A stretch of 64,000 nucleotides of DNA from Anaerolineae bacterium (GTDB taxonomy: Bacteria > Chloroflexota > Anaerolineae > JACIWR01), in assembly GCA_024653325.1 (NCBI GenBank), contig JANLFX010000001.1, forward strand, positions 10,228-74,227, in the 5' to 3' direction. Position numbers and translations under genes: made by a program. The notes below the pieces were generated by a model, which searched no databases, was not told the origin of the DNA, and was given only the letters and a program-made list of their open reading frames with translations. Shown here piece by piece: positions 1-64,000 of the stretch. Positions within the stretch are counted from its first letter, which is position 1. Every line of letters begins with the position of its first letter.

Positions 1-1596
1 TAGGGCGGCGATGTCACGAGGGGCGGTGTCGGCGGCCCAGGCCCGCTCGACGACGCGCAAACTCTTTTTGCCGACGGCATCCTCGGGCGATTGGAAGCGG
101 GTGGCCAGTTTGGGGTCGTCACCGATGAGGTCTTCGACAAAAGCCACGTAATCCCGAAAATGGCCTGTAGCCGGGGGTGTCAGGCGGATCACGAAGGCGT
201 TGAACTTGTGGCGCAGGGCCTCTGTTTCTTCCCGTGAGGGTAGTCCTGCCACCAGCTCTTCTTCGTCCTCAGCCAGGGCTGTACTCTCCACTTTCTTGCT
301 CGACAGCAGGTCAAATGCTTCCTGCCATTGCTCCAATCCGCCGATGACCAGTCCCCGGCGGGAGATGGCGTCCAGCCAGTCGGCGTCCCCGGGGCCAATG
401 CCCTGGGCTGACCAGTCGAAGTAGGGGCTGCGCCAGGCTTCCAGTACCTGACGGCGCGGCCAATCGGCGGCGGGCAGGGCCAGGAGGGAGAGCAGGGCAG
501 CCACGGCGGGGTTGGAATCGAGTTCCAGGCCACTGGTCAGGTGAAGCGGCACACCAAGCTCAGCCGCCACCTCTTCCAGAAAAGGTCGGTAGGGAGTGAG
601 GTCGCGGGCCAGCACGGCTACCTGGTGGGGCAACATGTGATCGCGCACCAGGCGGGCTTTGATCCAGCGCAGAGCGGCGCGGACCTCTTCGCTACGATTG
701 GTCGCCTCCAGGAAAGCTACAGCTCCGTCGGCCGGCATTTTCTGCGGGGAGGGTTCGAAGAGGGTAGATTGCAGGTGGTAAAGAACTGGTTGCTGGTTGC
801 TGATTGCTGGACATTGGGAACAGGGACTCAGATTAAGTTTGGCGGTCAGGGATTGGTAAGCACGGGCGAAACGGCGGTAGGCGATACGCGGACGGAATTC
901 ACCGGCCTCGAGTTCGCCAGTGAGGGTGACGATGGTCTCAGCGGCCCGGTTAGCCAGGAGTTTGAGCACGGCCAGTTGGGTGGGGTTGAACTCGTCAAAG
1001 CCGTCTACCACCAGCAGGCGTAGGTCACAGGCCAGATTGGTATTCTGTTCCAGAGCCAGCTCGGCCAGCCAACCCTGTCCTTCGGCATCGGCCCAGTCAG
1101 CGTTTATAAGCCAGCGCTGGTAGGCAGCGTAGATAGCGGCCAATTCCTCCAGCCGGGGGCCAATGCCTTGCACGGCGCGCGCGAAGTCCTCCGGCCACAC
1201 CTGCGCCCGCTTGAGTTCCTGGACTAACTGACGCAAGGCAACGATGAACCCCGGTTTGTCACGCAGGGAGGCATAGTGGATCAGGCGACCCCGGCGGTGG
1301 AGGTCGTTCGTGATAAACAACAGCAGGCGGTGTTGGACGGGGTCGGGCAGGCGAGGGGCAGGTTGGGCGGCGCGGGCCATGATTTCGGCATAGAAGGTGT
1401 AGAAAGTGCCGAACTGGACGGCCATCGCCCCGCCCATTTCAGCCAGACGGCGGCGGAAAGCGCTCACTTGTTGCTGGTTGGGCAGGATGACCCATACCGG
1501 GGCCAGGGGAGTTTCTGCCTTGATCTGGCGGATGCGGGTGATGCAATGTGCGGTTTTGCCGTGACCAGCCGGGGCCAGGAGCAACTGGCAAGCCAT
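1..1596 (-). CDS. AddB/RexB-like helicase-nuclease subunit, N-terminal about 532 aa; partial, continues beyond the window start
   Basis: Absent from the ORF track because there is no in-window stop. Hand translation of the minus strand from ATG at 1594-1596 (SD GAGGAG 5-6 nt upstream) runs without stops to position 1. The N-terminus MACQLLLAPAGHGKTAHC is a Walker A P-loop. Plus-strand ORFs 541-1023 and 1276-2160 are antisense shadows. Confidence 0.5.
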   Translation of the reverse strand, partial: MACQLLLAPAGHGKTAHCITRIRQIKAETPLAPVWVILPNQQQVSAFRRRLAEMGGAMAVQFGTFYTFYAEIMARAAQPAPRLPDPVQHRLLLFITNDLHRRGRLIHYASLRDKPGFIVALRQLVQELKRAQVWPEDFARAVQGIGPRLEELAAIYAAYQRWLINADWADAEGQGWLAELALEQNTNLACDLRLLVVDGFDEFNPTQLAVLKLLANRAAETIVTLTGELEAGEFRPRIAYRRFARAYQSLTAKLNLSPCSQCPAISNQQPVLYHLQSTLFEPSPQKMPADGAVAFLEATNRSEEVRAALRWIKARLVRDHMLPHQVAVLARDLTPYRPFLEEVAAELGVPLHLTSGLELDSNPAVAALLSLLALPAADWPRRQVLEAWRSPYFDWSAQGIGPGDADWLDAISRRGLVIGGLEQWQEAFDLLSSKKVESTALAEDEEELVAGLPSREETEALRHKFNAFVIRLTPPATGHFRDYVAFVEDLIGDDPKLATRFQSPEDAVGKKSLRVVERAWAADTAPRDIAAL

Positions 1597-1659
1597 GCTA
1601 TCTCCTCGGTATTTACCACTGAGCTCACAAAGAGCGATAGCGCCACATTCAAGCATGGA

Positions 1660-1720
1660 GTGCTTTTCAGCCACAGAATCACACGAAAAACTCTGCGGAA
1701 ATCTGTGTGTTTCTGTGGCG
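1660..1720. repeat. Palindromic intergenic repeat family 1, copy A (GCCACAGAAnCACACG ... CTGTGTGTTTCTGTGGC)
   Basis: About 60 bp with imperfect inverted arms. A second copy with the same arms and the shared GAAAATCTGTGTGTTTCTG block lies at 6727-6800. Confidence 0.6.
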
Positions 1721-1770
1721 AAATTGATTCGTCCACGATTCAAGTGGTGTTATCCGGAGAGCGCAACGCG

Positions 1771-4650
1771 TCAAGAAAACTGTTGGTCAATGGTTTTCTT
1801 CCCCAAATCTACCAACTCTTGCACGGCGGCGATCATCATCTCCCCGGTTTGCACCGACGGCGGCGGGGCCGTTTCTCCCTCGGCAGGCGGGGCAGTGGGC
1901 TCGCGGACGCGGGCCAGGCGGGCCGCCAACTCGTCGGGCAAATGACCACCTTCTACCAATTCGGCCTGCACCAGGCGTGGTGCGGGCAGTTCCGGACCTG
2001 GTTTATGCTCCTTGAGCACTGCCAGATAGGAGGACAGGGCCCATCCCAACGCTTCGCGGATGGGGCGCAACGTCTCTTCCGGGAAGCCGCCTCCCAACAC
2101 CACGCGGGCCAGTTGCAGGCGTCTGGTCGCCGTTTCCAGACCTTCCTGGGCCAGGTGTAGTCGCTTTTGACGCTTATCTTCTACGGGAGGGCGGGGTGGG
2201 GCGGCAGTCGGTGCACGGTAGAGCTCCTCGCTTTCGGGCGTGGGCCGTTCGATCAACCCACCGGTCAGGGCTACCAATGCGCGGTAACTTTCCTGTTCCA
2301 TCAGGTGTAAAGTAGGCGCGGGCGGTGCCGGAGCAAATAACTCGTTGAGCATCTGCTCTATTTGGGGCCTGAGGGCAGCGGGCTCTTTGTCCACCACGAC
2401 CAGGACGTTGTTATCGCTGGCCGCGCCGGGTAATGGCGGGGCCCGGCGCACTAACACAATGCGTTCGGGGAAGCGAGCCACCAGCATATCGGTGAAGGTG
2501 CGCAAGGTAGGTTTGGGCGGGGGCAATTCGATTGCCTCCGGGACACGTTTCACCTCCTTTTTCGTCGGTGTCAGGTCAATGACTGGCTTGACCTCCGCCG
2601 GCACTTCCATCATCTCGCTCAATTGTTTGAGCAGACCCTGACCGGTATCGTGGAAGCTGATCTCTGCCGGCGCTTCTTCTTCACCAAACACGCCAGCGAA
2701 TACGTTACGTTTGGCAGCCAGGGAATCAAGAATGCGCTCCTCAATGGTGTCCTGGGCGATGAGGTTGATCACATTGACCGCGTGTCGCTGTCCGTGGCGG
2801 TGGGCGCGGGCAATGCGCTGCTCGAGCACTGCCGGATTCCAGGGCAGGTCCAGGTTGACCACCAGGCTGGCCGCTTGCAGGTTGAGACCCACCCCACCAG
2901 CATCGGTGGAGAGGAACACGCGGCAATCGGGGTCGTCGAAGAAGCGGGCAATCAATTCACCGCGCTTGTGGCTGGGCACCTGACCGGTCAGCTTGACGTA
3001 ACCCAGACCCAGGCGTGAAAGTACAGGCTCCGTCAACTCCAACATGCGTGACCACTGGCTGAAGACAATGGCCTTGTGGCCGTTGTCGGCAACCTCGTCG
3101 GTCATGATGTCGCGGAATTCCAGGAGTTTGGGAGCCGTGCGTTCGCGGTCTTTGGGCGGCAGGTCGGGGTCGTGTAAAGCCAGGGCATTGCAGATCAGGC
3201 GCATTTTGATCAGCGATTTGAGCAGCAAATCGTGTTCTTTGGGGGTGAGAGGGCGTTTCTGGGCAATGACCAGCAGACGGGCGACGATAGACTGATATTC
3301 CGAGTAGGCGTTCCACTGTTCGCGGGTCATTTCTACGAAGAAATGGTTGTCAATGCGCTCCGGCAGGTCCTCCAGCACCTGATCGCGGGTGCGGCGCAGC
3401 ACGTAGGGGGCAATGCGGGCGCGCAATTCATCCAGGTTCTTATAGCCCAGCACACGATAGGTTTTGTTCGGGCGCAGTTCGAGCTGGAAGTAACGCTCGT
3501 TGAACAGCCACAGCGGACCCAGGACGCACTGGTCTATGAACTGGAAGACGCTGTATAACTCGTCCAGGCGGTTTTCCAGGGGCGTGCCGGTAAGGACGAA
3601 GGCGTAGCGACTGCGCAGGCGTTTGACCGAATCGGCGGTTTTCGTGCGCCAGTTCTTGATGCGCTGTGCCTCGTCGAGGATGATCACGTCCGGGTTCATC
3701 CGCTCGAAGACCGTCTCGTCGCGCCGCACCAGCTCGTAGTTGACGATGGTGAAGAAGGTGGGCTGGCCGTAGAGCTCTTGGCGCTGCTTGCTCGATCCCT
3801 CGATGACGGTGACCGGCAGGTCGGTGAAACGGCGGACCTCCCGCGCCCACTGGTGTTTCAGCGAGGCCGGGCAGATGATCAACGCGCTATCCACGTCGCC
3901 CAGTTCGTGTAGTAAGGCACAGGCGGCGATGGCCTGCACCGTCTTGCCCAGGCCCATGTCGTCGGCCAGCATGGCTCGCCGGCCAAAGGCCAGGTGTAGC
4001 GCGCCTTTCTCCTGATAAGGGTAAAGCCGGGCATCACGCAATACATTCAGAGAACGAGTACCCTGATTTATTTGGGCCAGAAACCACTCTTGTTGACGGC
4101 GGGTAGTCTCCAGATCGCGCAGCAGGTCCAGGTGTTGGCGCACTTCTTCGTCCACAATCACGATGGCCTGTTGTTCTGAAGGGAGAGCGGCGATGTTTTC
4201 CAGCAGACGGGGAAGCGTTTCCAGTGGGACACCGCGCAATACCCCGTCGGCGTCAAAGTATTGCTCCAGCAAGGAACGCAGGGCTTTGTCGTCTGGGAGG
4301 GGCAGGGTAACGCGCACCGTGATCTCCTCGCCGTAGTGCAAGTAGATAGAAGTGACCGGTGGCTTTTGGGCTTCCAGTTTCTCCCATTCGTCGCCTGCTG
4401 CTTCGTGTAGATAATAGAGCACTCCCTCGATGTGCTTACAAGTGCCCACTAGATTGGTGCGGTAATCAGGACAGGTACAGGAATTCAAGAGTTCGGTGAG
4501 GGAGCGGATTTGCACGCGATAGGTGCGGCCGGAGACTGAGGTCACCTCGAAAGTGCTGAATACAGGATGCGCGCCCAGATTGGAGATACGCACAATCTCT
4601 TCTTGTGCTCGCTGGCGGCGGCGCTTGATTTGTTCTTCGGCCATGGCCAT
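1771..4650 (-). CDS. SNF2/RAD54-family DNA helicase with N-terminal SWIM zinc finger
   Basis: 959-aa ORF. SWIM motif CTCPDY...TCKHIEGVLYY. Helicase motifs GLGKT, DEAQRIKN, LTGTPLENRLDELYS, and a C-terminal HELICc region (QRIARAHRHGQ). Confidence 0.85.
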   Translation of the reverse strand: MAMAEEQIKRRRQRAQEEIVRISNLGAHPVFSTFEVTSVSGRTYRVQIRSLTELLNSCTCPDYRTNLVGTCKHIEGVLYYLHEAAGDEWEKLEAQKPPVTSIYLHYGEEITVRVTLPLPDDKALRSLLEQYFDADGVLRGVPLETLPRLLENIAALPSEQQAIVIVDEEVRQHLDLLRDLETTRRQQEWFLAQINQGTRSLNVLRDARLYPYQEKGALHLAFGRRAMLADDMGLGKTVQAIAACALLHELGDVDSALIICPASLKHQWAREVRRFTDLPVTVIEGSSKQRQELYGQPTFFTIVNYELVRRDETVFERMNPDVIILDEAQRIKNWRTKTADSVKRLRSRYAFVLTGTPLENRLDELYSVFQFIDQCVLGPLWLFNERYFQLELRPNKTYRVLGYKNLDELRARIAPYVLRRTRDQVLEDLPERIDNHFFVEMTREQWNAYSEYQSIVARLLVIAQKRPLTPKEHDLLLKSLIKMRLICNALALHDPDLPPKDRERTAPKLLEFRDIMTDEVADNGHKAIVFSQWSRMLELTEPVLSRLGLGYVKLTGQVPSHKRGELIARFFDDPDCRVFLSTDAGGVGLNLQAASLVVNLDLPWNPAVLEQRIARAHRHGQRHAVNVINLIAQDTIEERILDSLAAKRNVFAGVFGEEEAPAEISFHDTGQGLLKQLSEMMEVPAEVKPVIDLTPTKKEVKRVPEAIELPPPKPTLRTFTDMLVARFPERIVLVRRAPPLPGAASDNNVLVVVDKEPAALRPQIEQMLNELFAPAPPAPTLHLMEQESYRALVALTGGLIERPTPESEELYRAPTAAPPRPPVEDKRQKRLHLAQEGLETATRRLQLARVVLGGGFPEETLRPIREALGWALSSYLAVLKEHKPGPELPAPRLVQAELVEGGHLPDELAARLARVREPTAPPAEGETAPPPSVQTGEMMIAAVQELVDLGKKTIDQQFS

Positions 4651-4797
4651 GATTGATCACCCCCTGATTTATAAAAAGGATACGATTATATTTGGGCTTC
4701 GAGGCTAAAACGGGTTACTTTCATTGTACTACAATTCTACGCGCATGGCAATCGGTGGTTGTAGCAAGCACTTACGGGGAACCACTGCAATCCTCAC

Positions 4798-4825
4798 TTG
4801 AATTTATGCAAAGTTATGCTATAAT
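4798..4825 (+). promoter_or_regulatory. Sigma70-like promoter upstream of the recombinase gene (TTGAAT, 16 nt spacer, TATAAT)
   Basis: -35 TTGAAT at 4798-4803 and -10 TATAAT at 4820-4825 in an AT-rich stretch. GGAGGA RBS at 4865-4870 before ATG 4878. Confidence 0.5.
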
Positions 4826-4877
4826 ATGACGATAGGAAAGTGTTTTATGGCGTGTTGGCCCCGGGGAGGATTGAGTC

Positions 4878-5768
4878 ATGAAAGATAAAGTTGAGGATTT
4901 TCTGGGTTTTATTACCCTGAAGAAAAAGTATTCTAATAATACCGTCGCAGCTTACCGAAACGATTTGAACCAGTTTGTCAGTTTTGCCCAGGAGCGCGGT
5001 GTTGACTGGCGTACTGCAGATCGGGACTTTATCGCCGATTATACCTCGTATTTGAAAGGCCGCAAGTATGCTTCTTCCACCGTAGCGCGCAAAATAGCCG
5101 CCATCAAATCGTTTTTCCATTTTCTCGTCAGCCAGGGGGAATTGAAGAACGATCCCACGGCCACGCTCGACTCGCCGCGGGTACACAAACGCCTGCCAAA
5201 AACCATTTCACGAAGCGATGTTGAACGTTTGTTAAACGAACCGGCTAAATCTGTGACGGCAAAGTCCCGCCGGGACAAAGCATTTCTGGAGTTACTCTAC
5301 GCCACTGGCATGCGGGTCACCGAATTGGTTTCTCTGAATTTAGATGACATCAACCTGGCCTCCGGTACTGTGCGCTGCATGAGCAAGAGTGGTAAAGAGC
5401 GCACTATCCCTATTAACAGCCGGGCAGTACAGGCGTTGGAAGAATACCTGCACCAGGGCCGTGCGCAACTTCTTAGGAATGTTGATGAAAGGGCCCTGTT
5501 TCTTAACCATCGGGGTCAACGTCTGACGCGCCAGGGGTTGTGGTTGATTATCAAGGGTTACGTCCGGGCTGTTGGTCTGGATCAGGGCATTACCCCCCAT
5601 ACTCTCCGCCACTCTTTCGCTACACATCTGCTAAACGAAGGGGCTGACCTCCACCACGTGCAGGAGCTTTTGGGACACGCTAACATTTCCACTACCCAGG
5701 TGTACACCCAGGTCTCCGGCGAATATCGTCGTGAGACCGAAGACGAGACTTTATCCCAGCGGGATTGA
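4878..5768 (+). CDS. Tyrosine site-specific recombinase, XerC/XerD family
   Basis: 296 aa. The C-terminus HTLRHSFATHLLNEGADLHHVQELLGHANISTTQVYTQV contains the catalytic R..H..R..Y tetrad region. An N-terminal core-binding domain is present. Confidence 0.85.
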   Translation: MKDKVEDFLGFITLKKKYSNNTVAAYRNDLNQFVSFAQERGVDWRTADRDFIADYTSYLKGRKYASSTVARKIAAIKSFFHFLVSQGELKNDPTATLDSPRVHKRLPKTISRSDVERLLNEPAKSVTAKSRRDKAFLELLYATGMRVTELVSLNLDDINLASGTVRCMSKSGKERTIPINSRAVQALEEYLHQGRAQLLRNVDERALFLNHRGQRLTRQGLWLIIKGYVRAVGLDQGITPHTLRHSFATHLLNEGADLHHVQELLGHANISTTQVYTQVSGEYRRETEDETLSQRD

Positions 5769-5790
5769 GGTCTCGTTTGCATCTGCCACT

Positions 5791-5827
5791 GAAGGTGACG
5801 GTCACCTGCGAGGTGACCGTCACCTTC
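5791..5827 (+). terminator. Strong GC hairpin after the recombinase gene (16-bp arms GAAGGTGACGGTCACC / GGTGACCGTCACCTTC)
   Basis: Perfect inverted repeat starting 23 nt after the stop. There is no clear U-tract, so it may be a processing or stability hairpin rather than a classic intrinsic terminator. Confidence 0.4.
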
Positions 5828-5865
5828 AAGGTTGAGCGAGCGTTTATCATCAGGAGGTGCGCCGA

Positions 5866-6705
5866 ATGGGATACGTTGAGAAATTGATGGGCCAGGGAGA
5901 GAAAGCCGTGTTCGTGGCCCGCCAGCACTGGACCGTGTTGGTGAGCCGCATTTTTAGTTCCGTTTTCACATTCCTGGTGTTTTTGGCAGTGGGATTAGCC
6001 AGTTTCGCGCCAGCAGTTAGCCCCATACTGGGTTTCATACTGCTGGCTGCCCTGATACTCCCTCTCTACGACATCGTGGTCGCTGTTCTCTCCGGCCTGC
6101 GGGGCCGGGAGCTGTTCGGGCGCATCTGGATGCCCATTCTGACCGCCCTGTTCATTCTGGCTTTGAGCATAGCTCTGTTTGTGCCTGGTGCTAATGTAAT
6201 AGCCGGCTGGATTATCCTGCTCATTTCCGTGATCCCCCTGGCCCAGACTATCAAGGTCTTCCTAGACTGGTATAATGAGCAATACATTATCACTAATCAC
6301 CGGGTGATGAGCGTGAGGGGAGTGATCAACAAGCATGTGAGCGATTCCGCCCTGGAGAAGGTAAACGACGTGGTGCTGGAACAGTCGGCTATCGGGCGGA
6401 TTCTGGGATATGGGAATGTGGAGATTATTACCGGCAGTGACATCGGTGCGAATCTGTTTTCGCGGATCACCAATCCGGTTCGTTTTAAGACTGTAATGTT
6501 GAATCAAAAGGATGAGTTGGTGCGGCCCAGAGCCGAACAGCCTGCCCCGGCGACCCAGGTAGCAGCCCCTGCAGTTGTTGAAGAGCAACCAGGCGCGCCG
6601 AATATTCCAGAGTTGATTCAGCAACTGGACGAGTTGAGACAAAAGGGCGTTCTGACCGAGGAAGAGTTTCAGGCTAAAAAGGCCGAGCTGCTAAGGAGGT
6701 TGTAG
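5866..6705 (+). CDS. Membrane protein with bacterial PH (bPH_2/YdbT-like) domain and C-terminal SHOCT domain
   Basis: The ORF track start at 5857 is GTG sitting on the SD. ATG 5866 lies 8 nt after AGGAGG. The protein has 4 predicted TM helices and the C-terminal motif ELIQQLDELRQKGVLTEEEFQAKKAELL, which is SHOCT-like. Confidence 0.7.
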   Translation: MGYVEKLMGQGEKAVFVARQHWTVLVSRIFSSVFTFLVFLAVGLASFAPAVSPILGFILLAALILPLYDIVVAVLSGLRGRELFGRIWMPILTALFILALSIALFVPGANVIAGWIILLISVIPLAQTIKVFLDWYNEQYIITNHRVMSVRGVINKHVSDSALEKVNDVVLEQSAIGRILGYGNVEIITGSDIGANLFSRITNPVRFKTVMLNQKDELVRPRAEQPAPATQVAAPAVVEEQPGAPNIPELIQQLDELRQKGVLTEEEFQAKKAELLRRL

Positions 6706-6735
6706 CTCCACATTTAATCGTGGAGGTGCTTTTTC
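6706..6735 (+). terminator. Rho-independent terminator (CTCCAC-atttaatc-GTGGAG followed by GTGCTTTTT)
   Basis: Hairpin immediately after the TAG stop at 6703-6705, followed by a T-run. Confidence 0.65.
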
Positions 6736-6800
6736 GGCCACAGAACCACACGGAACCGCACAGAAAATTAAACTTTCGGTGAAAATCTGTGTGTTTCTGG
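6727..6800. repeat. Palindromic intergenic repeat family 1, copy B
   Basis: Shares TTTTCgGCCACAGAAcCACACGgAA and GAAAATCTGTGTGTTTCTGggG with 1660-1720. Confidence 0.6.
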
Positions 6801-6841
6801 GGATGGTTCAGAATGGGTTGACACTTTAGTCGAGCAACATA

Positions 6842-6921
6842 CTGTCAACGAATGGTGGAACGAATAAACGAATGGTCAGCATCGCGGTCTATTCGTTTAT
6901 TCGTTGGATATTCGTTGACAG
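6842..6921. repeat. Palindromic CGAAT-iteron element family 2, copy 1 (CTGTCAACGAATGG...ATTCGTTGACAG)
   Basis: An 80-bp element with about 12-bp terminal inverted repeats and internal ACGAAT / ATTCGT iterons. A near-identical copy lies at 37662-37731 and a diverged relative at 10902-11010. Confidence 0.65.
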
Positions 6922-6980
6922 AGAAGTCGCCCAAGCCAAAAAACGAACGGAAAAATAGTGGGGGAGGTTGTGAGTAGTTG

Positions 6981-7832
6981 ATGAATGACTTTTTTACCCA
7001 GGAAGACTTTGCCGAGGCAGCGGATTTCATTCGCCACCATACACGATATACCCCTGATGTGGCCCTGATTTTGGGCTCCGGCCTGAGTTCTCTGGCCGAG
7101 GCTGTGACCAACCCAGACGTGATTCCATACGAGGAAATACCGCATTTTCCCATCCCCCATGTAGAGGGACACGCCGGCCGTCTGGTCATAGGGGAACTGG
7201 AGGGATGGAAAGTGGTGGTGATGCAGGGGCGGGCGCATTATTACGAGGGTTATTCCATGCAACACCTTACTTTACCGGTGAGGGTGATGCACATGTTGGG
7301 AGCGAAGACCCTCGTAGTGACTAACGCCGCCGGCGGGCTAAACCCACAGTTTCAGGTCGGCGATCTGATGCTGATCACTGATCACATCAATCTGATCGGC
7401 ATGGCCGGTCTAAACCCGCTGCGGGGGCCCAATGACCCGGCTCTGGGTCCTCGCTTCCCCGATATGTCCCAGGCCTATGACCCGGTCCTGCGCACTCTGG
7501 CCTTGCGGGTAGCTGAAAAGTTGGAACTGCCCCTGCGGGAAGGAGTGTATGTCTGTTTGGCCGGTCCAAGCTTTGAGACTCCGGCTGAAATCCGCTTTCT
7601 ACGTGTGATCGGTGCCGATGCGGTGGGCATGTCCACTGTGCCGGAGGTAATCGTCGCCCGCTATAGTGGGATGCGTGTACTGGGCATCTCTGGTATCAGC
7701 AACATGGCCATTACTGAACCGGTGGAAGGAAAACAGGCTACTCACGTGGAAGTTCTGGAAGCTGGTCGAGTACTCGTTCCCAGGTTGATCTCTCTGTTGA
7801 GGGGAGTGTTGCGAGAGTTAGATGCTGTCTGA
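6981..7832 (+). CDS. Purine nucleoside phosphorylase (PNP/MTAP family)
   Basis: Motifs ALILGSGL, HVEGHAGRLVIGEL, VVTNAAGGLN, GMSTVPEVIVAR. The ORF track start at 6978 is TTG; ATG is at 6981. Confidence 0.85.
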   Translation: MNDFFTQEDFAEAADFIRHHTRYTPDVALILGSGLSSLAEAVTNPDVIPYEEIPHFPIPHVEGHAGRLVIGELEGWKVVVMQGRAHYYEGYSMQHLTLPVRVMHMLGAKTLVVTNAAGGLNPQFQVGDLMLITDHINLIGMAGLNPLRGPNDPALGPRFPDMSQAYDPVLRTLALRVAEKLELPLREGVYVCLAGPSFETPAEIRFLRVIGADAVGMSTVPEVIVARYSGMRVLGISGISNMAITEPVEGKQATHVEVLEAGRVLVPRLISLLRGVLRELDAV

Positions 7833-7878
7833 CTGAACGCAGGGGCACGGCTTCTGAAAACTGGCTACATCACCGGTT

Positions 7879-8634
7879 TTGGCATCCCGGCAGAGAAAGC
7901 TTGTATATATGACGATTATCGTGAAACTGGTAGATAAATATTCGCTGTGGCTTTACACTATCTGCGCGTTCGGTATCCTGATGTATTTGCGGGCGGTGTT
8001 CGTAGCCCAGCGCGAGCGGGCCCAGGCTATGTTTTCCCTGGAACGGGAGGCGGCCGCCAGTCGTGGCTATCGGGCGGCAGTGATGATTGTCGTCTTGTTG
8101 GCCGTAGGTGGTATTATATACTACGTCTCTTCTGTGCTGGCTCCGCAAGTAGAAGCTGTCTCAGAGGTCACGCCTACGTCTACCACGTTCCTTCTGCCAA
8201 CGCCGACCCCTTCTCCGGGTACACCAACCGAGACCCCAATTCCAACGCCAACGGCGACCCGCCGGCCACCACCCGTTATCCCTACTGCCACCCCGGAGGT
8301 CACTCCTACGCCGGAAGTGATACCACCTAACTGCCCCAATCCGCAGGCCCGGCTGACTTATCCGGGGATGAACGCTGTGCTCAGCGGAGTCGTGCAGATA
8401 TTTGGCTCGGCAAATATCCCCAACTTTAACTACTACAAGTTTGAATTCCGGCAAGCCGGTTCCTCGGAATGGGCCTGGTTGCAAAGCTCCAATGTCCCGG
8501 TTCCAGAAGGATTGTTGGGGGTGTGGGATACTTCTGCATTACCTGCTGGTACTTACGGCTTCCGTCTGGTGGTGGTGGATAAGGCTGGGAATTATCCACC
8601 ACCGTGTGAGATCACGGTGACGATTGTGCATTAG
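7879..8634 (+). CDS. Hypothetical membrane protein with one TM helix, a Pro/Thr-rich linker and a C-terminal beta-rich domain
   Basis: 251-aa ORF with a TTG start at 7879 and an alternative ATG at 7909. The PT linker is TPTSTTFLLPTPTPSPGTPTETPIPTPTATRRPPP. No recognisable catalytic motif. Confidence 0.5.
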   Translation: MASRQRKLVYMTIIVKLVDKYSLWLYTICAFGILMYLRAVFVAQRERAQAMFSLEREAAASRGYRAAVMIVVLLAVGGIIYYVSSVLAPQVEAVSEVTPTSTTFLLPTPTPSPGTPTETPIPTPTATRRPPPVIPTATPEVTPTPEVIPPNCPNPQARLTYPGMNAVLSGVVQIFGSANIPNFNYYKFEFRQAGSSEWAWLQSSNVPVPEGLLGVWDTSALPAGTYGFRLVVVDKAGNYPPPCEITVTIVH

Positions 8635-8676
8635 CGAGCACTATCTTCCTGCAAACTGGAAGGCAACCGCGGGAGG

Positions 8677-9915
8677 ATGGATTATAAGCGAAGGCGAAGG
8701 CACATGCCCCATTGGGCCGTATCACAATCTCTACGGAAGACCGTTCAATCATGCGTGTTATTGGCGCTGGTCTTTGCTCTTGATGGATGCCAAAATGGCC
8801 CGGCGACAGAAATGACCACGCTGCCGACGACAACCCCGCGAGTAATAGCAACCCTCGTTTCCACTTCAACGCCGGTGGACACGGTTTTTCCGACACCATC
8901 ACCTTCACCGACGCCCACTCCCACTCTGACCCCGACACCGGTTCCGCCACCGGTGCTGATCGCCAGTCATCCCATCGCTGGCGACCTGGCAGTACCCCTC
9001 TCCGCCCCTCTGGTGCTGGTCTTCGATCAGCCCATGGACGCTTCTTCCGTGGAATCTACATTGGTCATTTCACCGACGGTGGAGGGGAGTTTCAATTGGC
9101 CGCAGCCGGAGCGCATGGTCTTTACCCCAACGGCATGGGCAGAGAACACAGCTTACACGGTCACCCTGGATGGGAGGGCGCGCTCGGCAGCAGGGCAGCC
9201 GCTGGACGCGCCGTGGAAAATTGCATTCGCTACCGGCGGTGCGGGGGTTCCCGTCCCTATCCTGATGTACCACGCCTTGTTGGAGCTGGGGGACGACGCG
9301 ACATCAGTGCAATTGGAGTGGACCACTTCACCGCAGAGTTTCGCTGCGCAGATGGACTACCTGGCCCGGGCCGGGTACACGACCATCGGCTTCGATGACC
9401 TGCTCGCTTACCTGGAGCGGGCCGAGCCGCTCCCGCCAAAGCCGGTGCTCATCACCTTCGACGACGGGCACTACACTTTCCGCACCGAGGCCTGGCCGGT
9501 GTTGAAAGCCCATGGTTTCCGGGTCACTCTCTTTGTCCTGGCGGATTACACGGCTTATCCGGGTTATTTGAGTTGGGAGCAAATCGCGGAACTGGCCGGG
9601 GAGGGAGTGGTTATCGGCTCGCACGGGCTGGACCACACCGCGCTGACCAAAGTGGATGCTGACGAGGTGCTCCGCCAAGTACAGGAGTCCAAAGCGCTGA
9701 TCGAGGAGCATGTAGGTCAGCCAGTAACTCTGCTCAGCTATCCTTATGGGGCCTATAACGATACGGTGATCGGTATCCTGGGCCAGGTCGGATACCAGGC
9801 GGCCTGCACCATTAACCCCAGCTTTTACCAGCACCGGGGTGACCTCTATCGCCTGAGTCGCATTCATTCCACTTACAATGATACCCTGGAAGACTTCGCC
9901 GCTCGCCTGCCATAA
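8677..9915 (+). CDS. Secreted polysaccharide deacetylase (NodB/CE4 domain) with PT-rich linker and Ig-like domain
   Basis: N-terminal signal-like segment VLLALVFALDGC, then a PT linker, then NodB motifs TFDDGHYTF, the HxxxH region and GSHGLDHTALT. Confidence 0.8.
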   Translation: MDYKRRRRHMPHWAVSQSLRKTVQSCVLLALVFALDGCQNGPATEMTTLPTTTPRVIATLVSTSTPVDTVFPTPSPSPTPTPTLTPTPVPPPVLIASHPIAGDLAVPLSAPLVLVFDQPMDASSVESTLVISPTVEGSFNWPQPERMVFTPTAWAENTAYTVTLDGRARSAAGQPLDAPWKIAFATGGAGVPVPILMYHALLELGDDATSVQLEWTTSPQSFAAQMDYLARAGYTTIGFDDLLAYLERAEPLPPKPVLITFDDGHYTFRTEAWPVLKAHGFRVTLFVLADYTAYPGYLSWEQIAELAGEGVVIGSHGLDHTALTKVDADEVLRQVQESKALIEEHVGQPVTLLSYPYGAYNDTVIGILGQVGYQAACTINPSFYQHRGDLYRLSRIHSTYNDTLEDFAARLP

Positions 9916-9956
9916 ACAGACCTCCCGCAGGTTCAAAACCTGCAGAAGCTGAGCTC

Positions 9957-10883
9957 TCATTTGCGAAAACGGGGATCTCGTTCCAAAAGCAAACTCAGAC
10001 CCTGGTCCAGGTCCACTTTGGGACGGAACCCCAGCAGTTGGCGGGCCAGCCCGATGTCGGCCACCAGGCGGGAGACGCCGCCGCTTTCTGTGGTATTGTA
10101 GAGAGGGGTAACCGACCGCCCGGTAGCGCGGGCTACTTTCTCCACTACTTGATTGATGCTCACCTCCTGCCCGGAGCCGATGTTGATGATCGCCCGATCC
10201 ACGTTCTTGGCCGTAGCTGCGGCAATGAGAGCCTCTACCACATCATCCACATACACGAAATCGCGGGTCTGCTGTCCGTCACCGAACACTACCAGTGACC
10301 CGCCACTGAGTGCCTGTTTCACAAACTGAGGTATGACCGGTGGGTGTGAGGGGGGAATAAGCTGCCCCGGCCCGTAAGCGTTGAAAATGCGCAGCACCAC
10401 CGTCTCAATGCCCCACAGGGCGCCAATGGTGCGCACGTAGTACTCGGCGGCGAGCTTGCTCACGGCGTAGGGTGAGCTGGGGTTGGGCGGCAGGTCCTCG
10501 CTCACCGGTTGCTGCTCCTGTTCCCCGTAAACCGCCCCCGATGAGGTGAGGACCACGCGACGAATGCCTGCGTCGCGCATAGCTTCCATCACGCTTACCG
10601 TGCCCCCCACGTTCACGTCGTTGTACTCGCGCGGGTAGAGCAGCGATTCTGGCACCAGTACCCGGGCTGCCAGATGATAAACGCAGGTCACGCCCTGCAA
10701 CAACGTCCACAGTTTGGGCACGTCGCGGACGTCCCCCCGCGTGAAAAGCACTTTTGGGGAAAGCCGGTCTGGGTTGCCCGCGCTCAGATCGTCCAGCACT
10801 CGTACTTGATGTCCCTCTGCCGTTAATCGGTTGGCCAATGCTGTGCCTAGAAACCCTGCTCCACCGGTGATCAGCACTTTCAT
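9957..10883 (-). CDS. NAD-dependent epimerase/dehydratase (UDP-sugar 4-epimerase-like SDR)
   Basis: N-terminal Rossmann motif MKVLITGGAGFLGTALANRL and a YxxxK region (YAVSKLAAE). Confidence 0.85.
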   Translation of the reverse strand: MKVLITGGAGFLGTALANRLTAEGHQVRVLDDLSAGNPDRLSPKVLFTRGDVRDVPKLWTLLQGVTCVYHLAARVLVPESLLYPREYNDVNVGGTVSVMEAMRDAGIRRVVLTSSGAVYGEQEQQPVSEDLPPNPSSPYAVSKLAAEYYVRTIGALWGIETVVLRIFNAYGPGQLIPPSHPPVIPQFVKQALSGGSLVVFGDGQQTRDFVYVDDVVEALIAAATAKNVDRAIINIGSGQEVSINQVVEKVARATGRSVTPLYNTTESGGVSRLVADIGLARQLLGFRPKVDLDQGLSLLLERDPRFRK

Positions 10884-10901
10884 TCCGCTTTGCCCCCTGT
10901 G

Positions 10902-11010
10902 GGATTAAATCACGAATCATAACACAAATGGACGAATGACGTGAATAGCTGAGATAAAATTTTGCCATTCGCTATCCCGTGGAATTCGTGATTGGGGATG
11001 ATTTTAATCC
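10902..11010. repeat. Diverged CGAAT-iteron palindromic element related to family 2
   Basis: GGATTAAATCACGAAT ... ATTCGTGATTGGGGATGATTTTAATCC inverted arms with ACGAAT / GAATGAC iterons. GCCATTCGCTATCCCG is also found at 24001-24025. Confidence 0.45.
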
Positions 11011-11090
11011 TGGATCTCCCTTGACAGATGCGAATTGGGTCAACGGCGGCAATTATTATACCACGGATGGCCGTTCAGGGCGAAACCTGG

Positions 11091-11861
11091 CTACCGAAGA
11101 CGATGCCTGGCCCATCGCCACGTCAGAAGCACTATCCCGGTCACCATCATGACCAGGGAAAGCCATTGCCCGGCCCGCCAGCCTCCCCAGTAGAGCGTGT
11201 CGTCGCCGCGCGTCAATTCCAAAACGCACCCCAATCCCCCTATCAGAGCCAGACTGGTCAGGAAATTGCACCCGGCGACAGGCCAGCGTCGGCGAGTGGC
11301 CCACACGAACATGCAAGTGACCAAACTGCCAACCACACCCAGGGGTTGAGTTGCGAATCGCAGATCGCGTACCCCGTAAATATCCGGCAGGTCCCACACC
11401 ACCCATGATTGACTCGTGGCGGGCGCGCCATAAGCACAACCGGCCATCCAGCACGCCAACCATCCCCAGACCATGCCCAAAAGCAACCCGGGGGTGAGGG
11501 CATCCGCCAGCAGCCAAAATGAGAGCCGCGTCTTCCGTCCAGGCCAGGCTACGTAAGCTATCAGCCCAATGAGCCCGCCCCCAAAACCTCCGTACCACGA
11601 AAGTCCGCCTTTCCAAAGCCTGGCCGCATCGAGCAAATGCTCGCTGAAGTATGTCCAGTTGGCCAGGACATAGCCCAGGCGCGCTCCTAAAATACCCGTA
11701 CAAAGCACGCAGAAAATCGCATTGAGAATCTGATGGGGATTAATCCACAGCCGCCTCCCCTCCATCCAGGTCAAAACCATTCCACAGATCAGGCCTAAAT
11801 CGAGGAGGACGGTATAGGTGTACAAGGTGAATCCCTCTCCCCGTAGGAGAATTGGGTGCAT
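11091..11861 (-). CDS. lgt: Prolipoprotein diacylglyceryl transferase
   Basis: 256-aa polytopic protein with the Lgt signature GGLSWYGGFGGGLIGLIAY and an N-terminal HPILL...FTLYTY block. Confidence 0.85.
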   Translation of the reverse strand: MHPILLRGEGFTLYTYTVLLDLGLICGMVLTWMEGRRLWINPHQILNAIFCVLCTGILGARLGYVLANWTYFSEHLLDAARLWKGGLSWYGGFGGGLIGLIAYVAWPGRKTRLSFWLLADALTPGLLLGMVWGWLACWMAGCAYGAPATSQSWVVWDLPDIYGVRDLRFATQPLGVVGSLVTCMFVWATRRRWPVAGCNFLTSLALIGGLGCVLELTRGDDTLYWGGWRAGQWLSLVMMVTGIVLLTWRWARHRLR

Positions 11862-12149
11862 GAGATCTCCCCTCCGCTGGATTTGACAATACTTGCCTTC
11901 TATGCGATAATCCAGAATAGAATCGCGCCCACCAGGCGCATCGGTGCTATCATAGATTCAGGAGGTGATGCCAATGGACCACTGTAGTAGTACTTCTGGC
12001 GCCGTAGCATCACCTCAGATTATCGAGTAGCTACGGCGCAAAGCAGGGAGAGGGCCTTTCCCTAATCAGGAGAGGCTCTCTTTTTATCCGGACCCTCGAT
12101 ATATCGGGATGCCTGATCTCTTGCGCGAGTAAACGTAACTGCCCGGCCT

Positions 12150-12187
12150 GTCATTCTGAGCGCCCGAAGGGCGCGCCGCAGAATGAC
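12150..12187. repeat. 38-bp near-perfect palindrome GTCATTCTGAGCGCCCGAAGGGCGCGCCGCAGAATGAC inside a 945-bp non-coding region
   Basis: Nested inverted repeats, GTCATTCTG/CAGAATGAC outer and GCGCCC/GGGCGC inner. No flanking T-run. Confidence 0.5.
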
Positions 12188-12717
12188 ATTCGCAGAAGCT
12201 ACGAGCACGCAGTTGGTCTCCAGCCTAAGCAGTCCAGTATACAAGTTACGAGTAAACTAAGTATAGCAGATGTCCAGCCGAGGGGCAAGAAAGGTAATCT
12301 CCGTGGGGTGTGATGATCCATGTTGGAAGGGTGGGCGTCCGGCGGGACAAGCAAGGCAGCAACAAACACCCGATAGGGAGACCGCCAGGAGGCCACTGGC
12401 AAAAAAGAGCCCCCGGCGCCTTAACTGCGGGAGGAAGTCTAGCGCCTGGGGGCTGGGGGGGGTGACTATCCGCGGGGGGTTCTATGGTTTACAATGAGTC
12501 AGGGTTGAGTTACATCATCCGCCTCAAGTCAATTATATATTAACATGCACCGGTTAGACTGTTGTAAGAATTTCCATCAAATTTCACTAAAAAATATGGG
12601 ACTTTAGTGATGTGCTCTGTTTGAGATGGTTCATCTTTTCAGGAAAAGCGGCGCGGGAAGGGAGATAAGAGGGGGGAACTCACGCATCAAAAGTGTTAAC
12701 CAATTGTGAACCATCCC

Positions 12718-12746
12718 TTGACACTCTTGACAAATGGGAATAGAAT
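12718..12746 (+). promoter_or_regulatory. Sigma70-like promoter for the AddA-like gene (TTGACA, 17 nt spacer, TAGAAT)
   Basis: -35 TTGACA at 12718-12723, with a second overlapping TTGACA at 12727-12732, and -10 TAGAAT at 12741-12746. Confidence 0.5.
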
Positions 12747-12806
12747 GATGATGGGGTTCTCAAGAGGTATCGTGAATGAAGGGGAGGTTCAGCTATCTGG
12801 GACGAA

Positions 12807-15800
12807 GTGGCTTTCAAAACAAATGGGTTGATCCTCGAGGAAGTGCAGCCCTCAATCCTTTCCCTTTTGCAATTCACAGGCCGCCAGGCCGAAGCCGTCA
12901 CTGCCCGTGATGTCAGTCTGAGTATCACTGCCGGCGCCGGCTCGGGCAAGACGCGCACCCTTGTTGGGCGTTACCTGGCTTTGCTTGCCAAAGGCCTCCC
13001 CCTGCGCTCACTGGTGGCTATCACTTTCACTGAAAAAGCCGCCCGTGAGATGCGTACCCGTATCCGGCGCTACGTTGAAGAGTTGTTGGCCGCGGGGCAG
13101 GACTCTGCCTTGTGGGAATCCGCCTTTGCCGAATTGGACGCGGCGCGCATCGGTACCATCCACAGCTTGTGCGCGGCCATTCTGCGCGCTCACCCGGCCG
13201 AAGCCGCCGTTGACCCCGGCTTCGAGGTGCTCGAAGAGGGGATGGCTGCCGTGTTGCGTACCCAGGCGCTGGACAACGCCCTGGTGTGGGCCACCTCTGA
13301 TCCCGACGCAGCCACTCTGTTTGCCCTGCTGAAAGAACATGAACTGCGTCACGTGCTGAACTCTCTGCTGAACCGCCGTCTAGACGCCATCCCTGCTTTC
13401 GCTATCCTGGGCAACGATCCGCTCGCTGTCTGGTCGGCACGCTTGGCCGTCTGGTTGGATGAGCGGCTGGCTGCCCCGAACTGGCGCGATGCCCTGCAAA
13501 CACTGGCCTCTCTGCAGGCCAGCACCCCGCATGATAAGCTGGAACTTGCCCGTCAGCAAGTCCTGGCCCACTGGGACGAGGTGCAGGCCGCACGGATGGC
13601 CAACGATTGGGAAGCGCTTTTCGCCAGCTTGATAGCGCTGCGCCATGCCACCTCTACTGGCGGAGCAAAAAGCAACTGGGATGCCGATGACCTGCTTGCC
13701 GCCCGGGAGGCGATGTCTGAGCTGCAAGCCCACTACGATGCCGAGATTGCACCCGTAGTGAGTAAAGATAGACCCGTCGCCTGGGCTCTTGACCGGCGGG
13801 CGGCCGGAAGTCTTCCTCACCTGCGTCGCCTCTTCGAGCGTACCCTGACCGAGTATGAACAGCTTAAAGAAGCGCGGCGCGCCCTCGACTTCGACGACCT
13901 GGAAGCCCGCGCCGTAGCTCTGCTGGAAAACAATGCCGAGGTACGCGCTCGCTGGCAATCCGAGATCCGCGCCGTGTTGGTGGACGAATTCCAGGACACC
14001 AACGAACGCCAACGGCGTATCATCTACGCCCTGACCGGTTTTCCTTCGAGTTCCCCCAGTTCCCCGAATTCCTCTGAACTCCCAGAGTCCTTCCGCTCTC
14101 CCTCTTCCCTATTCATTGTCGGCGACGCTAAACAAAGCATTTACCGCTTTCGCGGAGCCGATGTGACTGTGTTTCGCGCCGTGCAGGCCGACGTGGCCGC
14201 CTCCGGCGGATGTTGCATTGACCTGGATCTAACTTTCCGCGCCCACCGTCCGCTGGTAGAGGCGGTCAATGCCCTGCTACGCCCCATTTTGGGCGAGGAG
14301 GACGATCCCGCTCGACCCTATCGGATACCTTTTACTCCTCTGCAAGCCTACCGCCAACGGCCTCGCGACGGGGTGCGTGAGCCTTTCGTCGAATTTCATC
14401 TGGGCCTGGGTGAGAACGCTGAACAAGGCCGCCAGGCTGCCGCCGCTGCCCTGGCCCGCCGGTTGCATCAACTGCGAGCCGAGGGCTTCGATTGGGGTGA
14501 AATGGCCCTTCTTTTCCGCGCCTCGACCGCTTTTAGCGTGTACGAGGATGCCCTGGAACGGGCCGGCATTCCCTTTGTCACTGTCGCCGGGCGTGGCTTT
14601 TACAATCGTCCCGAGGTACGCGATGTGCTCAACGCTTTGGCGGCCATCGCCGATCCTGCCGATGATCTGGCTCTGGCCGGATTGTTGCGCTCACCAGCCT
14701 TTGCCCTCACCGACGCCGTTCTATATCTGTTACGGTGGGGGCAAGGAGAGATGGGGAGAGAGGGCGAAGGGGAGAAACTCCTGTCTTTCTGGGAGGCGTT
14801 GCAGGATGAGGGTAGGCTAAGCTGCCTCGAGGCGGACGACGCTGCGCGCGCCTGCCGTGCCCGGCAGGTTATTGCAGACCTGCATGAATTGGCTGGCCGG
14901 GCCCTGGTCGCCGAGGTGCTCAAGCGTTTCCTGGATGTCACAAACTATCGAGCCATCCTGCGCCTGATTGGGGGTGGGGAGCGTCTGGTGCGCAACGTGG
15001 ACAAACTGCTGGCCGACGCGCATCGCAGCCAATTGGTGAGCACTGGCGACTTTCTGGAGTATGTGCAGACCTTGCGCGATGTGGGGGCGCGTGAAGGGGA
15101 AGCCCCGGTCGAGGCGGGAGGGGCAGTGCAGTTAATGACCGTACACAAAGCCAAAGGCCTCGAATTTCCTCTGGTTGTCATCGCCGACGCCGCTCACGGT
15201 GGTGGAGGAAGCAGCGGACCCGTGATCGTTACCCGTGACCTGGGTGTGGTGCTCGATCTGGCAGAAGCGGTCCCTGGCAGCAAAAACAACGCTCATCCGG
15301 CTACCTATCGCCTGGCCGCCTGGCACGATGCGCTGATGAACGAAGCCGAGGAGCGTCGGCTGCTCTATGTGGCGGCCACCCGCGCTCGAGAGAAGCTTAT
15401 CTTCAGTGGGCACGCCAAAATCAGTTGGGCTCAGGCGGACCCGGGACGGCTGTCCCTGGGTGGATGGTTAGGCTGGCTGGGCCAGGTAACCGGCCTGGAC
15501 CAGGTGCGCCTCTCCGCTATGCCGACTACGGCACAGATACTGGACCTGTCCTGGGAAAGCATTCCGTTGACCTGCGTGCTCTACCCGCTGCCGGAGGACA
15601 CGGCTGCTATCAAAGGGATGGTGGTTGACCTGGAGACTGTTGCTATCCAGGCGGATCTGGTGCCCGGCGATTTGGTAGCCCCGCCGGTTACAGTCGAGGA
15701 ACTGGCAAGCGATGATAAAACGCAGGACCGCGAGAGTGACCCACCGCCTCGCGTATGGCGCATCGTCCCTCGCACTCAACGGCCCACCGGTCCGGCGTGG

Positions 15801-16274
15801 GTGGTAGGTACCCTGGTGCATGAGGCCCTGCGTCGCTGGCGTTTTCCTGATCTGCCTAACTTCGAACCATTCCTGTACCCTTACGCCCTGCAGGCCGGCC
15901 TGACCGACCCGGTCGAGATCGCTGGGGCCATCGGCGAGGCCCGCCGCCTGCTCACCCGCTTCCAGGCCCATCCGCTGTACGCCGAGATGTCCGCTGCCGA
16001 GCGTTACCACGAAGTGCCCTACTGCGCCAGCCTGGAAAATAATTGCCAGGCCGGCATCGTGGATGCGCTGTACCGAATTGATGGACAATGGACCCTGGTC
16101 GAGTTCAAGACCGACGAGATAAGGAATCCTGCTGTCCTTGATGAGCACATCCGCGAAAATGGATACGACCGGCAGGTGCAGGCTTACGTTACCGCCCTGA
16201 CCCCATTACTGGGGCAGCAGCCCCGCGTTCTGTTAGTGTTCCTGAACTGCGGTGGTCAGGTGCGTGTGGTGTAA
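12807..16274 (+). CDS. AddA/UvrD-like ATP-dependent helicase with C-terminal PD-(D/E)XK nuclease domain
   Basis: 1155 aa with a GTG start. Walker A TAGAGSGKTRTL, UvrD motifs VDEFQDTN, GDAKQSIYRFRGAD, TVHKAKGLEF, VAATRAREKL, and C-terminal nuclease motifs DALYRIDGQWTLVEFKTDE. Confidence 0.85.
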   Translation: MAFKTNGLILEEVQPSILSLLQFTGRQAEAVTARDVSLSITAGAGSGKTRTLVGRYLALLAKGLPLRSLVAITFTEKAAREMRTRIRRYVEELLAAGQDSALWESAFAELDAARIGTIHSLCAAILRAHPAEAAVDPGFEVLEEGMAAVLRTQALDNALVWATSDPDAATLFALLKEHELRHVLNSLLNRRLDAIPAFAILGNDPLAVWSARLAVWLDERLAAPNWRDALQTLASLQASTPHDKLELARQQVLAHWDEVQAARMANDWEALFASLIALRHATSTGGAKSNWDADDLLAAREAMSELQAHYDAEIAPVVSKDRPVAWALDRRAAGSLPHLRRLFERTLTEYEQLKEARRALDFDDLEARAVALLENNAEVRARWQSEIRAVLVDEFQDTNERQRRIIYALTGFPSSSPSSPNSSELPESFRSPSSLFIVGDAKQSIYRFRGADVTVFRAVQADVAASGGCCIDLDLTFRAHRPLVEAVNALLRPILGEEDDPARPYRIPFTPLQAYRQRPRDGVREPFVEFHLGLGENAEQGRQAAAAALARRLHQLRAEGFDWGEMALLFRASTAFSVYEDALERAGIPFVTVAGRGFYNRPEVRDVLNALAAIADPADDLALAGLLRSPAFALTDAVLYLLRWGQGEMGREGEGEKLLSFWEALQDEGRLSCLEADDAARACRARQVIADLHELAGRALVAEVLKRFLDVTNYRAILRLIGGGERLVRNVDKLLADAHRSQLVSTGDFLEYVQTLRDVGAREGEAPVEAGGAVQLMTVHKAKGLEFPLVVIADAAHGGGGSSGPVIVTRDLGVVLDLAEAVPGSKNNAHPATYRLAAWHDALMNEAEERRLLYVAATRAREKLIFSGHAKISWAQADPGRLSLGGWLGWLGQVTGLDQVRLSAMPTTAQILDLSWESIPLTCVLYPLPEDTAAIKGMVVDLETVAIQADLVPGDLVAPPVTVEELASDDKTQDRESDPPPRVWRIVPRTQRPTGPAWVVGTLVHEALRRWRFPDLPNFEPFLYPYALQAGLTDPVEIAGAIGEARRLLTRFQAHPLYAEMSAAERYHEVPYCASLENNCQAGIVDALYRIDGQWTLVEFKTDEIRNPAVLDEHIRENGYDRQVQAYVTALTPLLGQQPRVLLVFLNCGGQVRVV

Positions 16275-16328
16275 AATCAGCAAATCAGCAAATCAGCAAA
16301 TCAGCAAATCAGCAAATCAGCAAATCAG
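16274..16328. repeat. Tandem 8-mer repeat (CAAATCAG) x7 overlapping the addA stop codon
   Basis: Perfect direct repeats directly visible. Confidence 0.9.
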
Positions 16329-16355
16329 TTTAATCGGCTGACCCGGATCGGCGAA

Positions 16356-17660
16356 TCAGGGGACTATCTGATACACCAGCGGAGGGGACTGCACCGGCGT
16401 CTCACTCCAGGTATAAGCGGCTAACAGACGTTCCCGTGCTTCAGGGAGGAGGCGCTCATCGTTGGCGTGGATAGTCAGCAGGGGCTGTCCCTGCTCCACG
16501 AAATCGCCGACCTTAGCTGCCAGCACGACGCCGACCGCCAGATCAATCGTATCCCCTTTCTTCGTCCGCCCTGCCCCTAATAGCACTGCTGTCAAGCCCA
16601 CTTGCCTCGCATCGAGACCGGCAATATACCCGCTGCGCGGAGCAGGTACTGTCTCGATCAGGCGAGCGCGGGGCAGATCAGGTGGATCAGTGAGCACAGC
16701 CGGGTCGCCCCCCTGAGCCGTGACCCACTCCACAAATTTATCCCAAGCGCGGCCCGATTCCAGGGCTTCGGTCAGAATGCGTCGCGCCGTTGTTGTGTCC
16801 TCGGCCTTGCCGCCCAGGATGAGCATCTGCTCGGCCACGATCAGGCAATGCTCGACAAAATCCGCCGGTCCTCGCCCGCGCAGAGCTTCCATGGCCTCGG
16901 CCGTTTCCAGTGCATTGCCTACTGCCCGTCCCAGAGGCTGATTCATGTCCGAGATCACTGCCCTGACCTGGCGGCCCACTCCCTGTCCCACCTCCACCAT
17001 GATGCGGGCCAGCGCGATCGCGTCCTCAATGGTTTGCATGAACGCCCCTTTGCCCACTTTCACATCCAGCACAATGGCGTCCGCGCCGCTGGCGATTTTC
17101 TTGCTCATCACCGAACTGGCGATGAGCGGAAGCGAAGCCACAGTAGCTGTCACATCGCGCAGGGCGTACAGTTTGCCGTCTGCAGGGGCCAGGTCCGCTG
17201 TCTGCCCGGCGACCACTACCCCATGATCACGGAGCTGGGTCAGGAACTCCTCAATGCTCAACGGCACTTTGTATCCCCGGATAGATTCCAGCTTGTCCAA
17301 CGTACCACCGGAGAATCCCAACCCCCGTCCGGACATCTTGCCCACTGGTAGCCCGCAGGCGGCCACCAACGGGGCAACCATGATAGTAGTCTTGTCGCCC
17401 ACCCCCCCGGTAGAATGCTTGTCCACCACGAACGGAGCCGCCTCATGCAAGTCCAATATCTCACCAGAATGGACCATAGCCAGGGTCAAATCAATTGTTT
17501 CCCGGTGGCTCATTCCCCGCAGGTAAACGGCCATGGCCCACGCCGCCGCCTGATAGTCTGGTATGTCACCGCGAGTATAACCCCGGATGAAAAACTCGAT
17601 TTCTTCTTTGCTCAGTTCCCCACCATCGCGCTTCTTAGCAATAATGTCTACAGCTTTCAT
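16356..17660 (-). CDS. Pyrimidine-nucleoside (thymidine) phosphorylase
   Basis: 434 aa with motifs [11 protein letters not shown] and [17 protein letters not shown], and a C-terminal PYNP domain. Confidence 0.85.
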
Positions 17661-17692
17661 CTAAACTCCTTATCTCGAGTAATATCTGGCAA

Positions 17693-17901
17693 GTAGGACA
17701 AGCTTGAGCTTGTCCTACGGATCGCCGAAGGTCTCTCGACCGAGGCGAAGGGGGCTCGGTGAGGACACCTTCGCCCATCACGGGTGCGAGCTGTGGCTGT
17801 AAGTATCCCCATTGCCTCCCACCGACCTGTCGTCAGGCGCGACAAAAGTAGTAGGATTATACCACAACTGGTAAATGTAGGACAAATTGCCAATTTGTCC
17901 T
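17693..17901. promoter_or_regulatory. Two perfect palindromes sharing GTAGGACAA/TTGTCCTAC half-sites in the divergent pdp/rnz intergenic region
   Basis: 17693-17718 is GTAGGACAAGC-ttga-GCTTGTCCTAC and 17879-17901 is AGGACAAATTG-c-CAATTTGTCCT. The second overlaps the -35 of the rnz promoter. Confidence 0.5.
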
Positions 17902-17923
17902 GTACTAATTGCTGTGCTATAAT
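17895..17923 (+). promoter_or_regulatory. Sigma70-like promoter for rnz (TTGTCC, 17 nt spacer, TATAAT)
   Basis: -10 TATAAT at 17918-17923. AGGAG RBS 5 nt before ATG 17986. Confidence 0.5.
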
Positions 17924-17985
17924 GCTATCCATGTTAACAGTGTGAACGGGGAAGCGCACCATTTCTCGTTCTGTACAGGAGACCC

Positions 17986-18906
17986 ATGTTTGAAATCGTT
18001 TTCCTCGGCACCTCGGCCTCGGCGCCATCAATACATCGCGGCCTGCCAGCAGCGATGGTTCTCCATCGCGAGTATCGCTTCCTCATTGACTGTGGCGAGG
18101 GTACGCAGCGGCAGCTTCTCAAGAGTGGTCTCGGCTTCCGCCGTCTGGATAAAATCCTCATCACTCACGGTCATCTGGACCACATCCTCGGCCTGGGAGG
18201 GTTAATATCCACGTTCAGCCGGTGGGAAACGATTGATACTCTGGAGATATATGGCGGAAGCCAGGCGCTGGACCGCGTGGAAGACCTGATTTTCGGGGTG
18301 GTGCTACGCGGAGCTAATCCTCCGATGCGCATTGAGTTCTTCGATATAGAACCCGGTGTGCTGATGGAAGATGAGTTCTTTCAGTTGCGAGCCTTTCCGG
18401 TCACCCACCGGGGGCCAGATTGTTTCGGCTATACTTTTGAGGAAAAGGCGCGGCGCCCGTTCTTGGTGGACAAGGCCGAGGCTCTAGGCGTGCCCGCCGG
18501 GCCGGAGCGCAGACAACTGGTGCAGGGCCAGTCCATCACCCTGGCCAATGGCCGGGTAGTTCATCCCGACGACGTGCTGGGACCACCGGTGCCAGGGGCG
18601 AAGTTGGTGTACGTGGGAGACGCGGCTCGCACCAGCGATCTGGTTGATGAGGTGCGGGGCGCTGATGCCCTGGTGATCGAGGCCACTTATCTGGAAGTCG
18701 AGGCCGAACTGGCCCGCGAGTTCGGCCACATCACCGCGGCCCAGGCAGCTAAACTGGCCCGCCGGGCCGGGGTCAAGCGCTTATATTTGACCCATATCTC
18801 CCGCCGTTATTCGGAGAAAGAGGTACTGGCTGAAGCCACCCCCATTTTCCCCGACGTGATCATTCCCCGCGATCTGGATCAATTCCGTATCGTCAAAGAA
18901 AAGTAA
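17986..18906 (+). CDS. rnz: Ribonuclease Z (tRNA 3-prime processing, MBL fold)
   Basis: [15 protein letters not shown] start, with the HxHxDH motif [12 protein letters not shown]. Confidence 0.85.
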
Positions 18907-18913
18907 GGCAGGC

Positions 18914-20140
18914 TTAAGTCTGTCTTACGTAATGCAGCATTCCCCGTTGGGCGAGGGCGGCGATGACCTCTATTCCCCAGCGACCAAAGCGTTTTTCTAA
19001 TGTGGCCAGCGGGGTGCGTCCGTCGCAGGCTTCCAGCACCTGGAGCATCTCGGGCTGGATGGGCACCACGCGATTGCCCCGCAGAAGCACGGGGCCGAAA
19101 GGCTCCATGCGCAGCTCGAGGTAGGTTGGCACAGGGCACCAGTCGGGGGAAAGGCGGATAGGGGGAGGTGTTTCGTCGGCGGTGAGGGGGCCACGCATGA
19201 GCGGGTCGCGCGGCGTGCCGCGAAGTTCGGAGAGAACATGACAGCCGCCGTGACAGCGGCTGAAGGCGGCGCAATGGTGGCAGGCAGGAGGAATAAGCGC
19301 GCGCCAGGATTGCATCTGCGGACTGTGCCATGCTTCCAGAAGCGAACCGGTCAGCAGGTTGCCACATACGGTGGTAGAATGGGTGCAGGGACGCAGGTCG
19401 CCCCACGGGCCGATGGCACAATAGGCTACTCCGGCAAGGCATCCCGAGGAAGAGGATGGCGTGAAGCATTGGGGAATGCAGTTGCCGAATTTGACCCGGT
19501 AGCCGTCTGCACGCAGGCGTTCTATCTCGGCTACGGCGGCCCGCAGTTCATTGGGGGTGGGTTCCAGGGGTGATGGCCGATCACAAAGCAGGCGGGCAAA
19601 GGACACCTTTACTCCCCATTCTGCTGCCAGCCGGGCTACTCCCGCCAATTCATCGAGATTCTGACGGTGGATTACCGTGCTCAGGCAAACTCTCAAACCA
19701 GAATTGATGGCATAGCGCAAATTGGTCATTGTCTCTGCGAATGAACCGGGTACACCGGTGAAAGCCTCGTGGGCGGCTGGTGTAATCCCATGTAAAGAGA
19801 TGAGTGCTACGTGAAATTGGGGCATGGCGCGCAGGCGCTGTACCAGCCAGGCGGGGCGCTCCCACAGGCCGTTGGTGAAAAGGGAGAAGGGCTGGCCGAA
19901 TTCCTCCAGCAGGGCGAGGATGGTCTCAAACTCGGAGTGCAATGTGGGTTCGCCGCCGCTGAGTTTGACCAAATGCGCGGCGGAGCATACCTGCTCCAGG
20001 ATGCGTCGCCACTCGCTGGCCGGAAGCGGCGGCCTGTTGCGTTCGTCCCGGAAGGGGTTAAAGCAGCCGGGACAGCGGTTAGAGCAGGCGGGGGTCAATT
20101 CCAGAGTGATAAGGGCCGGGCGGGAGAGCCAGTGGATCAC
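18914..20140 (-). CDS. Radical SAM/SPASM-domain peptide-modifying enzyme with a C-terminal PqqD-like (RRE) domain
   Basis: CX3CX2C motif CSNRCPGC near the N-terminus with GGEPTL. A Cys-rich SPASM region (CIPQC...CLAGVAYCAIGPWGDLRPC). The C-terminal about 95 aa, PEMLQVLEACDGRTPLATLEKRFG...IAALAQRGML, resemble the PqqD peptide-binding fold. The start overlaps the GNAT stop (ATGA). Confidence 0.75.
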   Translation of the reverse strand: MIHWLSRPALITLELTPACSNRCPGCFNPFRDERNRPPLPASEWRRILEQVCSAAHLVKLSGGEPTLHSEFETILALLEEFGQPFSLFTNGLWERPAWLVQRLRAMPQFHVALISLHGITPAAHEAFTGVPGSFAETMTNLRYAINSGLRVCLSTVIHRQNLDELAGVARLAAEWGVKVSFARLLCDRPSPLEPTPNELRAAVAEIERLRADGYRVKFGNCIPQCFTPSSSSGCLAGVAYCAIGPWGDLRPCTHSTTVCGNLLTGSLLEAWHSPQMQSWRALIPPACHHCAAFSRCHGGCHVLSELRGTPRDPLMRGPLTADETPPPIRLSPDWCPVPTYLELRMEPFGPVLLRGNRVVPIQPEMLQVLEACDGRTPLATLEKRFGRWGIEVIAALAQRGMLHYVRQT

Positions 20141-20661
20141 AGGAAACGCTCCAGCAGCAATTCGTCAATGTAACGGCCATCCAGGTTGAACTGCCGATAA
20201 CGGCGTCCGGTGACCCTGAAGCCGCGCCCGATGAAGAGGTTCAGGGCGCGTTCATTGATGGCAAAGATGGCAGCCGTCAGCTTCTCCAGGTGGGCCTCCC
20301 TTGAACCCTGGATGGTCTGGCGCAGCAGATGAGTGCCGATGCCGATTTCGCGGTACGGTTTGAGGATGCCGATGCCCACTTCGGCGGTGTGGCGGGCGAA
20401 GGGGCTCACCGTATCGGCGAAAGCGCGACACCAGCCAACAATACGCCCCTCACATTCGGCTACGAGCAGCAGTTTCCATCCGCTCCGGGGGATCATTCCC
20501 AGGGCCTCTTGCCATTCGGGGCCTGGCAAGAAACGCTCGGTCATCATGTACCGCCGCTCGCGGCACACGGCATCCACAACGGCGATGACCAGAGGGGCGT
20601 CGCTTGGCGCTGCCGGACGTACCACGAGAGGGCGGCCATCGCTGGTGGTGAGGAGTTCCAT
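20137..20661 (-). CDS. GNAT-family N-acetyltransferase
   Basis: 174 aa. The acetyl-CoA binding region IVGWCRAF...GIGTHLL is typical of GNAT. Confidence 0.75.
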   Translation of the reverse strand: MELLTTSDGRPLVVRPAAPSDAPLVIAVVDAVCRERRYMMTERFLPGPEWQEALGMIPRSGWKLLLVAECEGRIVGWCRAFADTVSPFARHTAEVGIGILKPYREIGIGTHLLRQTIQGSREAHLEKLTAAIFAINERALNLFIGRGFRVTGRRYRQFNLDGRYIDELLLERFL

Positions 20662-20670
20662 CGGGGGTTA

Positions 20671-20856
20671 TCAATCGCAGGCCGGGCAGTCGTTCTCGCC
20701 CTCTATTTCTTCGACCACGGGCAGGCTGTCGTCTGTCAGTTGAACCAGTTCCACGGCCGGCCTGGCCTGGGTGGTAGTGGGTCGAAAAAAGGAGAGGGCT
20801 GAAAACACGTCTTGCATAATGGACTTTTCCATTCGCTCTGGAGGTTTTGCCGTCAT
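20671..20856 (-). CDS. Candidate 61-aa RiPP precursor peptide ending in ...EEIEGENDCPACD
   Basis: ATG at 20854-20856 is preceded by a perfect AAGGAG SD 7 nt upstream. The ORF track extension to 20904 starts at TTG. The peptide is MTAKPPERMEKSIMQDVFSALSFFRPTTTQARPAVELVQLTDDSLPVVEEIEGENDCPACD. It lies 9 nt upstream of the GNAT gene on the same strand. Confidence 0.45.
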   Translation of the reverse strand: MTAKPPERMEKSIMQDVFSALSFFRPTTTQARPAVELVQLTDDSLPVVEEIEGENDCPACD

Positions 20857-20984
20857 TTTCCCGCTCCTTGTATCGGTGGGATGTGGTGGTCGTAGTGTGT
20901 TCAAGCAGGCGCTCGTTCTCTGCCACTGGTGGTGCAGGGAGCTGAGCTACCCGCTGCCTTTTCTCACAACTGGATTGCGATTTT

Positions 20985-21013
20985 ATTGTAGCAGATAATA
21001 CAGGGTCTGTCAA
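20985..21013 (-). promoter_or_regulatory. Consensus sigma70 promoter (TTGACA, 17 nt spacer, TACAAT) driving the peptide/GNAT/rSAM operon
   Basis: On the minus strand, TTGACA is the reverse complement of 21008-21013 and TACAAT the reverse complement of 20985-20990. Confidence 0.6.
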
Positions 21014-21025
21014 TAGGATGTGCTT

Positions 21026-21069
21026 CCTAAAAACACAAATGCGACGCACTTGAGAAGTGCGTCGCATTT
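21026..21069 (-). terminator. Intrinsic terminator of the upstream NTPase gene (14-bp stem AAATGCGACGCACT/AGTGCGTCGCATTT followed by GTGTTTTT)
   Basis: Perfect hairpin 19 nt after the TAA at 21088-21090, with a U-tract on the minus strand. Confidence 0.75.
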
Positions 21070-21087
21070 GATTGCTGGGGGTGGTTC

Positions 21088-23964
21088 TTAACCCCTGGCA
21101 TCCTCAATAGCGTGCTGAATTTCGTGGTGCATTCGCGTGGGACCCAGGGCGTAGCCCGCCTCTTCCTCGCCGCAGACCTTCTCCAGTTCCACGAGTGTCT
21201 CGGCGGGCAGGCCGCTGAGTAGCCGGTAGATGTAACCAGCGGTTGGCCCGATAGCACCGGCATCGGGTGCGAAGTGGTCGAAGTAGGCGAAGGCCTGCGT
21301 CCAGTGTCGTACTGCTTGTGCCCATTGCTGGCGCTTGTGGGCGATGTATCCCCGTCGCAGGGCGAGTTTGCCCAACACGTTCCAAAAAACCGGTGCCGGT
21401 TTCTCGATCTCCACGAAGCCAATGTCTTTTTGCAGGCGATAACGGTCGTCAATGGCTGCCCATGCCTGATCCACCCATTGCTCAGCCAGTTCGAGTTCAC
21501 CCCGCTCGAAGTGTAAGTGGGCCAGGTCTTCCATGACATCGAGCCGGGCCCGAAGTTTTTGCGGGGGCAGTCTGGCGATGAGCGTTTCAAAAAGGGATAT
21601 GGCTTTCTTCTCATACGGTTCGATCTCGGCCTGTTCCCGGTCCTGCCGGCGGTAGATGACCGCCCAGTCACGATAGAGCCGCGCTTGTTCTTCCAGGGCA
21701 GTTAGTTCCATAGCTATTTCAGGCACGACTTCCTGGAAAATGTGGAGTGCTTCCTGGGCGCGTTTTTCGGCTTCTTTCAGGAACGCATCGGCCCGTTCGA
21801 CGCTGTAGCGGTAGTGACGCCGGCGCGCCTGCTTGCGCAGGGTGCGCACCAGGGTGATCAGGGTCAGGCCCATCGTGCGTGCATCGCCGATTTCGCTCAG
21901 CATGGCCAGCGCATCACGACAGGGTTGCTCGGCGCGGTCTGGCTGGTCATTGTCAGCGTTGATCGCGGCGAATACGTTCAGGCTGGAGGCGGTGCCCCAC
22001 CGCGAGCCCGTCTCCCGGAAATGGTCCAGGCTGCGGGTGATATACTCGTCGGCGCGGTGAAAATCGCCCAGTTGGGCGAATACGAAGGCCAGGTTTCTTT
22101 CGGTACTGGCCAGTTCGTTGAGATCTCCCAGCTCGGACTGGTAGCGGATTGCCTCCCGATACTCGTCTCTGGCGCTGTTGTAATTCTCCAGCGAACGATA
22201 GATGTAGCCCCGGTCGCGGTGGGCAATGCCCAACAGCCACGCCCGCCGTTTTTTGTCAACCGGGTTATCCGGCTCATAGGGCGACAGAATCTCAATCGCC
22301 TGGCCGAGCAAATCCAGGCCCTCGTCCCATTCAGAGAGATAGCCTCGCGCTTCGCCCCGGTTCAACAGCAGTGCGCCCGTGAACAGAGGATCGTCGGGCG
22401 AACGGTCGAATGGTGGCTTCGTGTACTCCCAGATGCGATCGCTTAGCTCCCGTGCTTTCTTGAATTGACCCTGAGCCAGGTACAGGCGAATCCAGCGGAT
22501 GGCCGCGTCGCGGGCGATGCGGCGTTCCCAATCTCGCCGCGCTTCCGGGCTTCGACCCCGCAGGAGTTCGCCGAAAAAGCGTAACATCTCGTCGCGCAGG
22601 CGCATGGCCCGTCCGTATTCATGGCTCAGGATGGCTTCGTCGGATAATTCCTGGTAGGTGTGGAAACCGTCCGCCGGGTTGAGCAGCAGCTTGTAGTAAA
22701 GCCATTCCGGCGAGCCTTTTTCGTGGTATTCGAGGGCCACATTGCACACCGCTTCTTTTTCCACGGGTGAGCGGCCGGGCAGGATGTGTTGGTCCACCAA
22801 ATCGTACATCTTATCGTGCAGGAAAAGCAGGTCGCTCTCTTCACGGGTTTTGATGAAAGGCAGGTCCTGGGCTATTGCCAGCAGGTGAGTGCATTCTTCC
22901 TGGCTCCAGGCCGGGTACTCCGGGCGTGAAGCCAGGATTTTGTGCAGCAGTTCGGCGTTAAGGCCCTTGCGCATCCAGCCCATAAAGGGGATGATGAGGT
23001 CCAGGCCGTCTTGCAGGCGGGTCATCTCTTCCACCAGCCGTTGCTGGATGTCCTGTGTAGCCACGGCCAGAACGTCCTGCGGCAAGCGGGCGTTTTTGAC
23101 GATCAAAGCGGAGAAGAAAGCGTTGTTCAGGGGATCGCCCCCGGTCTTTTCGTGGATCGCGCGGGCATCATCGCGGCTGATCCTGGCTTCCCTGATTTGT
23201 GGGTTCACCTGTGCCAGGTCCTGGAAATAATCCGCCGTCTCATCCGGTGAAAAATTGCCTAGCCGAATCATCACGTGCGGGGAATCGGGGGCCGCCTCTG
23301 CCAAGGGTTTAGCTTCGCCCAGCACGGGGACAAATGTTTCCTGTAATTCAGCCCAAACCTGGGGTTTCTCCTGTTCCCGTCCGGCCAGGATCACCACCGT
23401 GTTTCTGAGTTTCGGGAGCACAGTGCGCAGCCAACTTCTGACCTCGATGCCCTGTTCTGCTAGGCCGAGAATGCTCTGAACTTCGTCCGGCTCATATTGA
23501 ACCAGTTCCAGGGTGTCGAAACGGAGGATCACACGGGTGTTCCTGGTGAAATCATTAAAACCCTGGACAAACAATTCGGCCAATTGAGCGCGTTGATCTT
23601 CAATGCCAGACTCGAACCAGCCATCCTGGCGTCGCTTTTCGAATTTTTCGCGCTGCTCCAGATAGGAGGAGAAGCAGCTGCGGTCCAGCCGGGATATGAT
23701 GCGCTCTTCGAGCCGGCTGTTGGACTGCACGTCCGTAAAGTAAAAGTCGAACAGGGGTAGAATTTTGGTCCGCTCGGCATTGGGACACTGTTCACGCAAA
23801 TGAGGCACTTCTGCCAGGAGGCGCGTTTTGCCCACCCCTGCCGGGGCGGTCACGTACACCACGCGCAATTCCCCATCCGCTTCAATGGCTGCTCGTAGCA
23901 TCTCGCATTCGCGCCTGCGGCCAATCAGTTTGCTGGTGCGTAGTCGGCCCCACTCCAATGTCAT
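21088..23964 (-). CDS. STAND-class P-loop NTPase (AAA_16/NB-ARC-like) with a long C-terminal TPR array
   Basis: 958 aa. LIGRRRECEMLRAAIEADGELRVVYVTAPAGVGKTRLL carries the Walker A, and the Walker B-like motif is VILRFDTLE. More than 8 TPR-like repeats follow (AHRDRGYIYRSLENYNSARDEYREAIRY...). Confidence 0.75.
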   Translation of the reverse strand: MTLEWGRLRTSKLIGRRRECEMLRAAIEADGELRVVYVTAPAGVGKTRLLAEVPHLREQCPNAERTKILPLFDFYFTDVQSNSRLEERIISRLDRSCFSSYLEQREKFEKRRQDGWFESGIEDQRAQLAELFVQGFNDFTRNTRVILRFDTLELVQYEPDEVQSILGLAEQGIEVRSWLRTVLPKLRNTVVILAGREQEKPQVWAELQETFVPVLGEAKPLAEAAPDSPHVMIRLGNFSPDETADYFQDLAQVNPQIREARISRDDARAIHEKTGGDPLNNAFFSALIVKNARLPQDVLAVATQDIQQRLVEEMTRLQDGLDLIIPFMGWMRKGLNAELLHKILASRPEYPAWSQEECTHLLAIAQDLPFIKTREESDLLFLHDKMYDLVDQHILPGRSPVEKEAVCNVALEYHEKGSPEWLYYKLLLNPADGFHTYQELSDEAILSHEYGRAMRLRDEMLRFFGELLRGRSPEARRDWERRIARDAAIRWIRLYLAQGQFKKARELSDRIWEYTKPPFDRSPDDPLFTGALLLNRGEARGYLSEWDEGLDLLGQAIEILSPYEPDNPVDKKRRAWLLGIAHRDRGYIYRSLENYNSARDEYREAIRYQSELGDLNELASTERNLAFVFAQLGDFHRADEYITRSLDHFRETGSRWGTASSLNVFAAINADNDQPDRAEQPCRDALAMLSEIGDARTMGLTLITLVRTLRKQARRRHYRYSVERADAFLKEAEKRAQEALHIFQEVVPEIAMELTALEEQARLYRDWAVIYRRQDREQAEIEPYEKKAISLFETLIARLPPQKLRARLDVMEDLAHLHFERGELELAEQWVDQAWAAIDDRYRLQKDIGFVEIEKPAPVFWNVLGKLALRRGYIAHKRQQWAQAVRHWTQAFAYFDHFAPDAGAIGPTAGYIYRLLSGLPAETLVELEKVCGEEEAGYALGPTRMHHEIQHAIEDARG

Positions 23965-23980
23965 TGTTGTCCTCCCGGTT

Positions 23981-24022
23981 AGTCAGCGAGTCAGCGAGTC
24001 GCCCATTCGCTATTCGCTATCC
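23981..24022. repeat. Short tandem repeats (GTCAGCGA x2.5; ATTCGCT x2) between and overlapping NTPase gene ends
   Basis: Direct repeats visible. The second set overlaps the stop of the 24010-25407 gene. Confidence 0.8.
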
Positions 24023-25407
24023 CGCCATTCTTGTACTTTTTCCCAAACAGACTTAAACGTGTCCTTTCCCACCACCTGACTCAGCCGTTGTTCCTGTCTG
24101 GAAAGGCGAAGCTCCAGGTTCTCCGCTACGCTGCGCAAATCCCACTGCATCTGCGGTTGCTTTCGGACCTGTTCGATGAACTGGCTCACCTGGATCACGG
24201 TTTCCTCCCTTTTTTCTTCCCTTTCGGCCCTGGAAATCCTGGCCGTCTGGGACTCCCCGCTGTGGTATAGCCACTCGGTCAGCCAGGCGTCGAAGTTGGC
24301 CGGGTACTTCTCCATCCATTCCTTGTACATCTCGGCGGCCAGCGATTGCCATTTGCGGTAACGTCTTGGTTCGCGCACGCGTAGATTGGTGGTCAGGATC
24401 TGGCGCACAGTCTCTTCGACCTTATCAGTGCGATTGTCTGTATCCCAGCGCACCAGTTGTGCATTCTTGAGGTCCAACACGGCGTTGATATAAAAGCCCC
24501 TATCCTGGCTGGCTGCCGGCAATTGTTCTCCAGCGTTGGCCAGCCGCTGTGCAAAATCACCCAGGGTAACGGCGTCCAGGCGGCGCAGGATAGAGGCGAT
24601 GAAGAGGATTTGGAGCAGGTCCTCCCGTCGCTCAGGAGGGAACTCTGCGCCCAAGCGACCCTGAATAACATCCCGTAAGATGATTTCGGCCACTGCCTGC
24701 CTGCTTTCCAGGTTATCCAGGTCACCATATCTCTGGGCATCAATCAGCACACGTACGCCGTGAGGATAGCCGTAAGTCTCCCGATAGATGGATTCTGCCT
24801 GGGGTGTAGGCTCCTGCCCGATCAGAGTATCTAACAGTTCCTGGATATCGTCCGGTGTGAAGGGAGATAGTTCTTCAGTTTTGGCAGCCTCGCGTAGCCG
24901 GTACAACGTCCAATAAAACGGATCTCGCCCGGCCAGCACGCTGACTGCACGCCTTCTCTGATAGAAAGCCCAGATAATCTCCTCCTGTAACCAGGCCGCC
25001 AGATCACGGCCCTCCTCCGTGTTCACCGCCAGTCGTTCGGTGGCATCAATCAGGAATAAGATGGTGTGTGTATCGGGCAGTTCTCCCAGGCAGGAGACAA
25101 GAGCCTGGGCGGATGAGATTTCTTGTTCTGCCAGGCCCTGGTCTGCGAGTTGGCTGGAGAATTGTTGCAGGATGGCTTTTTGCCGGTCGTGGGGAGGCAG
25201 GGTAGTGCAATCGAGAAACAGCACCGGGATGTTCCGCTGTTGTTTATACCGATGCTGCAGATGTTGGAGCAACCAACTCTTACCCATTCCGGTCACGCCA
25301 TATAAATTGAGAAGGCCCTGCCTTTGTTCAATGGCCTTCTCTATCAGGCTGATATATTCCTGGCGGTCGGCGAATTCTTTTGGTGAGTAGGGGATTTGAT
25401 CCGGCAT
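24010..25407 (-). CDS. P-loop NTPase (AAA_16-like ATPase domain protein)
   Basis: 465 aa. Walker A LYGVTGMGKSWLL and Walker B ILFLIDATE. No recognisable output domain. Confidence 0.65.
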   Translation of the reverse strand: MPDQIPYSPKEFADRQEYISLIEKAIEQRQGLLNLYGVTGMGKSWLLQHLQHRYKQQRNIPVLFLDCTTLPPHDRQKAILQQFSSQLADQGLAEQEISSAQALVSCLGELPDTHTILFLIDATERLAVNTEEGRDLAAWLQEEIIWAFYQRRRAVSVLAGRDPFYWTLYRLREAAKTEELSPFTPDDIQELLDTLIGQEPTPQAESIYRETYGYPHGVRVLIDAQRYGDLDNLESRQAVAEIILRDVIQGRLGAEFPPERREDLLQILFIASILRRLDAVTLGDFAQRLANAGEQLPAASQDRGFYINAVLDLKNAQLVRWDTDNRTDKVEETVRQILTTNLRVREPRRYRKWQSLAAEMYKEWMEKYPANFDAWLTEWLYHSGESQTARISRAEREEKREETVIQVSQFIEQVRKQPQMQWDLRSVAENLELRLSRQEQRLSQVVGKDTFKSVWEKVQEWRDSE

Positions 25408-25536
25408 GACTGCCTCCTCAGGGTATACAACGCAAAAGAAGTCGAAGGTATTGAGAGAGCTAGGATTCGCGTGATTTTAACTATTTTTTTATGAAATGAC
25501 CATAAGATATGGCAAAATTTGGTGTAAGCTATCCTC

Positions 25537-25565
25537 ATTTTACAACATTGAACAGGAATAGTCAA
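25537..25565 (-). promoter_or_regulatory. Sigma70-like promoter (TTGACT, 17 nt spacer, TAAAAT) for the 24010-25407 / 21088-23964 gene pair
   Basis: Found on the minus strand in the 241-bp AT-rich gap between NTPase genes. Confidence 0.4.
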
Positions 25566-25632
25566 TACCCATAGCTATCGGGAGGGTGGCAATTACCTGG
25601 CAGAAAGCTGGCTAAGTCTGACAGAAATGCGA

Positions 25633-25649
25633 AAGGTGCGTCGCACCTT
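25633..25649 (-). terminator. Hairpin AAGGTGCGTCGCACCTT overlapping the stop codon of the 25649-27943 gene
   Basis: Perfect palindrome using the same GTGCGTCGCAC core as the hairpins at 21037-21069 and 37610-37638. Confidence 0.45.
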
Positions 25650-27943
25650 CAGGCTGGCGGGATGGTCTCTTCCGGCATACTGGCGATAACCGCTGCCAGA
25701 TCCCGCTCATTGATGAGTGGGGAATTATTTTCCGCAAAGAGCGCGGCCCGGTGTTGGAACAGCCGGTCGAAGAAACGCACGATCTGGCGTGGTGTTTGGG
25801 CCCAGTAGGCCAACAGTTCCTCGCTGATGGCCCGTCCTTCCAGTTGGGGGGTGAAAAGCACATCGCGCCCCTTCACGGTCAGGCTGGTCGCGGCCGGCAA
25901 GCGTTGGTCAATCAGTTCGAGCAGCGGGCCTGGCTGCCAACGGATCGTGATGGTGTTCACCCAGCCGCCTTCCCTAGCCGAGGTGTTGCGCAAAACGGCC
26001 TCCAGTTCCTCCGGCAGGAACAGCACCCAGCGCAGCCAGGGTTGTTGCATGAAAGTGGGGCATTCCAGGAGAAGGCGGGCGCGATTCGCGTACTCGCTAA
26101 CATCAGTAAAAGGTCCCTTAGCCAGATTATCTACCAGTACATATACCTGTTCATAGCCGTTGGTGTTGGCCAGTTCGCGCAACGCGTTTAATTTCTCCTG
26201 GTAGTCATCCCGCCAGGGGTAAGCGGGCATCTGACCCAGACATCGTTTGGCTGCCAGCCCCAGGGCGTGAATGTATGTATCCAGGGACCACTCTTTTTTC
26301 TGTGGCCATTCGGTCAAATTCAGAATCAGGGGACGGGGGATGCAATGGGCGAGTTCATCGGCCAGCATGAGCAGCAGGGTAGTGGCCCCTCCCCCGCGGG
26401 GCGCGTAAACGATAGTGGAGGTCTGGCTGGTTCTCAGTTCTTCCAGGACATGGAAAGGATCGGAGAAGGCTCCCTGGAGTGAACGTTTGTCCAGGAATTC
26501 GGCACTGAGGCAGGAGAAGGCTTTATAATCAAAAAACGTGCTGGCGAATTGACGCATCCACTCGATAACCTGATCCCCCGACGCGGTCTTCACTTGCAGC
26601 TCGGCGGCGGCAGGGAGTTCTTTCCGCACAAATATCAGGCGCAAGGCGGCCCGTTTTCTCACTCGCCACGAAGGGTCGTCTCTGGCCACTTTTTTCAATA
26701 GCTCCTGGTCGTCAAAGTCGGGCTTTTTGCTGCAGGCCCGGTAGATTTCCAACAACCTGTCTGCCGCCAGCCAGCGTGCAAATCGTCCGCCCCTTTTCCC
26801 TTCGGTGTCCAGGCAGTCTTTCAGGTCCAAAGCGCCCTCGGTCAATGATGTCCAGCCGTATTTTCTGGCCCGTGCTTCCCAATCGGTGATGCTATCAGTT
26901 TCTGCCCAGCAGAGGAGGAGACTCCGCAGCCCGCGTAGTTGTTGAGCATACCCGTACTTTTCGTAGCCTTTCGACGCTGCCTGCCAGTTCTTTTCTAGAT
27001 TTTCTCGCTCTTGTCGCCAGCGCGGCTCGTGGATGGCCTTCTCGAATTCTTTCTCCTGCTCTATCCTGGGGATGAATTCCAGAAATGTTTCCTGGGCGCA
27101 GGCCAGGCGATAGCTCGCTTCCAATGGTTTCTTCTGAGGGATGTACAGGCCGAGCACGTGCCCCTCGCGTTTGTATTTCTCATAGTCATCCTTGATTTGC
27201 CGGATAGCCTCGTGTTCCTTTTCGACGTTATTCTCTTCCACGGCTCGCAGCAGTGCTTGCTCTTTCCGCTGGTCTCTGATGTTCTGAGCCGCCTGGTTCC
27301 GTTTCCACAGCCAGCGCAGCCCGGTGCTAATTAAGGCCAATAAACCAACCAGATAAGTCCCCCAGGGAATCGAATTGTACGAACGGCGCAGGATACCGGC
27401 CCACCATGCCTCGCGGCGAATGGTGAACGAGAGTTCTTGTGGTGCACTGACCGGCGGTGGTGAAATCTTGACGGTGAAACTGAAGGGCGCAGGGGCGTCC
27501 AGGTCTATTTGCTGGAGGTAAAGGTCTGTCTCGAAAGGCGCGTTGTCAGTGGGAGAGATAACTATCTGTCCGCTGAGGGGCTCCCCTTTGACAGATACCA
27601 GGCGCACCCCGGGTTGGCAGGAGATGATTAACACCGTAACGGGGGCGGTGGTGACGTCTCTGGCCCTGACAATTATGCGTTTATCGGGGTTCACCCCGCC
27701 CTCGCGCCAGCCCAGGAAGCGGGGATAGGTCAGGTGAAGCGTTCCACCGTTGTCGAGGGCAACGTCTCTGTGTTCCACCGCCTGGTAGGGGACGACGGTC
27801 CGGTAGAATGCAAACAAAAGAATCCCGATCACAGCTACAACGAGGAAGGCAACTATCCAGGAAATGGACACCCAGATGTCTCGGGGTGCATTGTGTGGGG
27901 GAGCGGTCACGGAGTCCGTTCTGGTGGGTCTTTGTTCGTTCAT
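25649..27943 (-). CDS. Membrane-anchored protein with a degenerate P-loop NTPase-like domain
   Basis: 764 aa with two TM helices flanking an about 110-aa extracytoplasmic segment. The cytoplasmic part contains IVYAPRGGGATTLLLML, Walker A-like but lacking Lys, and VYVLVDNL. Confidence 0.55.
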   Translation of the reverse strand: MNEQRPTRTDSVTAPPHNAPRDIWVSISWIVAFLVVAVIGILLFAFYRTVVPYQAVEHRDVALDNGGTLHLTYPRFLGWREGGVNPDKRIIVRARDVTTAPVTVLIISCQPGVRLVSVKGEPLSGQIVISPTDNAPFETDLYLQQIDLDAPAPFSFTVKISPPPVSAPQELSFTIRREAWWAGILRRSYNSIPWGTYLVGLLALISTGLRWLWKRNQAAQNIRDQRKEQALLRAVEENNVEKEHEAIRQIKDDYEKYKREGHVLGLYIPQKKPLEASYRLACAQETFLEFIPRIEQEKEFEKAIHEPRWRQERENLEKNWQAASKGYEKYGYAQQLRGLRSLLLCWAETDSITDWEARARKYGWTSLTEGALDLKDCLDTEGKRGGRFARWLAADRLLEIYRACSKKPDFDDQELLKKVARDDPSWRVRKRAALRLIFVRKELPAAAELQVKTASGDQVIEWMRQFASTFFDYKAFSCLSAEFLDKRSLQGAFSDPFHVLEELRTSQTSTIVYAPRGGGATTLLLMLADELAHCIPRPLILNLTEWPQKKEWSLDTYIHALGLAAKRCLGQMPAYPWRDDYQEKLNALRELANTNGYEQVYVLVDNLAKGPFTDVSEYANRARLLLECPTFMQQPWLRWVLFLPEELEAVLRNTSAREGGWVNTITIRWQPGPLLELIDQRLPAATSLTVKGRDVLFTPQLEGRAISEELLAYWAQTPRQIVRFFDRLFQHRAALFAENNSPLINERDLAAVIASMPEETIPPA

Positions 27944-28002
27944 GCTTTGCTCCAGTGCTTGAATCCCCCCGCAGGTTCTGCATCTGTGGGGGTCATTGTT
28001 GA

Positions 28003-29577
28003 TCAGTCTGTGCTGGCGTTAGCTGTATGGAATAGGGCGTAACCGCCGCCGCGTTTGGTATGCAGAAACATTGGGCGTTTGGGATCGCGTTCGATCTTCT
28101 TGCGTAATCGGGAAACCAGGGAGTCAATGGCTTCATCTCCTACGTATTTTTCCTGGGGGTAGATGGCTTCGTAGATTTCCTGGCGGCTGCGAAAGACCCC
28201 TGGGGTCCGGTAGAGAAAGTGGAGGAAATCGAATTCCCGTTCGGTGAGGCCCTCGACCGTGCTTTCGCCGACGTAGATGCGGCGGTGTGCTTCATCTACG
28301 CGCAGGGGGGGAATCAGCCGCCCGAAACGTTTCTCGAATTCGTTTTCTATCTCAGGGAGCAGCCGATAGTTCAGCTTACTCCCCGGGTCTGGATTCTGCT
28401 GGCAGTGATGCTCCAGCAACAGGTGACCTAGCTTGAGCATGTTACGCGGTGAACCGTAGGCTCGCTCGACAAGCCACTGATCGAATTTGCCCCGACTCTC
28501 GGTGTCGGCAAGCTGGTCCATACTCTGGATCTTGCCTGCGCTGAACGCCATCAAGCGGGCCTGCAGCAGGTTTGTCAGGCCCTCGTCTGACCATTCGATG
28601 CACCAACTGGAGATCAGATCGGTGCGGAATAGATGTTGCTCTCGAAATGGTGAATACAGCACCTGGGGTAAGAAGAATTTGAAGGCCAATCCCGCCTGAG
28701 ATCCTGGGGCATCATTGGTATGCCGATGAAGCACGCGCAACTCGCGGGTGAGAGGACTCAGTACTTCGGTCAGAAAATCTGGGTTTTCGGCAGTCAGGTG
28801 GTGTTCGTCAATGCCATCGAGGAGCACGTACACGGCCCGCGCGCCGATGGCCTGGGCCAGTTCGGTCAGTTCATTGAGAAGTAAATGGGTAGGATCCGTG
28901 CTGGACGGGGATAGGGGGGCGGTATCCGCCAGGGTGAGCCATACTGCCATCTGGGTATCGGTTGGCACGTTCCCTGGTGGCAGAATCTCTCGCAGTTGCC
29001 TTTCCCGGATGGCCTGTTCGATGATTGTGATGTCCGCCTGAGTGTCTCGAGGTAACGCTCCCAGGGCGCGCAGGTGGCGCAATACCTGATAAGGGGAGAA
29101 CAGCGATGGATAGTAGTCCTGGACCAAGGCGCGCAGCAGGGCACGCTGCTCGATGGGCATCGCATAAAAGCGAACCGGTTCCTTGGTGATGGTGGTCCAG
29201 ATAGCGGCCAGGCCCGCACGTAAAATTTGCTCGAGGTGATGATGTAGTGAGACCGTTCCTGATAATTGGTCCAGCCAGCCGAAGTCAGTGTATGGCACGG
29301 CCAGAACCTCAGCAGACAGGTCATTGGGCAGGCATTCGCGCTGGATCATGAGTCGGCAGGCGGTTTTTCCTGCGCCACGGGCGGCGAAGACGAAGTTGGT
29401 GCGCGGATCTGCCGGGTCACCTACGATTTGATCAAAAAATGGAGGGCGAATGAAATAGGTTTTGAGTTCGGTTTCCCGCTCAGCCTCCACGGTCGCGAAG
29501 GGGTTTTGCCCGTTATGAAACCCTTGCTGGGCCAGCCATTTTTGCAGAGGACTTATAACTTTTGCTTGTCTGTCCAC
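28003..29577 (-). CDS. P-loop NTPase fused to a C-terminal OmpR/PhoB-type winged-helix DNA-binding domain
   Basis: 524 aa with a GTG start and AGGAGG SD. Walker A FAARGAGKTACRLM and Walker B VYVLLDGIDE. The C-terminal trans_reg_C-like segment is REFDFLHFLYRTPGVFRSRQEIYEAIY...GGGYALF. Confidence 0.65.
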   Translation of the reverse strand: MDRQAKVISPLQKWLAQQGFHNGQNPFATVEAERETELKTYFIRPPFFDQIVGDPADPRTNFVFAARGAGKTACRLMIQRECLPNDLSAEVLAVPYTDFGWLDQLSGTVSLHHHLEQILRAGLAAIWTTITKEPVRFYAMPIEQRALLRALVQDYYPSLFSPYQVLRHLRALGALPRDTQADITIIEQAIRERQLREILPPGNVPTDTQMAVWLTLADTAPLSPSSTDPTHLLLNELTELAQAIGARAVYVLLDGIDEHHLTAENPDFLTEVLSPLTRELRVLHRHTNDAPGSQAGLAFKFFLPQVLYSPFREQHLFRTDLISSWCIEWSDEGLTNLLQARLMAFSAGKIQSMDQLADTESRGKFDQWLVERAYGSPRNMLKLGHLLLEHHCQQNPDPGSKLNYRLLPEIENEFEKRFGRLIPPLRVDEAHRRIYVGESTVEGLTEREFDFLHFLYRTPGVFRSRQEIYEAIYPQEKYVGDEAIDSLVSRLRKKIERDPKRPMFLHTKRGGGYALFHTANASTD

Positions 29578-29661
29578 CGCTGTTGCCTCCTGGGTCTATC
29601 AATCCCCCTGCCTATTTGTATTCTACCATAGTTTACTCTTGGGGGCAATAGTGGTGGGCGA

Positions 29662-29686
29662 CTGGTTGCTGGTTACTGGTTGCTGG
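29662..29686. repeat. Tandem heptamer (CTGGTTG) x3.5 upstream of yhhQ
   Basis: The same heptamer array occurs in-frame inside the AddB-like CDS at about 781-805, where it encodes ISNQQPV. Confidence 0.8.
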
Positions 29687-29724
29687 AATTCTCCTTGACC
29701 AGCGTTTGGTTTTGGAGTAGAATA

Positions 29725-30441
29725 ATGACCATGAGTCAGGCAGAATCTTTTAGGTATCGTTATTTCGATCTGATCATGGCCCTGTTCGTTGCCGTGTTAT
29801 TGATCAGTAATATCGCTTCGGCGGCCAAGATTGTGAACCTGGGCTTGCCGGTACTTACTTTCGACGCTGGCACACTGCTTTTCCCGGTGAGCTACGTCTT
29901 TGGTGATGTGCTGGTCGAGGTGTACGGCTATCGCCATTCACGGCGAGTGATCTGGATGGGCTTTTTCTGCGCAGCCCTGCTCAGTCTGACGCTGGCCGTG
30001 GTACGCTGGTTGCCCGGTGACCCGCAGTGGATCAGCCAGGTGGGCACGGAGAAATTTGACGCAGTGCTGGGTACGCTGGCCAGCGGGCGGATTATCGTGG
30101 CCAGCCTGGTTGGTTATTTCATGGGAGAGTTTTCCAATGCGGTGATCATGGCCCGGATGAAGGTTCTCACGCAAGGCCGCTGGCTGTGGTTGCGTACTAT
30201 CAGCAGCACGCTGGTGGGCGAGGGGGTGGATACGCTGCTATTTGTGTGTATCGCTTTCCTCGGCGTATGGTCACCCGCGCTCCTGGTCAGCATTATCGTC
30301 TCCAACTACGTGTTCAAATGCGGTCTGGAAGCGGCGGTCACTCCGCTGACCTATCGGGTGGTTAATTTGCTGAAACGAGTTGAAGGGGTAGACGTGTACG
30401 ATGTGCACGTGGATTTCAATCCGTTCAGGTTGAGCGTGTGA
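29725..30441 (+). CDS. yhhQ: Queuosine-precursor transporter, YhhQ/COG1738 (DUF165) family
   Basis: ATG 29725 lies 7 nt after GGAG. Polytopic protein with the family motif FPVSYVFGDVLVEVYGY. Confidence 0.7.
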   Translation: MTMSQAESFRYRYFDLIMALFVAVLLISNIASAAKIVNLGLPVLTFDAGTLLFPVSYVFGDVLVEVYGYRHSRRVIWMGFFCAALLSLTLAVVRWLPGDPQWISQVGTEKFDAVLGTLASGRIIVASLVGYFMGEFSNAVIMARMKVLTQGRWLWLRTISSTLVGEGVDTLLFVCIAFLGVWSPALLVSIIVSNYVFKCGLEAAVTPLTYRVVNLLKRVEGVDVYDVHVDFNPFRLSV

Positions 30442-30450
30442 AGGATCAGC

Positions 30451-31416
30451 ATGTCTGAAGTGCAGGACCAGGATTATTTCCCAGAGGAAGCGGGTTGGCC
30501 AGAAGATCACCGTTCGGGCTTCGTAGCGGTTATCGGCAAACCTAACGTGGGCAAATCCACGCTGATGAACGCTTATTTGGGGCAGAAAGTGGCTATCGTC
30601 TCGGCCAAGCCCCAGACCACGCGGCGGCGCTTGTTGGGCATTCTGACTCGTCCCGAGGCCCAGATAATTTTCGTGGACACCCCAGGTATTCATCGGCCAC
30701 AACACAAATTGGGCGAGTTCATGGTCCAGACCGCGATCCAGGCTATCCCCGATGCGGATGAAATCCTCTTTGTGGTGGACGTTTCGACTCTGCCCGGTGA
30801 TGAGGATCGGCAGATAGCGGCCCTCATCGCTGAACACGAGCGCATTCCAGTTGTTTTGGCTTTGAACAAGATGGATCTATTGCCACCCGAGAAGGTGCAA
30901 TTGCACACCAATGCTTATTTTGATCTAGTTCGCTACGACGATTGGATGATGCTTTCCGCCACGCGGGGAGACAATCTGGACAAATTGATGGCCCGTATCA
31001 TTGCCCATCTGCCGCCTGGCCCGCGCTATTATCCGGAGGATCAGGTCACCGACCAGACTGTACGGGCCATTGCCGCTGAGCTTATCCGCGAACAGGTGCT
31101 ACGTTTTACTCACCAGGAAGTGCCTCACGCCGTGGCTGTCCTGGTGGATGAGTTCAAGGAACGATCCGCCAATCTGACCTATATTCATGCGACCGTGATA
31201 GTTGAGCGGGACTCACAAAAGGGCATCCTCTTGGGCGAAGGAGGGCGGATGATCAAGCGGATCAGCACGGCGGCACGCCAGGAGATCGAGCGGTTGGTAG
31301 GCACGCAGGTTTACCTGGAGCTATGGGTTAAGGTCTGGAAAAAGTGGCGCAAGGATGAGGCCGATTTACGGCGGCTGGGTTACGCCTTGCCCCAAGAGGA
31401 AAAATTCGGAAGATGA
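30451..31416 (+). CDS. era: GTPase Era
   Basis: G1 GKPNVGKST, G3 DTPGIH, G4 NKMD, and a C-terminal KH domain. Confidence 0.9.
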   Translation: MSEVQDQDYFPEEAGWPEDHRSGFVAVIGKPNVGKSTLMNAYLGQKVAIVSAKPQTTRRRLLGILTRPEAQIIFVDTPGIHRPQHKLGEFMVQTAIQAIPDADEILFVVDVSTLPGDEDRQIAALIAEHERIPVVLALNKMDLLPPEKVQLHTNAYFDLVRYDDWMMLSATRGDNLDKLMARIIAHLPPGPRYYPEDQVTDQTVRAIAAELIREQVLRFTHQEVPHAVAVLVDEFKERSANLTYIHATVIVERDSQKGILLGEGGRMIKRISTAARQEIERLVGTQVYLELWVKVWKKWRKDEADLRRLGYALPQEEKFGR

Positions 31417-31431
31417 GTCGCTGGATCATCA

Positions 31432-31460
31432 TTGACAAAGTGGTTGAAAGGGTGTATACT
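31432..31460 (+). promoter_or_regulatory. Consensus sigma70 promoter (TTGACA, 17 nt spacer, TATACT) for the fumarate hydratase operon
   Basis: -35 at 31432-31437 and -10 at 31455-31460, giving an about 160-nt leader before ATG 31628. Confidence 0.55.
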
Positions 31461-31498
31461 ACGCCCCGCTAACCGAAGCCTCAAAGGAGAGACGGTGC

Positions 31499-31585
31499 AT
31501 GGTGTTTGGTTCGCCCGAGACACTGGAGAGTCTAAGCGGGAACAACGGGTTGAGGGTAATGGGACATCTAAAGGCATGGTTTTAA
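31499..31585 (+). CDS. Candidate 28-aa leader peptide (MVFGSPETLESLSGNNGLRVMGHLKAWF) in the fumA leader
   Basis: Strong SD AAGGAGAG 7-8 nt before ATG 31499. The stop TAA at 31583-31585 lies in the loop of the downstream terminator hairpin. Confidence 0.35.
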   Translation: MVFGSPETLESLSGNNGLRVMGHLKAWF

Positions 31586-31610
31586 GCCTGTGTGGTGTCC
31601 CATTTTTCTT
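31558..31610 (+). terminator. Leader terminator/attenuator hairpin (AATGGGACA...TGTCCCATT followed by TTTTCTTT)
   Basis: About 10-bp stem with one mismatch and a U-tract, located between the promoter and the fumA start. Confidence 0.5.
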
Positions 31611-31627
31611 TCGATTGAGGAGGGGCC

Positions 31628-32476
31628 ATGGTGCGGGAGGTCAAGACAGAGATAATCACCAGCGAGGTTGCTCGACTGTGTGTCGAGGCTTGTTATTATT
31701 TGGGCGATGATGTGCTGGCAGCGCTGAAGAAGGCGCGGGCGAACGAGCCCTCACCGGTGGGCCAGGCCGTGCTCGATCAAATCCTGCAGAACGCGGAGAT
31801 CGCCAGTCGCGGAGAGCTGCCCCTGTGTCAGGACACGGGATTGACGGTGGTGTTCCTGGAGCTGGGCCAGGAGGTGCACATCGTCGGCGGCAGCCTTTAT
31901 GAGGCTATCCAGGAAGGAGTGCGCAAAGGGTACAGGGAAGGCTATCTGCGCAAATCGGTGGTGGAAAAACCCTTTTCAGCGCGGATCAACACCGGCGACA
32001 ACACTCCGGCTGTGATCCATACCGAGATTGTGCCCGGCGATCGTCTGAAAATTACCGTCGCTCCGAAGGGGGGCGGCAGCGAGAACATGAGCTATCTCAG
32101 GATGTTCTCCCCGGCGGCCGGGCGGCAAGGAATCATTGATTGGGTGGTCGAATGTGTGGATAAGTCCGGCGCTAATCCCTGTCCGCCGATCATCGTCGGT
32201 GTGGGCATCGGCGGAACGATTGAGCAGACGACATTGATCGCCAAAAAGGCTCTGCTACGTCCCGTGGGACAACCCCATCCCGACCCGGAAGTGGCGGAGA
32301 TGGAGGCGGAGATTTTGGAGCGGGTGAACAAGCTGGGCATCGGGCCGCAGGGCCTGGGTGGGCGCACGACGGCTCTGGCGGTGCATGTGGAGACGTTTCC
32401 CTGTCACATCGCCAGTATGCCCGCGGCGGTGAACATTCAATGCCACAGCGCCCGGCACAAAGAGGTGGTGATTTAG
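31628..32476 (+). CDS. Class I (Fe-S) fumarate hydratase, alpha subunit (FumA/TtdA N-terminal-type)
   Basis: Motifs CQDTGLTVVFLELGQ, KGGGSENMS and GVGIGGT. Confidence 0.8.
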   Translation: MVREVKTEIITSEVARLCVEACYYLGDDVLAALKKARANEPSPVGQAVLDQILQNAEIASRGELPLCQDTGLTVVFLELGQEVHIVGGSLYEAIQEGVRKGYREGYLRKSVVEKPFSARINTGDNTPAVIHTEIVPGDRLKITVAPKGGGSENMSYLRMFSPAAGRQGIIDWVVECVDKSGANPCPPIIVGVGIGGTIEQTTLIAKKALLRPVGQPHPDPEVAEMEAEILERVNKLGIGPQGLGGRTTALAVHVETFPCHIASMPAAVNIQCHSARHKEVVI

Positions 32477-32485
32477 GAGGAGACG

Positions 32486-33046
32486 ATGGCTGCGATTGAG
32501 ATTACGACTCCGTTGACCGACGAAGTAATCGAGCAACTCCATGCTGGCGACAATGTGTTGATCACAGGCACCATCTACGTCGGGCGCGACGCGGCGCATA
32601 AGCGTCTGGTGGCCGCGCTGGACGCCGGTGAGGAATTGCCCTTCGACCCACGAGGCCAGATCATCTACTACATGGGACCGTCACCGGCTCGTCCGGGGCG
32701 GCCTATCGGTTCTGCCGGACCGACGACCAGTTATCGTATGGACCCCTACGCACCGCGCCTGTTGGAAGTCGGTCTCAAGGGGATGATCGGCAAGGGGAAC
32801 CGCTCTCAGCCCGTGCGAGAGGCGATGCAGAAGTACAAGGCGGTGTATTTTGCGGCTATCGGCGGGGCTGCGGCGCTCATCGCCAATTCTATCAAGGAGG
32901 CCGAGGTCATCGCGTATCCGGACCTGGGGGCGGAGGCACTGCGTCGCCTGCGGGTAGAGGATTTCCCGGCGGTGGTGGTCAATGATATTTATGGCAACGA
33001 CGCTTACGAGATGGGGAAGGCGCAGTACAGAGAAGTGGATGGTTAG
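32486..33046 (+). CDS. Class I fumarate hydratase, beta subunit (FumB/TtdB C-terminal-type)
   Basis: 186 aa with NVLITGTIYVGRDAAHKRL and a swivel beta/beta/alpha domain. Separated from the alpha gene by 9 nt. Confidence 0.8.
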   Translation: MAAIEITTPLTDEVIEQLHAGDNVLITGTIYVGRDAAHKRLVAALDAGEELPFDPRGQIIYYMGPSPARPGRPIGSAGPTTSYRMDPYAPRLLEVGLKGMIGKGNRSQPVREAMQKYKAVYFAAIGGAAALIANSIKEAEVIAYPDLGAEALRRLRVEDFPAVVVNDIYGNDAYEMGKAQYREVDG

Positions 33047-33079
33047 GTGGTCGGATTGGGGGCTTAAGGAGAGAGGCGG

Positions 33080-33487
33080 ATGAGAGTTAAACTTTCGGCG
33101 ATGAGGGTGCGCAATGATCTGGTGCGCCGCATCGAGGAACTCAGCGGGCAGGACTTGCTGGCCTGTTATCAGTGCGGGAAGTGCTCGGCGGGATGCCCGG
33201 CAGCCTTCGCCATGGACCTGCTGCCCAGCCAGGTGATCCGCCTGGTGCAGTTGGGTCTGGTGGAAGAGGTGTTGAACGCGAAGACGCCCTGGTTTTGCGC
33301 GGCTTGCCAGACCTGTTACGCGCGTTGTCCCAAGGGGGTGGACCTCTCGCGCATCATGGAGGCCATCCGGGAGATAGCTTTGCAGGAGCGCGGCGATTAC
33401 CTGGTCATCGAGGAAATCCCCGCCGAGGAGCTGGCCGAGTTCCCGCAACTAGCCTTTATCGGCGGCTTCCGCAAGTACACGGCGTAG
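33080..33487 (+). CDS. hdrC: Heterodisulfide reductase subunit C-like (two 4Fe-4S binding motifs)
   Basis: CYQCGKCSAGCP and CAACQTCYARCP. Confidence 0.8.
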   Translation: MRVKLSAMRVRNDLVRRIEELSGQDLLACYQCGKCSAGCPAAFAMDLLPSQVIRLVQLGLVEEVLNAKTPWFCAACQTCYARCPKGVDLSRIMEAIREIALQERGDYLVIEEIPAEELAEFPQLAFIGGFRKYTA

Positions 33488-33590
33488 GGGTTTCAAGTTC
33501 AAGGTTTCAGGTTTCAAGTTCGCTACCAAACCTGACCTGTAACTTGAAACCTATAACTTGAAACCTGAAACTATAACTAACATGGGTGGA
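33488..33590. repeat. Palindromic repetitive element (GGTTTCAAGTT / AACTTGAAACC units) between hdrC and hdrB
   Basis: The left half GGTTTCAAGTTCAAGGTTTCAGGTTTCAAGTT mirrors the right half AACTTGAAACCTATAACTTGAAACCTGAAAC. Its k-mers (AACCTGAAAC, CAGGTT, CAAGTT) are shared with the in-frame insert at 36484-36614. Confidence 0.7.
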
Positions 33591-33598
33591 GCGTATCA

Positions 33599-34462
33599 AT
33601 GAGGATAGCTTATTTCCCAGGTTGTACACTGAATACCACGGCTAAGGGTTTCGATAACGCCCTGCGGGCTTCGTTTGCTGCTCTGGGGGCGGAGTTGGTG
33701 GAGCTGCCGGAGTGGAACTGCTGTGGGGCGACGTTTCCCTTGCTGGTGGATAACATGCTCGATCTGGTCGCGCCGACGCGGGTGTTGCTGGCCGCGCAAA
33801 GGCAGGGTGACCGGCTGGCCGTGGCCTGCACCATGTGCTACAACGTCATCCGCCGCACCAACAACCGCCTCCGGTCCGATGCCGACGCTCTGGAGAAACT
33901 CAACTACTTCATCGAAGCCGAATATCGCGGCGGGGTCGAGGTGCTGGACGTGTTGCAAATCCTGCGCGACGACGTGGGATTTGAAGCGGTCCAGGCGGCG
34001 GTGAAGAAGCCGCTGACCGGGCTCAAAGTGGCCGCCTACTACGGATGTATGGTTTTGCGCCCGCCAACCGAGGTGGCCTACGACGACCCCGAGAATCCCC
34101 ACGCTCTCGATGATCTGCTGCGGGCTTTGGGCGCGGAGCCGGTGGAGTGGCCGCACAAGGCCGAGTGTTGCGGCGCTTATCTGGCGGTGAAGTCGAAGGA
34201 GGCCACAGCGGAGATGAGTTACCGCATCCTCTCCTCGGCGCAACGGGCCGGGGCGCAGGCCGTGGTCACCAATTGCCCGCTGTGCCAGTTCAACCTGGAC
34301 AAGCAGCAGCTCGACATGGGGCGCCGGCACGGCGGGTATCAGCCCGTTCCGGTGTTGTATTTCTCTCAGTTGCTGGGCGTCGCCCTGGGCCTGGATACGG
34401 CGGATTTTGGCTGGGAGCGGCATTATGTGGATGTCCGTCCCCTGTTGGAGAGCCTGGGGTAG
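33599..34462 (+). CDS. hdrB: Heterodisulfide reductase subunit B-like (two CCG domains)
   Basis: EWNCCGATFPL and KAECCGAYLAV, with the conserved Cys spacing of CCG domains. Confidence 0.85.
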   Translation: MRIAYFPGCTLNTTAKGFDNALRASFAALGAELVELPEWNCCGATFPLLVDNMLDLVAPTRVLLAAQRQGDRLAVACTMCYNVIRRTNNRLRSDADALEKLNYFIEAEYRGGVEVLDVLQILRDDVGFEAVQAAVKKPLTGLKVAAYYGCMVLRPPTEVAYDDPENPHALDDLLRALGAEPVEWPHKAECCGAYLAVKSKEATAEMSYRILSSAQRAGAQAVVTNCPLCQFNLDKQQLDMGRRHGGYQPVPVLYFSQLLGVALGLDTADFGWERHYVDVRPLLESLG

Positions 34463-34469
34463 GTGAAAA

Positions 34470-35795
34470 ATGGCTATTGCTCCGATCCAACGGGTACTGA
34501 TCATCGGTGCGGGCATCGCCGGCATGCAGGCCGCGCTGGACATCGCCAACGCCGGCTACGAGGTGGTGCTGGTCGAGCGTGAGCCGTCCATCGGCGGGCG
34601 CATGGCCCAGCTTTCGGAGACCTTTCCCACCCTGGACTGCGCGCAGTGCATCCTGACCCCGCGCACGGTCGAGGTGGGGCATCACGAGCACATCCGCTTG
34701 CGGACATATTCCGAAGTGGAGGCCGTTGAGGGCCAGTTGGGCGACTTCCGGGTGCGCATCCGTCGCCGCGCGGCCTACGTGAACTGGGAGGTATGCACCG
34801 GCTGCGGGCTTTGCCAGGAAAAGTGCCCGAAGAAGGTCATCTCCGATTTCGAGCGAGGTATTGGCCCGCGCAAGGCTATTTACACCTTGTCGCCCCAGGC
34901 AGTGCCCAACAAGCCGGTGATTGACCGCCAGAGTTGCATCTACTTCGAGCGCGGCAAATGCCGGGCCTGCGAGAAGTTCTGTCCCACGGGAGCCATTGAT
35001 TTCGAGCAGGAGGACGCCATCATCGAGGAACGGGTGGGGGCCATCATCGTGGCCACCGGCTACGACCTGTATCCGCTGTCGTTGCTGGGTGAGTACGGCT
35101 ACGGTGAGGTGCCCGACGTGATTGATAGCCTGGCCTTCGAGCGACTGCTTTCGGCCTCCGGGCCGACAGCGGGCCAGGTACGGCGTCCCTCCGACGGCGC
35201 AGAGCCGAAAGAGGTGGTGTTTATCCAGTGCGCCGGCTCGCGGGATCCCGAACTGCACAAGCCCTACTGCTCGAAAATCTGTTGCATGTACACGGCCAAG
35301 CACGCCATGCTCTACAAGCACAAAGTGCACGACGGCCAGGCCTACGTCTTCTACATTGACATCCGTTCCGCGGGCAAGCGCTACGAGGAATTCGTGCAGC
35401 GGGCGATGGAGGAAGAGCGCGTGCTGTACGTGCGCGGCAAGGTGAGCCGCGTCTTCCGCGAGAACGGCAAGGTCATGGTCTGGGGTACGGATACCCTCAG
35501 CGGGCAAAATGTGGAGGTGGCCGCCGATCTGGTAGTCCTGGCCCCGGCCATGGTGCCGAAAGCGGGATCGGACGTGGTGGCGGAGTTGCTGGACCTGGCG
35601 ACTGACGAACACGGCTGGTTCACCGCAGCGGAGGCGAACCTCCAGCCGGTGGAAACAAAACGAGCGGGAGTGTTCCTGGCCGGGGCAGCGGTGGGGCCCA
35701 TGGACATCCCGGAGACGGTGGCCCAGGCCAGTGGCGCGGCGGCGCAGGTGCTCAGCCTGTTCGCGCAGTGGGCGGAAAGGAACGGGAATGCGTAA
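34470..35795 (+). CDS. hdrA: HdrA-like FAD oxidoreductase with inserted ferredoxin domain but no N-terminal or C-terminal cluster domains
   Basis: GAGIAGMQAALDIANAGYEVVLVE is the FAD site. The inserted 2x[4Fe-4S] ferredoxin is CTGCGLCQEKCP...CRACEKFCP. CAGSRD...YCSKICCMY also present. Confidence 0.8.
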   Translation: MAIAPIQRVLIIGAGIAGMQAALDIANAGYEVVLVEREPSIGGRMAQLSETFPTLDCAQCILTPRTVEVGHHEHIRLRTYSEVEAVEGQLGDFRVRIRRRAAYVNWEVCTGCGLCQEKCPKKVISDFERGIGPRKAIYTLSPQAVPNKPVIDRQSCIYFERGKCRACEKFCPTGAIDFEQEDAIIEERVGAIIVATGYDLYPLSLLGEYGYGEVPDVIDSLAFERLLSASGPTAGQVRRPSDGAEPKEVVFIQCAGSRDPELHKPYCSKICCMYTAKHAMLYKHKVHDGQAYVFYIDIRSAGKRYEEFVQRAMEEERVLYVRGKVSRVFRENGKVMVWGTDTLSGQNVEVAADLVVLAPAMVPKAGSDVVAELLDLATDEHGWFTAAEANLQPVETKRAGVFLAGAAVGPMDIPETVAQASGAAAQVLSLFAQWAERNGNA

Positions 35796-37593
35796 AATCG
35801 GCATTTTCGTCTGTCACTGCGGACTCAACATCGCCGGCACCATTGACGTGCAGCGGGTGGTGGAGGAAATCAAGAAGTACCCCGGCGTGGCCTTCGCCGC
35901 CGACTACAAGTACATGTGCTCGGACCCCGGCCAGGCGCTCATCCGGCAGGCCATTGCCGATTATGGGCTGGACGGCATCGTGGTCGCCGCCTGTTCACCG
36001 GCGATGCACGAGGTGACTTTCCGCAAAGCGGCTCGCGCGGCGGGGGTCAACCCCTATCTGACCGAGATCGCCAACATCCGCGAGCAGATAAGCTGGGTGC
36101 ATCAGACGCAGCCCGAAGAAGCGACACGCAAGGCTATCGAGACCATCGCGACCATCGTCGAGAAGGTGCGCTACGACGAAGCATTGGTGCCTTTCAGCCT
36201 GCCGGTGGTCAAGCGGGCGCTGGTCATCGGCGGAGGCATCGCTGGCATGACGACGGCGTTGCACATCGCCGACGCCGGTTATCCGGTGGTGCTGGTCGAG
36301 CGGGAGGCGCAGCTCGGTGGAAAGATGCGTCAGCTTTCGGGGCTGTACCTCAACTTCGACGCCGCGCCCGATCTGTTGGAAACCAAAATCGCGGCGGTGA
36401 TGCAGCATCCCAACATCCAGGTGCTTACCAATGCTGAAGTAGTAGAGCTTGGTGGATACGTTGGCAACTTCACCGTTAAGATCAGTTCCAGGTTCCAGGT
36501 TCCAGGTTACAAGTTACAAGTTCCAGGTTCTGAGATAGCCCAATCAGGAATAAACCCTCAACCTGAAACCCTGCAACCTGAAACCCTGCAACCTGAAACC
36601 CCGCAACCCGAAACTTTCACCTTCGACATCGGCGCTATCGTGGTCGCCACCGGCTTCGATCTGCTGCCCAAGTCCGAGCTGGGCGAATACGGCGGCGGTC
36701 GCCCACCGGACGTGATTGACGGCCTGCAGTTCGAGCGGATGCTGGCCGAGGGTGAGATTCGTCGTCCCTCCGACGGAGCGGTGCCGAAAGAGGTGGTGTG
36801 GGTACAGTGCGCCGGTTCCCGCGACCCCGAATTGCACATGCCCTACTGCTCGAAGATATGTTGCATGTACGTGGCCAAGCAGGCCATGGCCTACAAGCAG
36901 CGCGTCCCCGACGGCCAGGCCTACGTCTTCTACATTGACATCCGTTCCCAGGGCAAGGGCTACGAGGAATTCGTGCAGCGGGCGATGACTGAGTACGACG
37001 TGCTTTACCTGCGCGGCAAGGTGGCCCGCGTTTTCGAAGAGGATGGGCGGGTGGTGGTGTACGGTGTGGATACTCTCAGCGGCAAGGCGGTCGAGGTGCA
37101 GGCTGATTTGGTGGTGCTGGCCACGGCGGTGGTACCCAGCGCCGGGGCCCGCGACCTGGCCCAGCGATTGCGTGTCTCCACCGACGAGTACGGCTTCTTC
37201 TCCGAGGCGCACCCCAAGCTGCGCCCCGTGGAGAGCCTGACGGCGGGCATCTTCTTGGCCGGAGCGGCCCAGTTCCCCAAGGACATCCCGGAGACCGTGG
37301 CCCAGGCCAGCGGGGCGGCAGCCAAAGTGTTGGGCCTGTTCGCCCAGCGGGAGATGGTACAGGAGCCGACCATCGCTTTCGTAGACGAGGAGTTGTGCGC
37401 CGGCTGCGGACTGTGCGTGGCCGCCTGCCCCTACGAGGCGCGGGTAATGCATCCCTGGAAGCCCATCGCCGTGGTGCAGACGGCGTTGTGCCAGGGTTGC
37501 GGAGCGTGTGTGGTGGCCTGTCCCAACAAGGCCAGCTCGCTGCGCAATCTGTCTACGGAGCAGTTGCTAACCATGATGGAGCCGGTGTTGTGA
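35788..37593 (+). CDS. hdrA: Second HdrA-like subunit: N-terminal Cys-rich domain, FAD domain with a repeat-encoded linker in place of the inserted ferredoxin, and a C-terminal 2x[4Fe-4S] ferredoxin
   Basis: ATG 35788 has an AAAGGAACGGGA SD and overlaps the hdrA1 stop (ATGCGTAA). Motifs IFVCHCGLNIAG...VVAACSP, GGGIAGMTTAL, CAGSRD...YCSKICCMY and CAGCGLCVAACP...CQGCGACVVACP. Confidence 0.8.
   Translation: MRKIGIFVCHCGLNIAGTIDVQRVVEEIKKYPGVAFAADYKYMCSDPGQALIRQAIADYGLDGIVVAACSPAMHEVTFRKAARAAGVNPYLTEIANIREQISWVHQTQPEEATRKAIETIATIVEKVRYDEALVPFSLPVVKRALVIGGGIAGMTTALHIADAGYPVVLVEREAQLGGKMRQLSGLYLNFDAAPDLLETKIAAVMQHPNIQVLTNAEVVELGGYVGNFTVKISSRFQVPGYKLQVPGSEIAQSGINPQPETLQPETLQPETPQPETFTFDIGAIVVATGFDLLPKSELGEYGGGRPPDVIDGLQFERMLAEGEIRRPSDGAVPKEVVWVQCAGSRDPELHMPYCSKICCMYVAKQAMAYKQRVPDGQAYVFYIDIRSQGKGYEEFVQRAMTEYDVLYLRGKVARVFEEDGRVVVYGVDTLSGKAVEVQADLVVLATAVVPSAGARDLAQRLRVSTDEYGFFSEAHPKLRPVESLTAGIFLAGAAQFPKDIPETVAQASGAAAKVLGLFAQREMVQEPTIAFVDEELCAGCGLCVAACPYEARVMHPWKPIAVVQTALCQGCGACVVACPNKASSLRNLSTEQLLTMMEPVL
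36484..36614 (+). repeat. In-frame tandem-repeat insert inside hdrA2 ((AGGTTCC)x6 then (AACCTGAAACCCTGC)x3.5), encoding QVPGYKLQVPGSEIAQSGINPQPETLQPETLQPETPQPET
   Basis: The repeat arrays are in the nucleotide sequence. Unit lengths 7x6=42 and 15 keep the frame. The position matches where HdrA1 carries its ferredoxin insert. Confidence 0.8.
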
Positions 37594-37609
37594 GAGGAGG
37601 GTGGGTCAT

Positions 37610-37638
37610 GTGCGACGCACCTCTCAGGTGCGTCGCAC
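37610..37638 (+). terminator. GC hairpin GTGCGACGCACCT-ctca-GGTGCGTCGCAC after hdrA2
   Basis: 12-13 bp perfect stem 17 nt after the TGA. No U-tract. Confidence 0.45.
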
Positions 37639-37661
37639 GTGACAAATGTGAGTGAGACCTT

Positions 37662-37731
37662 TGTCAACGAATGGCGAAACGAATAAACGAATGTCGGACC
37701 ATGCGTTTATTCGTTGGCTATTCGTTGACAG
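37662..37731. repeat. Palindromic CGAAT-iteron element family 2, copy 2
   Basis: TGTCAACGAATGGCGAAACGAATAAACGAATG...TTTATTCGTTGGCTATTCGTTGACAG. More than 85% identical to 6842-6921. Confidence 0.65.
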
Positions 37732-37797
37732 AGCATGGCGAGCCGGGATGGCGGACAGGGCCGTCCGCCGCTACACCTCTCGCTTGAGGAGCGAAAC

Positions 37798-38331
37798 GTG
37801 ACCGAGACAGCAACCTCGTTCTCCGAAATCATCCAGGCCCGCAGCGGCGAACCGCTGCACACTTGCTACTTCTGTCAGAAGTGCACGGCGGGTTGCCCGG
37901 TGGCCTATGCTATGGACTACAAACCGGCCCAGGTGGTGCGCCTGATCCTGTTAGGACGCCGGGACACGCTTTTGCGCAGCAACGCCCCCTGGCTCTGCGT
38001 GGGTTGTGATACCTGTGGTGCGCGTTGCCCTAACGATATTTACCTGGCCCCTGTCATGGACGTGCTCAAGGAGATGGCGCTGGAGGCGGGCCTTGCCCCG
38101 GCAGAGAAGAAGGTCTACGCGCTGCATCAATCGTTCCTGGATTCCATCAAGCTGTGGGGACGCACGCATGAGCTTTCGATGCTGATGGAGTACAAACTGC
38201 GCGCCGTGGACCTCTTCACCGACCTGGACCTGGGCCTGCGGTTGATGCTAAAGGGGAAGATTTCCATGTTGCCGGAAAGGATTAAGGACCTGGAGCGAGT
38301 GCGAGCCTTGTACAGGAGGGTGGGACGGTGA
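37798..38331 (+). CDS. hdrC: HdrC-like 4Fe-4S protein, second copy
   Basis: GTG 37798 with a GAGGAG SD. The ORF track ATG at 37735 has no SD. Motifs CYFCQKCTAGCP and CVGCDTCGARCP. Confidence 0.75.
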   Translation: MTETATSFSEIIQARSGEPLHTCYFCQKCTAGCPVAYAMDYKPAQVVRLILLGRRDTLLRSNAPWLCVGCDTCGARCPNDIYLAPVMDVLKEMALEAGLAPAEKKVYALHQSFLDSIKLWGRTHELSMLMEYKLRAVDLFTDLDLGLRLMLKGKISMLPERIKDLERVRALYRRVGR

Positions 38332-39185
38332 GGTATTCCTATTATCCGGGTTGCACTTTAAGCTCGACCGGCGTAGAATATGGGCAGTCGGTGGCCGCGG
38401 TCTGTGAGGTGCTGGGCATTGAGCTGGTGGAGCTGGAGGACTGGAGCTGTTGTGGCTCCTCCTCGGCCCACGCCCTGGACCACGAACTGGCTCTCAGCCT
38501 GCCGGTGCGCAACATCGCCCTGGCCCAACCGGCTGGAATGGATACCCTCATGCCCTGCCCGGCCTGCTACCAGCGGACGTTGCGCGCCGACAGGCGTCTG
38601 CGCGAGGATGAGGCCTGGCGTCGGGAGATGGAAGCGCTGTTGGGCTTTGCCTACGACGGCCAGGGCCGCCCTCGCCATCTGCTGGACGTGCTGGGACACG
38701 ACCTGCCGGCGGAGGCTATCTCCTCCCGCGTGCGGCGTCCGCTGAAGGGGCTCAAGCCGGTCAGCTACTACGGCTGTATGCTCGTCCGCCCACCCAAACT
38801 CACCGGCTGGGACGACCCTGAACATCCCGTGCTCATGGATCGTCTGCTGAGCACTCTCGGCGCGGAACCGGTGGTCTGGTCCTATGGCGTGGACTGTTGC
38901 GGGGGTAGCTTGTCCTTGGACCGCAGCGATGTGGTCAAGACCCTGGTGGGCCGCCTGGCGACTGCCGCTGCGGAGGCGGGGGCCAATTGCATCGTCACCG
39001 TCTGTGGCATGTGCCACATCAACCTGGACACGCGCCAACAGGGCACGCAAATGCCCGTCTTTTATCTGACCGAGTTGATGGGCCTGGCCCTGGATTTGCC
39101 GGGACAGGAGCAATGGTTTAATAAGCATTTTATCAATCCGCTGCCGTTATTGGCATCGCTGGGGTTGGTGGGGCAGCGGCGTTAA
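38328..39185 (+). CDS. hdrB: HdrB-like CCG-domain protein, second copy
   Basis: GTG start overlapping the hdrC2 stop. Motifs DWSCCGSSSAHAL and GVDCCGGSLSL. Confidence 0.8.
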   Translation: MRYSYYPGCTLSSTGVEYGQSVAAVCEVLGIELVELEDWSCCGSSSAHALDHELALSLPVRNIALAQPAGMDTLMPCPACYQRTLRADRRLREDEAWRREMEALLGFAYDGQGRPRHLLDVLGHDLPAEAISSRVRRPLKGLKPVSYYGCMLVRPPKLTGWDDPEHPVLMDRLLSTLGAEPVVWSYGVDCCGGSLSLDRSDVVKTLVGRLATAAAEAGANCIVTVCGMCHINLDTRQQGTQMPVFYLTELMGLALDLPGQEQWFNKHFINPLPLLASLGLVGQRR

Positions 39186-39208
39186 TGTAGTGCATTCAGG
39201 AGTGAAAA

Positions 39209-39772
39209 ATGGAGAAAACGCTCAAGTCGTACCGTTCAGTAGCCACTTTGCCCGATGGAACTCAGGTGATCTTACGTCCCCTGCAACAAAGTGATGGGTC
39301 CCGCCTGCTGGACATGTTCAAAAGGGTCAGCGAAGGCGACCTGGATTACTTCCGCTCTGACGTGCGCAATCAGGAGGTGCTGGAGGAATGGGTGACCCAC
39401 CTGGACTACGACCGGGTCTTCCCCCTGGTCGCCGTGTGCGATGACCGCATCGTGGGGGACGCGACCTTGCACTTCGGCACCGGGCCGCACCACCACATCG
39501 CTGAGGTGCGCATCTTCCTCGTTGAGGAGTTTCGCCGGCGGGGGCTGGGTACTCTCATGCTGCAGACCCTGGTGCAACTGGCCAAGAGGATGGGCTTGTA
39601 TCAACTGGTGGCCGAGATCCCGATGGAGCAGAGTCATGTGATCAAGGCGTTCAAGGCCATTGGCTTCTCGTCCAAGTTCATCCGCGAAGACTACTTCATG
39701 ACCCCCGACGGCCTGACCCACGACGTGGTCGTGCTCACCCTGCGCCTGGTGGACCGCACGGGGGAGTTCTGA
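39209..39772 (+). CDS. GNAT-family acetyltransferase
   Basis: VRIFLVEEFRRRGLGTLMLQTLVQLAKRMG is an acetyl-CoA binding motif. Confidence 0.7.
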   Translation: MEKTLKSYRSVATLPDGTQVILRPLQQSDGSRLLDMFKRVSEGDLDYFRSDVRNQEVLEEWVTHLDYDRVFPLVAVCDDRIVGDATLHFGTGPHHHIAEVRIFLVEEFRRRGLGTLMLQTLVQLAKRMGLYQLVAEIPMEQSHVIKAFKAIGFSSKFIREDYFMTPDGLTHDVVVLTLRLVDRTGEF

Positions 39773-39803
39773 TCACCACGCCGGGCGAGGGGGGAGGGGC
39801 GGT

Positions 39804-40085
39804 TTGGGTTACCGCCGTCTATTGGGAGGGAGACCCGTGTCACAAGCCAATGTGAAATTGACGATTCCCTTCGAGTCGCTGGTTGAATCCATCACCAGGC
39901 TGGGCCTCAAGGAGAAACTCCGGCTTTGGCAATTGCTCACCGAGCAAATCGCCCAGCTAGAGGAAGAGCTATGGGAGCAGGACCCAATTGCTCAGGCCGA
40001 GATTCGGGAGGCACGCGAGGCCTACCAGGCTGGGGACTATGTGACCATTGATGAGTACCTTGCCCGTCAGCAGAGCAAAAGCTGA
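39804..40085 (+). CDS. Putative antitoxin of a RelE/ParE-type toxin-antitoxin pair
   Basis: Small acidic ORF with a TTG start at 39804 or GTG at 39837, each after a GGGAGG box. Its stop overlaps the toxin ATG (TGATG). Confidence 0.45.
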   Translation: MGYRRLLGGRPVSQANVKLTIPFESLVESITRLGLKEKLRLWQLLTEQIAQLEEELWEQDPIAQAEIREAREAYQAGDYVTIDEYLARQQSKS

Positions 40086-40347
40086 TGAATTACCAGGTCC
40101 TCGTCCCCAAGCCGGTGCAAAAACATTGGATGGTTTGCCCGAAAACGTACGCAGGCGGATTATTCAGCGAATCGTGGCATTGAAAGAGAACCCACGTCCA
40201 CCAGGGTCTGTCAAATTGAAGGGTTACGAGAACGAGTACCGAATCCGCGTGGGCGACTATCGGGTGAGATACGAAGTTTGGGACAACGAGGCCGTTGTAC
40301 TGTTGCTGCATTGCGGGCATCGGAAAGATGTGTACAGGCGGCGCTGA
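40085..40347 (+). pseudogene. RelE/ParE-family toxin gene with a 1-nt frameshift in an A5 tract
   Basis: ATG 40085 gives MNYQVLVPKPVQK, a typical RelE N-terminus. The remainder, TLDGLPENVRRRIIQRIVALKENPRPPGSVKLKGYENEYRIRVGDYRVRYEVWDNEAVVLLLHCGHRKDVY, is in the -1 frame. The frames meet in CAAAAAC at 40117-40123, and one extra A would restore an 87-aa protein. Confidence 0.55.
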
Positions 40348-40381
40348 CGGACAGTAGACCACGAAAGTAAGAGGTGTAAAC

Positions 40382-43300
40382 TTGGGTTCCGAGAGCGACA
40401 GCGTTGTCAGATCGGATTCAGTGGTAGGTGCCGTATTGGTCGTCGGCGGCGGCATCGGGGGCATGCAGGCCGCGTTGGACCTGGCTGGCGCCGGCTTCAA
40501 GGTCTATCTGCTGGAGGAGAAGCCAGCCATCGGCGGCATCATGGCCCAGTTGGACAAGACTTTCCCCACCAACGACTGCGCCATGTGCATCATGTCCCCC
40601 AAGCTGGTGGAATGTGGCCGCCACCTGAATATCGAGATCATCACTGGTGCCGAGTTGCAGGAACTGCGTGGCCAGCCGGGCAATTTCACCGCCGTGGTGC
40701 ATCAGCGGGCCAGGTTTGTGGACCTGGACAAGTGCACCGGCTGCGGCGATTGCGCCCAGGCCTGCCCGGTGAAATTGCCGGACCTGTTTAACGCTGGCCT
40801 GGCGGAGCGTAAGGCCATCTACAAGCTCTACCCGCAGGCCACGCCTAACGCCTACGCCATCGAGAAACGGGGCACCTCCCCCTGCCGCCATGCCTGCCCT
40901 ATCCACCAGCGGGCCCAGGGCTACATCGCCCTCATCCGCGAACAGCGATACGCGGAGGCCTATCGCGTCATCAAAGAGGATAACCCCTTCCCCGCCATCT
41001 GTGGCCGCATCTGTAACCACCGCTGCGAGGATGAGTGCTCCCGCAACAAAGTGGACGAGCCAATTTCCATTATGGCCCTCAAGCGCTTCGTCGTTGACCG
41101 GGTGCAGGATATGGAGCGCGAGCCCATCACTCCCCCGCAGCGCATCCACGAGGAGCGCATCGCCATTGTCGGTTCCGGTCCGGCGGGGCTGACCGCCGCC
41201 CACGATCTGGTGAAAATGGGTTACGGGGTCACCGTCTTCGAGGCGCTGCCCGTGGCGGGGGGGATGATGCGCGTCGGCGTGCCCGAGTACCGCCTGCCCG
41301 CCAAGTTGATCCAACGCGAGATTGACGACATCCTGGCCCTGGGAGTGGAGCTCAAACTCAACACCCGCGTGGACGATGTGGACGCGCTGCTCAAGGACGG
41401 CTACGCCGCCGTGTTCCTGGCGGTGGGCGCGCACCAGGGCCGCAAGCTGCGCATTCCAGGGGCCGATTTGCCCGGCGTGCTGCTCAACACCGATTTTCTG
41501 CGCCAGGTGCGCCTGGGCGAGCGACCGGCGTTGGGCGAGCGGGTGTTGGTGCTGGGTGGCGGTAACGTGGCCGTGGACGTGGCCCGCACGGCGGTGCGCC
41601 TGGGGGCCAAAGAGGTGTACATGAGCTGCCTGGAAGGCCGCGAGAGTATGCCCGCCCATCCCTGGGAGATCGCCGAGGCCGAGGAAGAAGGGGTGCGCAT
41701 CTTTCCCGGGCGTACCTTCAAAGAAATCGTGGCCCGCGACGGTCGGGTGGCGGGGGTGCGCTGCTGGGAGGTGGACTTTCGCGGTTTCACCGCCGATGGC
41801 CGCCTGGACATGGACGAGTTCCCGGAGACAGAGCACATCATCGAGGCCGACACCGTCATCTTCGCCATCGGCCAAATGCCGGACCTGAGACTGCTGGGCG
41901 AGGACGGTCAGATCAGGATGACGCGACAGCGTACCATCGAAGTTGACCCGGAGACGCTGGTCACGGGCAAGCCGGGGGTCTTCGCCGGCGGGGACGTGGT
42001 GACAGGCACGGCTTTTGTGGTGGAAGCTATCGCCGCCGGACACAAGGCGGCCCGTTCCATTGACCGCTTCCTGCGGGGTGAGGAACTGGGCGCGCGCGAG
42101 CCGGTCCTGCAGCCCAAAGTCGAGCTGAGCGCGGAGGAGATTCGGGAGCGGCTGGAGCAGGGGGACATCGTGCCCCGGCCCCGGGCGCGAGCGCGCAATC
42201 TGCCCGTGGAAGAGCGCGTTAACAACTTCTGTGAGGTGAGCCTGGGTCTGAGCGAAGAGGAAGCTCTGGCGGAGGCGCAGCGCTGTCTCTCCTGCGGGAT
42301 TTGCTCCGAATGTCTGGAGTGTGTTTACGCCTGTAAAGCTGGGGCCGTGAACCACGAGATGACGGACCAGGTCCGCGAGTTGAACGTGGGGGCCGTGATC
42401 CTCACCCCCGGCGTGGAGCTCTTCGACGCCCGTCTCAAGGGCGAGTACGGTTACGGCTATTATCCCAACGTGGTGACCAGTATCGAGTTCGAGCGCATCC
42501 TCTCCGCCTCGGGGCCTTTCGGCGGGCACGTGCAGCGTCCTTCGGACGGCAAAGAGCCAAAGCGCATCGCCTGGTTGCAATGCATTGGCTCCCGCGACGC
42601 GGCCTGTGGGCAGGATTACTGCTCCGCCGTGTGTTGTATGTACGCCATCAAAGAGACCATCATCGCCAAAGAGCACCTGCCTGGCGTGGAGACGACGGTC
42701 TTCTTCCTGGACATCCGCGCCTTCGGCAAGGACTTCGACAAGTACTATGAGACAGCCAGGACCCGGCATGGGGTGCGTTTTATCCGCAGCTTTGTCTCCT
42801 CGGTGAAGCAGGTGCCGGGCACGAAGAACCTGCGCATCACCTACGTGGGCGAGGACGGGGAACTGCGCGAGGAGGAGTTCGACCTGGTGGTGCTCTCCGT
42901 CGGGCTGCGGCCCACGGCATCGGCGCAGGAGATGGCTCGTCGGCTGGGGTTGCAGCTCAATCGCTTCGGCTTCTGCGAGAGCGAGGCTTTCGCCCCCACG
43001 GAGACGACGCGGCCCGGCGTGTTCGTCGCCGGGGCCTTCGGCGAACCGAAGGACATCCCGGAGACGGTGGTAGAGGCTTCCTGCGCGGCAGCCCATGCCT
43101 CGCGTTTGCTGGCCCCTGCGCGCGGCACGTTGACGCGGGTCAAAGAGTACCCGCCAGAGCGGGATGTCTCCGATGAGGAGCCGCGTGTGGGCGTTTTCAT
43201 CTGTCATTGTGGCATCAACATCGGCGCCGTGGTGGACGTGCCCCAGGTGGTGGAGTACGCTAAGACGCTGCCCGGGGTGGCCTATGCCGAGCACAATCTC

Positions 43301-44869
43301 TACACCTGCTCTCAGGACACGCAGCAGCGCATCAAGGAGCGCATCGAGGAGTACGGGCTGAACCGCGTGGTGGTGGCTTCCTGCACGCCGCGCACTCACG
43401 AGCCCCTGTTCCAGGATACGCTCCGCGAGGCCGGGCTGAACCCTTACTTCTTCGAGATGACCAATCTGCGCGAGCAGGATTCGTGGGTGCACCGTGCTTT
43501 TCCGGAACTGGCCACGCTCAAGGCCAAGGAGCTGGTGCAGATGGCGGTGGCCAAAGCGCGATGGCTGCGGCCCTTACCCCGCCTGCGTTTCGACCTGGTG
43601 CACAGTGCCCTGGTCATCGGCGGGGGGCTTTCCGGGATGACGGCGGCGCTGTCCATCGCCGACCAGGGCTATCCGGTGCATCTGGTGGAACGGGAGCCGG
43701 AGCTGGGCGGTCATCTGCGGCATATCCACTACGGCCTCGGCGAAGAGGACCCTCAGCGTCTGTTGCGCGAGACCATCGCGCGCGTGGAAAGCCATCCGCG
43801 CATCCATGTTTACAAGAACAGCGAGATAACGGACATCTCCGGCTACGTGGGCAAGTTCCAGACCACGCTGGCTTCCATGGACGGCCAGCAGACCACGGTG
43901 GAGCATGGGGTGGTAGTGGTGGCCACGGGGGCCAAAGCGGTGGAGCCGACCTCGTATTTGTACGGCCAGGACGAGCGGGTGCTGACCCAAGTGGAGCTAG
44001 AGGAGCGATTGGCCCAGAAAGACGGGTCGCTGGCTCAGGCGGACACGGTGGTCATGATCCAGTGCGTGGAGTCCCGGGACGAGCAACGCCCCTATTGCAG
44101 CCGCATCTGCTGTTCGCAAGCCATCAAGAACGCGCTGCGCCTCAAGGAGTTGAACCCGCGGGCCCGCGTCTACGTCCTTTACCGCGACATTCGCGCCTAC
44201 GGCTTCCGTGAGCTATACTACCAGCAGGCTCGCCAGGCGGGAGTGGTCTTCCTCCCATATGACGCGGAGGACAAGCCCCGTGTGGAAGTGGCGGATGGGC
44301 GGCTACGGGTAGAAGCGACCATGGTGGGCATGGTGGGCATGGCGGGTGAGGTGCTGACGTTGGAGCCCGATTACCTGGTCCTCAGCACCGGCATTGAACC
44401 GGGCGACAACAGCGCGCTGGCCCAGTTGTTGAAGGTGCCTCTCAACGAGGACGGTTTCTTCCTGGAGGCGCATGTCAAGCTGCGGCCTCTGGATTTCGCC
44501 GTGGACGGGGTGTATTTGTGTGGCCTGGCCCATTCCCCGAAGTCGGTTGAGGAGTCCATGGCCCAGGCCCACGGGGCAGCCATTCGGGCAGTGACCATGC
44601 TCTCCCGCGAGTACATCGAGACCCCGGGCACGGTGGCCACCGTCAATGAGCGGCTGTGCAGCGGCTGCGGGTTGTGCGTCGCCGCCTGTCCCTACGACGC
44701 GCGCCGGATAGATGAGGAGCGGCACATCGCTGAGGTCATCACCGTGCTCTGCCAGGGATGCGGGGCCTGCGTGGTGGCCTGTCCCAACGGAGCCAGTCAG
44801 CACCTCGGTTTCGAAATGCGGCAGGAATTGGCTAAAATAGATGCGGCGCTGAGTTATGCGGAGGCGTGA
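40382..44869 (+). CDS. Giant fusion oxidoreductase: an HdrA-like FAD domain split by a GltD/NfnB-like NAD(P)H-flavin module, followed by a second complete HdrA-like unit
   Basis: 1495 aa with a TTG start after AGAGGTG. HdrA FAD motif VVGGGIGGMQAALDLAGAGF. Ferredoxin CTGCGDCAQACP. GltD-type CRHACPIH...GRICNHRCEDECSR and IAIVGSGPAGLTAAHDL. Also CLSCGICSECLECVYAC and CIGSRD...YCSAVCCMY. The second unit has VFICHCGINIGAVVDV, LVIGGGLSGMTAALSIADQGY and a C-terminal CSGCGLCVAACP...CQGCGACVVACP. Confidence 0.75.
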   Translation: MGSESDSVVRSDSVVGAVLVVGGGIGGMQAALDLAGAGFKVYLLEEKPAIGGIMAQLDKTFPTNDCAMCIMSPKLVECGRHLNIEIITGAELQELRGQPGNFTAVVHQRARFVDLDKCTGCGDCAQACPVKLPDLFNAGLAERKAIYKLYPQATPNAYAIEKRGTSPCRHACPIHQRAQGYIALIREQRYAEAYRVIKEDNPFPAICGRICNHRCEDECSRNKVDEPISIMALKRFVVDRVQDMEREPITPPQRIHEERIAIVGSGPAGLTAAHDLVKMGYGVTVFEALPVAGGMMRVGVPEYRLPAKLIQREIDDILALGVELKLNTRVDDVDALLKDGYAAVFLAVGAHQGRKLRIPGADLPGVLLNTDFLRQVRLGERPALGERVLVLGGGNVAVDVARTAVRLGAKEVYMSCLEGRESMPAHPWEIAEAEEEGVRIFPGRTFKEIVARDGRVAGVRCWEVDFRGFTADGRLDMDEFPETEHIIEADTVIFAIGQMPDLRLLGEDGQIRMTRQRTIEVDPETLVTGKPGVFAGGDVVTGTAFVVEAIAAGHKAARSIDRFLRGEELGAREPVLQPKVELSAEEIRERLEQGDIVPRPRARARNLPVEERVNNFCEVSLGLSEEEALAEAQRCLSCGICSECLECVYACKAGAVNHEMTDQVRELNVGAVILTPGVELFDARLKGEYGYGYYPNVVTSIEFERILSASGPFGGHVQRPSDGKEPKRIAWLQCIGSRDAACGQDYCSAVCCMYAIKETIIAKEHLPGVETTVFFLDIRAFGKDFDKYYETARTRHGVRFIRSFVSSVKQVPGTKNLRITYVGEDGELREEEFDLVVLSVGLRPTASAQEMARRLGLQLNRFGFCESEAFAPTETTRPGVFVAGAFGEPKDIPETVVEASCAAAHASRLLAPARGTLTRVKEYPPERDVSDEEPRVGVFICHCGINIGAVVDVPQVVEYAKTLPGVAYAEHNLYTCSQDTQQRIKERIEEYGLNRVVVASCTPRTHEPLFQDTLREAGLNPYFFEMTNLREQDSWVHRAFPELATLKAKELVQMAVAKARWLRPLPRLRFDLVHSALVIGGGLSGMTAALSIADQGYPVHLVEREPELGGHLRHIHYGLGEEDPQRLLRETIARVESHPRIHVYKNSEITDISGYVGKFQTTLASMDGQQTTVEHGVVVVATGAKAVEPTSYLYGQDERVLTQVELEERLAQKDGSLAQADTVVMIQCVESRDEQRPYCSRICCSQAIKNALRLKELNPRARVYVLYRDIRAYGFRELYYQQARQAGVVFLPYDAEDKPRVEVADGRLRVEATMVGMVGMAGEVLTLEPDYLVLSTGIEPGDNSALAQLLKVPLNEDGFFLEAHVKLRPLDFAVDGVYLCGLAHSPKSVEESMAQAHGAAIRAVTMLSREYIETPGTVATVNERLCSGCGLCVAACPYDARRIDEERHIAEVITVLCQGCGACVVACPNGASQHLGFEMRQELAKIDAALSYAEA

Positions 44870-44913
44870 AACGTGAGAACGTGAAACGCGAAACGTGAAG
44901 CGTAAAACGTAAG
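44864..44913. repeat. Degenerate tandem repeat (GTGAAACG-like unit, about 6 copies) overlapping the stop of the giant hdrA gene
   Basis: GTGAAACGTGAGAACGTGAAACGCGAAACGTGAAGCGTAAAACGTAAG. Confidence 0.75.
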
Positions 44914-44921
44914 GGGGCACA

Positions 44922-46478
44922 ATGTCCGGAAAATACATCATCGCCCACGATGTGGGCACGGGTGGCAGTAAGGCCGTGTTGATTGACACGGAAGCGAACG
45001 TGTTGGGCAGCATCTTTGAGCCCTATCCGGTGTATTATCCTCGCTCGGATTGGGCGGAACAGGACCCGGAAGACTGGTGGCGGGCAGTGACGGGCAGTAC
45101 CCGGCAACTGCTGGAGAAATACGATGTCCGGCCAGAGGATGTGCTGTGTACCACTTTCACCACGCAAATGCTGGGCATCTTACCCATGGACGAAGCGGGC
45201 CAGTGTTTGCAGCGAGCGATCATCTGGCTGGATGCGCGCGGCGGACGACAGGCCAGGCGGGCAATGCGTCGCCTGTTGCATCCCGGTATTTTCGCCGCTG
45301 TGGCCGGGGCGCGGCTCTCCGGCAAGGACTGGATCCCCAAGATATGGTGGCTGCGGGAGAACATGCCGGGGCTTTATGCGCAGACGGCCAAAATTCTCGA
45401 CGTGAACGGCTATCTGTTGTATCGGGCCACGGACGAGATGGTGATTGACTGGACTGAAGCTTCCGTGACCGGGATGTTTGACCTGGGTAAAAAGACCTGG
45501 GACCCGCTGATTATCTCATTGTTCGGTCTGCCGCTGGAGAAAATGCCGGAGCTGAAAAGCCCTGTGGAAACTGTGGGCGCCGGATTGACGGCCGAGGCCG
45601 CGCACGAGTTCGGGTTACTGGCCGGTACACCGGTGATCGCCGGAGCAGGGGATGCACTGACTGCGGCAGTGGGTTCGGCGGCAGTGGAGGAAGGGGATCA
45701 ACACGTATACCTGGGCACTTCCAGTTGGATAGGGGTGATTATCGGCAAGAAAGTTACCGGTAAAAGCGGCATCGCCACCATCCAGGCTGCCGATCCGACT
45801 AAGAATTTCCTGTATGCCGAGAACGAAACGGCTGGCGCGTGTCTCAAGTGGATTGCTGACGAGTTTTACCGCGCCGAGCAGGCGGACCCGACAATAGAAA
45901 ACGTGTACGCGCTGATGGATGCCGATGTGCAACGCATTGAACCTGGTTCCAACTATCTTATCTTCACCCCGTGGATGTACGGCGAACGGGCACCGATTGA
46001 CGACATCTACGTCCGCTCTACTTTCTTTAACTTGAGCGCGGACCACAAACGTGAGCATCTGCTGCGGGCAGTGTATGAAGGAGTAGCCTACAACTTGCGC
46101 TGGGCCTTTGACCTGCTTAGCCAGAAGTTTCACCACTGGCAGGATACCGTGCGCATCGTCGGCGGTGGGGCGCGGGGCGATCCCTGGCTGCAAATCATCG
46201 CCGACGTGACGAAAAAGCACGTGGAACGGGTGGCCAATCCGCAGGAGGCCGGGGCTGTGGGCGCGGCGATGGTTGCCGCCATCGGATTGGGCATCTATCC
46301 CGATTTCTCTTCGCTCAAGAAAGTGGTGAAGGTCACTGATGTCTTTGAACCGCAGGAGTGCAATGAGGATATATACGATCGCCTTTACCAGGGATACAGG
46401 CAGGTGTACAAGGCTCTGCGCAAGTTGTACCGCAGGATTAACGAAGAGAGGTTCCGTGGGACGGAAGTGAGTGGGTAG
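44922..46478 (+). CDS. FGGY-family carbohydrate kinase
   Basis: 518 aa with the N-terminal IIAHDVGTGGSKAVLID and a C-terminal FGGY_C region (GGGARGDPWLQIIADV). Confidence 0.8.
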   Translation: MSGKYIIAHDVGTGGSKAVLIDTEANVLGSIFEPYPVYYPRSDWAEQDPEDWWRAVTGSTRQLLEKYDVRPEDVLCTTFTTQMLGILPMDEAGQCLQRAIIWLDARGGRQARRAMRRLLHPGIFAAVAGARLSGKDWIPKIWWLRENMPGLYAQTAKILDVNGYLLYRATDEMVIDWTEASVTGMFDLGKKTWDPLIISLFGLPLEKMPELKSPVETVGAGLTAEAAHEFGLLAGTPVIAGAGDALTAAVGSAAVEEGDQHVYLGTSSWIGVIIGKKVTGKSGIATIQAADPTKNFLYAENETAGACLKWIADEFYRAEQADPTIENVYALMDADVQRIEPGSNYLIFTPWMYGERAPIDDIYVRSTFFNLSADHKREHLLRAVYEGVAYNLRWAFDLLSQKFHHWQDTVRIVGGGARGDPWLQIIADVTKKHVERVANPQEAGAVGAAMVAAIGLGIYPDFSSLKKVVKVTDVFEPQECNEDIYDRLYQGYRQVYKALRKLYRRINEERFRGTEVSG

Positions 46479-46529
46479 GGAACACGTCCCGTACATAGAG
46501 AGTGAAAAGGATTTAAGGAGAGTGTGACT

Positions 46530-47834
46530 ATGCTTACAGGTGTTGACGTTAAGTCGCTGCCGTTGGCGCTGCCCGATGGTGTGGATTACGACGAATACAT
46601 CATCGGCACGTATTTGGTGTCCTATCCGAAGAAGATTTCCGTGCCCAAAATGGCCCCGGCCCTGGCCATCGAGCAGAGCACGGGGACCTGGGTACCCGTT
46701 CCAGGGGAGACGCCGGAAGTGCGCCGTAAGCATGTGGCCAGGGTCATCGGGGTGTACGAAGTGCCCGATTACGAGTATGGGCTACCGCCGGAGGTGGAGG
46801 AGCGCACTTACGTCATCCAGATCGCTTTCCCGGTGGTCAACATCGGCGCGCAGATACCGATGCTGCTGACTACCGTCATCGGCAATATCTCCATGGCCGG
46901 CAAGCTCAAGCTGGTAGACGTGCGCTTTCCCAAGAAGTACGTGGACGGCTTCAAAGGGCCGAAGTTCGGCATCCCTGGCGTGCGTCAAATACTGGGCGTC
47001 CCCAAGCGACCGTTGTTGAATAACATGATCAAGCCTTGCACCGGGTACACGCCGGAGGTTGGCGTGGAACTGTTCCGGGCGGCGGCGCTGGGTGGCTGCG
47101 ACATTATCAAAGATGACGAACTGCTGGCCGATGCCTCGTTCAACCGCGTGCTGGCCCGGGTCAAGTTGTACATGGAGGCCGAACGCCAGGTTTACGAGGA
47201 AACCGGCGAACACACTTTGTACACGGTCAACGTTTCCGATGAGATTCCCCAGGTGTTCGAGAACGCCAGGCGGGCGGTGGAGCTGGGTTGCAACGCGATC
47301 ATGGTCAACTTCCTGGCCGTGGGCCTCCCCGTACTACGGGCCCTGGCCGAGGACCCGGCCATCAACGTGCCCATTCTCGCGCATATGGATGTGGCCGGCG
47401 CGTTTTATGAATCGCCGTGGCACGGGATCAGCTCGCACATCGTGCTGGGCAAGCTGCCGCGTCTGGCCGGAGCCGACATCGTGGTTTTCCCCGCACCATA
47501 CGGCAAGGCTCCCGTGCTGCCGGAGAAGTTCGTGAACGTGGCCAAGAATCTGAGCTTCCCATTGTATAACCTGAAACCGGCTTTTCCCATGCCCAGTGGA
47601 GGTATTACCCCGGCCATGGTGCCGCAGGTGATCAAAGACTTGGGGACTGAGATCGTGATTGGGTCAGGTGGAGGCATCCACGCTCACCCGCACGGGCCCA
47701 TCGCCGGAGCCAAAGCCTTCCGCCAGGCTATTGATGCTACCATGCAAGGGCGTCCGCTGGAGGATGCGGCGGCCGAATTTGAGGAGCTGCGCGTGGCGTT
47801 GGAAACCTGGCAGGAACCGTTTATTTCATTCTGA
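46530..47834 (+). CDS. RuBisCO-like protein (form IV RuBisCO large-subunit homolog)
   Basis: ATG 46530 lies 9 nt after AAGGAG. The track GTG at 46524 is too close to the SD. Large-subunit fold motifs PCTGYTPEVGVELFRAAALGGCDIIKDDE. Lacks a canonical carboxylase context. Confidence 0.7.
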   Translation: MLTGVDVKSLPLALPDGVDYDEYIIGTYLVSYPKKISVPKMAPALAIEQSTGTWVPVPGETPEVRRKHVARVIGVYEVPDYEYGLPPEVEERTYVIQIAFPVVNIGAQIPMLLTTVIGNISMAGKLKLVDVRFPKKYVDGFKGPKFGIPGVRQILGVPKRPLLNNMIKPCTGYTPEVGVELFRAAALGGCDIIKDDELLADASFNRVLARVKLYMEAERQVYEETGEHTLYTVNVSDEIPQVFENARRAVELGCNAIMVNFLAVGLPVLRALAEDPAINVPILAHMDVAGAFYESPWHGISSHIVLGKLPRLAGADIVVFPAPYGKAPVLPEKFVNVAKNLSFPLYNLKPAFPMPSGGITPAMVPQVIKDLGTEIVIGSGGGIHAHPHGPIAGAKAFRQAIDATMQGRPLEDAAAEFEELRVALETWQEPFISF

Positions 47835-47854
47835 AGCTGAAAGGAGGACGCGAG

Positions 47855-48508
47855 ATGTTAGTCTATGATCGAATGAGCCGCCATCCTATCACTGTAAATC
47901 CTGATGTGCCTATTGACGAAGCCCTGCACATTATGCGCGAGAACAAAGTGCGCCGTCTGCCGGTGGTGGATAAGCAGGGCAAACTGGTGGGTATCGTCTC
48001 GGAAAAGGATCTGCTGTATGCGTCACCCTCACCGGCCACCTCGCTCAGCATCCATGAGATCCACTACCTGGTCTCCAAGATCAAGGTCGCCGACGTGATG
48101 ACCAAAGAGGTGATCACCGTTGGGGAAAATGCCCCCCTGGAGGAAGCGGCACGGATCATGGCCGATCACAAGATCGGTGGCTTGCCGGTCATGCGCGACG
48201 GAACGCTCGTCGGTATCATCACCGAGACAGACCTGTTCAAAATCTTCCTCGAGCTGCTGGGGGCGCGGGAAGAGGGAGTGCGGCTGACGATGTTGATACC
48301 TGAACGGCCCGGCACACTGGCAACCATCACCCGTAATATTGCCGAAATGGGTGGCAATATTGTTTCACTGGGCACGTTCCTGGGTGAGGATCCTACCAAC
48401 CGTCTGATCACCGTCAAGGTGGCGGGCGTGCCCCAGGAAGAACTGGTGCGCAACATGACAGCGCTGGGCATGGAAATCGTAGACGCGAGGATGTGCCAGC
48501 GCTGTTAG
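47855..48508 (+). CDS. CBS-pair plus ACT domain protein
   Basis: Two CBS motifs, HPITVNPDVPIDEALHIMRENKVRRLPVV and VMTKEVITVGENAPLEEAARIMADHKIGGLPVM, and a C-terminal ACT-like segment. Confidence 0.75.
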   Translation: MLVYDRMSRHPITVNPDVPIDEALHIMRENKVRRLPVVDKQGKLVGIVSEKDLLYASPSPATSLSIHEIHYLVSKIKVADVMTKEVITVGENAPLEEAARIMADHKIGGLPVMRDGTLVGIITETDLFKIFLELLGAREEGVRLTMLIPERPGTLATITRNIAEMGGNIVSLGTFLGEDPTNRLITVKVAGVPQEELVRNMTALGMEIVDARMCQRC

Positions 48509-48665
48509 CGGCGCCTTATCTCACACCGACGTAACTGCTCACCGCCGAGGCGCAGAGAGCGCAGAGGAAAAAAAGATTTGCAGGATTATTCCTGTGCTAC
48601 GCCTCTCTGCATGCCGCGGTGGGAACTTGGCTTGGGTGTTGTAGCATATGGACGAGGAGTGATTC

Positions 48666-49088
48666 ATGTCCGAATTTGAGCCGCGCATAGTTGCCTTTCT
48701 GTGCAACTGGTGTACCTACACCGGCGCAGATCTGGCCGGCACCTCACGCATTCAATACCCGCCCAACGTGCGCATCATCCGTCTGATGTGTTCCGGGGGA
48801 TTAGACCCCATCTACGTGACCAAAGCCCTGCTGGAAGGGGCCGACGGCGTGCTTATCGGGGGTTGCCATCCGGGAGATTGCCACTATCAAAGCGGTAACT
48901 ACAAGGCCAGGCGGCGGGTGGCTATTCTCAAAAGCATCCTGGAGCAATTGGGCTTCGATCCCGACCGGGTGTGGCTGCGATGGATCAGTGCCAGCGAGGG
49001 CCAATACTTCGCCGAGACGGTGACGGAGATGGTCGCTGCCCTGAAGGAAAAGGGGCCCAATCCTATGCGCAATCTATGGGGTATGTGA
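48666..49088 (+). CDS. mvhD: MvhD/FlxD-like iron-sulfur protein (methyl-viologen-reducing hydrogenase delta-subunit family)
   Basis: VAFLCNWCTYTGADLAG...IRLMCSGGLDP...GADGVLIGGCHPGDCHY. Confidence 0.75.
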   Translation: MSEFEPRIVAFLCNWCTYTGADLAGTSRIQYPPNVRIIRLMCSGGLDPIYVTKALLEGADGVLIGGCHPGDCHYQSGNYKARRRVAILKSILEQLGFDPDRVWLRWISASEGQYFAETVTEMVAALKEKGPNPMRNLWGM

Positions 49089-49107
49089 GAATCACCGAGG
49101 TAGAAAT

Positions 49108-50238
49108 ATGCCGCTAAACGCTGTGCTTGAGGTCGAAGATAACATACTGGCCACCCTGGACACTTTCCTGCGAGGTCTTTTGGAGCACGGGGTAGTGGAG
49201 TACTTGCTAGTGCCCCAGGCAACATTGGCCGGTGATAATGTGGTACAAACGCTGGTGCACGATATGTCGCGCTTGCAGGCGGTGAATCCGGTGGCTCCGG
49301 TCTTGCCCGTCAATTCCGCCAAGCTGGTCTCTAAGTTGACGGTCAAGGGCGCGCCACGCCCGGTAGGGGTTGTGTTGCGCACCTGCGAACTCCGTGCTTT
49401 GGTGGAACTGGTCAAGTTGCAGCAGGCCAGCCTGGAGAACGTGACGGTCATCGTCGTGGACTGCCTGGGCACATACGAGGTGGCCGATTATGCTGCTTTG
49501 GTAGCGGCAGGCTGCGATCCCACGGCGGAGTTGTTGGCTCAGGTGAGGGATGGTGACCTGCATCCTCATGGAGGCTACAGCTTCCGTGCGGCCTGTCAGA
49601 TGTGCGAGTATCCTGTGCCCGATGTGGCGGATGTGCATGGGCCGGATATTCACCTGGGCTTGTTGGGCATGGATGGGCGGGTGTTGGTGACGGTGCGCGA
49701 TGACCTAGCGGAGCCTTTGGGATTGACACCGACCGCGATACCGGAGGGACGCAAGACCGTGGTCGAGGAGTTGATCCGCCGGCGGGCAGCCGAGCGCGAC
49801 CGGCGTTTCGCCGAGTTCCGCTCCCGGGTGAACGATGTAGAGGGTCTGTTGGCCCAATTTTCCACCTGCATTCGCTGTCACAACTGCATGGTAGCCTGTC
49901 CCATTTGCTACTGCAAGGAGTGTATTGCGCGCACAACTACTTTCGATCACGAGCCACGCCAATATTTTGAGTGGGCGGAACGGAAGGGCGTTGTGCGGAT
50001 GCCGGTGGATACCCTTATGTTCCACCTCACCCGCCTGAACCACATGGCGACCTCGTGCGTGGGCTGTGGCATGTGCACCAGCGCCTGCCCGAATGACATT
50101 CCGGTGAGCACGATTTTCCGTGCTGTCGGCGAGAAAGTGCAGGCTATTTTCGACTATGTTCCGGGGCGCAGTCTGGAAGAAGAGCTGCCCCTGGCGACGT
50201 TCCGCGAGGATGAGTTGACGGAGCTTGGAGAAAAATAG
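49108..50238 (+). CDS. FrhB/FdhB-family Fe-S flavoprotein-like subunit (F420-hydrogenase beta-like) with a C-terminal 2x[4Fe-4S] ferredoxin
   Basis: CIRCHNCMVACPICYCKEC and CVGCGMCTSACPNDIP. The N-terminal part has the FrhB_FdhB_N-like pattern. Confidence 0.6.
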   Translation: MPLNAVLEVEDNILATLDTFLRGLLEHGVVEYLLVPQATLAGDNVVQTLVHDMSRLQAVNPVAPVLPVNSAKLVSKLTVKGAPRPVGVVLRTCELRALVELVKLQQASLENVTVIVVDCLGTYEVADYAALVAAGCDPTAELLAQVRDGDLHPHGGYSFRAACQMCEYPVPDVADVHGPDIHLGLLGMDGRVLVTVRDDLAEPLGLTPTAIPEGRKTVVEELIRRRAAERDRRFAEFRSRVNDVEGLLAQFSTCIRCHNCMVACPICYCKECIARTTTFDHEPRQYFEWAERKGVVRMPVDTLMFHLTRLNHMATSCVGCGMCTSACPNDIPVSTIFRAVGEKVQAIFDYVPGRSLEEELPLATFREDELTELGEK

Positions 50239-50251
50239 TGGGGAGGTTATC

Positions 50252-50932
50252 ATGTCCGAGGAACTGATTCCGATTTACATCATGGGTAAACAATACATGG
50301 TGCCGCCTACATTGACGATTATGAAAGCTATGGAGTATGCCGGCTATCAGCTAATTCGAGGTGTGGGCTGCCGGGGCGGGTTCTGCGGAGCCTGCGCTAC
50401 AGTATATCGTCTGCCCGGCGATTATCGTTTGCAAATTGGCCTGGCCTGCCAGACCGTGGTCCAACCGGGCATGTACCTGGCGCAGATTCCCTTTTTCCCG
50501 GCGCAACGGGCGGCCTATCGTTTGCATGAACTGCAACCCACTTTCCAGACGTTATTCACCCTTTATCCGGAACTGATGCGTTGTCTTAGCTGCGGTACCT
50601 GCACCAAAGCATGTCCGCAGGACATTGATGTCAAGCAATACATGGCCGATGCCATGCGCGGCGACATCCACGCCGTGGCCGATCGCTCTTTCGATTGCAT
50701 CATGTGCGGGTTGTGCGCTGCTCGCTGCCCGGCTGAGGAAGCACAGTACAACATCGCTATTCTCTGCCGCCGCTTGTACGGCAAATATCTGGCTCCTAAA
50801 GCGAAGCACCTACTCGAACGGGTAAAAGAGGTTGAAGAAGGGAAGTGGGATGCAGCAGTGGAGGAATTGAAGGGCCTGAGCGAGGAAGAACTGCGCAAGC
50901 GGTACAATGCGCGAGATATAGAGCCGGAATGA
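50252..50932 (+). CDS. Succinate dehydrogenase/fumarate reductase iron-sulfur subunit
   Basis: ATG 50252 follows GGGGAGG. The N-terminal 2Fe-2S region is GVGCRGGFCGACA. C-terminal clusters are CLSCGTCTKACP and CIMCGLCAARCP. Confidence 0.8.
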   Translation: MSEELIPIYIMGKQYMVPPTLTIMKAMEYAGYQLIRGVGCRGGFCGACATVYRLPGDYRLQIGLACQTVVQPGMYLAQIPFFPAQRAAYRLHELQPTFQTLFTLYPELMRCLSCGTCTKACPQDIDVKQYMADAMRGDIHAVADRSFDCIMCGLCAARCPAEEAQYNIAILCRRLYGKYLAPKAKHLLERVKEVEEGKWDAAVEELKGLSEEELRKRYNARDIEPE

Positions 50933-50948
50933 GATAGGAGACGGGGAC

Positions 50949-52559
50949 ATGAGTTACACAGCGGAGATGCGGGAATCCATAAAAAGAGTAGAGGCTACCC
51001 GGCCTGCACGTCTTTCGGAAACGTGGCCGATGATGAGCCCCGCCGAGAAAAAGGAAATCCTGGAAAAATTCCATCCCGACTACATCCGCGAGGGGATGCG
51101 CGAGATCCGCGTCGGGGTGAGCAAGGGCCAGCGTATGCCGCTGGAATTGGCTGAGGTGATGGAAGGGCACAGCCATTTGCGCTCCGATAGCCTGGATTTG
51201 GAGCAGATTGACTACGACACCGACGTGCTGGTCATCGGCGGGGGCGGGGCGGGGGCCTCGGCGGCCATATTGGCCCGCGAGAACGGGGCGAAAGTCGTTT
51301 TGACCACCAAGTTGCGCTTTGGTGACGCCAATACCATGATGGCTCAGGGGGGCATCCAGGCCGCGGATAAGCCCAACGACTCGCCAGCCATCCATTATCT
51401 GGACGTGATGGGCGGCGGGCATTTCGCCAATGTGCCGGAATTGGTGGAGGCGTTAGTCAAAGACGCACCGCTGGTGATCAAATGGCTGGAAGATCTGGGT
51501 TGCATGTTCGACAAGGAGCCCGACGGCACGCTGGTCACCATCCACGGCGGTGGCACTTCTCGAAAACGGATGCACTCCGCCCGCGATTATTCCGGGGCAG
51601 AGATCATGCGCACCCTGCGCGACGAGGTGCGTAGCTATCCCGAGGACATCGTTGTCCTGGAGTTCTCTCCGGCCATCGAGCTCATCCTGGACGATAAGGG
51701 CCAGTGTGCTGGCGCGGTGCTCAAGAATCTGGAGACTGGTGAGCATTTGATAGTCCGGGCCAAATGCACGATTGTAGCCACCGGCGGCAGTGGACGGCTT
51801 CACTATCAGGGTTATCCCACCACCAACCACTACGGGGCGACCGGTGATGGCGTTGTGCTGTGCTACCGGGTGGGGGCGAGGCTAGCCTTTTTGGACACGA
51901 TGCAGTATCATCCTACTGGCGCAGCCTATCCGGAGCAAATCTTGGGCCTTTTGGTGACGGAGAAAGTGCGTGGGTTGGGCGCGCAGGTGTGCAATGTGGA
52001 GGGCAAACAGTTTGTCAATCCTCGGGAGACACGCGACGTAGAGGCCTCCGCTTTCATTCGGGAGTGTGTGGAGCGAGGCAAAGGCGTGCGCACGCCATCA
52101 GGGATGCAGGGGGTGTGGCTGGATTCGCCGATGATTGACATCATACATGGGCCGGGCACTATTGAGGCTGAGCTGCCGGCCATGGTTCGCCAATTTGGCC
52201 GCTTTGGTATTGACATAACTAAAGAGCCTATGTTGGTTTATCCTACTCTGCACTACCAAAATGGCGGTATCGCCTTGGATGTGCATGGTCGGACCAATGT
52301 TCCCAATTTATTCGTCGCCGGGGAAATCTCTGGCGGGGTGCACGGCCGCAATCGTTTGATGGGTAACTCTTTGCTGGAGATCACGGTATTCGGACGACGG
52401 GCAGGGCGGGCGGCTGCTTTGCAAGCCAAAGAGGTCAGTTTGGGTAAGCTCACCCTGGCCCACCTGGACAAATGGGAGCGCGAGCTGAAAGAAGCGGGGG
52501 TGGAACCCAAAATCGTCTCCCCCATTCTCTTGCCGGACTATACCCGCAAGGTGCGTTGA
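50949..52559 (+). CDS. Succinate dehydrogenase/fumarate reductase flavoprotein subunit
   Basis: FAD motif VLVIGGGGAGASAAILARENGAKV, plus MAQGGIQAA, VAGEISGGVHGRNRLMGNSLLE and an HPT-loop region. Confidence 0.85.
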   Translation: MSYTAEMRESIKRVEATRPARLSETWPMMSPAEKKEILEKFHPDYIREGMREIRVGVSKGQRMPLELAEVMEGHSHLRSDSLDLEQIDYDTDVLVIGGGGAGASAAILARENGAKVVLTTKLRFGDANTMMAQGGIQAADKPNDSPAIHYLDVMGGGHFANVPELVEALVKDAPLVIKWLEDLGCMFDKEPDGTLVTIHGGGTSRKRMHSARDYSGAEIMRTLRDEVRSYPEDIVVLEFSPAIELILDDKGQCAGAVLKNLETGEHLIVRAKCTIVATGGSGRLHYQGYPTTNHYGATGDGVVLCYRVGARLAFLDTMQYHPTGAAYPEQILGLLVTEKVRGLGAQVCNVEGKQFVNPRETRDVEASAFIRECVERGKGVRTPSGMQGVWLDSPMIDIIHGPGTIEAELPAMVRQFGRFGIDITKEPMLVYPTLHYQNGGIALDVHGRTNVPNLFVAGEISGGVHGRNRLMGNSLLEITVFGRRAGRAAALQAKEVSLGKLTLAHLDKWERELKEAGVEPKIVSPILLPDYTRKVR

Positions 52560-52586
52560 ATGCAACTGGATCTCGTTTAATGTAAC

Positions 52587-52602
52587 GCGGCATTCATGCC
52601 GC
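52587..52602. terminator. Bidirectional hairpin GCGGCATTCATGCCGC between convergent frdA and flavodoxin genes
   Basis: Perfect 16-bp palindrome that overlaps the flavodoxin stop codon. Confidence 0.45.
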
Positions 52603-53124
52603 TATAGTTCCTTCTTCAGCCTTCAGCGTATCAGCAATGGCCGCGGCCCAAGAGTTGATGGCTTCCCAGTCACGGAAGTCGCCGACCGGTGCTTTGATGC
52701 CCTTGACGAGCAGCTTCTCGGTTAGGCTGAGTTTCTTTGTATCCAACATGCCGTGGAATAAGGCGACGTCACGGGGGCGGATGCGGTCGGCGACGGGCTG
52801 TTGCGCCTCGGGGAAGCGCCAGCCTTTCACCAATTGTACCGCATCCCCCTCGCCCGTAGGTCCGCTGGAAAAGAGCCATACCAGCCGCTCGGCCAGTTTC
52901 TTCTCGTTAGCCTCCAGAAATTTTGCCGCCTCCTTACGCCATTGGCCTACGTAGACCGCGCTACCCAGCACCACCGCCTTGTACGGGCTCAGGTCGCCGA
53001 CACGATCCACCGGCAGCACGTCGGCATGGAAACCCGCCTCACGAAGCACCTGACCGATCTTTTCGGCAATCTCCGCCGTCGCACCATACTTGGTGGCGTA
53101 GGCCACCAGAACCTGAACGTCCAT
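52594..53124 (-). CDS. Flavodoxin
   Basis: ATG 53122-53124 is preceded by AAGGAGGAG with a 6-nt spacer. The track start at 53145 lies upstream of that SD. N-terminal FMN-binding motif VLVAYATKYGATAEIAEKI. Confidence 0.8.
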   Translation of the reverse strand: MDVQVLVAYATKYGATAEIAEKIGQVLREAGFHADVLPVDRVGDLSPYKAVVLGSAVYVGQWRKEAAKFLEANEKKLAERLVWLFSSGPTGEGDAVQLVKGWRFPEAQQPVADRIRPRDVALFHGMLDTKKLSLTEKLLVKGIKAPVGDFRDWEAINSWAAAIADTLKAEEGTIAA

Positions 53125-53260
53125 TTGATTCTCCTCCTTATGCATCTACAAAAGTCTTCGCTTTCTCACCCTTTATGCGCCTGTTTTATCCTCTCGTCAA
53201 TGCAGGGGGCGCATTTCACATGCTCCACGTCATACTCGGCGAGCAACTGCCCGAACCTGG

Positions 53261-54613
53261 TCAGGGTGTCCTCTTGGTAGCGGCGTCGGTGATCTCCAAC
53301 GCTTGGTCAATAATGGTCAGGCCTTCTTTGAGCTGCGCCTCGGTGATGCACAACGGCGGCACGACGAAAATCCAGTTCCAGCGGACGAAGGTGTAAAGCC
53401 CATTGTCGCGCAGGAATTTGGACACCTCGGCCATGGCCCCCATCTCTGAGGGCCTGGCGTTCCAGGGAGCCATCGGCTCCTTGGTCTCTTTGTCCTTGAC
53501 CACCTCGATCACCGAGAACAGACCAATGTAGCGCACGTCGCCCACCGAAGGATGCCTGGCCTTCATGGCCTCCAGTTCTTCGCCTAACACCCGGCCCATG
53601 GCTCTGGCATTCTCAATCAGCCCGTCCTCTTTGTAGACATTGATGGTGGCTATAGCGGTGGCGCAGGCCAGAGCGTGACCGCTATAGGTCAGTCCCAGGG
53701 GCAACATCCGCTCCTCGAAATAATCGGCGATGTCCTGGGAGACGACTACCGCTCCCAGTGGCACGTAGGCCGAGGTCAGGCCCTTGGCCATGGTCATGAT
53801 GTCAGGCACGACCCCCCAATGGTCAATGCCGAACCACTCCCCGGTACGCCCGAAGCCGCTCATCACCTCGTCGTCCACCAACAGGATGCCGTACTTGTCG
53901 GCGATCTCGCGCATACGTGGCCAGTACTCGTCGGGATAAATCATGATGCCGCTGGAACCGGTGACGCCCTCCAAAAAGATGGCGGCCACGTTCTCCGGCC
54001 CTTCGAACTGGATGACCTGCTCCACGTGGTCAATGCACTCCCGGTGACAGGTCTCCAGCGTCCAGCCAAAGGGGCAGCGGTAACAATAAGGGTCCATCAC
54101 GTGGATAACGCCGGGGATGGCCGGTTCCACCGGCAGCCGGCGCGGATCGCCCGACAGGGCAATCGCCCCATAGGTCGCCCCATGATAAGACCGATAGCGG
54201 GCGATGATCTTGTGGCGTCCGGTGTACAGGCGAGCCAGCTTGATGGCGTTGTCATTCGCCTCGGCCCCACCCAGCACGAAGAAGCTCTTCTTCAGGTTGC
54301 CCGGCGTGATCTCGGCCAGTAACCGCCCCAGTTCGCCCTTCACATCGGTAGCCATACCCGGATAAACATAGCACAACCTGTCAGCCTGGTCTTTGATGGC
54401 CTGCACGATTCTGGGATGCTGATGTCCGGCGTTGACGTTCATGAGCTGAGAAGCGAAATCAATGTAGCGTTTGCCGTCCACGTCCCAGAAATAAACCCCC
54501 TTGGCCCGCTCTACGGGGATGGGGTTGACCGCTGCCTGCACCGACCAGGAAAAAAAGACATACTCCCGGTTCAGAGCGACGATCTCTGCGGCACTCAGTT
54601 TAGTGGAATGCAT
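53261..54613 (-). CDS. Class III pyridoxal-phosphate aminotransferase (omega-aminotransferase family)
   Basis: 450 aa with motifs GHQHPRIVQAIKDQ and DEVMSGFGRTGEWFG, and the PLP-lysine region MTMAKGLTSAYVPLGAV. Confidence 0.8.
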   Translation of the reverse strand: MHSTKLSAAEIVALNREYVFFSWSVQAAVNPIPVERAKGVYFWDVDGKRYIDFASQLMNVNAGHQHPRIVQAIKDQADRLCYVYPGMATDVKGELGRLLAEITPGNLKKSFFVLGGAEANDNAIKLARLYTGRHKIIARYRSYHGATYGAIALSGDPRRLPVEPAIPGVIHVMDPYCYRCPFGWTLETCHRECIDHVEQVIQFEGPENVAAIFLEGVTGSSGIMIYPDEYWPRMREIADKYGILLVDDEVMSGFGRTGEWFGIDHWGVVPDIMTMAKGLTSAYVPLGAVVVSQDIADYFEERMLPLGLTYSGHALACATAIATINVYKEDGLIENARAMGRVLGEELEAMKARHPSVGDVRYIGLFSVIEVVKDKETKEPMAPWNARPSEMGAMAEVSKFLRDNGLYTFVRWNWIFVVPPLCITEAQLKEGLTIIDQALEITDAATKRTP

Positions 54614-54782
54614 GGGTATACCTCCTCAACTCTTTGATTGGGCGTCTCACGCAAAGGCGCAAAGAACGCTAAGGGTGGGAAAATGGCTTGTCGGCTGGGA
54701 CCATCGCGGTTTTTCTGCGTTTTCTTGGCGAACGTTCGGCTGAGCGCTCACGTCGAAGCCTTGGCGGCTTGGCGTGTGCCTC

Positions 54783-55679
54783 TCAAGGGCCTGGCGCTTG
54801 AGAAACGCCGGGCACTTCAGGGGAATTCAGCCAGAGGAAACCGGCCAGGGTATCCGCGCCGGAGGTGGCCCCGTGGACCAGTACGCCCTGCACGGCGACG
54901 ACAAGCTCGTTCTCTGTCCCTGCCGCCAGCGCGGAAAGCAGGCGATGCCAGGCCGCGCTGCATTCGCCCCTGGCAGCGGCCCGTAAAAAGGCGGCGGAGA
55001 GGGTCGTGGTGCGCGGAGCAGCCACCTCTGCTATAACCCGACAGATAACGGGAGGATCGGGATGGGCCAGCCAGGCCCAGAGCATCACGCCCACCAGGAA
55101 GTCGTCGCCAGCAGGGGTCAGGCCACCCCCTAGACCCGCCAATTGAGCCGCTCCTGCTTGCAACGCGGTCAGATCCTCCTGCCACCCGGCCCGCAGTGAC
55201 CCGGCGGCTTCGCGTATCTTGGCGTAGGACGAGATGGCAGCGTTCGACTGAGCGCTCACGCCGAAGTCTTGTCCTACAGCAGGGGCGTGGCGCAGAGCAA
55301 TGGTTCGCAGCCGGGGCAGGCGACTCTCAATGATAGCCCGCTGCGCCCGCAGCGTACTCCAGGCAGGGGAAGGCTCCCACACCTCAGCCCCTGCCAGGAT
55401 AACATCCAGCAGGGGCGACTGGTCGGTCACCCCTACTCGCAGGTGACCGCTATCCGTCCACACGGCCATGCCTGGGTCCAGTGCGGCAAAGCTGCCCGGC
55501 TCCGCTTCCACGACCACGCTTAGCGGCCCGTCACCGATTTGCGGGGTCACCAGGGCTACCACGTCGCCAGCGGGAGTCACCAGGTTGCAGGCGTGATCGA
55601 AAACAGCCAGCACGCGAGCAGTAAACGCTTGTTCCAGTAACCGTGCCCGCAGCAGACGGCTGATCGAAATAGCGTGCAT
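54783..55679 (-). CDS. Hypothetical protein (about 298 aa)
   Basis: ATG at 55677-55679 (MHAISISRL) is preferred over the track start at 55835, which would overlap the upstream gene. Gly/Ala-rich with GLTPAGDDFLVG and HGATSGADTLAGF segments. No confident family assignment. Confidence 0.5.
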   Translation of the reverse strand: MHAISISRLLRARLLEQAFTARVLAVFDHACNLVTPAGDVVALVTPQIGDGPLSVVVEAEPGSFAALDPGMAVWTDSGHLRVGVTDQSPLLDVILAGAEVWEPSPAWSTLRAQRAIIESRLPRLRTIALRHAPAVGQDFGVSAQSNAAISSYAKIREAAGSLRAGWQEDLTALQAGAAQLAGLGGGLTPAGDDFLVGVMLWAWLAHPDPPVICRVIAEVAAPRTTTLSAAFLRAAARGECSAAWHRLLSALAAGTENELVVAVQGVLVHGATSGADTLAGFLWLNSPEVPGVSQAPGP

Positions 55680-55720
55680 TGTCAACAGACCCTTGCACTT
55701 CGGCAACGGAACCAGGCCGT

Positions 55721-58700
55721 TCACCGCGGGATGCTGATTACCTGACCGGGTAAGATGAGCTTTGGATCCTCTATCTGGGGATTGGCCGCGGTCAGGTCCT
55801 CCAGGCTGACCCCAGCACACCGGCCGATGCACCACAGATTATCGCCGGGGGCAACAACGTAGGTCTCACCCACACATGCGCCGGCCGGAGAGGCACAGGC
55901 GTCGGCGGCCACCGTCGCACTGACCACAGCACTCGTCGTCGTCTCATCTCCCGCCAGGCGCACGGCGAACTGGTGACTGCCTGATTCCGGCACTAGGGCG
56001 AAATGCCACCGGCTGTCTGCACCAACCTGAGCTACGCCGATCACGTTTCCGTAGTCCAGAATCTCAACCTTAGCTCCTGGTTCTCCGCTGCCGGTCAACG
56101 TCACGCCGCCACTGGGCAACCGGGTTCCTTCAGATGGGAAATCCAGCGTCGGCGCGGTCACCGCGCGGACAACGGTCAATACGACCGGTTCGGAAGCCGC
56201 CACGACCTCGCCATTGGCGTTCAAGGCCTGGATGAGGATCACATGCTCACCTGGTTCGTCCAGCCGGGCAGTGAAAGTCCAACTGCCCTCGCTATCCACT
56301 TGAGCAAAGCCCACAATCTCATAGTCAATCATAATGCGAACAACGGAAGTCGGCTCACCGCTGCCAGCCAGTGTCACTTTCCCGCTGGGCACCTCTGCAC
56401 CGGCGACTGGTTGATTGAGAATAGGAGCCGTGATCTCAACTTCGGCTTCTTCCTGCTTAGGACGCCCTGGCCACAACGGCGCGAATTTCATCACCCGGTG
56501 ACCGGCCGTGTCGGTGACGTAGATGTTATCATCGGCGTCAATGGCGATGCCGGTGGGCAGGCCAAAGGAGCGGTCATCGAAGCCGTATTCCCCAAAGGTT
56601 GCCAGAATGTCGCCCTCCGCGGTGAAAACGAGCACCCGGTAGCCCTCCGGATCGGTGACGTACACCCGGCCCTGGCTATCCACAGCCAGGTAGGGTTTGT
56701 TGTTGAACCCCTGTCCGATCCAGCCGTGAATACCCCATTGGTTCAGAAAACGAAAGTTCTTGTCGAAAACTTCCACGCGCTGGTTCCAGGTATCAGCCAC
56801 GTAGAGGCGGCCTGCGCTATCCAGGGCCACTCCCACCGGCTCATCCATCTGTCCCTCCAGCGCACCAAACCCGCCGAATTGAGAGATGAACTGCCCATCA
56901 GCATCGAATACTTGAATGCGTTTGTTACCTGTGTCGGTCACATACACCTGGCCCAGCGAGTCCACGACAATGCCTCGTGGTCCCCAGAACTGGCTTTCCA
57001 GACCAGAGGCCAGGGTCGTCTGCCCAAACCTGCCCCACATCACCAGGAAATTGCCCTCGGCATCGAACTTCTGAACGCGGTGGTTCCAGGTATCGGCCAC
57101 GTAGACACTGCCGTCCGGCCCTACCGCCACCCCCCACGGCTGTTCGAACTGGCCGGCCTCATTGCCGTGCTCGCCCCACCGCTTGATAAAGGTGCCATCA
57201 GCAGAGAATTTCTGGACGCAGTGATTGGCAGAGTCCACCACGTATACCGCGCCATCGGGCGCGACGGCAATACCCCGGGGCTCACTGAACTGGCCAGGCC
57301 CACTCCCTTCCGCACCCCATACGGTCACCGCTTTCGCCTCGACCTTCTTGCCGGCATAGGGATCTTCTGGAAGTTGCGCGGCGGTGGTCGGCCCCACCCC
57401 GAAGTCCCACAATTGATTGGCCACGTCCTTGCGCACGTAGAAAGCGAAATCGTGGGCTGGCGACCAGTCGGCCAGCGATTGCTTATACTTGCGGTAGAAC
57501 AAGATGTCCCACCACTCCTGGCGCAGTTCCGGCTTCCGCAGGTGGTCGAGGATCACCCGTGGGGTCAGGGAAAAGTAATCCTGTATCGGCCACCAGATGA
57601 GATGCCCTTCGAAACGGTAGTAATTGTCCTTCAGGAAAGGCTCGGCTTTGCTCCACTCCTCGCGCCCAACGATAACCACCGGCGCATCCAATGCTTCTCT
57701 GGTTGGATTAGTGCCGAAGAAGACGCGATTGGGATAATCGCGCAGATACCACTCAAAGGGCCAGGTGGCATCCGAGGAATAAGCGATTTTGATTGAGTGA
57801 TCATCGCCCACCGTGCGCCGCGAGATCTCGGCGATCTCGTTCATCACCCGCTTGACATCCGGCCCGCCATGAGCGTAGACCAGCAATTCCTTGGCCGTGT
57901 CGTAGTTGATGAAGCTGGCCATATAGCTGAAACGCACGGTAAACAGCGAAAGCAGGACGAAGGCGGTGGCAAAGGTCACTTTCAGGGTATCCCTCCCGCC
58001 CATCCGTCGAGCATAATTCACGGCGATCAGCAATAAACCGATACCCACGGCCAGAGCCGCCAGCCATTGGGTTGTATCCCGCAGGTCCCAGATGGACATC
58101 CCACGGAAAGGTACTACAGTCAATAGGGTGATGACCGCGAACAGCACCAACACCAAGAGCAGCGAAAGCACCACGCCCCCGCGACGTACAATGTCCCGCC
58201 AGTCGGCCCGCTCCAACACATCGCCGATGAACCGCGCGGCCAGGATGATAAAGGGCTGCGCCAGATGCACGACCAGCCAGGGCATTTTCTCCCCGGCCCA
58301 AGAGTAGATCACCACCGCCGTAATCGTCCAGTAGACGGCAAAAGCCACGAAATAAGAAGACCCATTGCCCCCTGGCTCTTCAGCGTCTTCACTCGTCCGC
58401 GCCGCCCTTTTCACCCGTCCGGTAATCAGATAGTAGACCATGGCTCCCAGGCCGAAAAACAGGGGGGTGAATTCGTACATGGGCAGCAGCAGGCCATAGT
58501 AGAACCAGGGCTGCCCACCGCGTTTCACGTCCTGCTGGGCCAGCCAGTAACGCACGGCGTACACCGTGCCCGTATACAGTCCGCCCGGATTGGTCAGGAA
58601 GGTGGTGTACAGCAGGGTGAAGATGATAGACCCCAGGATGATGCAGGACACCAATGGCCACATCCGTACGGCGCGCAGCGCGGATAGCAATGGCCTGTGG

Positions 58701-59536
58701 TTGCCAGGTATGAGGGGCACAGACACCAGCGCCGCCAGGGAAACCCCTGCCATCAGAGCCAGCAGTGGAGCTACTTTCCTGGCCAAAGTCGGGCTGGCCG
58801 TTATGACGGCAGGCGAGGCCGGGGTACGCCCCAGCACCCAGGCCAGACCAACCAGCAGCAGGGTGAGCGCTGCCAGAACCAGATATAGCAGAGGGGCCCT
58901 TCGTTCACCCAGGAGCTCCCGCACAACAACCAGGGCTATGAAGGTGACAGCGATAAAGCCGAAAATAAAGGATGTTTCTTTGGTGCACAGGGAAAGCACA
59001 GTGGCTACTGTGCCCAGGTACAGCCAGCGGTTGTGCCGATCATCCATAAAGCGGAACAAGGCGATGACCATCAGCATGGCCCACACGGCCATGTAGATGT
59101 CATTGCGGATGTAGCGTGCGTAGTAGAGGATGGACGGCGAGATAAGAAGCATCACCGAGGCCACCAATGCTCCCAGACGCCCCAGTTCCTTGCGCAGAAG
59201 CAGGGGCAGCAGTACTAGCATCACCCCGAAGATGGCCGGCACGATGCGCGCCGTGTAATCGTTCACCCCGAACAGGAAGTAGATCAGGGCATTGGCATGG
59301 AACAGGAATGGCCCGTGCATCATCGGATTGTGGATGTAGCCCTCGCCCGCATAAAGCTTATACGAGTACAGAGCGTGCAGACTTTCATCGTGGCTGATGG
59401 TCCGCGCCCCCAGGTTCCAGAAACAGGCGACGATGGCCACCAGCACAATGATTGCGTAGGCTACGGTTTCCCAATTGAAGTTAAACCAGGAAGTCAATGG
59501 GGTATCGAGTAAATTTTTGTCAGTTGATTTCATCAT
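55721..59536 (-). CDS. Large envelope protein: N-terminal GT-C-fold (PMT/ArnT-like) polytopic domain, NHL-repeat beta-propeller, Ig-like domains and a C-terminal LysM
   Basis: ATG ATG at 59531-59536 after GAGAGTGAG. About 15 TM helices with a DE-containing first loop (ISHDESLH). NHL repeats (YVADTWNHRVQKFD and others). C-terminal LysM YVVAPGDNLWCIGRCAGVSLEDLTAANPQI. Confidence 0.7.
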   Translation of the reverse strand: MMKSTDKNLLDTPLTSWFNFNWETVAYAIIVLVAIVACFWNLGARTISHDESLHALYSYKLYAGEGYIHNPMMHGPFLFHANALIYFLFGVNDYTARIVPAIFGVMLVLLPLLLRKELGRLGALVASVMLLISPSILYYARYIRNDIYMAVWAMLMVIALFRFMDDRHNRWLYLGTVATVLSLCTKETSFIFGFIAVTFIALVVVRELLGERRAPLLYLVLAALTLLLVGLAWVLGRTPASPAVITASPTLARKVAPLLALMAGVSLAALVSVPLIPGNHRPLLSALRAVRMWPLVSCIILGSIIFTLLYTTFLTNPGGLYTGTVYAVRYWLAQQDVKRGGQPWFYYGLLLPMYEFTPLFFGLGAMVYYLITGRVKRAARTSEDAEEPGGNGSSYFVAFAVYWTITAVVIYSWAGEKMPWLVVHLAQPFIILAARFIGDVLERADWRDIVRRGGVVLSLLLVLVLFAVITLLTVVPFRGMSIWDLRDTTQWLAALAVGIGLLLIAVNYARRMGGRDTLKVTFATAFVLLSLFTVRFSYMASFINYDTAKELLVYAHGGPDVKRVMNEIAEISRRTVGDDHSIKIAYSSDATWPFEWYLRDYPNRVFFGTNPTREALDAPVVIVGREEWSKAEPFLKDNYYRFEGHLIWWPIQDYFSLTPRVILDHLRKPELRQEWWDILFYRKYKQSLADWSPAHDFAFYVRKDVANQLWDFGVGPTTAAQLPEDPYAGKKVEAKAVTVWGAEGSGPGQFSEPRGIAVAPDGAVYVVDSANHCVQKFSADGTFIKRWGEHGNEAGQFEQPWGVAVGPDGSVYVADTWNHRVQKFDAEGNFLVMWGRFGQTTLASGLESQFWGPRGIVVDSLGQVYVTDTGNKRIQVFDADGQFISQFGGFGALEGQMDEPVGVALDSAGRLYVADTWNQRVEVFDKNFRFLNQWGIHGWIGQGFNNKPYLAVDSQGRVYVTDPEGYRVLVFTAEGDILATFGEYGFDDRSFGLPTGIAIDADDNIYVTDTAGHRVMKFAPLWPGRPKQEEAEVEITAPILNQPVAGAEVPSGKVTLAGSGEPTSVVRIMIDYEIVGFAQVDSEGSWTFTARLDEPGEHVILIQALNANGEVVAASEPVVLTVVRAVTAPTLDFPSEGTRLPSGGVTLTGSGEPGAKVEILDYGNVIGVAQVGADSRWHFALVPESGSHQFAVRLAGDETTTSAVVSATVAADACASPAGACVGETYVVAPGDNLWCIGRCAGVSLEDLTAANPQIEDPKLILPGQVISIPR

Positions 59537-59552
59537 GGGATGCTCACTCTCA

Positions 59553-59584
59553 GCAAATCGGCAAATCGGCAAATCGGCAAATCG
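59553..59584. repeat. Tandem 8-mer (GCAAATCG) x4 between the two GT-C genes
   Basis: Perfect direct repeats. The unit is related to the CAAATCAG array at 16274-16328. Confidence 0.85.
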
Positions 59585-59619
59585 CAAGTGGGCAAACACG
59601 CATCTGTCAACTAACCAGG

Positions 59620-61422
59620 TTATGGGAACTCGGCCCATTTCACACTGCCAGCCTCGGTCTCCTCTGGTCTGGCGATAACCCATAATACCACCCGCCGTGC
59701 TTCAGGCGGGCTGGTGGCGTAGCGGAACATGACCCAACGCAGTTTCGCGCTGGCGGGCACGTTCCCCAGCCGCCAGGTCTCCTGGATGATAAAATCCTGT
59801 CCGGAGTACTTCTCGCCAACCACTGGTTCGCTCTCGGCCAGGGAAAGGACAACAGGGCTGACTACCGAAGGGTCGAGATGGTCAACTACACGGGCGGCAG
59901 GCCAGTCGCGCAGATACCACAACAACACCGGGCCCACCGCCTGGTCCGCCGTGATTTCCACCCCACGCGGGTCGCCGGTCTCGAAAAGCGAGGCCCGTTC
60001 CAGCGTGTCCAGCAGATCGCGCAGGCCGGTAGTGCTGGGTGTGCCGACCAGCGGCTCATGAGGGTCCTCGCTGCGCGGGAACGTTACATGCAATCCCGCT
60101 GATACGCTCACCAGGGCAAGGATTACCAGTAAAGCTAGTCCACTGGCGCGCAGGGTTGGTACAGGGCCAAACCAAAAGAGGTAGAGCCCGGTCAGAACCG
60201 CCAGTAGAACCAGGGACAACAGGCCCAGCACGAGGAAATCATATTCCCGGCCGATGGCATAGGCCGCCCACTGCAAGTAGGAGTAAACGGCTACTCCACT
60301 GGCGATGGCCAGGTACAATCCCTCTCGGTCCCAGGTGAACTCCTGGCAGGCGTTTTCCACCAGATGGCCAACAGCTACCGCCGCCAGCAGGGTCAATGGC
60401 AGCACGATCAAAAGCACGTCGCTTGCCGCACGCCCGCCAGCCAGCAGGTAGATCACCAAAGCGAGAACTGCCCACCAGGTCAAAAAGGCGAGAACCACAT
60501 CGGAGCGGCGGGCAAGGAAGAAATAGAACATACCCCCCAGGCCAAACACCAGGGCCAGCGGTTCGTAGAGGGCCAGGAGTTGCAGGTGGAAGTACCAGGG
60601 CCGGTCGCCTGCTGTCACAAAAGCCCGCAGCCACGAAGACAGGAGGTCAACCGCCTGGCCCAGCCCTGGAAAATGCAGCAGGAAGGAAGTGGATAGCAGA
60701 ACAAAACCTGCCACGAACACCACCGCCGCAGTCCTGGCTGTGGCATCCCGGCGCAGAGCCTGCCATGCATCCCGAGCCTGTGTCTTCCAGATGGTGGGAC
60801 CCCACAAGGTGATCAATGCCAGAAAACTGCCCGTCGCCAGCAAAACGGTGTATCCCCCCGGCCCGGCGGTCAGCGCCACGGCCAGGCCAGCCATCGCCAG
60901 GTAAAGGTGAGCGGGACGCCGTTCCTCCAGGTAGTTGCACAGGCCCACCATCCCGGCCAGCGCACCGGCGGCCACCGCGATCCCGCCGTCCACGAAACGG
61001 GAGAAGAAGAGAGCCGTCGGTGAGAGAGCCAGCACAACCCCGGTGATCAGCGTTCCCATGCGGCCAAGCTGTCGGCGCAGGCCCAGGGGCAAAATCACCA
61101 GCGCCAACCCGCAGAGAGCCGGCCCTAACCGGGTAGCGACCTCACTCCCGCCGAACAGGGCGAAAGCAATCACATTGAGGGTGAACAGGAGCGGGCTGGA
61201 CACAGTGCCCGTTGTGCCTTCCCCCTGCACAAAGCGCCAGGCGGCCAATGCCTGCACCGCCTCATTCTCCTGCATCAAACGCCAGCCCAGGTTGTAGGCT
61301 CGCAATACCAGGGCGACGACGAGGATCATCGCCCACAATGACACTTCCACGGTAAGCCACGAGAAGCGTTTCTCCGCTCGGCTTGCTGTTGATAATATGG
61401 ATACCGTTTCAGTCTGGATCAT
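59620..61422 (-). CDS. GT-C-fold (PMT/ArnT-like) polytopic membrane glycosyltransferase-like protein
   Basis: ATG 61420-61422 follows GGAGAG. The track GTG is at 61440. Multi-TM N-terminal half homologous to the N-terminus of the 55721-59536 protein, with a soluble C-terminal domain. Confidence 0.65.
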   Translation of the reverse strand: MIQTETVSILSTASRAEKRFSWLTVEVSLWAMILVVALVLRAYNLGWRLMQENEAVQALAAWRFVQGEGTTGTVSSPLLFTLNVIAFALFGGSEVATRLGPALCGLALVILPLGLRRQLGRMGTLITGVVLALSPTALFFSRFVDGGIAVAAGALAGMVGLCNYLEERRPAHLYLAMAGLAVALTAGPGGYTVLLATGSFLALITLWGPTIWKTQARDAWQALRRDATARTAAVVFVAGFVLLSTSFLLHFPGLGQAVDLLSSWLRAFVTAGDRPWYFHLQLLALYEPLALVFGLGGMFYFFLARRSDVVLAFLTWWAVLALVIYLLAGGRAASDVLLIVLPLTLLAAVAVGHLVENACQEFTWDREGLYLAIASGVAVYSYLQWAAYAIGREYDFLVLGLLSLVLLAVLTGLYLFWFGPVPTLRASGLALLVILALVSVSAGLHVTFPRSEDPHEPLVGTPSTTGLRDLLDTLERASLFETGDPRGVEITADQAVGPVLLWYLRDWPAARVVDHLDPSVVSPVVLSLAESEPVVGEKYSGQDFIIQETWRLGNVPASAKLRWVMFRYATSPPEARRVVLWVIARPEETEAGSVKWAEFP

Positions 61423-61467
61423 TGGCCAATCTCTCCACACAAGGCTTAGCTCGGACTCAAGCCCGGG

Positions 61468-63891
61468 TTACGGTGTATGCCGCCGGTAAATGGTCACCGC
61501 GCCCTGCTGAAATGCGACCTCCAGCAACGTGTCGAACTTCTCCAAAGACGCCGCGCTGTACTTTCCCCGTTCCAGCGGGCCGACGTAAACGTAGGTCACA
61601 TCGTATTTCTTCAGTAGTTCCAATGTACGTTGGAAATCCTGGCTGCTGTATATTTCGTCCACCTCCCGCTCACGCTGTCCCGCTTCCTCGCCGCTGCCCC
61701 GCCACTGGTATTCGTGCCCACTCCAGCCCAAAACGGCTGGCAGGCCGGTACGGCTGGAAATACGGGCGAAGGAAGTGAACGAACCGCCCACGGCTTCCAC
61801 GATGACGGGATTGCCCGCACCATGAGCGTTCAACCACTGGATGGCGGCATACTCGTCCGGTTCATAACGCCTGACATAGTCCAGACCGTCCAGGGTGGGC
61901 TGGACTTTGAAACCACCCGCTTTGCTGGGGCCGGCCGTTACCGTGTAGACCAGGCTGGCTGCCAGCAGCAGAGACCCGCCCAGCACAAAGACGTACCTGC
62001 CCCACCCGCGACGCCCTTCCAGCACATACCACGCGCCATAGGCACTGGACAGGCCCAACAGCACCCAGGCCTGATAATAGAACTTGAAGATGGTGTTCAT
62101 CCGCGTGCCAAAGGTATCGCGCAAATACACGAATTCCACCACGAAGGTCAGCAGCAGGCCAGTGCCGATCATGATCAAAACAAAGAGAACAGCAGGCGAG
62201 GGTCGCCGGTCGCCCGGTCTCTGGTTCAGGATGCGCAGCACGAGGAAAATGACCAGGGCAATCATGCCGGAGAGGAAGAGGAAGAGCCAGGGATCGGCCA
62301 GGCGAAGGGAGACCGCCTTGTTCAGCAGGCTGCCCAAAGTCTGTTCACCGAGGGCCATGCGCACCGGCTCGCTATTCAGCACACCCTGCACATATTGCCG
62401 TCCCCTTTCCGTGAGCACCAGCGGCGCAATCGAGACGAGCAATAAAGTCGGAAAAGCTGCCGCTACACCCATCCACAAAGATAATCCAACCTTCCAGCCT
62501 TCCAACCTTCCAGCTTTCCGCAACTCCCTCGCTAGCGCAAGCAGAAAACCAGCTACCACAAAGACAAACATCCCGAACATCAACAGATACTGGTGCAGGC
62601 GGGTCACGTTGAACAGGTTGGGCAACACACCCCCCGCCTGCGAGCGGAAAGTCACCCAGAAGGGCACGTACAGCAGCAGACCCAATCCGAAAAGCAGAAT
62701 CATGCAGTATACGACCTCACGAATCCAATCCGCTGATAACCTGCCCCAATGCTGATAACGGTTCACCGCATAGGCCAGCACGACCACAAACAGATAGATG
62801 GGAAAATCCCAGGTATTGAGAAAACCCAACCCGCCCAGGCAAACCGCATACAAAAGATACTCCGCCCAGCCCAGGGGGTGCTGGCGGCGCAACAGGTTAA
62901 ACGCCAGAGCCAGACTGAGCAGCACGAAGGGCAGAGCCAGGACGTGGGGATGCATATCCCCTAAGATAAAGCTGAAGAAGGGGAACTCGTCAATCACCTC
63001 CTGGCTGATGCCTGTCAGCGTCTTATCGTGGATCACGCGCGAGGCCCGCCACCACCACCAGCCGCCGCCCAGGTCGAACCAGCGCCCCGTGACCTGGCCT
63101 CTGGACACCAACTCCTTGACGTCAAGCCAGTTCCAAAAGGCCGCGGAGCCCAGTCCTTTGGAGTAGAGCGCCTCAAACAGACCCTCCAGGTTGCCGATCA
63201 GGACGACGAACACCGCCCCCAGCACCCCGTAACCGACAGCCTGCCCCTGCCTCGCCCGCCCGGTAGCGGCCACCAGATCGCTGACCACGCCGTATGAACC
63301 GGTAGCGGTCAGGGCAAAGAGCAGAGCGATACCCAGGTTGAAAGCGTAGCTGGAAGGCACGCCAGAGAGCCTGGTCAACATGGCCATGATGATGTAGCCG
63401 AAGTGATAATAGCTGATGGCGTAGCCGGACATCCACGGGTCATAGGGCGGGAAGCGCTCACTGCGCAGGATGGCGTTCAGGAAGGCGAACTCCATTGGCT
63501 TCTCGGTGGCGGCAATCTCCGGGGTATAAGCCCGGTACAGCGCCCAGCCGCCGAAGGCCACGGCGAACACCGCCTCGACGGCCAGCACCACTCGCCAGTT
63601 GGCCCGCAACCAGTCCCGCATCCCGACCTCATCGTCGGTGCCGCGCCATCGGTAGTACGCCACCGCCAGTCCGGCAACGATCAGCGCGGCGAACACGATC
63701 CCGCCCCAGGTATTGCCCAGGAAACCGCCGCTCGAAAGCAGCCAGAACACGTAACCGACCAGCAGCAACCCCAGCGCCTTGATGAAGGCATAACCCCGGT
63801 CGGGCAGATGACGCAGCAGGCGAAAGGCCAGCGGCCAGACCAGCCAGCCCAGTATCCCGACAATCAACCACCAGATGACCACGTAGATCAA
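61468..63891 (-). CDS. Large polytopic membrane protein (DUF2298/YYY-like)
   Basis: TTG 63889-63891 is preceded by GGAGGT 6 nt upstream. The track GTG at 63963 lies inside a repeat. More than 12 TM helices. Confidence 0.6.
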   Translation of the reverse strand: MIYVVIWWLIVGILGWLVWPLAFRLLRHLPDRGYAFIKALGLLLVGYVFWLLSSGGFLGNTWGGIVFAALIVAGLAVAYYRWRGTDDEVGMRDWLRANWRVVLAVEAVFAVAFGGWALYRAYTPEIAATEKPMEFAFLNAILRSERFPPYDPWMSGYAISYYHFGYIIMAMLTRLSGVPSSYAFNLGIALLFALTATGSYGVVSDLVAATGRARQGQAVGYGVLGAVFVVLIGNLEGLFEALYSKGLGSAAFWNWLDVKELVSRGQVTGRWFDLGGGWWWWRASRVIHDKTLTGISQEVIDEFPFFSFILGDMHPHVLALPFVLLSLALAFNLLRRQHPLGWAEYLLYAVCLGGLGFLNTWDFPIYLFVVVLAYAVNRYQHWGRLSADWIREVVYCMILLFGLGLLLYVPFWVTFRSQAGGVLPNLFNVTRLHQYLLMFGMFVFVVAGFLLALARELRKAGRLEGWKVGLSLWMGVAAAFPTLLLVSIAPLVLTERGRQYVQGVLNSEPVRMALGEQTLGSLLNKAVSLRLADPWLFLFLSGMIALVIFLVLRILNQRPGDRRPSPAVLFVLIMIGTGLLLTFVVEFVYLRDTFGTRMNTIFKFYYQAWVLLGLSSAYGAWYVLEGRRGWGRYVFVLGGSLLLAASLVYTVTAGPSKAGGFKVQPTLDGLDYVRRYEPDEYAAIQWLNAHGAGNPVIVEAVGGSFTSFARISSRTGLPAVLGWSGHEYQWRGSGEEAGQREREVDEIYSSQDFQRTLELLKKYDVTYVYVGPLERGKYSAASLEKFDTLLEVAFQQGAVTIYRRHTP

Positions 63892-63909
63892 CCTGTTACC
63901 TCCACTGGA

Positions 63910-63985
63910 ACGTGGTGCGTGATACGTATTGCGTGCTGCGTAGTGCGTCTCCTCACGCACCACGCAATACGTTTCACTTCACCGA
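63910..63985. repeat. GTGCGT-rich tandem/inverted repeat block (ACGTATTGCGTG ... CACGCAATACGT)
   Basis: Direct GTGCGT(G/A) repeats and a 12-bp inverted repeat at the window end. Confidence 0.6.
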
Positions 63986-64000
63986 GCTCGCGACGGCGAC

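Follow-up and report, generated by a model that had tools for sequence, protein, structure and literature searches.

Two palindromic ACGAAT elements upstream of punA and hdrC in an Anaerolineae genome probably belong to a dispersed, REPIN/REP-like hairpin repeat family of Chloroflexota

REPINs, which are doublets of REP sequences mobilised by RAYT, combine conserved ends with a variable spacer, fold into a hairpin, are scattered randomly outside genes, undergo compensatory changes and form ordered clusters (Bertels & Rainey, 2011; PMC3116915). CGTC REPs, by comparison, are built from units with an 8–9 bp stem and a 4–5 nt loop, occur with the variant tags CGTC and TGTC, and are unreported in Chloroflexi (Di Nocera et al, 2013; PMC3733652). 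Short tandem units have also been described, and Chloroflexus aurantiacus was reported to be the most satellite-rich bacterium, with heptamer repeats (PMC6749651). For the motif treated here, and for REP/MITE-like repeats in Chloroflexota, the searchable literature yielded no description. Here, we analyzed a 64-kb stretch of an Anaerolineae genome (the window) that carries two copies of a palindromic element. On balance, we consider both to be members of a dispersed, non-coding hairpin repeat family that is native to Chloroflexota and shows REPIN/REP-type behaviour.

The initial annotation had described two palindromes more than 85% identical to each other, with terminal inverted repeats and internal (A)CGAAT iterons, each located 60–70 bp upstream of a plus-strand gene start, and all of this was confirmed. 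Copy 1 occupies 6842–6921 and copy 2 occupies 37661–37731 (no strand is assigned to either), and they have in common the palindrome CYGTCAACGAAT, N4–5, AACGAATAAACGAAT, loop, ATTCGTTTATTCGTT, N4–5, ATTCGTTGACRG. In a global alignment, 64 of the 71 aligned bases are identical (90%), in addition to a 9-nt indel in the loop; it is the spacers and the loop that differ, and the ACGAAT hexamers are spared. Each arm of both copies holds three (A)ACGAAT iterons, the terminal inverted repeats read TGTCAACGAAT/ATTCGTTGACA, and the 3' end of either copy is TTGACAGAG. The left half of copy 1 is made up of a terminal box (6842–6853, CTGTCAACGAAT), a spacer (6854–6858, GGTGG) and an inner box (6859–6873, AACGAATAAACGAAT), and after a loop of 17 nt (6874–6890) the right half follows with its inner box (6891–6905, ATTCGTTTATTCGTT), spacer (6906–6909, GGAT) and terminal box (6910–6921, ATTCGTTGACAG). 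The corresponding parts of copy 2 are a terminal box (37661–37672), spacer (37673–37677, GGCGA) and inner box (37678–37692) on the left, a loop of 8 nt (37693–37700, GTCGGACC), and an inner box with one mismatch (37701–37715, ATGCGT), spacer (37716–37719, GGCT) and terminal box (37720–37731) on the right. The palindrome is 1–4 nt longer than first stated, owing to pairs between a C-Y-G-T and an A-C-R-G extension.

Several measures separate these two copies from the rest of the window. The 15-mer AACGAATAAACGAAT occurs there four times when up to three mismatches are allowed, compared with 0.62 occurrences expected. A covariance model (R1), built from 46 family members, gave exactly two hits over the 64 kb, namely copy 1 (85.1 bits, E 4.8e-20) and copy 2 (74.5 bits, E 3.3e-17). 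Folded as DNA, either strand of both copies forms a long hairpin of −24 to −27 kcal/mol with z-scores of about −9 to −10 (copy 1, −25.9 kcal/mol, z −8.9; copy 2, −26.8 kcal/mol, z −10.2); both hairpins are very stable. Folded as RNA, the copies reach −34 to −43 kcal/mol, and the sense-strand hairpins are the stronger (−42.9 and −39.0 kcal/mol for copies 1 and 2, versus −33.9 and −35.1 on the other strand).

Both copies are located within co-directional gene runs, where transcription would cover them. Copy 1 lies 59 nt 5' of the ATG of punA (6981), a purine-nucleoside phosphorylase gene, and its upstream neighbour is a bPH/SHOCT-domain gene (5857–6705) that is directly followed by a terminator-like hairpin (6706–6735). 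A XerD-type gene is found 1 kb upstream of copy 1; it scored 338 bits with the XerD model, above the cut-off, and failed to score as an integron integrase (131 versus 265). Copy 2 lies 66 nt 5' of the likely hdrC start (GTG at 37798, with a GAGGAG RBS), between an HdrA-like gene that ends at 37593 and the HdrC-like gene.

Copy 1 is itself enclosed in a composite repeat of approximately 6796–6964. The left flanking module (6796–6841, plus strand, GGGATGGTTCAGAATGGGTTGACACTTTAGTCGAGCAACATA) recurs together with the palindrome, at 82–92% identity, in four loci (L014, L097, L019, L073) from related Anaerolineae MAGs whose contexts are otherwise unrelated. The right flanking module (6922–6964, plus strand, AGAAGTCGCCCAAGCCAAAAAACGAACGGAAAAATAGTGGGGG) is common to L014 and L061, which are 92–95% identical over 129–165 bp including the palindrome. 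In MAG-31 (JACIWR01), copies are 82–95% identical to copy 1 over 85–165 bp at loci that are otherwise unrelated. The left module also occurs alone in the window, without the palindrome, on the minus strand at 12690–12724, which is 83% complementary to 6793–6827.

Two other sequences that had been grouped with these copies did not hold up as members. The proposed diverged third copy (10902–11010, no strand assigned) is an AT-rich imperfect palindrome with CACGAAT/ATTCGTG that scored only 15.4 bits with the covariance model (10902–10999, E 0.16) and folded no better than shuffled sequence (z −0.84), and a search for a match in related loci found none; it is unconfirmed as a member and no more than a distant or decayed relative. 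The ATTCGCT repeats at 24003–24022 gave no covariance-model hit at all, and the 14-mer that they share with 10966–10980 is at chance level (an estimated ~7 shared 14-mers in 64 kb). The window also contains several other 7–8-nt repeats. At 33489–33572, there is a GTTTCARG palindrome with an architecture like that of the ACGAAT hairpins, the unit of which recurs in L105, L115 and L129.

To survey the family, we scanned 185,579 species-representative genomes (596 Gb) with the arm pattern ACGAAT-N4–8-AACGAATAAACGAAT, which has 21 fixed bases. At least 118 stretches matched, compared with ~1.4 expected by chance in 596 Gb, and further copies are thus abundant in both related and distant Chloroflexota. 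The matches listed came from 66 species-level assemblies, 61 of them labelled Chloroflexota, with up to at least seven loci per assembly. Chloroflexota carriers among these listed matches include Anaerolineae/Anaerolineales, Thermoflexales/Thermoflexus, Caldilineaceae, Chloroflexus, Roseiflexus, Ca. Chloroploca and Ca. Aquidulcis, and exact arms were present in at least three classes. Five listed assemblies carry labels from outside the phylum: those labelled ‘Acidobacteria’ (L005) and ‘Armatimonadetes’ (L088) contain canonical hairpins, and the others contain low-GC iteron arrays. A phage stoperator or a phage vector was considered and rejected, as twelve IMG/VR contigs held single arms or 8-mer arrays only and no full hairpin; BLAST searches of phage and plasmid collections gave no hits. 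Searching Rfam 15 with the window and 20 element-bearing loci returned no family at gathering score, only chance miRNA-like hits (E ≥ 0.14), and nothing relevant appeared for the local region at E ≤ 10.

Across the family, an arm consists of a 12-nt terminal box (CYGTCAACGAAT, with ATTCGTTGACRG as its counterpart in the terminal inverted repeats), a variable spacer of 4–5 nt, and a 15-nt inner box formed by two tandem 8-mers (AACGAATA AACGAAT). A mismatch-tolerant search of the fetched loci recovered 226 arms, compared with 0 in shuffled sequence, and 73 plus-then-minus arm pairs (hairpins). The spacers are mostly non-complementary; 67% of arms have a 4-nt spacer and 23% a 5-nt one, and in 20 of 58 hairpins the two lengths differ (4/5). 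Many copies start with CGTC or TGTC, followed by A-rich stem positions. The loop between the arms ranges from 7 to 90 nt; most loops are 7–43 nt, and a Chloroflexaceae subclass with loops near 89 nt forms tandem clusters with a 200-bp period (for example, L011). As the search required one exact arm per locus, the sample is biased towards conserved arms, and only partner arms give an unbiased measure of conservation; these mostly have 0–3 mismatches. By-catch variants in which several hexamers are altered jointly in both arms were also observed, of a CACGAAT type (L007, L028, L085) and an ACGGAT type (L030). Comparing assemblies gave an identity of 0.95 for arms and 0.45 for loops, the latter indistinguishable from the 0.43 of shuffled loops; within assemblies, loop identity is 0.71. 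Because loops are alike within but not between assemblies, every lineage has multiplied a loop variant of its own, and the arms have stayed nearly constant.

The stem itself is maintained. Beyond CAACGAAT, the inverted repeat continues for four positions (C-Y-G-T...A-C-R-G), the pairs of which co-vary. Of all stem cells, 94.3% are paired, and we counted 45 double-sided changes, concentrated in the outer four pairs; shuffles gave 14.4, and none of 500 reached 45. In the orthologous hdr copies described below, one inner-stem pair passes from A-T (the window and L213) to A.C (L214) to G-C (L215). Two further A-to-G changes in these copies give G.T on the sense strand, and such changes are too few to argue for constraint at the RNA level. 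Family-wide, mismatches are balanced (G.T 25 vs A.C 27; 11 vs 13 in the oriented subset), and an RNA with a defined strand is not supported, given this balance and the gene orientations below. Small TTCG mini-hairpins are inserted in one spacer in several loci (L022, L051, L063, L116, L003, L038, L104), a hint of folding that leaves the transcribed strand unfixed. The covariance model also hit L215 at 2476–2567, a perfect inverted repeat located where a contig ends; this hit probably reflects an assembly artefact.

The genomic context of the family members showed little preference for any type of site. Genes were called by codon usage with a simple self-trained program, whose map of the window was plausible at 87% coding, and the context proportions are accordingly approximate. 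On this basis, 84 of the 98 assessable sites are intergenic and most others clip ORF ends; tandem, divergent and convergent sites number 51, 18 and 15, against a background of 62, 23 and 16 kb of intergenic sequence. Convergent gaps hold copies and divergent gaps are not depleted. With element orientation defined by the G-rich spacers, eight elements agree with their flanking genes and five disagree, solo arms are split 32 versus 31 relative to gene direction, and L061, which is near-identical to copy 1, has the opposite orientation relative to its own genes. The initial annotation had held that chance duplication would be the simpler account if further copies or a positional bias were lacking; copies turned out to be abundant, and bias, whether of position or of orientation, was absent. 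All-against-all clustering of 596 predicted proteins found no enriched neighbour gene family, and the neighbours are unrelated (aconitase, GrpE, PheT, PBPs, STAND NTPases). NACHT/FGE-sulfatase and STAND-TPR genes were the only mildly enriched neighbours, and they are probably just abundant in these genomes.

A candidate for a mobilising partner was sought in the same loci. No transposase family was found by Pfam among 50 genes adjoining solo arms, the HUH-Y1 motif was absent from ORFs in ~1.3 Mb of fetched loci by six-frame regular expression (1–7 loci sampled per genome, a coverage that could miss a single RAYT locus), and no autonomous parent IS with the same ends was present in the fetched loci. 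Between arms, the longest interior measures 669 nt and encodes a GxxExxY protein and no transposase. This nuclease is weakly supported as an autonomous partner, being bracketed by arms once (L067), adjacent once (L039) and otherwise absent. For target-site duplication, eight boundary offsets in 56 elements revealed no 3–9 bp direct repeat, with 2-bp matches only inside the palindrome, and a DDE-type MITE was rejected for the lack of such a duplication at any boundary. In L082, a copy lies between cas1 and cas2, which normally abut.

Comparison with relatives indicates how the two window copies came to their present sites. For copy 1, we surveyed 80 metagenomic punA loci (388 kb) with PNP homologues at 52–80% identity, many of which keep the order xerD-(bPH)-punA-unknown gene. 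At the density of the window (2 per 64 kb), ~12 arms or hits would be expected; the survey found 0 arms and 0 model hits, and the distribution of the family is therefore patchy. In the closest syntenic locus, L132, at 80% amino-acid identity (~75–81% across four syntenic proteins), 9 nt separate the bPH stop from the punA ATG, compared with 272 nt in the window. Because synteny is conserved around this difference, copy 1 and its flanks are an insertion in the window’s lineage. For copy 2, the hdrA–hdrC junction carries the element in L213, L214 and L215 with the same position, loop and spacers (HdrB 89% and 85% identical; L214 and L215 have identical HdrB proteins) and lacks it in L216 (HdrB 81% identical). 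Copy 2 is thus inherited at the hdrA–hdrC junction in close relatives. Overall, copies enter intergenic DNA, persist there and are passed on vertically, without carrying a gene and without target-site duplication.

These properties are close to those of REPINs (Bertels & Rainey, 2011; PMC3116915), which similarly measure ~70–100 nt, have conserved inverted ends with a less conserved spacer, form a long ssDNA/RNA hairpin, spread randomly in extragenic DNA with compensatory changes and ordered tandem clusters, and combine a lack of target-site duplication with long vertical persistence. The differences lie in the arms and in the distribution. A REP is a short palindrome with a GTAG head, whereas the Chloroflexota arm consists of three direct ACGAAT iterons (CAACGAAT-N4–5-AACGAATAAACGAAT) without internal complementarity, and such arms are therefore not palindromic REPs; inspection around the copies turned up neither a RAYT nor any other HUH gene; and identical arms span several Chloroflexota classes, whereas a REPIN is confined to one genus or species group. 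CGTC REPs (Di Nocera et al, 2013; PMC3733652) share the CGTC/TGTC start, the head-to-head pairs and the lack of a known dedicated transposase, but the Chloroflexota arms are 27–31 nt long and have no internal stem-loop. Cyanobacterial STRR heptamers and the C. aurantiacus heptamer satellites (PMC6749651) are likewise intergenic, cross-genus repeats of 7–8-nt units in direct arrays, but in the present family the ACGAAT unit is set in a fixed three-box inverted layout with a specific terminal box, and it behaves as a discrete insertable element. The BIMEs and REP clusters of E. coli resemble the family in their units of alternating orientation, two linker types and tandem arrays (L011, L023, L115), and in their mosaic combination with further short modules, of which the composite repeat holding copy 1 is an example; they differ in sequence and unit structure, and the Chloroflexota family is undepleted from divergent gaps. 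Finally, DDE-derived MITEs are also small, non-coding, multi-copy and intergenic, with TG...CA terminal inverted repeats, but the present elements lack a target-site duplication, their interiors do not exceed 669 nt, and the fetched loci contain no parent IS sharing their ends. Repeated sub-terminal motifs, as in these arms, recall the multiple transposase-binding sites at the ends of IS21, Tn7 and Mu. The suggestion that the elements are REP/MITE-like is supported in the REP/REPIN sense, given many copies, unrelated contexts and empty orthologous sites, and fails in the strict MITE sense.

Other explanations account for parts of this evidence. The initial annotation had proposed a common operator or promoter module, in which punA and hdrC would be co-controlled through a −35 hexamer (TTGACA) or a regulator site carried by the element. 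Both copies do end in TTGACAGAG, with a plus-strand start 59–66 nt further 3', and the −35-like ending stands as a sequence feature, but neither copy has a −10 at 16–18 nt, none is seen by eye in the orthologous hdr copies, and a promoter scan found 0 sigma-70 promoter-like sites in the region of either copy; the sigma-70 reading of TTGACA was rejected for lack of a −10 partner. An operator is also difficult to reconcile with the lack of positional or orientation bias and of a common neighbour gene, with the near-identical L061 in opposite orientation, with punA in 80 relatives without the element (0/80 loci), and with hdrC following hdrA in a conserved operon-like cluster with or without it. 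We regard shared control of the two genes as scarcely credible. A host-functional hairpin, which would be kept by host selection and not by its own spread, could have arms that bind a conserved Chloroflexota DNA- or RNA-binding protein (nucleoid-associated or of gyrase/IHF type, as for E. coli REP/BIME), or could act as RNA, stabilising or terminating mRNA 3' ends. Exact arms in at least three classes, spacers held to 4–5 nt in 90% of arms, the retention of the same loop in copy 2 through speciation with a compensatory change that restores pairing, and the position of both window copies in co-directional runs with the stronger RNA hairpin on the sense strand would all fit such a role. Host function nevertheless appears rather unlikely, considering the patchiness of the family (0 arms in 388 kb of the relatives’ punA loci vs 2 per 64 kb in the window), the empty orthologous sites in relatives, the undepleted divergent gaps, and the lack of orientation bias. 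The balance of G.T and A.C (25 vs 27; 11 vs 13 oriented) leaves no RNA-strand signature, and an AT-rich stem without a U-tract is no canonical intrinsic terminator; a scan for intrinsic terminators at both window elements found none.

It is also conceivable that ACGAAT hairpins are a by-product of short tandem repeats, that is, palindromic arrangements of a 7–8-nt intergenic repeat produced by slippage and template switching without a dedicated factor. The inner box is indeed two tandem 8-mers, L048, L072, L091, L111 and L128 contain arrays of pure (ACGAATRR)n or of 20-mers, the window holds other 7–8-nt repeats and the GTTTCARG palindrome noted above, and Chloroflexus aurantiacus is rich in heptamer satellites (PMC6749651). 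This would leave unexplained, however, the fixed three-box arm with its 11–12 and 8 nt spacing and terminal CYGTCAAC in dozens of species, the near-identical 130–165 bp composites in unrelated loci, and the insertion into a 9-nt junction, and we consider it unlikely. Very unlikely, in our estimation, is a folded-DNA recombination site of the attC type, where a tyrosine recombinase would recognise the hairpin by its AAC/GTT terminal boxes, unpaired spacers and variable loop. Integron attC sites consist of two paired boxes, an unpaired spacer and a variable loop, with structure conserved rather than sequence. The likeness extends to an imperfect palindrome whose outer and inner boxes both pair, AAC/GTT in the outer boxes (here GTCAAC...GTTGAC), an unpaired central spacer that is often unequal (4/5 in 20/58), a highly variable loop length (7–90 nt), and the lack of target-site duplication, and the XerD-type gene lies 1 kb upstream of copy 1. 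However, the xerD–punA linkage is conserved in relatives without the element, and the copies are single and dispersed in all intergenic contexts, with no same-orientation cassette arrays beside an integrase and no adjacent integron integrase. Their sequence, moreover, is strongly conserved, unlike that of attC.

For the favoured reading of a REPIN/REP-like dispersed repeat, we propose that the iteron arms serve as a cis-recognition module for a conserved trans-acting protein, which could be a recombinase, a transposase or another iteron-binding factor. The base of the stem co-varies and a mismatch was repaired by compensatory change, so such a putative factor would probably act on a cruciform or a folded single strand. 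Any effects on punA and hdrC would be incidental. If transcribed, the elements would place an RNA hairpin of −39 to −43 kcal/mol in leader or inter-cistronic RNA, and this hairpin could stabilise upstream mRNA or attenuate read-through without being a dedicated regulator of punA or hdrC. Some observations count against the REPIN-like reading. Neighbour, Pfam and HUH-Y1 searches of the fetched loci found no mobilising protein; the arms are not palindromic REPs, so the recognition logic of RAYT/IS200 may not apply; and the near-identity of arms across classes goes beyond that of typical REP families, which vary from one species to another, and could mean host function. As a more specific and tentative possibility, the arms might be the cis-site of a vertically inherited, Chloroflexota-specific recombinase or transposase system. 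This would be a ‘resident replicator’ like REPIN–RAYT with a different recognition logic (three 7–8-nt iterons per arm, a folded-DNA substrate and no target-site duplication), older than the split of Chloroflexia, Anaerolineae and Limnocylindria, and perhaps one of several sister systems with other units, such as the GTTTCARG hairpins.

The two window copies should therefore not be taken as a sign that punA and hdrC are co-regulated. The wider interest lies with the family. Work on REP/REPIN-type repeats has centred mainly on Proteobacteria, where they are well characterised, and a Chloroflexota family with a different arm design, whose arms are near-identical across several classes, would carry the phenomenon into a deep-branching phylum. 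Such a family predicts a conserved DNA-binding or processing protein. As the hairpins occur within operons (hdrA–hdrC) and between genes that normally abut, they will affect operon prediction, MAG assembly breakpoints and possibly mRNA stability.

Besides its two ACGAAT-iteron hairpin repeats, the window carries a second iteron hairpin (33489–33572), which has the same architecture built on a different unit, with GTTTCAAG/GTTTCAGG repeats opposite CTTGAAAC/CCTGAAAC. It is flanked by two co-directional genes, and its DNA fold gives a z of -6.0. The palindromic form is also found in the repeat-bearing locus L105, while the unit is arrayed in L115 and in a viral contig (L129). Two further hairpins, at 37610–37640 and 21041–21065, have the stem GCGACGCAC/GTGCGTCGC in common. 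The former lies directly upstream of copy 2, the ACGAAT hairpin repeat at the hdrA-hdrC junction, and is missing from the orthologous junction in the three relatives that have copy 2 there (L213–L215); it is therefore one more small insertion.

The HdrA-like ORF itself (35731–37593) contains an in-frame insertion of 39 residues (SRFQVPGYKLQVPGSEIAQSGINPQPETLQPETLQPETPQP; 36485–36614), which is absent from the 86%-identical orthologue in L213. The inserted DNA consists of (GTTCCAG)n followed by (AAACCCTGCAACCTG)n and is weakly palindromic (z of -2.1). It looks like a short-tandem-repeat composite of the intergenic type that has entered the gene in frame. Further perfect or near-perfect tandem repeats of 7–8 nt occur at five sites in the window: AAATCAGC (6.9 units, 16274–16328, beginning at the final base of the stop codon of a UvrD-like gene, 16274), CGTGAAA (6.4 units, 44865–44910), GCAAATCG (5.6 units, 59553–59596) and CTGGTTG (3.6 units in each of two places, 786–810 and 29662–29686).

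Two overlapping small ORFs of 93 and 99 aa (39804–40347), placed between an acetyltransferase-like gene and a 1495-aa Hdr/Fer4 gene, also look inserted, because the orthologous gap in L216, a relative that lacks copy 2, is just 64 nt. The second ORF has the C-terminal end ...YRIRVGDYRVRYEVWDNEAVVLLLHCGHRKDVYRRR, which we take to resemble a RelE/ParE-type toxin, and the two look like a putative inserted toxin-antitoxin pair. Elsewhere, 945 nt without a confident gene (11862–12806) separate lgt on the minus strand from the UvrD-like helicase gene on the plus strand. Rfam gave no match in this interval, within which falls a solo copy (12690–12724) of the left flanking module of the composite repeat that carries copy 1, the ACGAAT hairpin before punA. 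Among the metagenome punA loci that lack arms (L132–L206), the order xerD, (bPH/SHOCT), punA and a conserved unknown protein of 240–250 aa is kept in dozens of contigs; this linkage of Xer-type recombinase and purine-nucleoside phosphorylase genes is stable.

ACGAAT arms (each one inverted half of a hairpin) and hairpins were found in other settings as well. In L067 (679–1401), a 149-aa GxxExxY gene (TIGR04256, PD-(D/E)XK-type) lies between two arms that are separated by 669 nt, and in L039 (5961–6594) a frameshifted GxxExxY gene is located ~100 nt from a hairpin. This proximity could be coincidence, or the sequences could reflect a small nuclease gene that targets ACGAAT hairpins. In L082, from a Chloroflexi MAG, the cas1-cas2 gap of ~425 nt (5924–6347) is taken up by mosaic repeats (three TATGTTCACCTCAG modules) and one ACGAAT arm, a further example of such repeats invading junctions that are normally tight. 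A single arm rather than a hairpin is joined to a different conserved module, GC[TG]CAAGGTGTGCCTGACTCTGAGGTGAAC..., in CAKZKA01 (L015, L016, L031, L082, L095 and L099) and likewise in JBDNDG01 (L017, L032 and L056). In these MAGs the fusions form direct-orientation repeats, and the arm therefore circulates within other composite repeats too.

Follow-up and report, generated by a model that had tools for sequence, protein, structure and literature searches.

Four adjoining minus-strand NTPase genes, designated P1 to P4, in the 64-kb stretch of DNA analysed here (the window, meaning the whole of that stretch) form, with a probability that we put at roughly 55%, the sensor and regulator core of a conserved Chloroflexota system, the cargo of which is a Cys-terminated peptide and a radical-SAM (rSAM)/SPASM maturase. 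This six-gene system is apparently undescribed so far, no description of it having been found in the literature, in the PADLOC models or among specific family models, and there are at present no specific family models for P2, P3 and P4. The four genes are real, minus-strand open reading frames being found exactly where an earlier note on this DNA had placed them and with the add-on domains that it had claimed:

28003..29577, minus strand: P1, 524 aa, Sll1717/DS-41-family (ORC/Cdc6-like) ATPase with a C-terminal OmpR/PhoB-type winged helix
28033..28308, minus strand: winged-helix (wHTH) DNA-binding domain of P1, aa 424-515, from Pfam, NCBIfam and PDB sequence matches to OmpR/PhoB/YycF effector domains
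25649..27943, minus strand: P2, 764 aa, by its sequence motifs a membrane-anchored, catalytically dead P1 paralogue
24010..25407, minus strand: P3, 465 aa, minimal STAND module consisting of the NOD only
21088..23964, minus strand: P4, 958 aa, STAND NOD (aa about 9-435) with a TPR sensor array (about 560-900)

The earlier note had taken all four for AAA_16-like P-loop genes, which proved wrong, as HMM and profile-profile comparisons resolve two unrelated NTPase families with two members apiece: P1 and P2 belong to the Sll1717/DS-41 family, P3 and P4 are STAND proteins. Profile-profile comparison found no relation between the Sll1717/DS-41 family and the P3 family (probability 2.8%), and neither P1 nor P2 matched the AAA_16, NACHT or NB-ARC models. 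Its reading of the individual genes, and of an NTPase switch with wHTH output, holds. The OmpR-type wHTH assigned to the first gene is a Trans_reg_C match in P1 (Pfam; aa 444-515, 64.5 bits, E 9.5e-18), the second gene has two hydrophobic helices flanking the expected extracytoplasmic loop and a Walker A (GGGATT) that is degenerate, the third is a bare NTPase with no further domain, and the fourth carries a TPR array (TPR_12, E 5e-16).

P1 is catalytically intact by motif (Walker A ARGAGKT, Walker B LLDGIDE) and scores 82.7 bits over aa 27-396 with the Sll1717-family ATPase model NF047389, above its cut-off of 75. With DS-41 and Sll1717 it shares an N-terminal NPF..E motif, the RGxGK[ST]A Walker A, the hhhhDxhDE Walker B, FKFFLP and GSPR, and it aligns to E. 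coli DS-41 with 23% identity over 410 columns (E 2e-24); at 197.9 bits it lies below the cut-off of 370 of the DS41_1 equivalog model NF053860 and is by score not a DS-41 orthologue. The wHTH is the best-conserved part of P1 among orthologues (85% identity), and of the best 149 cluster representatives, 68 likewise combine ATPase and wHTH. P1 contains no OmpR/PhoB receiver domain (Response_reg), only aa about 422-517 matching response-regulator models or structures.

P2 is homologous to P1 and to the Sll1717/DS-41 models. It runs from a transmembrane helix (about aa 24-49) through an Ig-like ectodomain (56-177), a second transmembrane helix (about 194-215) and a helical domain (240-437) to a pseudo-ATPase (476-754). 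The Walker A lacks the lysine, the Walker B reads VDNLAKG as against LDGIDE, and both degenerate motifs are invariant across nine orthologues, the pseudo-ATPase region being 69% conserved among orthologues. Since P2 reaches 49.5 bits with NF047389 (cut-off 75) and matches it in the C-terminal half only, it is a divergent relative and not a scored member of that family; with NF053860 DS41_1 it reaches 53.2 bits (cut-off 370). An AF2 model, with pLDDT 70-88 over residues 30-437, places a beta-sandwich (aa 56-177) between the two hydrophobic helices, and the PDB fold matches of this ectodomain are generic Ig-like sandwiches only. The AF2 models of P1 and P2 are too poor for any claim of interaction.

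P3 and P4 both show three sequence features of STAND proteins, namely Walker A, the Walker B aspartate and a GxP motif after the NTPase core. In P3 these are GMGKS, D121 and G213-P215, with G40, G42, K43, D121 and P215 invariant in the family and G213 nearly so (at least 90%); against Pfam it exceeds the cut-offs of AAA_22 and NACHT (NACHT 27.6 vs 26.7), and its AAA_16 score of 30.9 bits falls just under the cut-off of 32.6. P4 passes the same AAA_16 cut-off with 34.7 bits, and its family invariants comprise G43, G45, K46, T47, D150, T151, E153 and G276-x-P278. P3 and the NOD of P4 are paralogous (hhalign probability 99.2%, E 1e-19, 372 columns), and in locus L016 P3 and P4 are fused into one gene.

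The gene set is present in close relatives and extends well beyond them. With S denoting an Sll1717/DS-41-family protein, a P1-anchored scan of GTDB species genomes found S(wHTH)-S-P3-P4 on one strand and in this order in 24 of 52 loci, 22 of these 24 being labelled Chloroflexota, while S-family matches outside Chloroflexota in that scan were singletons. In a P4-anchored metagenome scan the same order occurs in most of 80 loci: of 52 informative loci, 49 have P3 directly upstream of P4; an S protein is encoded upstream in 29 out of 31, and at least 29 out of 42 have an rSAM gene downstream of P4. The earlier note had named scattered, unlinked homologues as what would speak against it, and with linkage conserved this is clearly not what is seen. 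That unrelated regulators and ATPases are merely neighbours of each other and of the peptide operon would fit the lack of kinship between the two NTPase families, as well as one relative that has no peptide operon at the site. Such chance adjacency is nevertheless exceedingly improbable, since two independently anchored scans show order and strand preserved at dozens of distinct loci, down to about 25% identity, and since P3 and P4 can be fused; the neighbourhood counts effectively refute it.

The peptide operon lies immediately downstream of P4. It contains the following genes, of which the peptide and rSAM genes are the cargo, the rSAM gene being its conserved part:

20674..20856, minus strand: candidate precursor peptide, 61 aa, ending ...ENDCPACD (translation)
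20137..20661, minus strand: GNAT acetyltransferase of the peptide operon (Pfam)
18914..20140, minus strand: radical-SAM/SPASM enzyme, PqqE / mycofactocin-maturase-like (Pfam, NCBIfam)

The maturase contains both a Radical_SAM (63.4 bits) and a SPASM domain (32.7 bits), and together with an adjoining small ORF that bears a conserved motif it constitutes an rSAM/SPASM RiPP-type cassette. Correspondingly placed small ORFs of L004, L007, L009, L021 and L039 share the ending C-x(0-2)-C-[DNK], which with that of the window makes six in all, and this type of small ORF goes with the window-type rSAM enzyme. The enzyme probably modifies the small Cys-tailed peptide. Orthologues of the rSAM gene stand beside the NTPase cluster in L004, L007, L008, L009, L011, L021, L039, L049 and many metagenome loci, and GNAT homologues adjoin it in L004, L007, L011 and L049. 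Because rSAM genes follow P4 in most loci and the Cys-tailed small ORF accompanies the window-type rSAM, the link to the peptide operon is itself conserved; the functional tie suggested by the earlier note is thus upheld, as both scans, which were anchored independently, still show the linkage at protein identities of about 25-35%. In L007, L009 and L039 the Cys-tailed small ORFs abut or overlap the P4 stop, which argues for a single operon there. The rSAM genes come from at least three subfamilies. What emerges is a conserved multi-gene module that is found together with peptide maturases of at least these three subfamilies at over 60 distinct loci.

The same arrangement could be read to mean that P3 and P4 are accessories of the peptide pathway, with P1 and P2 as the sole regulators. 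P3 and P4 might, for instance, work as an ATP-driven scaffold or chaperone, offering the precursor to the rSAM enzyme or dealing with the product. P3, P4, peptide and rSAM gene do appear as one operon in most relatives, an unchanging NTPase module goes with different rSAM subfamilies, and NTPase-TPR proteins are annotated in other rSAM peptide systems (FxsT, HaaT), to which P3 and P4 have weak local matches. We consider this improbable, as both proteins fail those models by a wide margin: P3 reaches 19.3 bits with FxSxx_TPR (FxsT), the cut-off of which is 300, and P4 reaches 30.1 bits with HaaT, in the TPR region only and against a cut-off of 1125. Maturases of the rSAM/SPASM kind are not known to require such an NTPase partner, and that one module serves three different maturase subfamilies tells against its being the partner of a specific enzyme. 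L001, moreover, keeps all four NTPase genes, P3-P4 included, with HrcA-GrpE-DnaK where the peptide operon would be.

The preferred reading, a regulator core with a peptide cargo, draws further support from the direct-repeat array among the signals between the genes, which are as follows in the direction of transcription:

29620..29648, minus strand: promoter of the P1-P2 unit, TTGCCC-17-TAGAAT with an extended -10 TG (consensus scan)
27966..27992, minus strand: P1/P2 intercistronic hairpin without U-tract (-14.5 kcal/mol, z -2.15)
25634..25648, minus strand: hairpin directly 3' of the P2 stop, containing the GTGCGTCGCA palindrome (-11.8 kcal/mol, z -0.89)
25586..25623, minus strand: direct-repeat array TGTCAG / AGCCAG / TGCCAG / TGCCAC (read from the sequence)
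25537..25565, minus strand: promoter of the P3-P4 unit, TTGACT-17-TAAAAT (consensus scan)
21036..21070, minus strand: strong intrinsic terminator after P4, 16-bp stem and U-tract (-27.6 kcal/mol, z -6.98)
20985..21013, minus strand: promoter of the peptide operon, TTGACA-17-TACAAT with TG, near-consensus

The division into two transcription units, P1-P2 and P3-P4, which had been proposed before, is supported because the P2-P3 spacer of 190-375 nt is conserved and holds a conserved promoter and a terminator-type palindrome. The TTGACT-17-TAAAAT promoter reported between the pairs was recovered by the scan and is kept in four of five orthologous loci, both hexamers being present in the window, L003, L004 and L006. 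The hairpin described there does exist, but it is weak; its GTGCGTCGCA palindrome also forms the strong post-P4 terminator and another hairpin at 37610-37638. Upstream of P1 the promoter block TATTGCCCCCAAGAGTAAACTATGGTAGAATAC is nearly invariant in the window, L001, L002 and L003, and the post-P4 terminator and the promoter of the peptide operon are conserved in L004 and L006.

The earlier note had expected P1 to bind at 20985-21013. That site is without a recognisable repeat array, and a conserved direct-repeat array lies instead upstream of P3. It is Pho-box-like, with four TG[TC]CA[GC] repeats at spacings of 10, 11 and 11 bp, ends 20 nt upstream of the P3-P4 -35 box and is unique within the 64-kb window. 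In Pho boxes, too, TGTCA-like direct repeats recur every 11 bp and lie upstream of the promoter that is under control. The array is kept in L003-L006 and also, at greater distance, in L007, L009 and L010; it recurs in loci where P1 identity is about 33-35%, and the loci in which it was recognised are those of the window clade, L007, L009, L010 and relatives of these. When the pattern was searched as a regular expression over 1.95 Mb, 17 of the 37 matches fell upstream of P3, shuffled sequences giving about 12 matches in total. Loci with the array have in common the recognition-helix signature EA-x-DSL-x-x-R-x-R-x-K, other loci having different helices. We propose the array as a candidate operator, which the P1 winged helix would bind. 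Since the promoter of the peptide operon in the window has no such array and is near consensus, direct control of that operon by P1 is here a candidate only.

In the mechanism that we propose, P2 would relay a cell-envelope signal in that it pairs with P1 and controls the ATP-dependent assembly of P1. Assembled P1 would bind the 11-bp-periodic repeats head to tail, in the manner of OmpR/PhoB winged helices, and so control transcription of P3-P4, a transcript which in most relatives would also include the precursor and the rSAM gene, while in the lineage of the window a terminator and a separate strong promoter would have been inserted between P4 and the peptide genes. P3 and P4, the roles of which are purely inferred, may form an ATP-driven hetero-oligomer in which the TPR arm of P4 recognises a ligand, perhaps the peptide or its product, and acts as the gate of the peptide pathway. 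P1 shares its DNA-binding fold family with the OmpR/PhoB regulators; the system has neither receiver domain nor histidine kinase, and activation would come through the ATPase and its pseudo-ATPase partner and not through phosphorylation.

The overall logic would be that of a pathway-specific regulator of the SARP/AfsR kind divided over several proteins. SARP regulators unite Trans_reg_C, NB-ARC and TPR in one protein family, recognise direct repeats and frequently occur in association with RiPP clusters (PMC12224297). AfsR and other SARPs of Streptomyces and the window system have an OmpR-type Trans_reg_C, a STAND ATPase and a TPR sensor in common, both are found beside secondary-metabolite clusters including RiPP clusters, and both have direct repeats near the target promoter. 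In contrast to SARPs, the parts are here spread over four polypeptides, the wHTH is C-terminal and sits on an Sll1717/ORC-like ATPase instead of NB-ARC, whereas the Trans_reg_C of SARPs is N-terminal and followed by BTAD, and neither the dead membrane-anchored paralogue nor the NOD-only STAND protein has a SARP counterpart. BTAD (PF03704) had no match in P1-P4 at E up to 1, so that none of them is a SARP in the strict sense; nor does any belong with LAL/MalT regulators, as no LuxR/GerE HTH was matched in P1-P4, TPR_MalT reaching 30.7 bits in P4, under its 45-bit cut-off. If the proposed model is true, SARP-like logic has been built from separate proteins, a pseudo-ATPase partner among them, and the regulator, its candidate operator and the membrane sensor would offer a handle for activating silent RiPP clusters of uncultured Chloroflexota.

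A serious rival arises from the S paralogues of other clusters, which carry TIR, CHAT, Metallophos, SLFN_AlbA_2 (Schlafen), EAD7 or Pkinase domains in place of the wHTH or membrane anchor, domains more typical of immunity systems. It holds that the locus is an immunity or conflict system in which P4 and P3 are STAND sensors, Sll1717/DS-41-type ATPases provide the output (a transcriptional switch here, TIR, caspase-like or phosphoesterase effectors in other loci) and the rSAM-modified peptide is an effector, toxic or signalling, that is set free upon infection or contact with non-self. The P1 ATPase is indeed homologous to DS-41 ('AAA2'), a single-gene system for which experiments have demonstrated protection of E. 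coli against phages (PMC13092281), and STAND-plus-TPR proteins without effector resemble Avs-type sensors. The window and its surroundings give less encouragement. In PADLOC-DB v2, P1 and P2 have no hits and P3 and P4 chance-level ones only (E 0.004-0.018), P1 stays far under the DS-41 equivalog cut-off, neither S protein of the window has a recognisable effector domain, and the DNA-binding wHTH is the commonest output domain across clusters. No relatives were found in viral contigs or phage genomes. The defence island suggested by the earlier note did not materialise either: the locus lies among housekeeping genes, keeps its synteny in relatives of 59-86% identity and has neither integrases nor further defence genes around it. 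DS-41 differs in being a single gene without wHTH or conserved partner genes, and family members outside Chloroflexota are singletons. We regard this rival as possible, though rather doubtful; it overlaps in part with the preferred model because P1 could still be a transcription factor.

Taken further, and equally tentatively, it would describe an unrecognised immune or signalling pathway of filamentous Chloroflexota, in which paired STAND sensors, a NOD-only helper of the P3 type and a NOD-TPR sensor, might act through a pair of ORC/Cdc6-like ATPases, one active and one dead, to turn on the making of an rSAM-modified Cys peptide as the effector. The dead ATPase might then carry swappable domains (membrane Ig-like, TIR, caspase-like, phosphoesterase), and the whole could be an NLR-like cascade with a RiPP output instead of a fused nuclease or NADase. 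Were this so, bacterial NLR-like immunity would gain a new type, in which the effector is a peptide. On either model the cluster could be used as a genome-mining beacon for rSAM peptide loci. The DS-41 family, recently found to be anti-phage in E. coli, is now tied to a transcription-factor architecture.

Among known conflict systems, NTPase systems enriched in multicellular phyla including Chloroflexi (Kaur et al., PMC7159879) lend the immune interpretation some weight. The systems of Kaur et al. 2020 and FxSxx-COOH resemble the window system in grouping several NTPases in one operon, active paralogues beside inactive ones and with effector or adaptor domains that vary, in a small fast-diverging peptide with a peptide-modifying enzyme, and in their enrichment in filamentous phyla. 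The window gene set was not found in the Kaur et al. 2020 and FxSxx-COOH papers, however, and differs from the Kaur et al. systems in having no MoxR, vWA, VMAP or FtsH and in NTPases of other families. Unlike Avs/AVAST, the window system is multi-gene, has a transcription-factor output and no PADLOC hits, and its P3 and P4 have no N-terminal effector domain; both nonetheless join a STAND NOD to a TPR-type sensor, and Avs1B is listed as a remote DS-41 homologue in the DefensePredictor supplement.

The four same-strand NTPase genes claimed in the earlier note, here P1 to P4, were recovered in the ORF listing as minus-strand ORFs with identical boundaries:

29577..28003, minus strand: P1, 524 aa, GTG start
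27943..25649, minus strand: P2, 764 aa
25407..24010, minus strand: P3, 465 aa
23964..21088, minus strand: P4, 958 aa

The accompanying claim that all four carry AAA_16-like P-loops was not upheld for P1 and P2, which are of the Sll1717 type. P1 is a member of the Sll1717 family and not a DS-41 equivalog: with 82.7 bits it clears the 75-bit cut-off of the NCBIfam model 'P-loop ATPase, Sll1717 family', and its match to 'DS41_1 anti-phage protein' is strong but sub-threshold (198 against 370 bits). In the DefensePredictor study (PMC13092281), a single gene, encoding DS-41 ('AAA2', WP_033812887.1, 502 aa), was enough to protect E. coli from phages, and P1 aligns with this protein over 410 columns at 23% identity (E 2e-24). 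P2 matches both models through its C-terminal half only; its alignment with P1 covers 160 residues at 26% identity and, in addition, the P-loop region. In Pfam, a weak 'ORC-CDC6-like' N-terminus is all that P1 and P2 show, and P2, P3 and P4 have no dedicated model there or in NCBIfam. The paralogy of P3 and P4 spans the whole NOD module (hhalign probability 99.2%, E 1e-19, 372 columns), and both conserve Walker A, Walker B (D-x-T-E) and the GxP motif of STAND proteins. Since P1 and P2 share a family, P3 and P4 are paralogous, and the S family (the Sll1717/DS-41-type ATPases) is unrelated to the P3 family in profile-profile comparison (hhalign probability 2.8%), the cluster consists of two pairs, namely an active and a dead Sll1717-type ATPase, and a NOD-only and a NOD-TPR STAND protein. 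Descent of all four genes as related AAA_16 paralogues was rejected.

The predictions for the individual proteins fared better. P1 ends in a Trans_reg_C winged helix (wHTH; aa 444-515, 64.5 bits), in agreement with the proposed OmpR type, and many OmpR/PhoB-family regulators of solved structure have effector domains that match this region. In its AF2 model, P2 has a hydrophobic helix near its N-terminus, which a beta-sandwich (aa 56-177) separates from a second one (about aa 194-215); the remainder is a helical domain (aa 240-437) followed by an ATPase-like C-terminal region. The model is good for residues 30-437 only, with pLDDT <50 in the ATPase-like part, and a Foldseek search of the PDB gave only generic Ig-like sandwich matches. 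The P1 model (mean pLDDT 48.6) was left out of the fold search, and both models are too weak for testing interactions. The degenerate Walker A reported for P2 is indeed GGGATT, devoid of lysine, and its Walker B reads VDNLAKG against LDGIDE in P1; both degenerate motifs are invariant across nine orthologues, and the pseudo-ATPase region is 69% conserved and therefore under selection. P3 is, as described, a bare NTPase (AAA_22 and NACHT above cut-offs, AAA_16 just below, no further domain), and P4 matches AAA_16 and TPR_12, the latter corresponding to the predicted TPR array.

Word-indexed homologue searches with P1, P2 and P3 returned close orthologues only (59-100% identity), and distant relatives were reached by an exhaustive search of representatives and by pattern scans. 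In close relatives (59-86% identity) all four genes are retained, and so are their chromosomal surroundings, including genes for a Vut_1 transporter, Era and fumarase to one side. Compared with 1.8 billion cluster representatives, the P1 ATPase domain gave 1261 matches at E <1e-3, and a C-terminal wHTH as in P1 is present in at least 68 of the best 149 of these, including all of the best 30 (wHTH counts, like those of radical-SAM genes, are lower bounds from few seed sequences). When an alignment of P1-type ATPase domains was used for pattern scanning of GTDB species genomes, 52 loci were obtained, and their gene content was derived from local profile searches on six-frame ORFs. In 24 of the 52, an S gene (usually with the wHTH), a further S paralogue in most cases, and genes like P3 and P4 follow one another in this order on one strand; by label, 22 of these clusters belong to Chloroflexota and one to Dojkabacteria, the remaining one being unclassified, and the S-family matches in Alphaproteobacteria, Actinomycetota, Desulfobacteraceae, Myxococcota and Planctomycetota are singletons. 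The sole cluster assigned to a named phylum outside Chloroflexota, S(wHTH)-S-P3 on a 3.3-kb contig binned as Candidatus Dojkabacteria (L033, JBMCLZ010000097.1; L-numbers denote loci of relatives fetched for comparison), could be a mis-binned contig or a horizontal transfer. An independent P4-anchored scan of metagenome contigs gave 80 loci, near-duplicates among them, with P3 directly upstream of P4 in 49 of 52 informative loci; of 31 loci, 29 have an S protein upstream of P4 and 21 have two or more. In both the P1- and the P4-anchored scans the linkage is thus conserved, rather than the homologues being scattered singletons. ORFs in the fetched loci were called stop-to-stop and chosen greedily, and their starts and some overlaps are approximate. 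P3 and P4 are fused into one 1605-aa protein in L016 (5010-9824), and a 942-aa P3 built from two tandem NOD modules is present in L011 (14354-17179) and L074 (7136-9961).

Downstream of P4 in the window lie a strong terminator, a near-consensus promoter (21013-20985), a 61-aa ORF, a GNAT gene and a radical-SAM/SPASM (rSAM) gene, the latter three forming the peptide operon. Orthologues of this rSAM adjoin the NTPase cluster in L004, L007, L008, L009, L011, L021, L039 and L049, and the gene after P4 is a PapB/nif11-maturase-like rSAM/SPASM in L016, L017, L019, L020, L029, L040 and L044-L046 and a TIGR04053-like one in L012. With six seed sequences, an rSAM gene was found after P4 in at least 29 of 42 informative loci of the P4-anchored set, which substantiates the suspected functional tie: the peptide operon belongs to the same system as the NTPase cluster, and adjacency by chance is very improbable. 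In the relative L001 P4 is followed by HrcA-GrpE-DnaK, and in one metagenome lineage a serpin (Pfam E about 1e-120) replaces the rSAM (L090 6157-7527, L099 13351-14721, L105 4081-5451).

Wherever the rSAM is of the window type, an ORF of 60-73 aa with the ending C-x(0-2)-C-[DNK] (CPACD, CACD, CTCN, CDCACK or CCN) separates it from P4. These candidate precursors share LSFF-like and VELV-like motifs in the leader, and each adjoins a PqqE/MftC-like rSAM-SPASM enzyme:

window, 20856-20674, minus strand: 61 aa, ending ENDCPACD
L004, 7396-7680: candidate precursor
L007, 9159-9362: candidate precursor
L009, 18716-18919: candidate precursor
L021, 17531-17716: candidate precursor
L039, 19792-20013: candidate precursor

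Since no conserved exporter or protease was found near these loci, the product may have an intracellular role, such as that of a cofactor-like molecule. P3, P4, peptide and rSAM genes probably form one operon in L007, L009 and L039, since the Cys-tailed ORF overlaps or abuts the P4 stop there; the terminator and separate promoter after P4 set the window's lineage apart. In L044 (20717-) and L046 (20242-) the PapB-like rSAM ORFs have an N-terminal extension with EDCDCDCACA, which resembles the C-terminal core QCDCACK of the stand-alone L021 precursor; here a precursor may have become joined in frame to its maturase, or the ORF may have been called too long. In L006 (8575-8872) the peptide operon has a 5' leader of about 300 nt, against about 130 nt in the window (20857-20985) and L004; it has no Rfam match, and conservation covers roughly the first 40 nt downstream of the -10 box (AAATCGCAATCCAGTTGT). 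A metallo-beta-lactamase-fold gene (17986-18906, plus strand), conserved in L004, runs convergently to the rSAM gene, with a weak, sub-threshold Apyc1 (anti-Pycsar) match (23.6 against 50 bits) and tRNase Z-like matches.

A candidate operator was found in the 241-bp spacer between P2 and P3, which holds four direct repeats (TGTCAG, AGCCAG, TGCCAG, TGCCAC) starting at 25623, 25613, 25602 and 25591, i.e. at spacings of 10, 11 and 11 bp, and ending 20 nt before the -35 box of the P3 promoter. The array is unique within the 64-kb window; none was found in a search of the peptide promoter (20985-21013), which had been proposed as the target of P1, or of the rest of the window. It is conserved in L003-L006, and TG[TC][CA]A[GT] arrays with 11-bp spacing precede P3 in L007, L009 and L010, whose P1 homologues are only 32-35% identical to P1; L106 has four CGTCAT repeats at 11 bp. 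A three-repeat regex matched 37 times in 1.95 Mb of loci, 17 times in the short stretches upstream of P3, against about 12 matches in total in shuffled sequence. Array-bearing loci have in common the recognition-helix signature EA-x-DSL-x-x-R-x-R-x-K in the wHTH, with other helices elsewhere. When all loci were screened upstream of P3 for hexamers of any sequence repeated every 11 bp, the screen proved insensitive and its results were mostly no different from shuffles; we therefore restrict the operator claim to the window clade, L007, L009, L010 and a few other loci. OmpR/PhoB winged helices bind 11-bp-periodic TGTCA-like repeats head-to-tail. SARP wHTH proteins likewise bind direct repeats (PMC12224297). 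From this we infer that P1 would bind the candidate operator upstream of P3. The P1 promoter is closely preceded by four copies of CCAG with a spacing of 7 bp (CCAGCAACCAGTAACCAGCAACCAG; 29661-29687, minus strand); their core resembles the GCCAG repeats upstream of P3 but the periodicity is wrong, and the matching place in L003 is rich in GCCAGCCAG, with nothing similar in L001.

The domain content, the intact or dead state of the catalytic sites, the gene order, the linkage to rSAM-peptide cassettes and the conservation of promoters, terminator and repeat array are observations. All functional statements rest on comparative genomics, and we favour, at a probability of roughly 55%, a regulatory reading in which control would run from P2 through P1 and P3-P4 to the peptide pathway. 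P2 would couple an envelope signal, via its Ig-like ectodomain, to P1 by paralogue pairing, and an ATP-bound P1 oligomer would bind the repeat array and control transcription of P3-P4, the ancestral transcript of which would also have carried the peptide and rSAM genes. P3 and P4 would assemble into a STAND hetero-oligomer, the TPR arm of which would respond to a ligand and gate the peptide pathway; that P3 and P4 are instead biosynthetic accessories of this pathway appears unlikely.

The S proteins of other clusters bear on a further alternative. Within the nearest subclades, Walker motifs are canonical in the S protein that bears the wHTH, and the acidic pair of Walker B is missing from its partner (e.g. 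DNVDG, DGLNN, DNISN). The extra domains of the partner or of a third S paralogue differ widely between clusters and include a P2-like membrane anchor (L009, L010, probably L011), TIR (L008, L039), CHAT (L080), metallophosphatase (L077, L106), EAD7 and HEAT, and in a few clusters the first S protein ends in a Ser/Thr kinase (L039, L044) or Schlafen AlbA_2 (L040) instead of the wHTH. Such swappable effector or adaptor domains are, according to Kaur et al., the defining signature of NTPase-gated conflict systems, one class of which has a radical-SAM enzyme with a peptide effector (PMC7159879; PMC8195603). Both points keep alive the view that the locus is a conflict or immunity system, which could share the step of P1 binding the array and controlling P3-P4. 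We regard it as a serious but less likely reading, and several points speak against immunity in the window: neither S protein of the window carries an effector domain, a PADLOC scan gave no significant match for any of the four proteins, relatives of the P1 ATPase were absent from viral contigs and phage genomes, and the neighbourhood is housekeeping and syntenic. A plasmid search for such relatives returned five E. coli DS-41-like matches only. A defence island was rejected, the context being housekeeping genes.

In its logic the system comes closest to a SARP/AfsR regulator divided over several parts, but it is no SARP, as BTAD is missing, the wHTH is C-terminal and the ATPase is from a different family. 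P3 and P4 are STAND proteins but none of FxsT, HaaT, MalT/LAL or Avs. In the literature found on Sll1717, FxSxx-COOH, STAND with radical SAM, AAA_16 with RiPP, and nSTAND/EAD7, the gene set is not described; the system is one of STAND-type control or conflict modules attached to peptide-modifying enzymes.

The TTGACT-17-TAAAAT promoter claimed between the pairs was recovered by the scan at 25565-25537 and is conserved in orthologous loci. The hairpin claimed after P2 exists (25634-25648) but is weak alone (-11.8 kcal/mol, z -0.89), and the terminator after P4 (21036-21070) is very strong (-27.6 kcal/mol, z -6.98). These two and a hairpin at 37610-37638 have in common a palindrome (GTGCGTCGCA/TGCGACGCAC) that lies directly 3' of three different genes (P2, P4 and an ORF ending at 37593) and is found again behind P2 and P4 in orthologous loci. 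It has the appearance of a terminator or REP-like motif peculiar to the lineage. No Rfam family was found in 18000-31000. The 59-nt spacer between P1 and P2 contains a GC-rich hairpin (27966-27992; -14.5 kcal/mol, z -2.15) devoid of a U-tract, which may be an mRNA processing or stability element setting the P1:P2 ratio.

Follow-up and report, generated by a model that had tools for sequence, protein, structure and literature searches.

The class I, Fe-S type fumarase operon (fumAB) of this Anaerolineae bacterium is preceded by a leader of about 160 nt with its own promoter, a short open reading frame (ORF) and a terminator hairpin, which raises the question of whether the leader controls the operon and by what means. 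An earlier note on the window, that is, the whole stretch of 64,000 nucleotides analysed here, had offered two readings of this arrangement: ribosome-mediated attenuation or a riboswitch-type expression platform. The features on which the analysis rests are given below, with their positions in the window; clades A, B and C are groups of related loci described in the second section.

31432-31437, + strand: -35 hexamer TTGACA, kept in all clade A relatives
31455-31460, + strand: -10 hexamer TATACT, within GTGTATACT, common to clade A and clade B leaders
31466-31474, + strand: predicted transcript start (about 31466-31468, from promoter spacing) and 5′-terminal segment GCUAACC (31468-31474)
31478-31493, + strand: 5′ hairpin GCCUC-AAAGGA-GAGAC; the SD-like AAGGAG spans its hexaloop and 3′ strand (covariation, 41 leaders)
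31499-31585, + strand: putative leader ORF of 28 codons, ATG to TAA (MVFGSPETLESLSGNNGLRVMGHLKAWF), with the ATG at one alignment column in 10/10 clade A leaders
31558-31604, + strand: predicted terminator hairpin with an 11-bp outer stem, 31558-31568 with 31594-31604 (fold energy)
31572-31589, + strand: inner hairpin AGGC/GCCU (31572-31575 with 31586-31589), enclosed by the outer stem
31602-31612, + strand: U-tract AUUUUUCUUUC, kept in the clade A alignment
31617-31623, + strand: fumA ribosome-binding site GAGGAGG, kept as GAGGAGG in relatives
31628-32476, + strand: fumarate hydratase alpha, class I, Fe-S type (NF004885, 416 bits, cut-off 276)
32486-33046, + strand: fumarate hydratase beta (NF005310, 288 bits, cut-off 238)

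Promoter, terminator and operon

The promoter is a near-consensus site, located where the earlier note had placed TTGACA-17-TATACT (31432-31460). A sequence scan gives it a 17-nt spacer and 11 of 12 consensus matches, and it ranks top among the four promoter-like sites found in 4 kb, where 1.3 are expected. From the promoter spacing, we infer a transcript start near 31467. The gene upstream of the leader in the window is era, and neither the sequence nor a terminator scan revealed a terminator in the interval between era and the promoter. Between the -10 hexamer and the predicted start lies a G+C-rich stretch (31461-31469), represented by ACGCCACGC in most clade A relatives. The ACGCCACGC stretch is complementary to GCGUGG of the terminator loop, and in L162 both partners have changed (AUCACGC with GCGUGAU); the window's own stretch has two mismatches to GCGUGG and may precede the transcript start.

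The terminator hairpin is formed by the outer-stem arms AAUGGGACAUC (31558-31568) and GGUGUCCCAUU (31594-31604), with UUUUUCUUUC directly 3′ of it. Its predicted folding energy is -27.7 kcal/mol, compared with -13.9 ± 2.3 for shuffled sequences (z = -5.9), and none of 200 shuffles folded as well. As the earlier note described, the hairpin holds the stop codon of the upstream ORF in its loop and is followed by a U-tract. A simple terminator scan missed the hairpin solely because its loop exceeds 8 nt. The ORF itself is also as described, a 28-codon frame behind a strong ribosome-binding site: AAGGAG lies within AAGGAGAG at 31484-31491, the ATG at 31499 follows after 7 nt, and the TAA occupies 31583-31585. 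The inner hairpin of the terminator has this stop codon in its loop, 11 nt 5′ of the terminator 3′ arm.

Downstream, both fumarase subunits score above their NCBIfam cut-offs, in agreement with the class I Fe-S fumarase named in the earlier note. FumA homologues start with V/M-R-E (GTG/ATG-R-E; L169 has GTG GTG), and for this reason the fumA start is probably GTG 31631, 7 nt past GAGGAGG, and not ATG 31628. Three further genes lie on the same strand at 33080-35795, encoding an HdrC-like protein (135 aa), an HdrB/SdhE-like CCG-domain protein (287 aa) and an HdrA-like protein (441 aa). Such Hdr-like genes follow fumAB in close relatives too, and they may constitute a thiol- or menaquinol-linked fumarate reductase-type module under the control of the leader. 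On the other side of the locus, a 524-aa ORF at 28003-29577 (- strand) has a C-terminus that resembles the winged-helix DNA-binding domain of the OmpR/PhoB type. The gene at 29680-30441 (+ strand), Vut_1 and queuosine-precursor transporter-like, also precedes era in relatives.

Spread of the leader among relatives

A FumA-alpha scan of genome and metagenome contigs yielded 160 loci, all from Chloroflexota-type MAGs or metagenome contigs, and exact-protein look-ups added ten further loci. Clade A comprises ten distinct sequences with FumA at least 88% identical: the window, L161, L081 (= L002), L083, L162, L166, L163, L164, L001 and L082. The earlier note had named conservation in relatives as a check on its proposal; promoter, leader and terminator are present in 10/10 clade A loci, which align over all three parts with a mean column identity of 82%. 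Terminator-like hairpins occur upstream of fumA in 11/11 loci with FumA at least 88% identical; the automatic count, which is too permissive and flags hairpins in upstream coding sequence, was used for this range only.

Outside this range, the sequence of the leader changes rapidly. A blastn search with the leader against 80 loci gave matches only in the two nearest relatives, so that wider homology has to be read from the design and not from the sequence. A clade A covariance model matched the window with 151 bits, as a single copy in 64 kb, and found no clade B or clade C leader even at E ≤ 10. Clade B (FumA 80-87% identical, 14 distinct leaders) and clade C (FumA 69-75% identical, about 20 distinct leaders) have unalignable sequences and the same design, and L027, L036/L132 and L123 are outliers. 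The shared design opens with a near-consensus promoter containing GTGTATA(C/A)T. About 20 nt into the RNA comes an SD-like motif rich in purines, and after a variable middle part follows a terminator hairpin of 46-55 nt, whose outer stem (8-11 bp, G+C-rich) encloses an inner hairpin; a U-tract and then 20-35 nt lead up to the fumA start. Within the hairpin, the outer stem is 95% paired across clade A, and in clade C the inner stem shows covariation, with five double changes at each of two pairs (C-G/U-A and U-A/C-G). In clade B, the middle comes in two length classes, as judged by eye, that differ by a segment of about 27 nt; L084 and L093 are shorter by about another 57 nt. In L010 (= L089) and L017, an insertion of about 95-100 nt separates the terminator from the fumA ribosome-binding site (locus about 2885-2980). 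It forms a long hairpin of -33 to -42 kcal/mol bounded by GATCCAAA...TTTGGATC, and its interior is not the same in the two cases. In appearance it resembles a small mobile or palindromic element; an exact-repeat search did not report the insertion hairpin, whose exact arms are shorter than 9 nt.

The position of the element bears on whether it regulates fumA at all. The gene upstream of the leader varies between era, the end of an ABC-ATPase-like ORF (presumably an ABC-type ATPase, as read by eye) and various others, which indicates that the leader belongs to fumA. Where fumA lies directly behind malate dehydrogenase or malic-enzyme genes, as in most Dehalococcoidia and some Anaerolineae, there is no leader; these upstream genes were named by eye from their C-termini, the sole family match being a PF00390 domain in one fused product, P0089. 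The locus L013 has kept a clade B-like promoter and lost the leader from just past the -10 hexamer to the terminator 3′ arm, a deletion that joins the promoter directly to the region of the fumA ribosome-binding site (locus about 2925-3000, some 70 nt upstream of fumA). Since L013 keeps the promoter without the leader, the promoter is that of fumA, with the leader as an insertion between the two.

These observations weigh against an absence of regulation, in which the terminator would simply be leaky, permitting era read-through or producing a stand-alone small RNA, or in which the RNA of about 140 nt would act in trans as a small RNA. A promoter and a terminator of its own would indeed delimit a discrete RNA of about 140 nt, and the era-to-promoter interval, free of a recognizable terminator, would admit read-through. 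Such a reading nonetheless leaves the element's occurrence only immediately 5′ of fumA, behind differing upstream genes, without explanation, as it does its single copy in the 64-kb window, the L013 deletion and the absence of the element behind mdh or malic-enzyme genes; we consider it improbable. The more specific case of an independent small-RNA gene was rejected, because the location is tied to fumA and L013 has the promoter without the RNA. Comparison across the loci thus indicates that the leader is a real regulatory element, of a design common to many uncultured Anaerolineae.

The 5′ hairpin and the leader ORF

A 34-nt module at the 5′ end could be aligned without gaps for 41 leaders of the three groups, and the all-group alignment was confined to this module. 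The 5-pair stem of the hairpin is paired in 87.8% of cells, compared with 42-67% when the partner strand is slid. Its third pair (pair 11-22) is always paired, occurring as UG in 19, CG in 11 and UA in 11 leaders; double changes are found at three pairs, and the covariation score was matched by 0/500 shuffles. The hexaloop has the consensus R-A-N-G-R-N (AAAGGA in the window), in which A2 and G4 are invariant, and together with the 3′ strand it makes an SD-like GGAG. In clade C, the 5′ 20 nt are nearly invariant, including bases 5′ of the SD. A plain ribosome-binding site needs no invariant bases at these positions, and the clade C invariance therefore counts against the interpretation of the module as the start of a translated leader ORF. 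A strong SD-like sequence near the 5′ end and far from the structural-gene start is also known from the STAB-SD 5′ mRNA stabilisers of Gram-positive bacteria (cryIIIA), which have no start codon after the SD; in contrast, most fumAB leaders have a start codon 8-9 nt on, and they end in a terminator.

The position of this start codon is constrained. An ATG, GTG or TTG occurs at columns 29-32, that is, 8-9 nt past the 5′ hairpin stem, with fixed-position starts in 10/10 clade A leaders and in 7/7 clade B long forms (six aligned and L084), and an in-register GTG in 15/20 clade C leaders. The linkers before the start differ by group (...AGACGGUGC-AUG, ...AAGCCGUUG-AUG and ...AGGCCUUG-GUG). The clade B short forms have ATC (four) or ACC (one) 3-4 bases earlier, in frame with a downstream ATG. 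About 10 of some 42 leaders lack a canonical start. In about eight leaders, the hairpin and the terminator are retained although a canonical start is missing or the ORF is limited to 6 codons; these are L141, L023, L038, L042 and L152 in clade C, and the clade B short forms.

The frame opened by the start codon was scored as open if it ran on to a point at most 14 nt before the terminator 5′ arm, from where a terminating ribosome could cover the arm, with the +1 and +2 frames as controls. The leader ORF is open in 21/22 clade A and B leaders, compared with 7/22 and 9/22 for the control frames, counts that are taken over related, non-independent sequences. By group, the frame is open in 10/10 clade A leaders (4 for +1 and 6 for +2), in 6/7 clade B long forms (3 and 0) and in 5/5 clade B short forms (0 and 3). 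In clade C, frame 0 is open in 14/15 leaders, against 11/15 for the +2 frame. Also in clade C, the motif UCACCACCCURCUGGG is read in differing frames in L130 and L137, and the GTG doubles as the 5′ arm of a candidate helix GUGAC/GUCAC that is 86% paired with one-sided changes only. Several clade A frames carry compensated frameshifts: L001 and L082 have -1 after the ATG and +1 24 nt later, so that part of the ORF is read in another frame, and L081 has +1 and -1, 17 nt apart. L084 appears, from a reading of the alignment by eye, to combine -1 with -56 indels.

The encoded peptide is not conserved. Over the three codon positions, the variable sites number 16, 14 and 20 in clade A and 15 at each position in clade B, the synonymous fraction amounts to 0.26-0.29 in the leader-ORF frame and 0.18-0.26 out of frame, and coding-potential tests in clades A and B detected no purifying selection on the leader peptide. 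Its length ranges from 18 codons (L163 and L164, with the stop directly before the terminator arm) to beyond the terminator (L166 and L003). The strong SD and ATG, together with the pattern M-V-[FL]-x-x-P...MGHL[KR]A common to the peptides of the window, L161, L081 and L162, could suggest a functional 28-aa protein. The shared C-terminus MGHL(K/R)A, however, is the terminator stem read as codons, and substitutions fall evenly over codon positions, with a synonymous fraction of 0.26 compared with 0.18 in other frames; with length and C-terminus varying from 18 to more than 30 codons and L001 and L082 partly in another frame, such a protein is hardly credible, and this reading was rejected for want of purifying selection on the peptide. 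The comparison of orthologous ORFs proposed in the earlier note thus had a divided outcome, in which position and openness are kept and peptide sequence is not. With the peptide unconstrained, the argument for the ORF depends on openness and start-codon position. Fast sequence turnover under a preserved design fits a leader peptide of irrelevant sequence. A start codon in place, an open frame and an irrelevant peptide together correspond to the ORF of an attenuator leader, which we infer to be translated.

No regulatory codon run was found in the leader ORFs inspected. One or two Asn codons (AAC/AAT) occupy codons 15-16 in 9/10 clade A ORFs (31541-31546 in the window), 13-18 nt 5′ of the terminator arm and far short of a regulatory run; a Gly-Asn pair (GGGAAY) turns up repeatedly in clade B, and some clade C ORFs have it too. 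These Asn codons may be a stalling site or a mere conserved purine patch. In the clade C loci L026 and L031 (= L142), the ORF crosses the terminator and its TGA overlaps the fumA GTG (GTGA), an overlap that would permit translational coupling.

Candidate switching mechanisms and their significance

Sensing by an aptamer was considered first among the possible mechanisms. A small-molecule riboswitch with an aptamer between the 5′ hairpin and the terminator would suit the succession of promoter, structured leader and terminator, which resembles an expression platform, as well as the metabolic operon downstream. Like transcriptional riboswitches, the fumAB leader has a terminator as a possible expression platform within a 5′ leader of about 160 nt. 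Unlike them, it has no conserved aptamer and turns over rapidly between close relatives. Rfam 15 gave no relevant match at E ≤ 10 in the window's leader region, in line with the earlier note, which had recognized no known aptamer; nothing relevant reached the gathering score in the whole window, and nothing was found at E ≤ 1 in six loci of other groups. Taken as a whole, the leader is no more stable than its shuffles (z about -1), and RNAalifold returned no supported helix for the leader middle in clades A and B, where registers shift or changes are one-sided. With no conserved aptamer, no Rfam match and a middle that tolerates indels of 27 nt and about 57 nt, a riboswitch is very unlikely, and the failure of the clade A covariance model to recover clades B and C points the same way. 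As regards the two original readings, the geometry of attenuation has held, being conserved among relatives, and the riboswitch platform has not.

Attenuators of the trpL, hisL, leuL, thrL and pheL type combine a regulatory codon run with mutually exclusive 1:2, 2:3 and 3:4 helices, and their read-through is set by the position of the ribosome. The fumAB leader resembles them in its promoter, SD, short ORF and terminator before the first structural gene, and differs in that the window's group has neither a codon run nor a conserved antiterminator. When the nascent RNA was folded with the 3′ arm left off, no common antiterminator partner emerged in clade A or clade B, and RNAduplex pairing of the 5′ 36 nt with the 5′ half of the terminator gave z of about 0 in these clades, with a candidate only in part of clade C. 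The alternative folds that the earlier note had envisaged, terminator versus antiterminator, were therefore predicted without yielding a consistent antiterminator in the window's group. Attenuation of the trp type was rejected on both counts, the antiterminator and the codon run.

Control of the terminator might instead lie with the RNA itself or with a trans-acting factor, the leader ORF being incidental. In the trans-acting version, the 5′ hexaloop hairpin would be the binding site of a protein or small RNA; in the other, the 5′ end would pair with the apical part of the terminator and thereby decide its folding. The predicted RNA begins, in all three groups, with bases complementary to this apical part, the inner hairpin. 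In clade C, the pairing of GUUAGCUU with GAGCUAAC reaches 85-90%, compared with 30-47% when slid, with one double change, and it extends into the terminator 5′ arm to give duplexes of -26 to -28 kcal/mol (L141, L029 and L130). In clade A, GCU[A/G]ACC pairs with GGU[U/C]..AGC, with pair 11-123 occurring as GC in 4, AU in 2 and GU in 2 leaders; in clade B, UUCAAGG pairs with CUUGAA. When these long-range pairings were compared with shuffles, 126/500 (clade A) and 366/500 (clade C) reached the observed paired fraction. A longest-complement test between the 5′ end and the terminator interior returned recurring sites, with per-sequence p mostly 0.01-0.5. The window bears the weakest version, and the pairing of the 5′ segment with the terminator loop in clade A is suggestive only.

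Further points in favour of such a switch are the conservation of the 5′ hairpin with its invariant loop A and G, the near-invariance of the clade C 5′ end outside the SD, and the leaders that retain hairpin and terminator without a usable ORF. The inner terminator hairpin speaks for it as well, since a plain terminator needs no inner hairpin and this one is kept and covaries. Against it stand the long-range pairings, which are not significant relative to shuffles, and the lack of a consistent antiterminator in clades A and B; in addition, the fixed start-codon position and the excess of open frames are left unexplained, and no candidate factor was identified. ANTAR antitermination, which uses two tandem hexaloop hairpins (A1, G4) with the second overlapping the terminator, differs from the single 5′ hexaloop hairpin seen here, which lies about 65 nt from the terminator and has invariant A2 and G4. 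On balance, switching at the RNA level or in trans is a possibility that we regard as rather unlikely. The stronger proposal, in which the 5′ hairpin and the complementarity between 5′ end and loop would form the core of a new RNA switch, responsive to a ligand or a protein, with the ORF as a by-product or auxiliary, appears quite doubtful. If true, such a switch would perhaps report the C4-dicarboxylate or Fe-S/redox state and control a central-metabolism enzyme of Chloroflexota.

A simpler model is provided by the pyrBI and rph-pyrE operons of E. coli, where attenuation is coupled to translation without an antiterminator: a trailing ribosome blocks the hairpin, and the peptide sequence is irrelevant. 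In the absence of both an antiterminator and a codon run, and with all conserved parts put to use, coupling of the pyrBI/pyrE type is the simplest model for the fumAB leader. According to this model, a sigma-70-type promoter would start the RNA near 31467, and the first 30 nt would fold into the hairpin that presents the SD, with the ATG 9 nt on opening the leader ORF. The ORF would then run into the long intrinsic terminator, 25-70 nt upstream of fumA. A ribosome close behind RNA polymerase would cover the 5′ arm and loop of the terminator as the 3′ arm emerges, so that the hairpin would fail to form and the polymerase would read into fumA. If the ORF were untranslated or the ribosome lagged, the hairpin would form and the transcript would end at about 31605-31612. 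Coupling of this kind would require no antiterminator. Its input could be exerted at initiation, for instance by making the SD on the 5′ hairpin more or less accessible, or during elongation.

The likeness to pyrBI lies in a leader ORF with its own SD that reads into a terminator just upstream of the structural genes. pyrBI senses UTP via U-rich pause sites upstream of its attenuator, and here the two systems differ, as no U-rich pause tract is evident in the fumAB leaders of the window's group: the sequence contains no clear pause site upstream of the hairpin, and U-runs before the hairpin are absent from clade A, clade B having GAUUUUCUAG-like tracts. Also unlike pyrBI, the fumAB leader carries its SD on a conserved 5′ hairpin, its terminator is an unusually long two-tier hairpin, and it precedes an operon for a hydratase of a TCA branch in Chloroflexota, where it is known from sequence alone. 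Our preferred reading, to which we give about an even chance, is that the fumAB leader is a translation-coupled transcription attenuator of the pyrBI/pyrE type.

Leader-ORF attenuators are textbook examples for the amino-acid and pyrimidine operons of Proteobacteria. To our knowledge, none is known for a fumarase operon or for Chloroflexota, and a full-text literature search found none described for either. By comparison of the loci analysed, the element is a cis-regulatory leader family specific to Anaerolineae fumAB operons, absent from Rfam and without description in the literature searched. At least 50 distinct leaders (10 in clade A, 14 in clade B, about 20 in clade C, and the outliers) provide a data set for an Rfam-type cis-regulatory entry. 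The Anaerolineae are abundant and barely cultured anaerobes. If confirmed, the attenuator would imply that they couple transcription and translation tightly enough for regulation, and it would mean an additional control point in the malate/fumarate branch of their TCA pathway.
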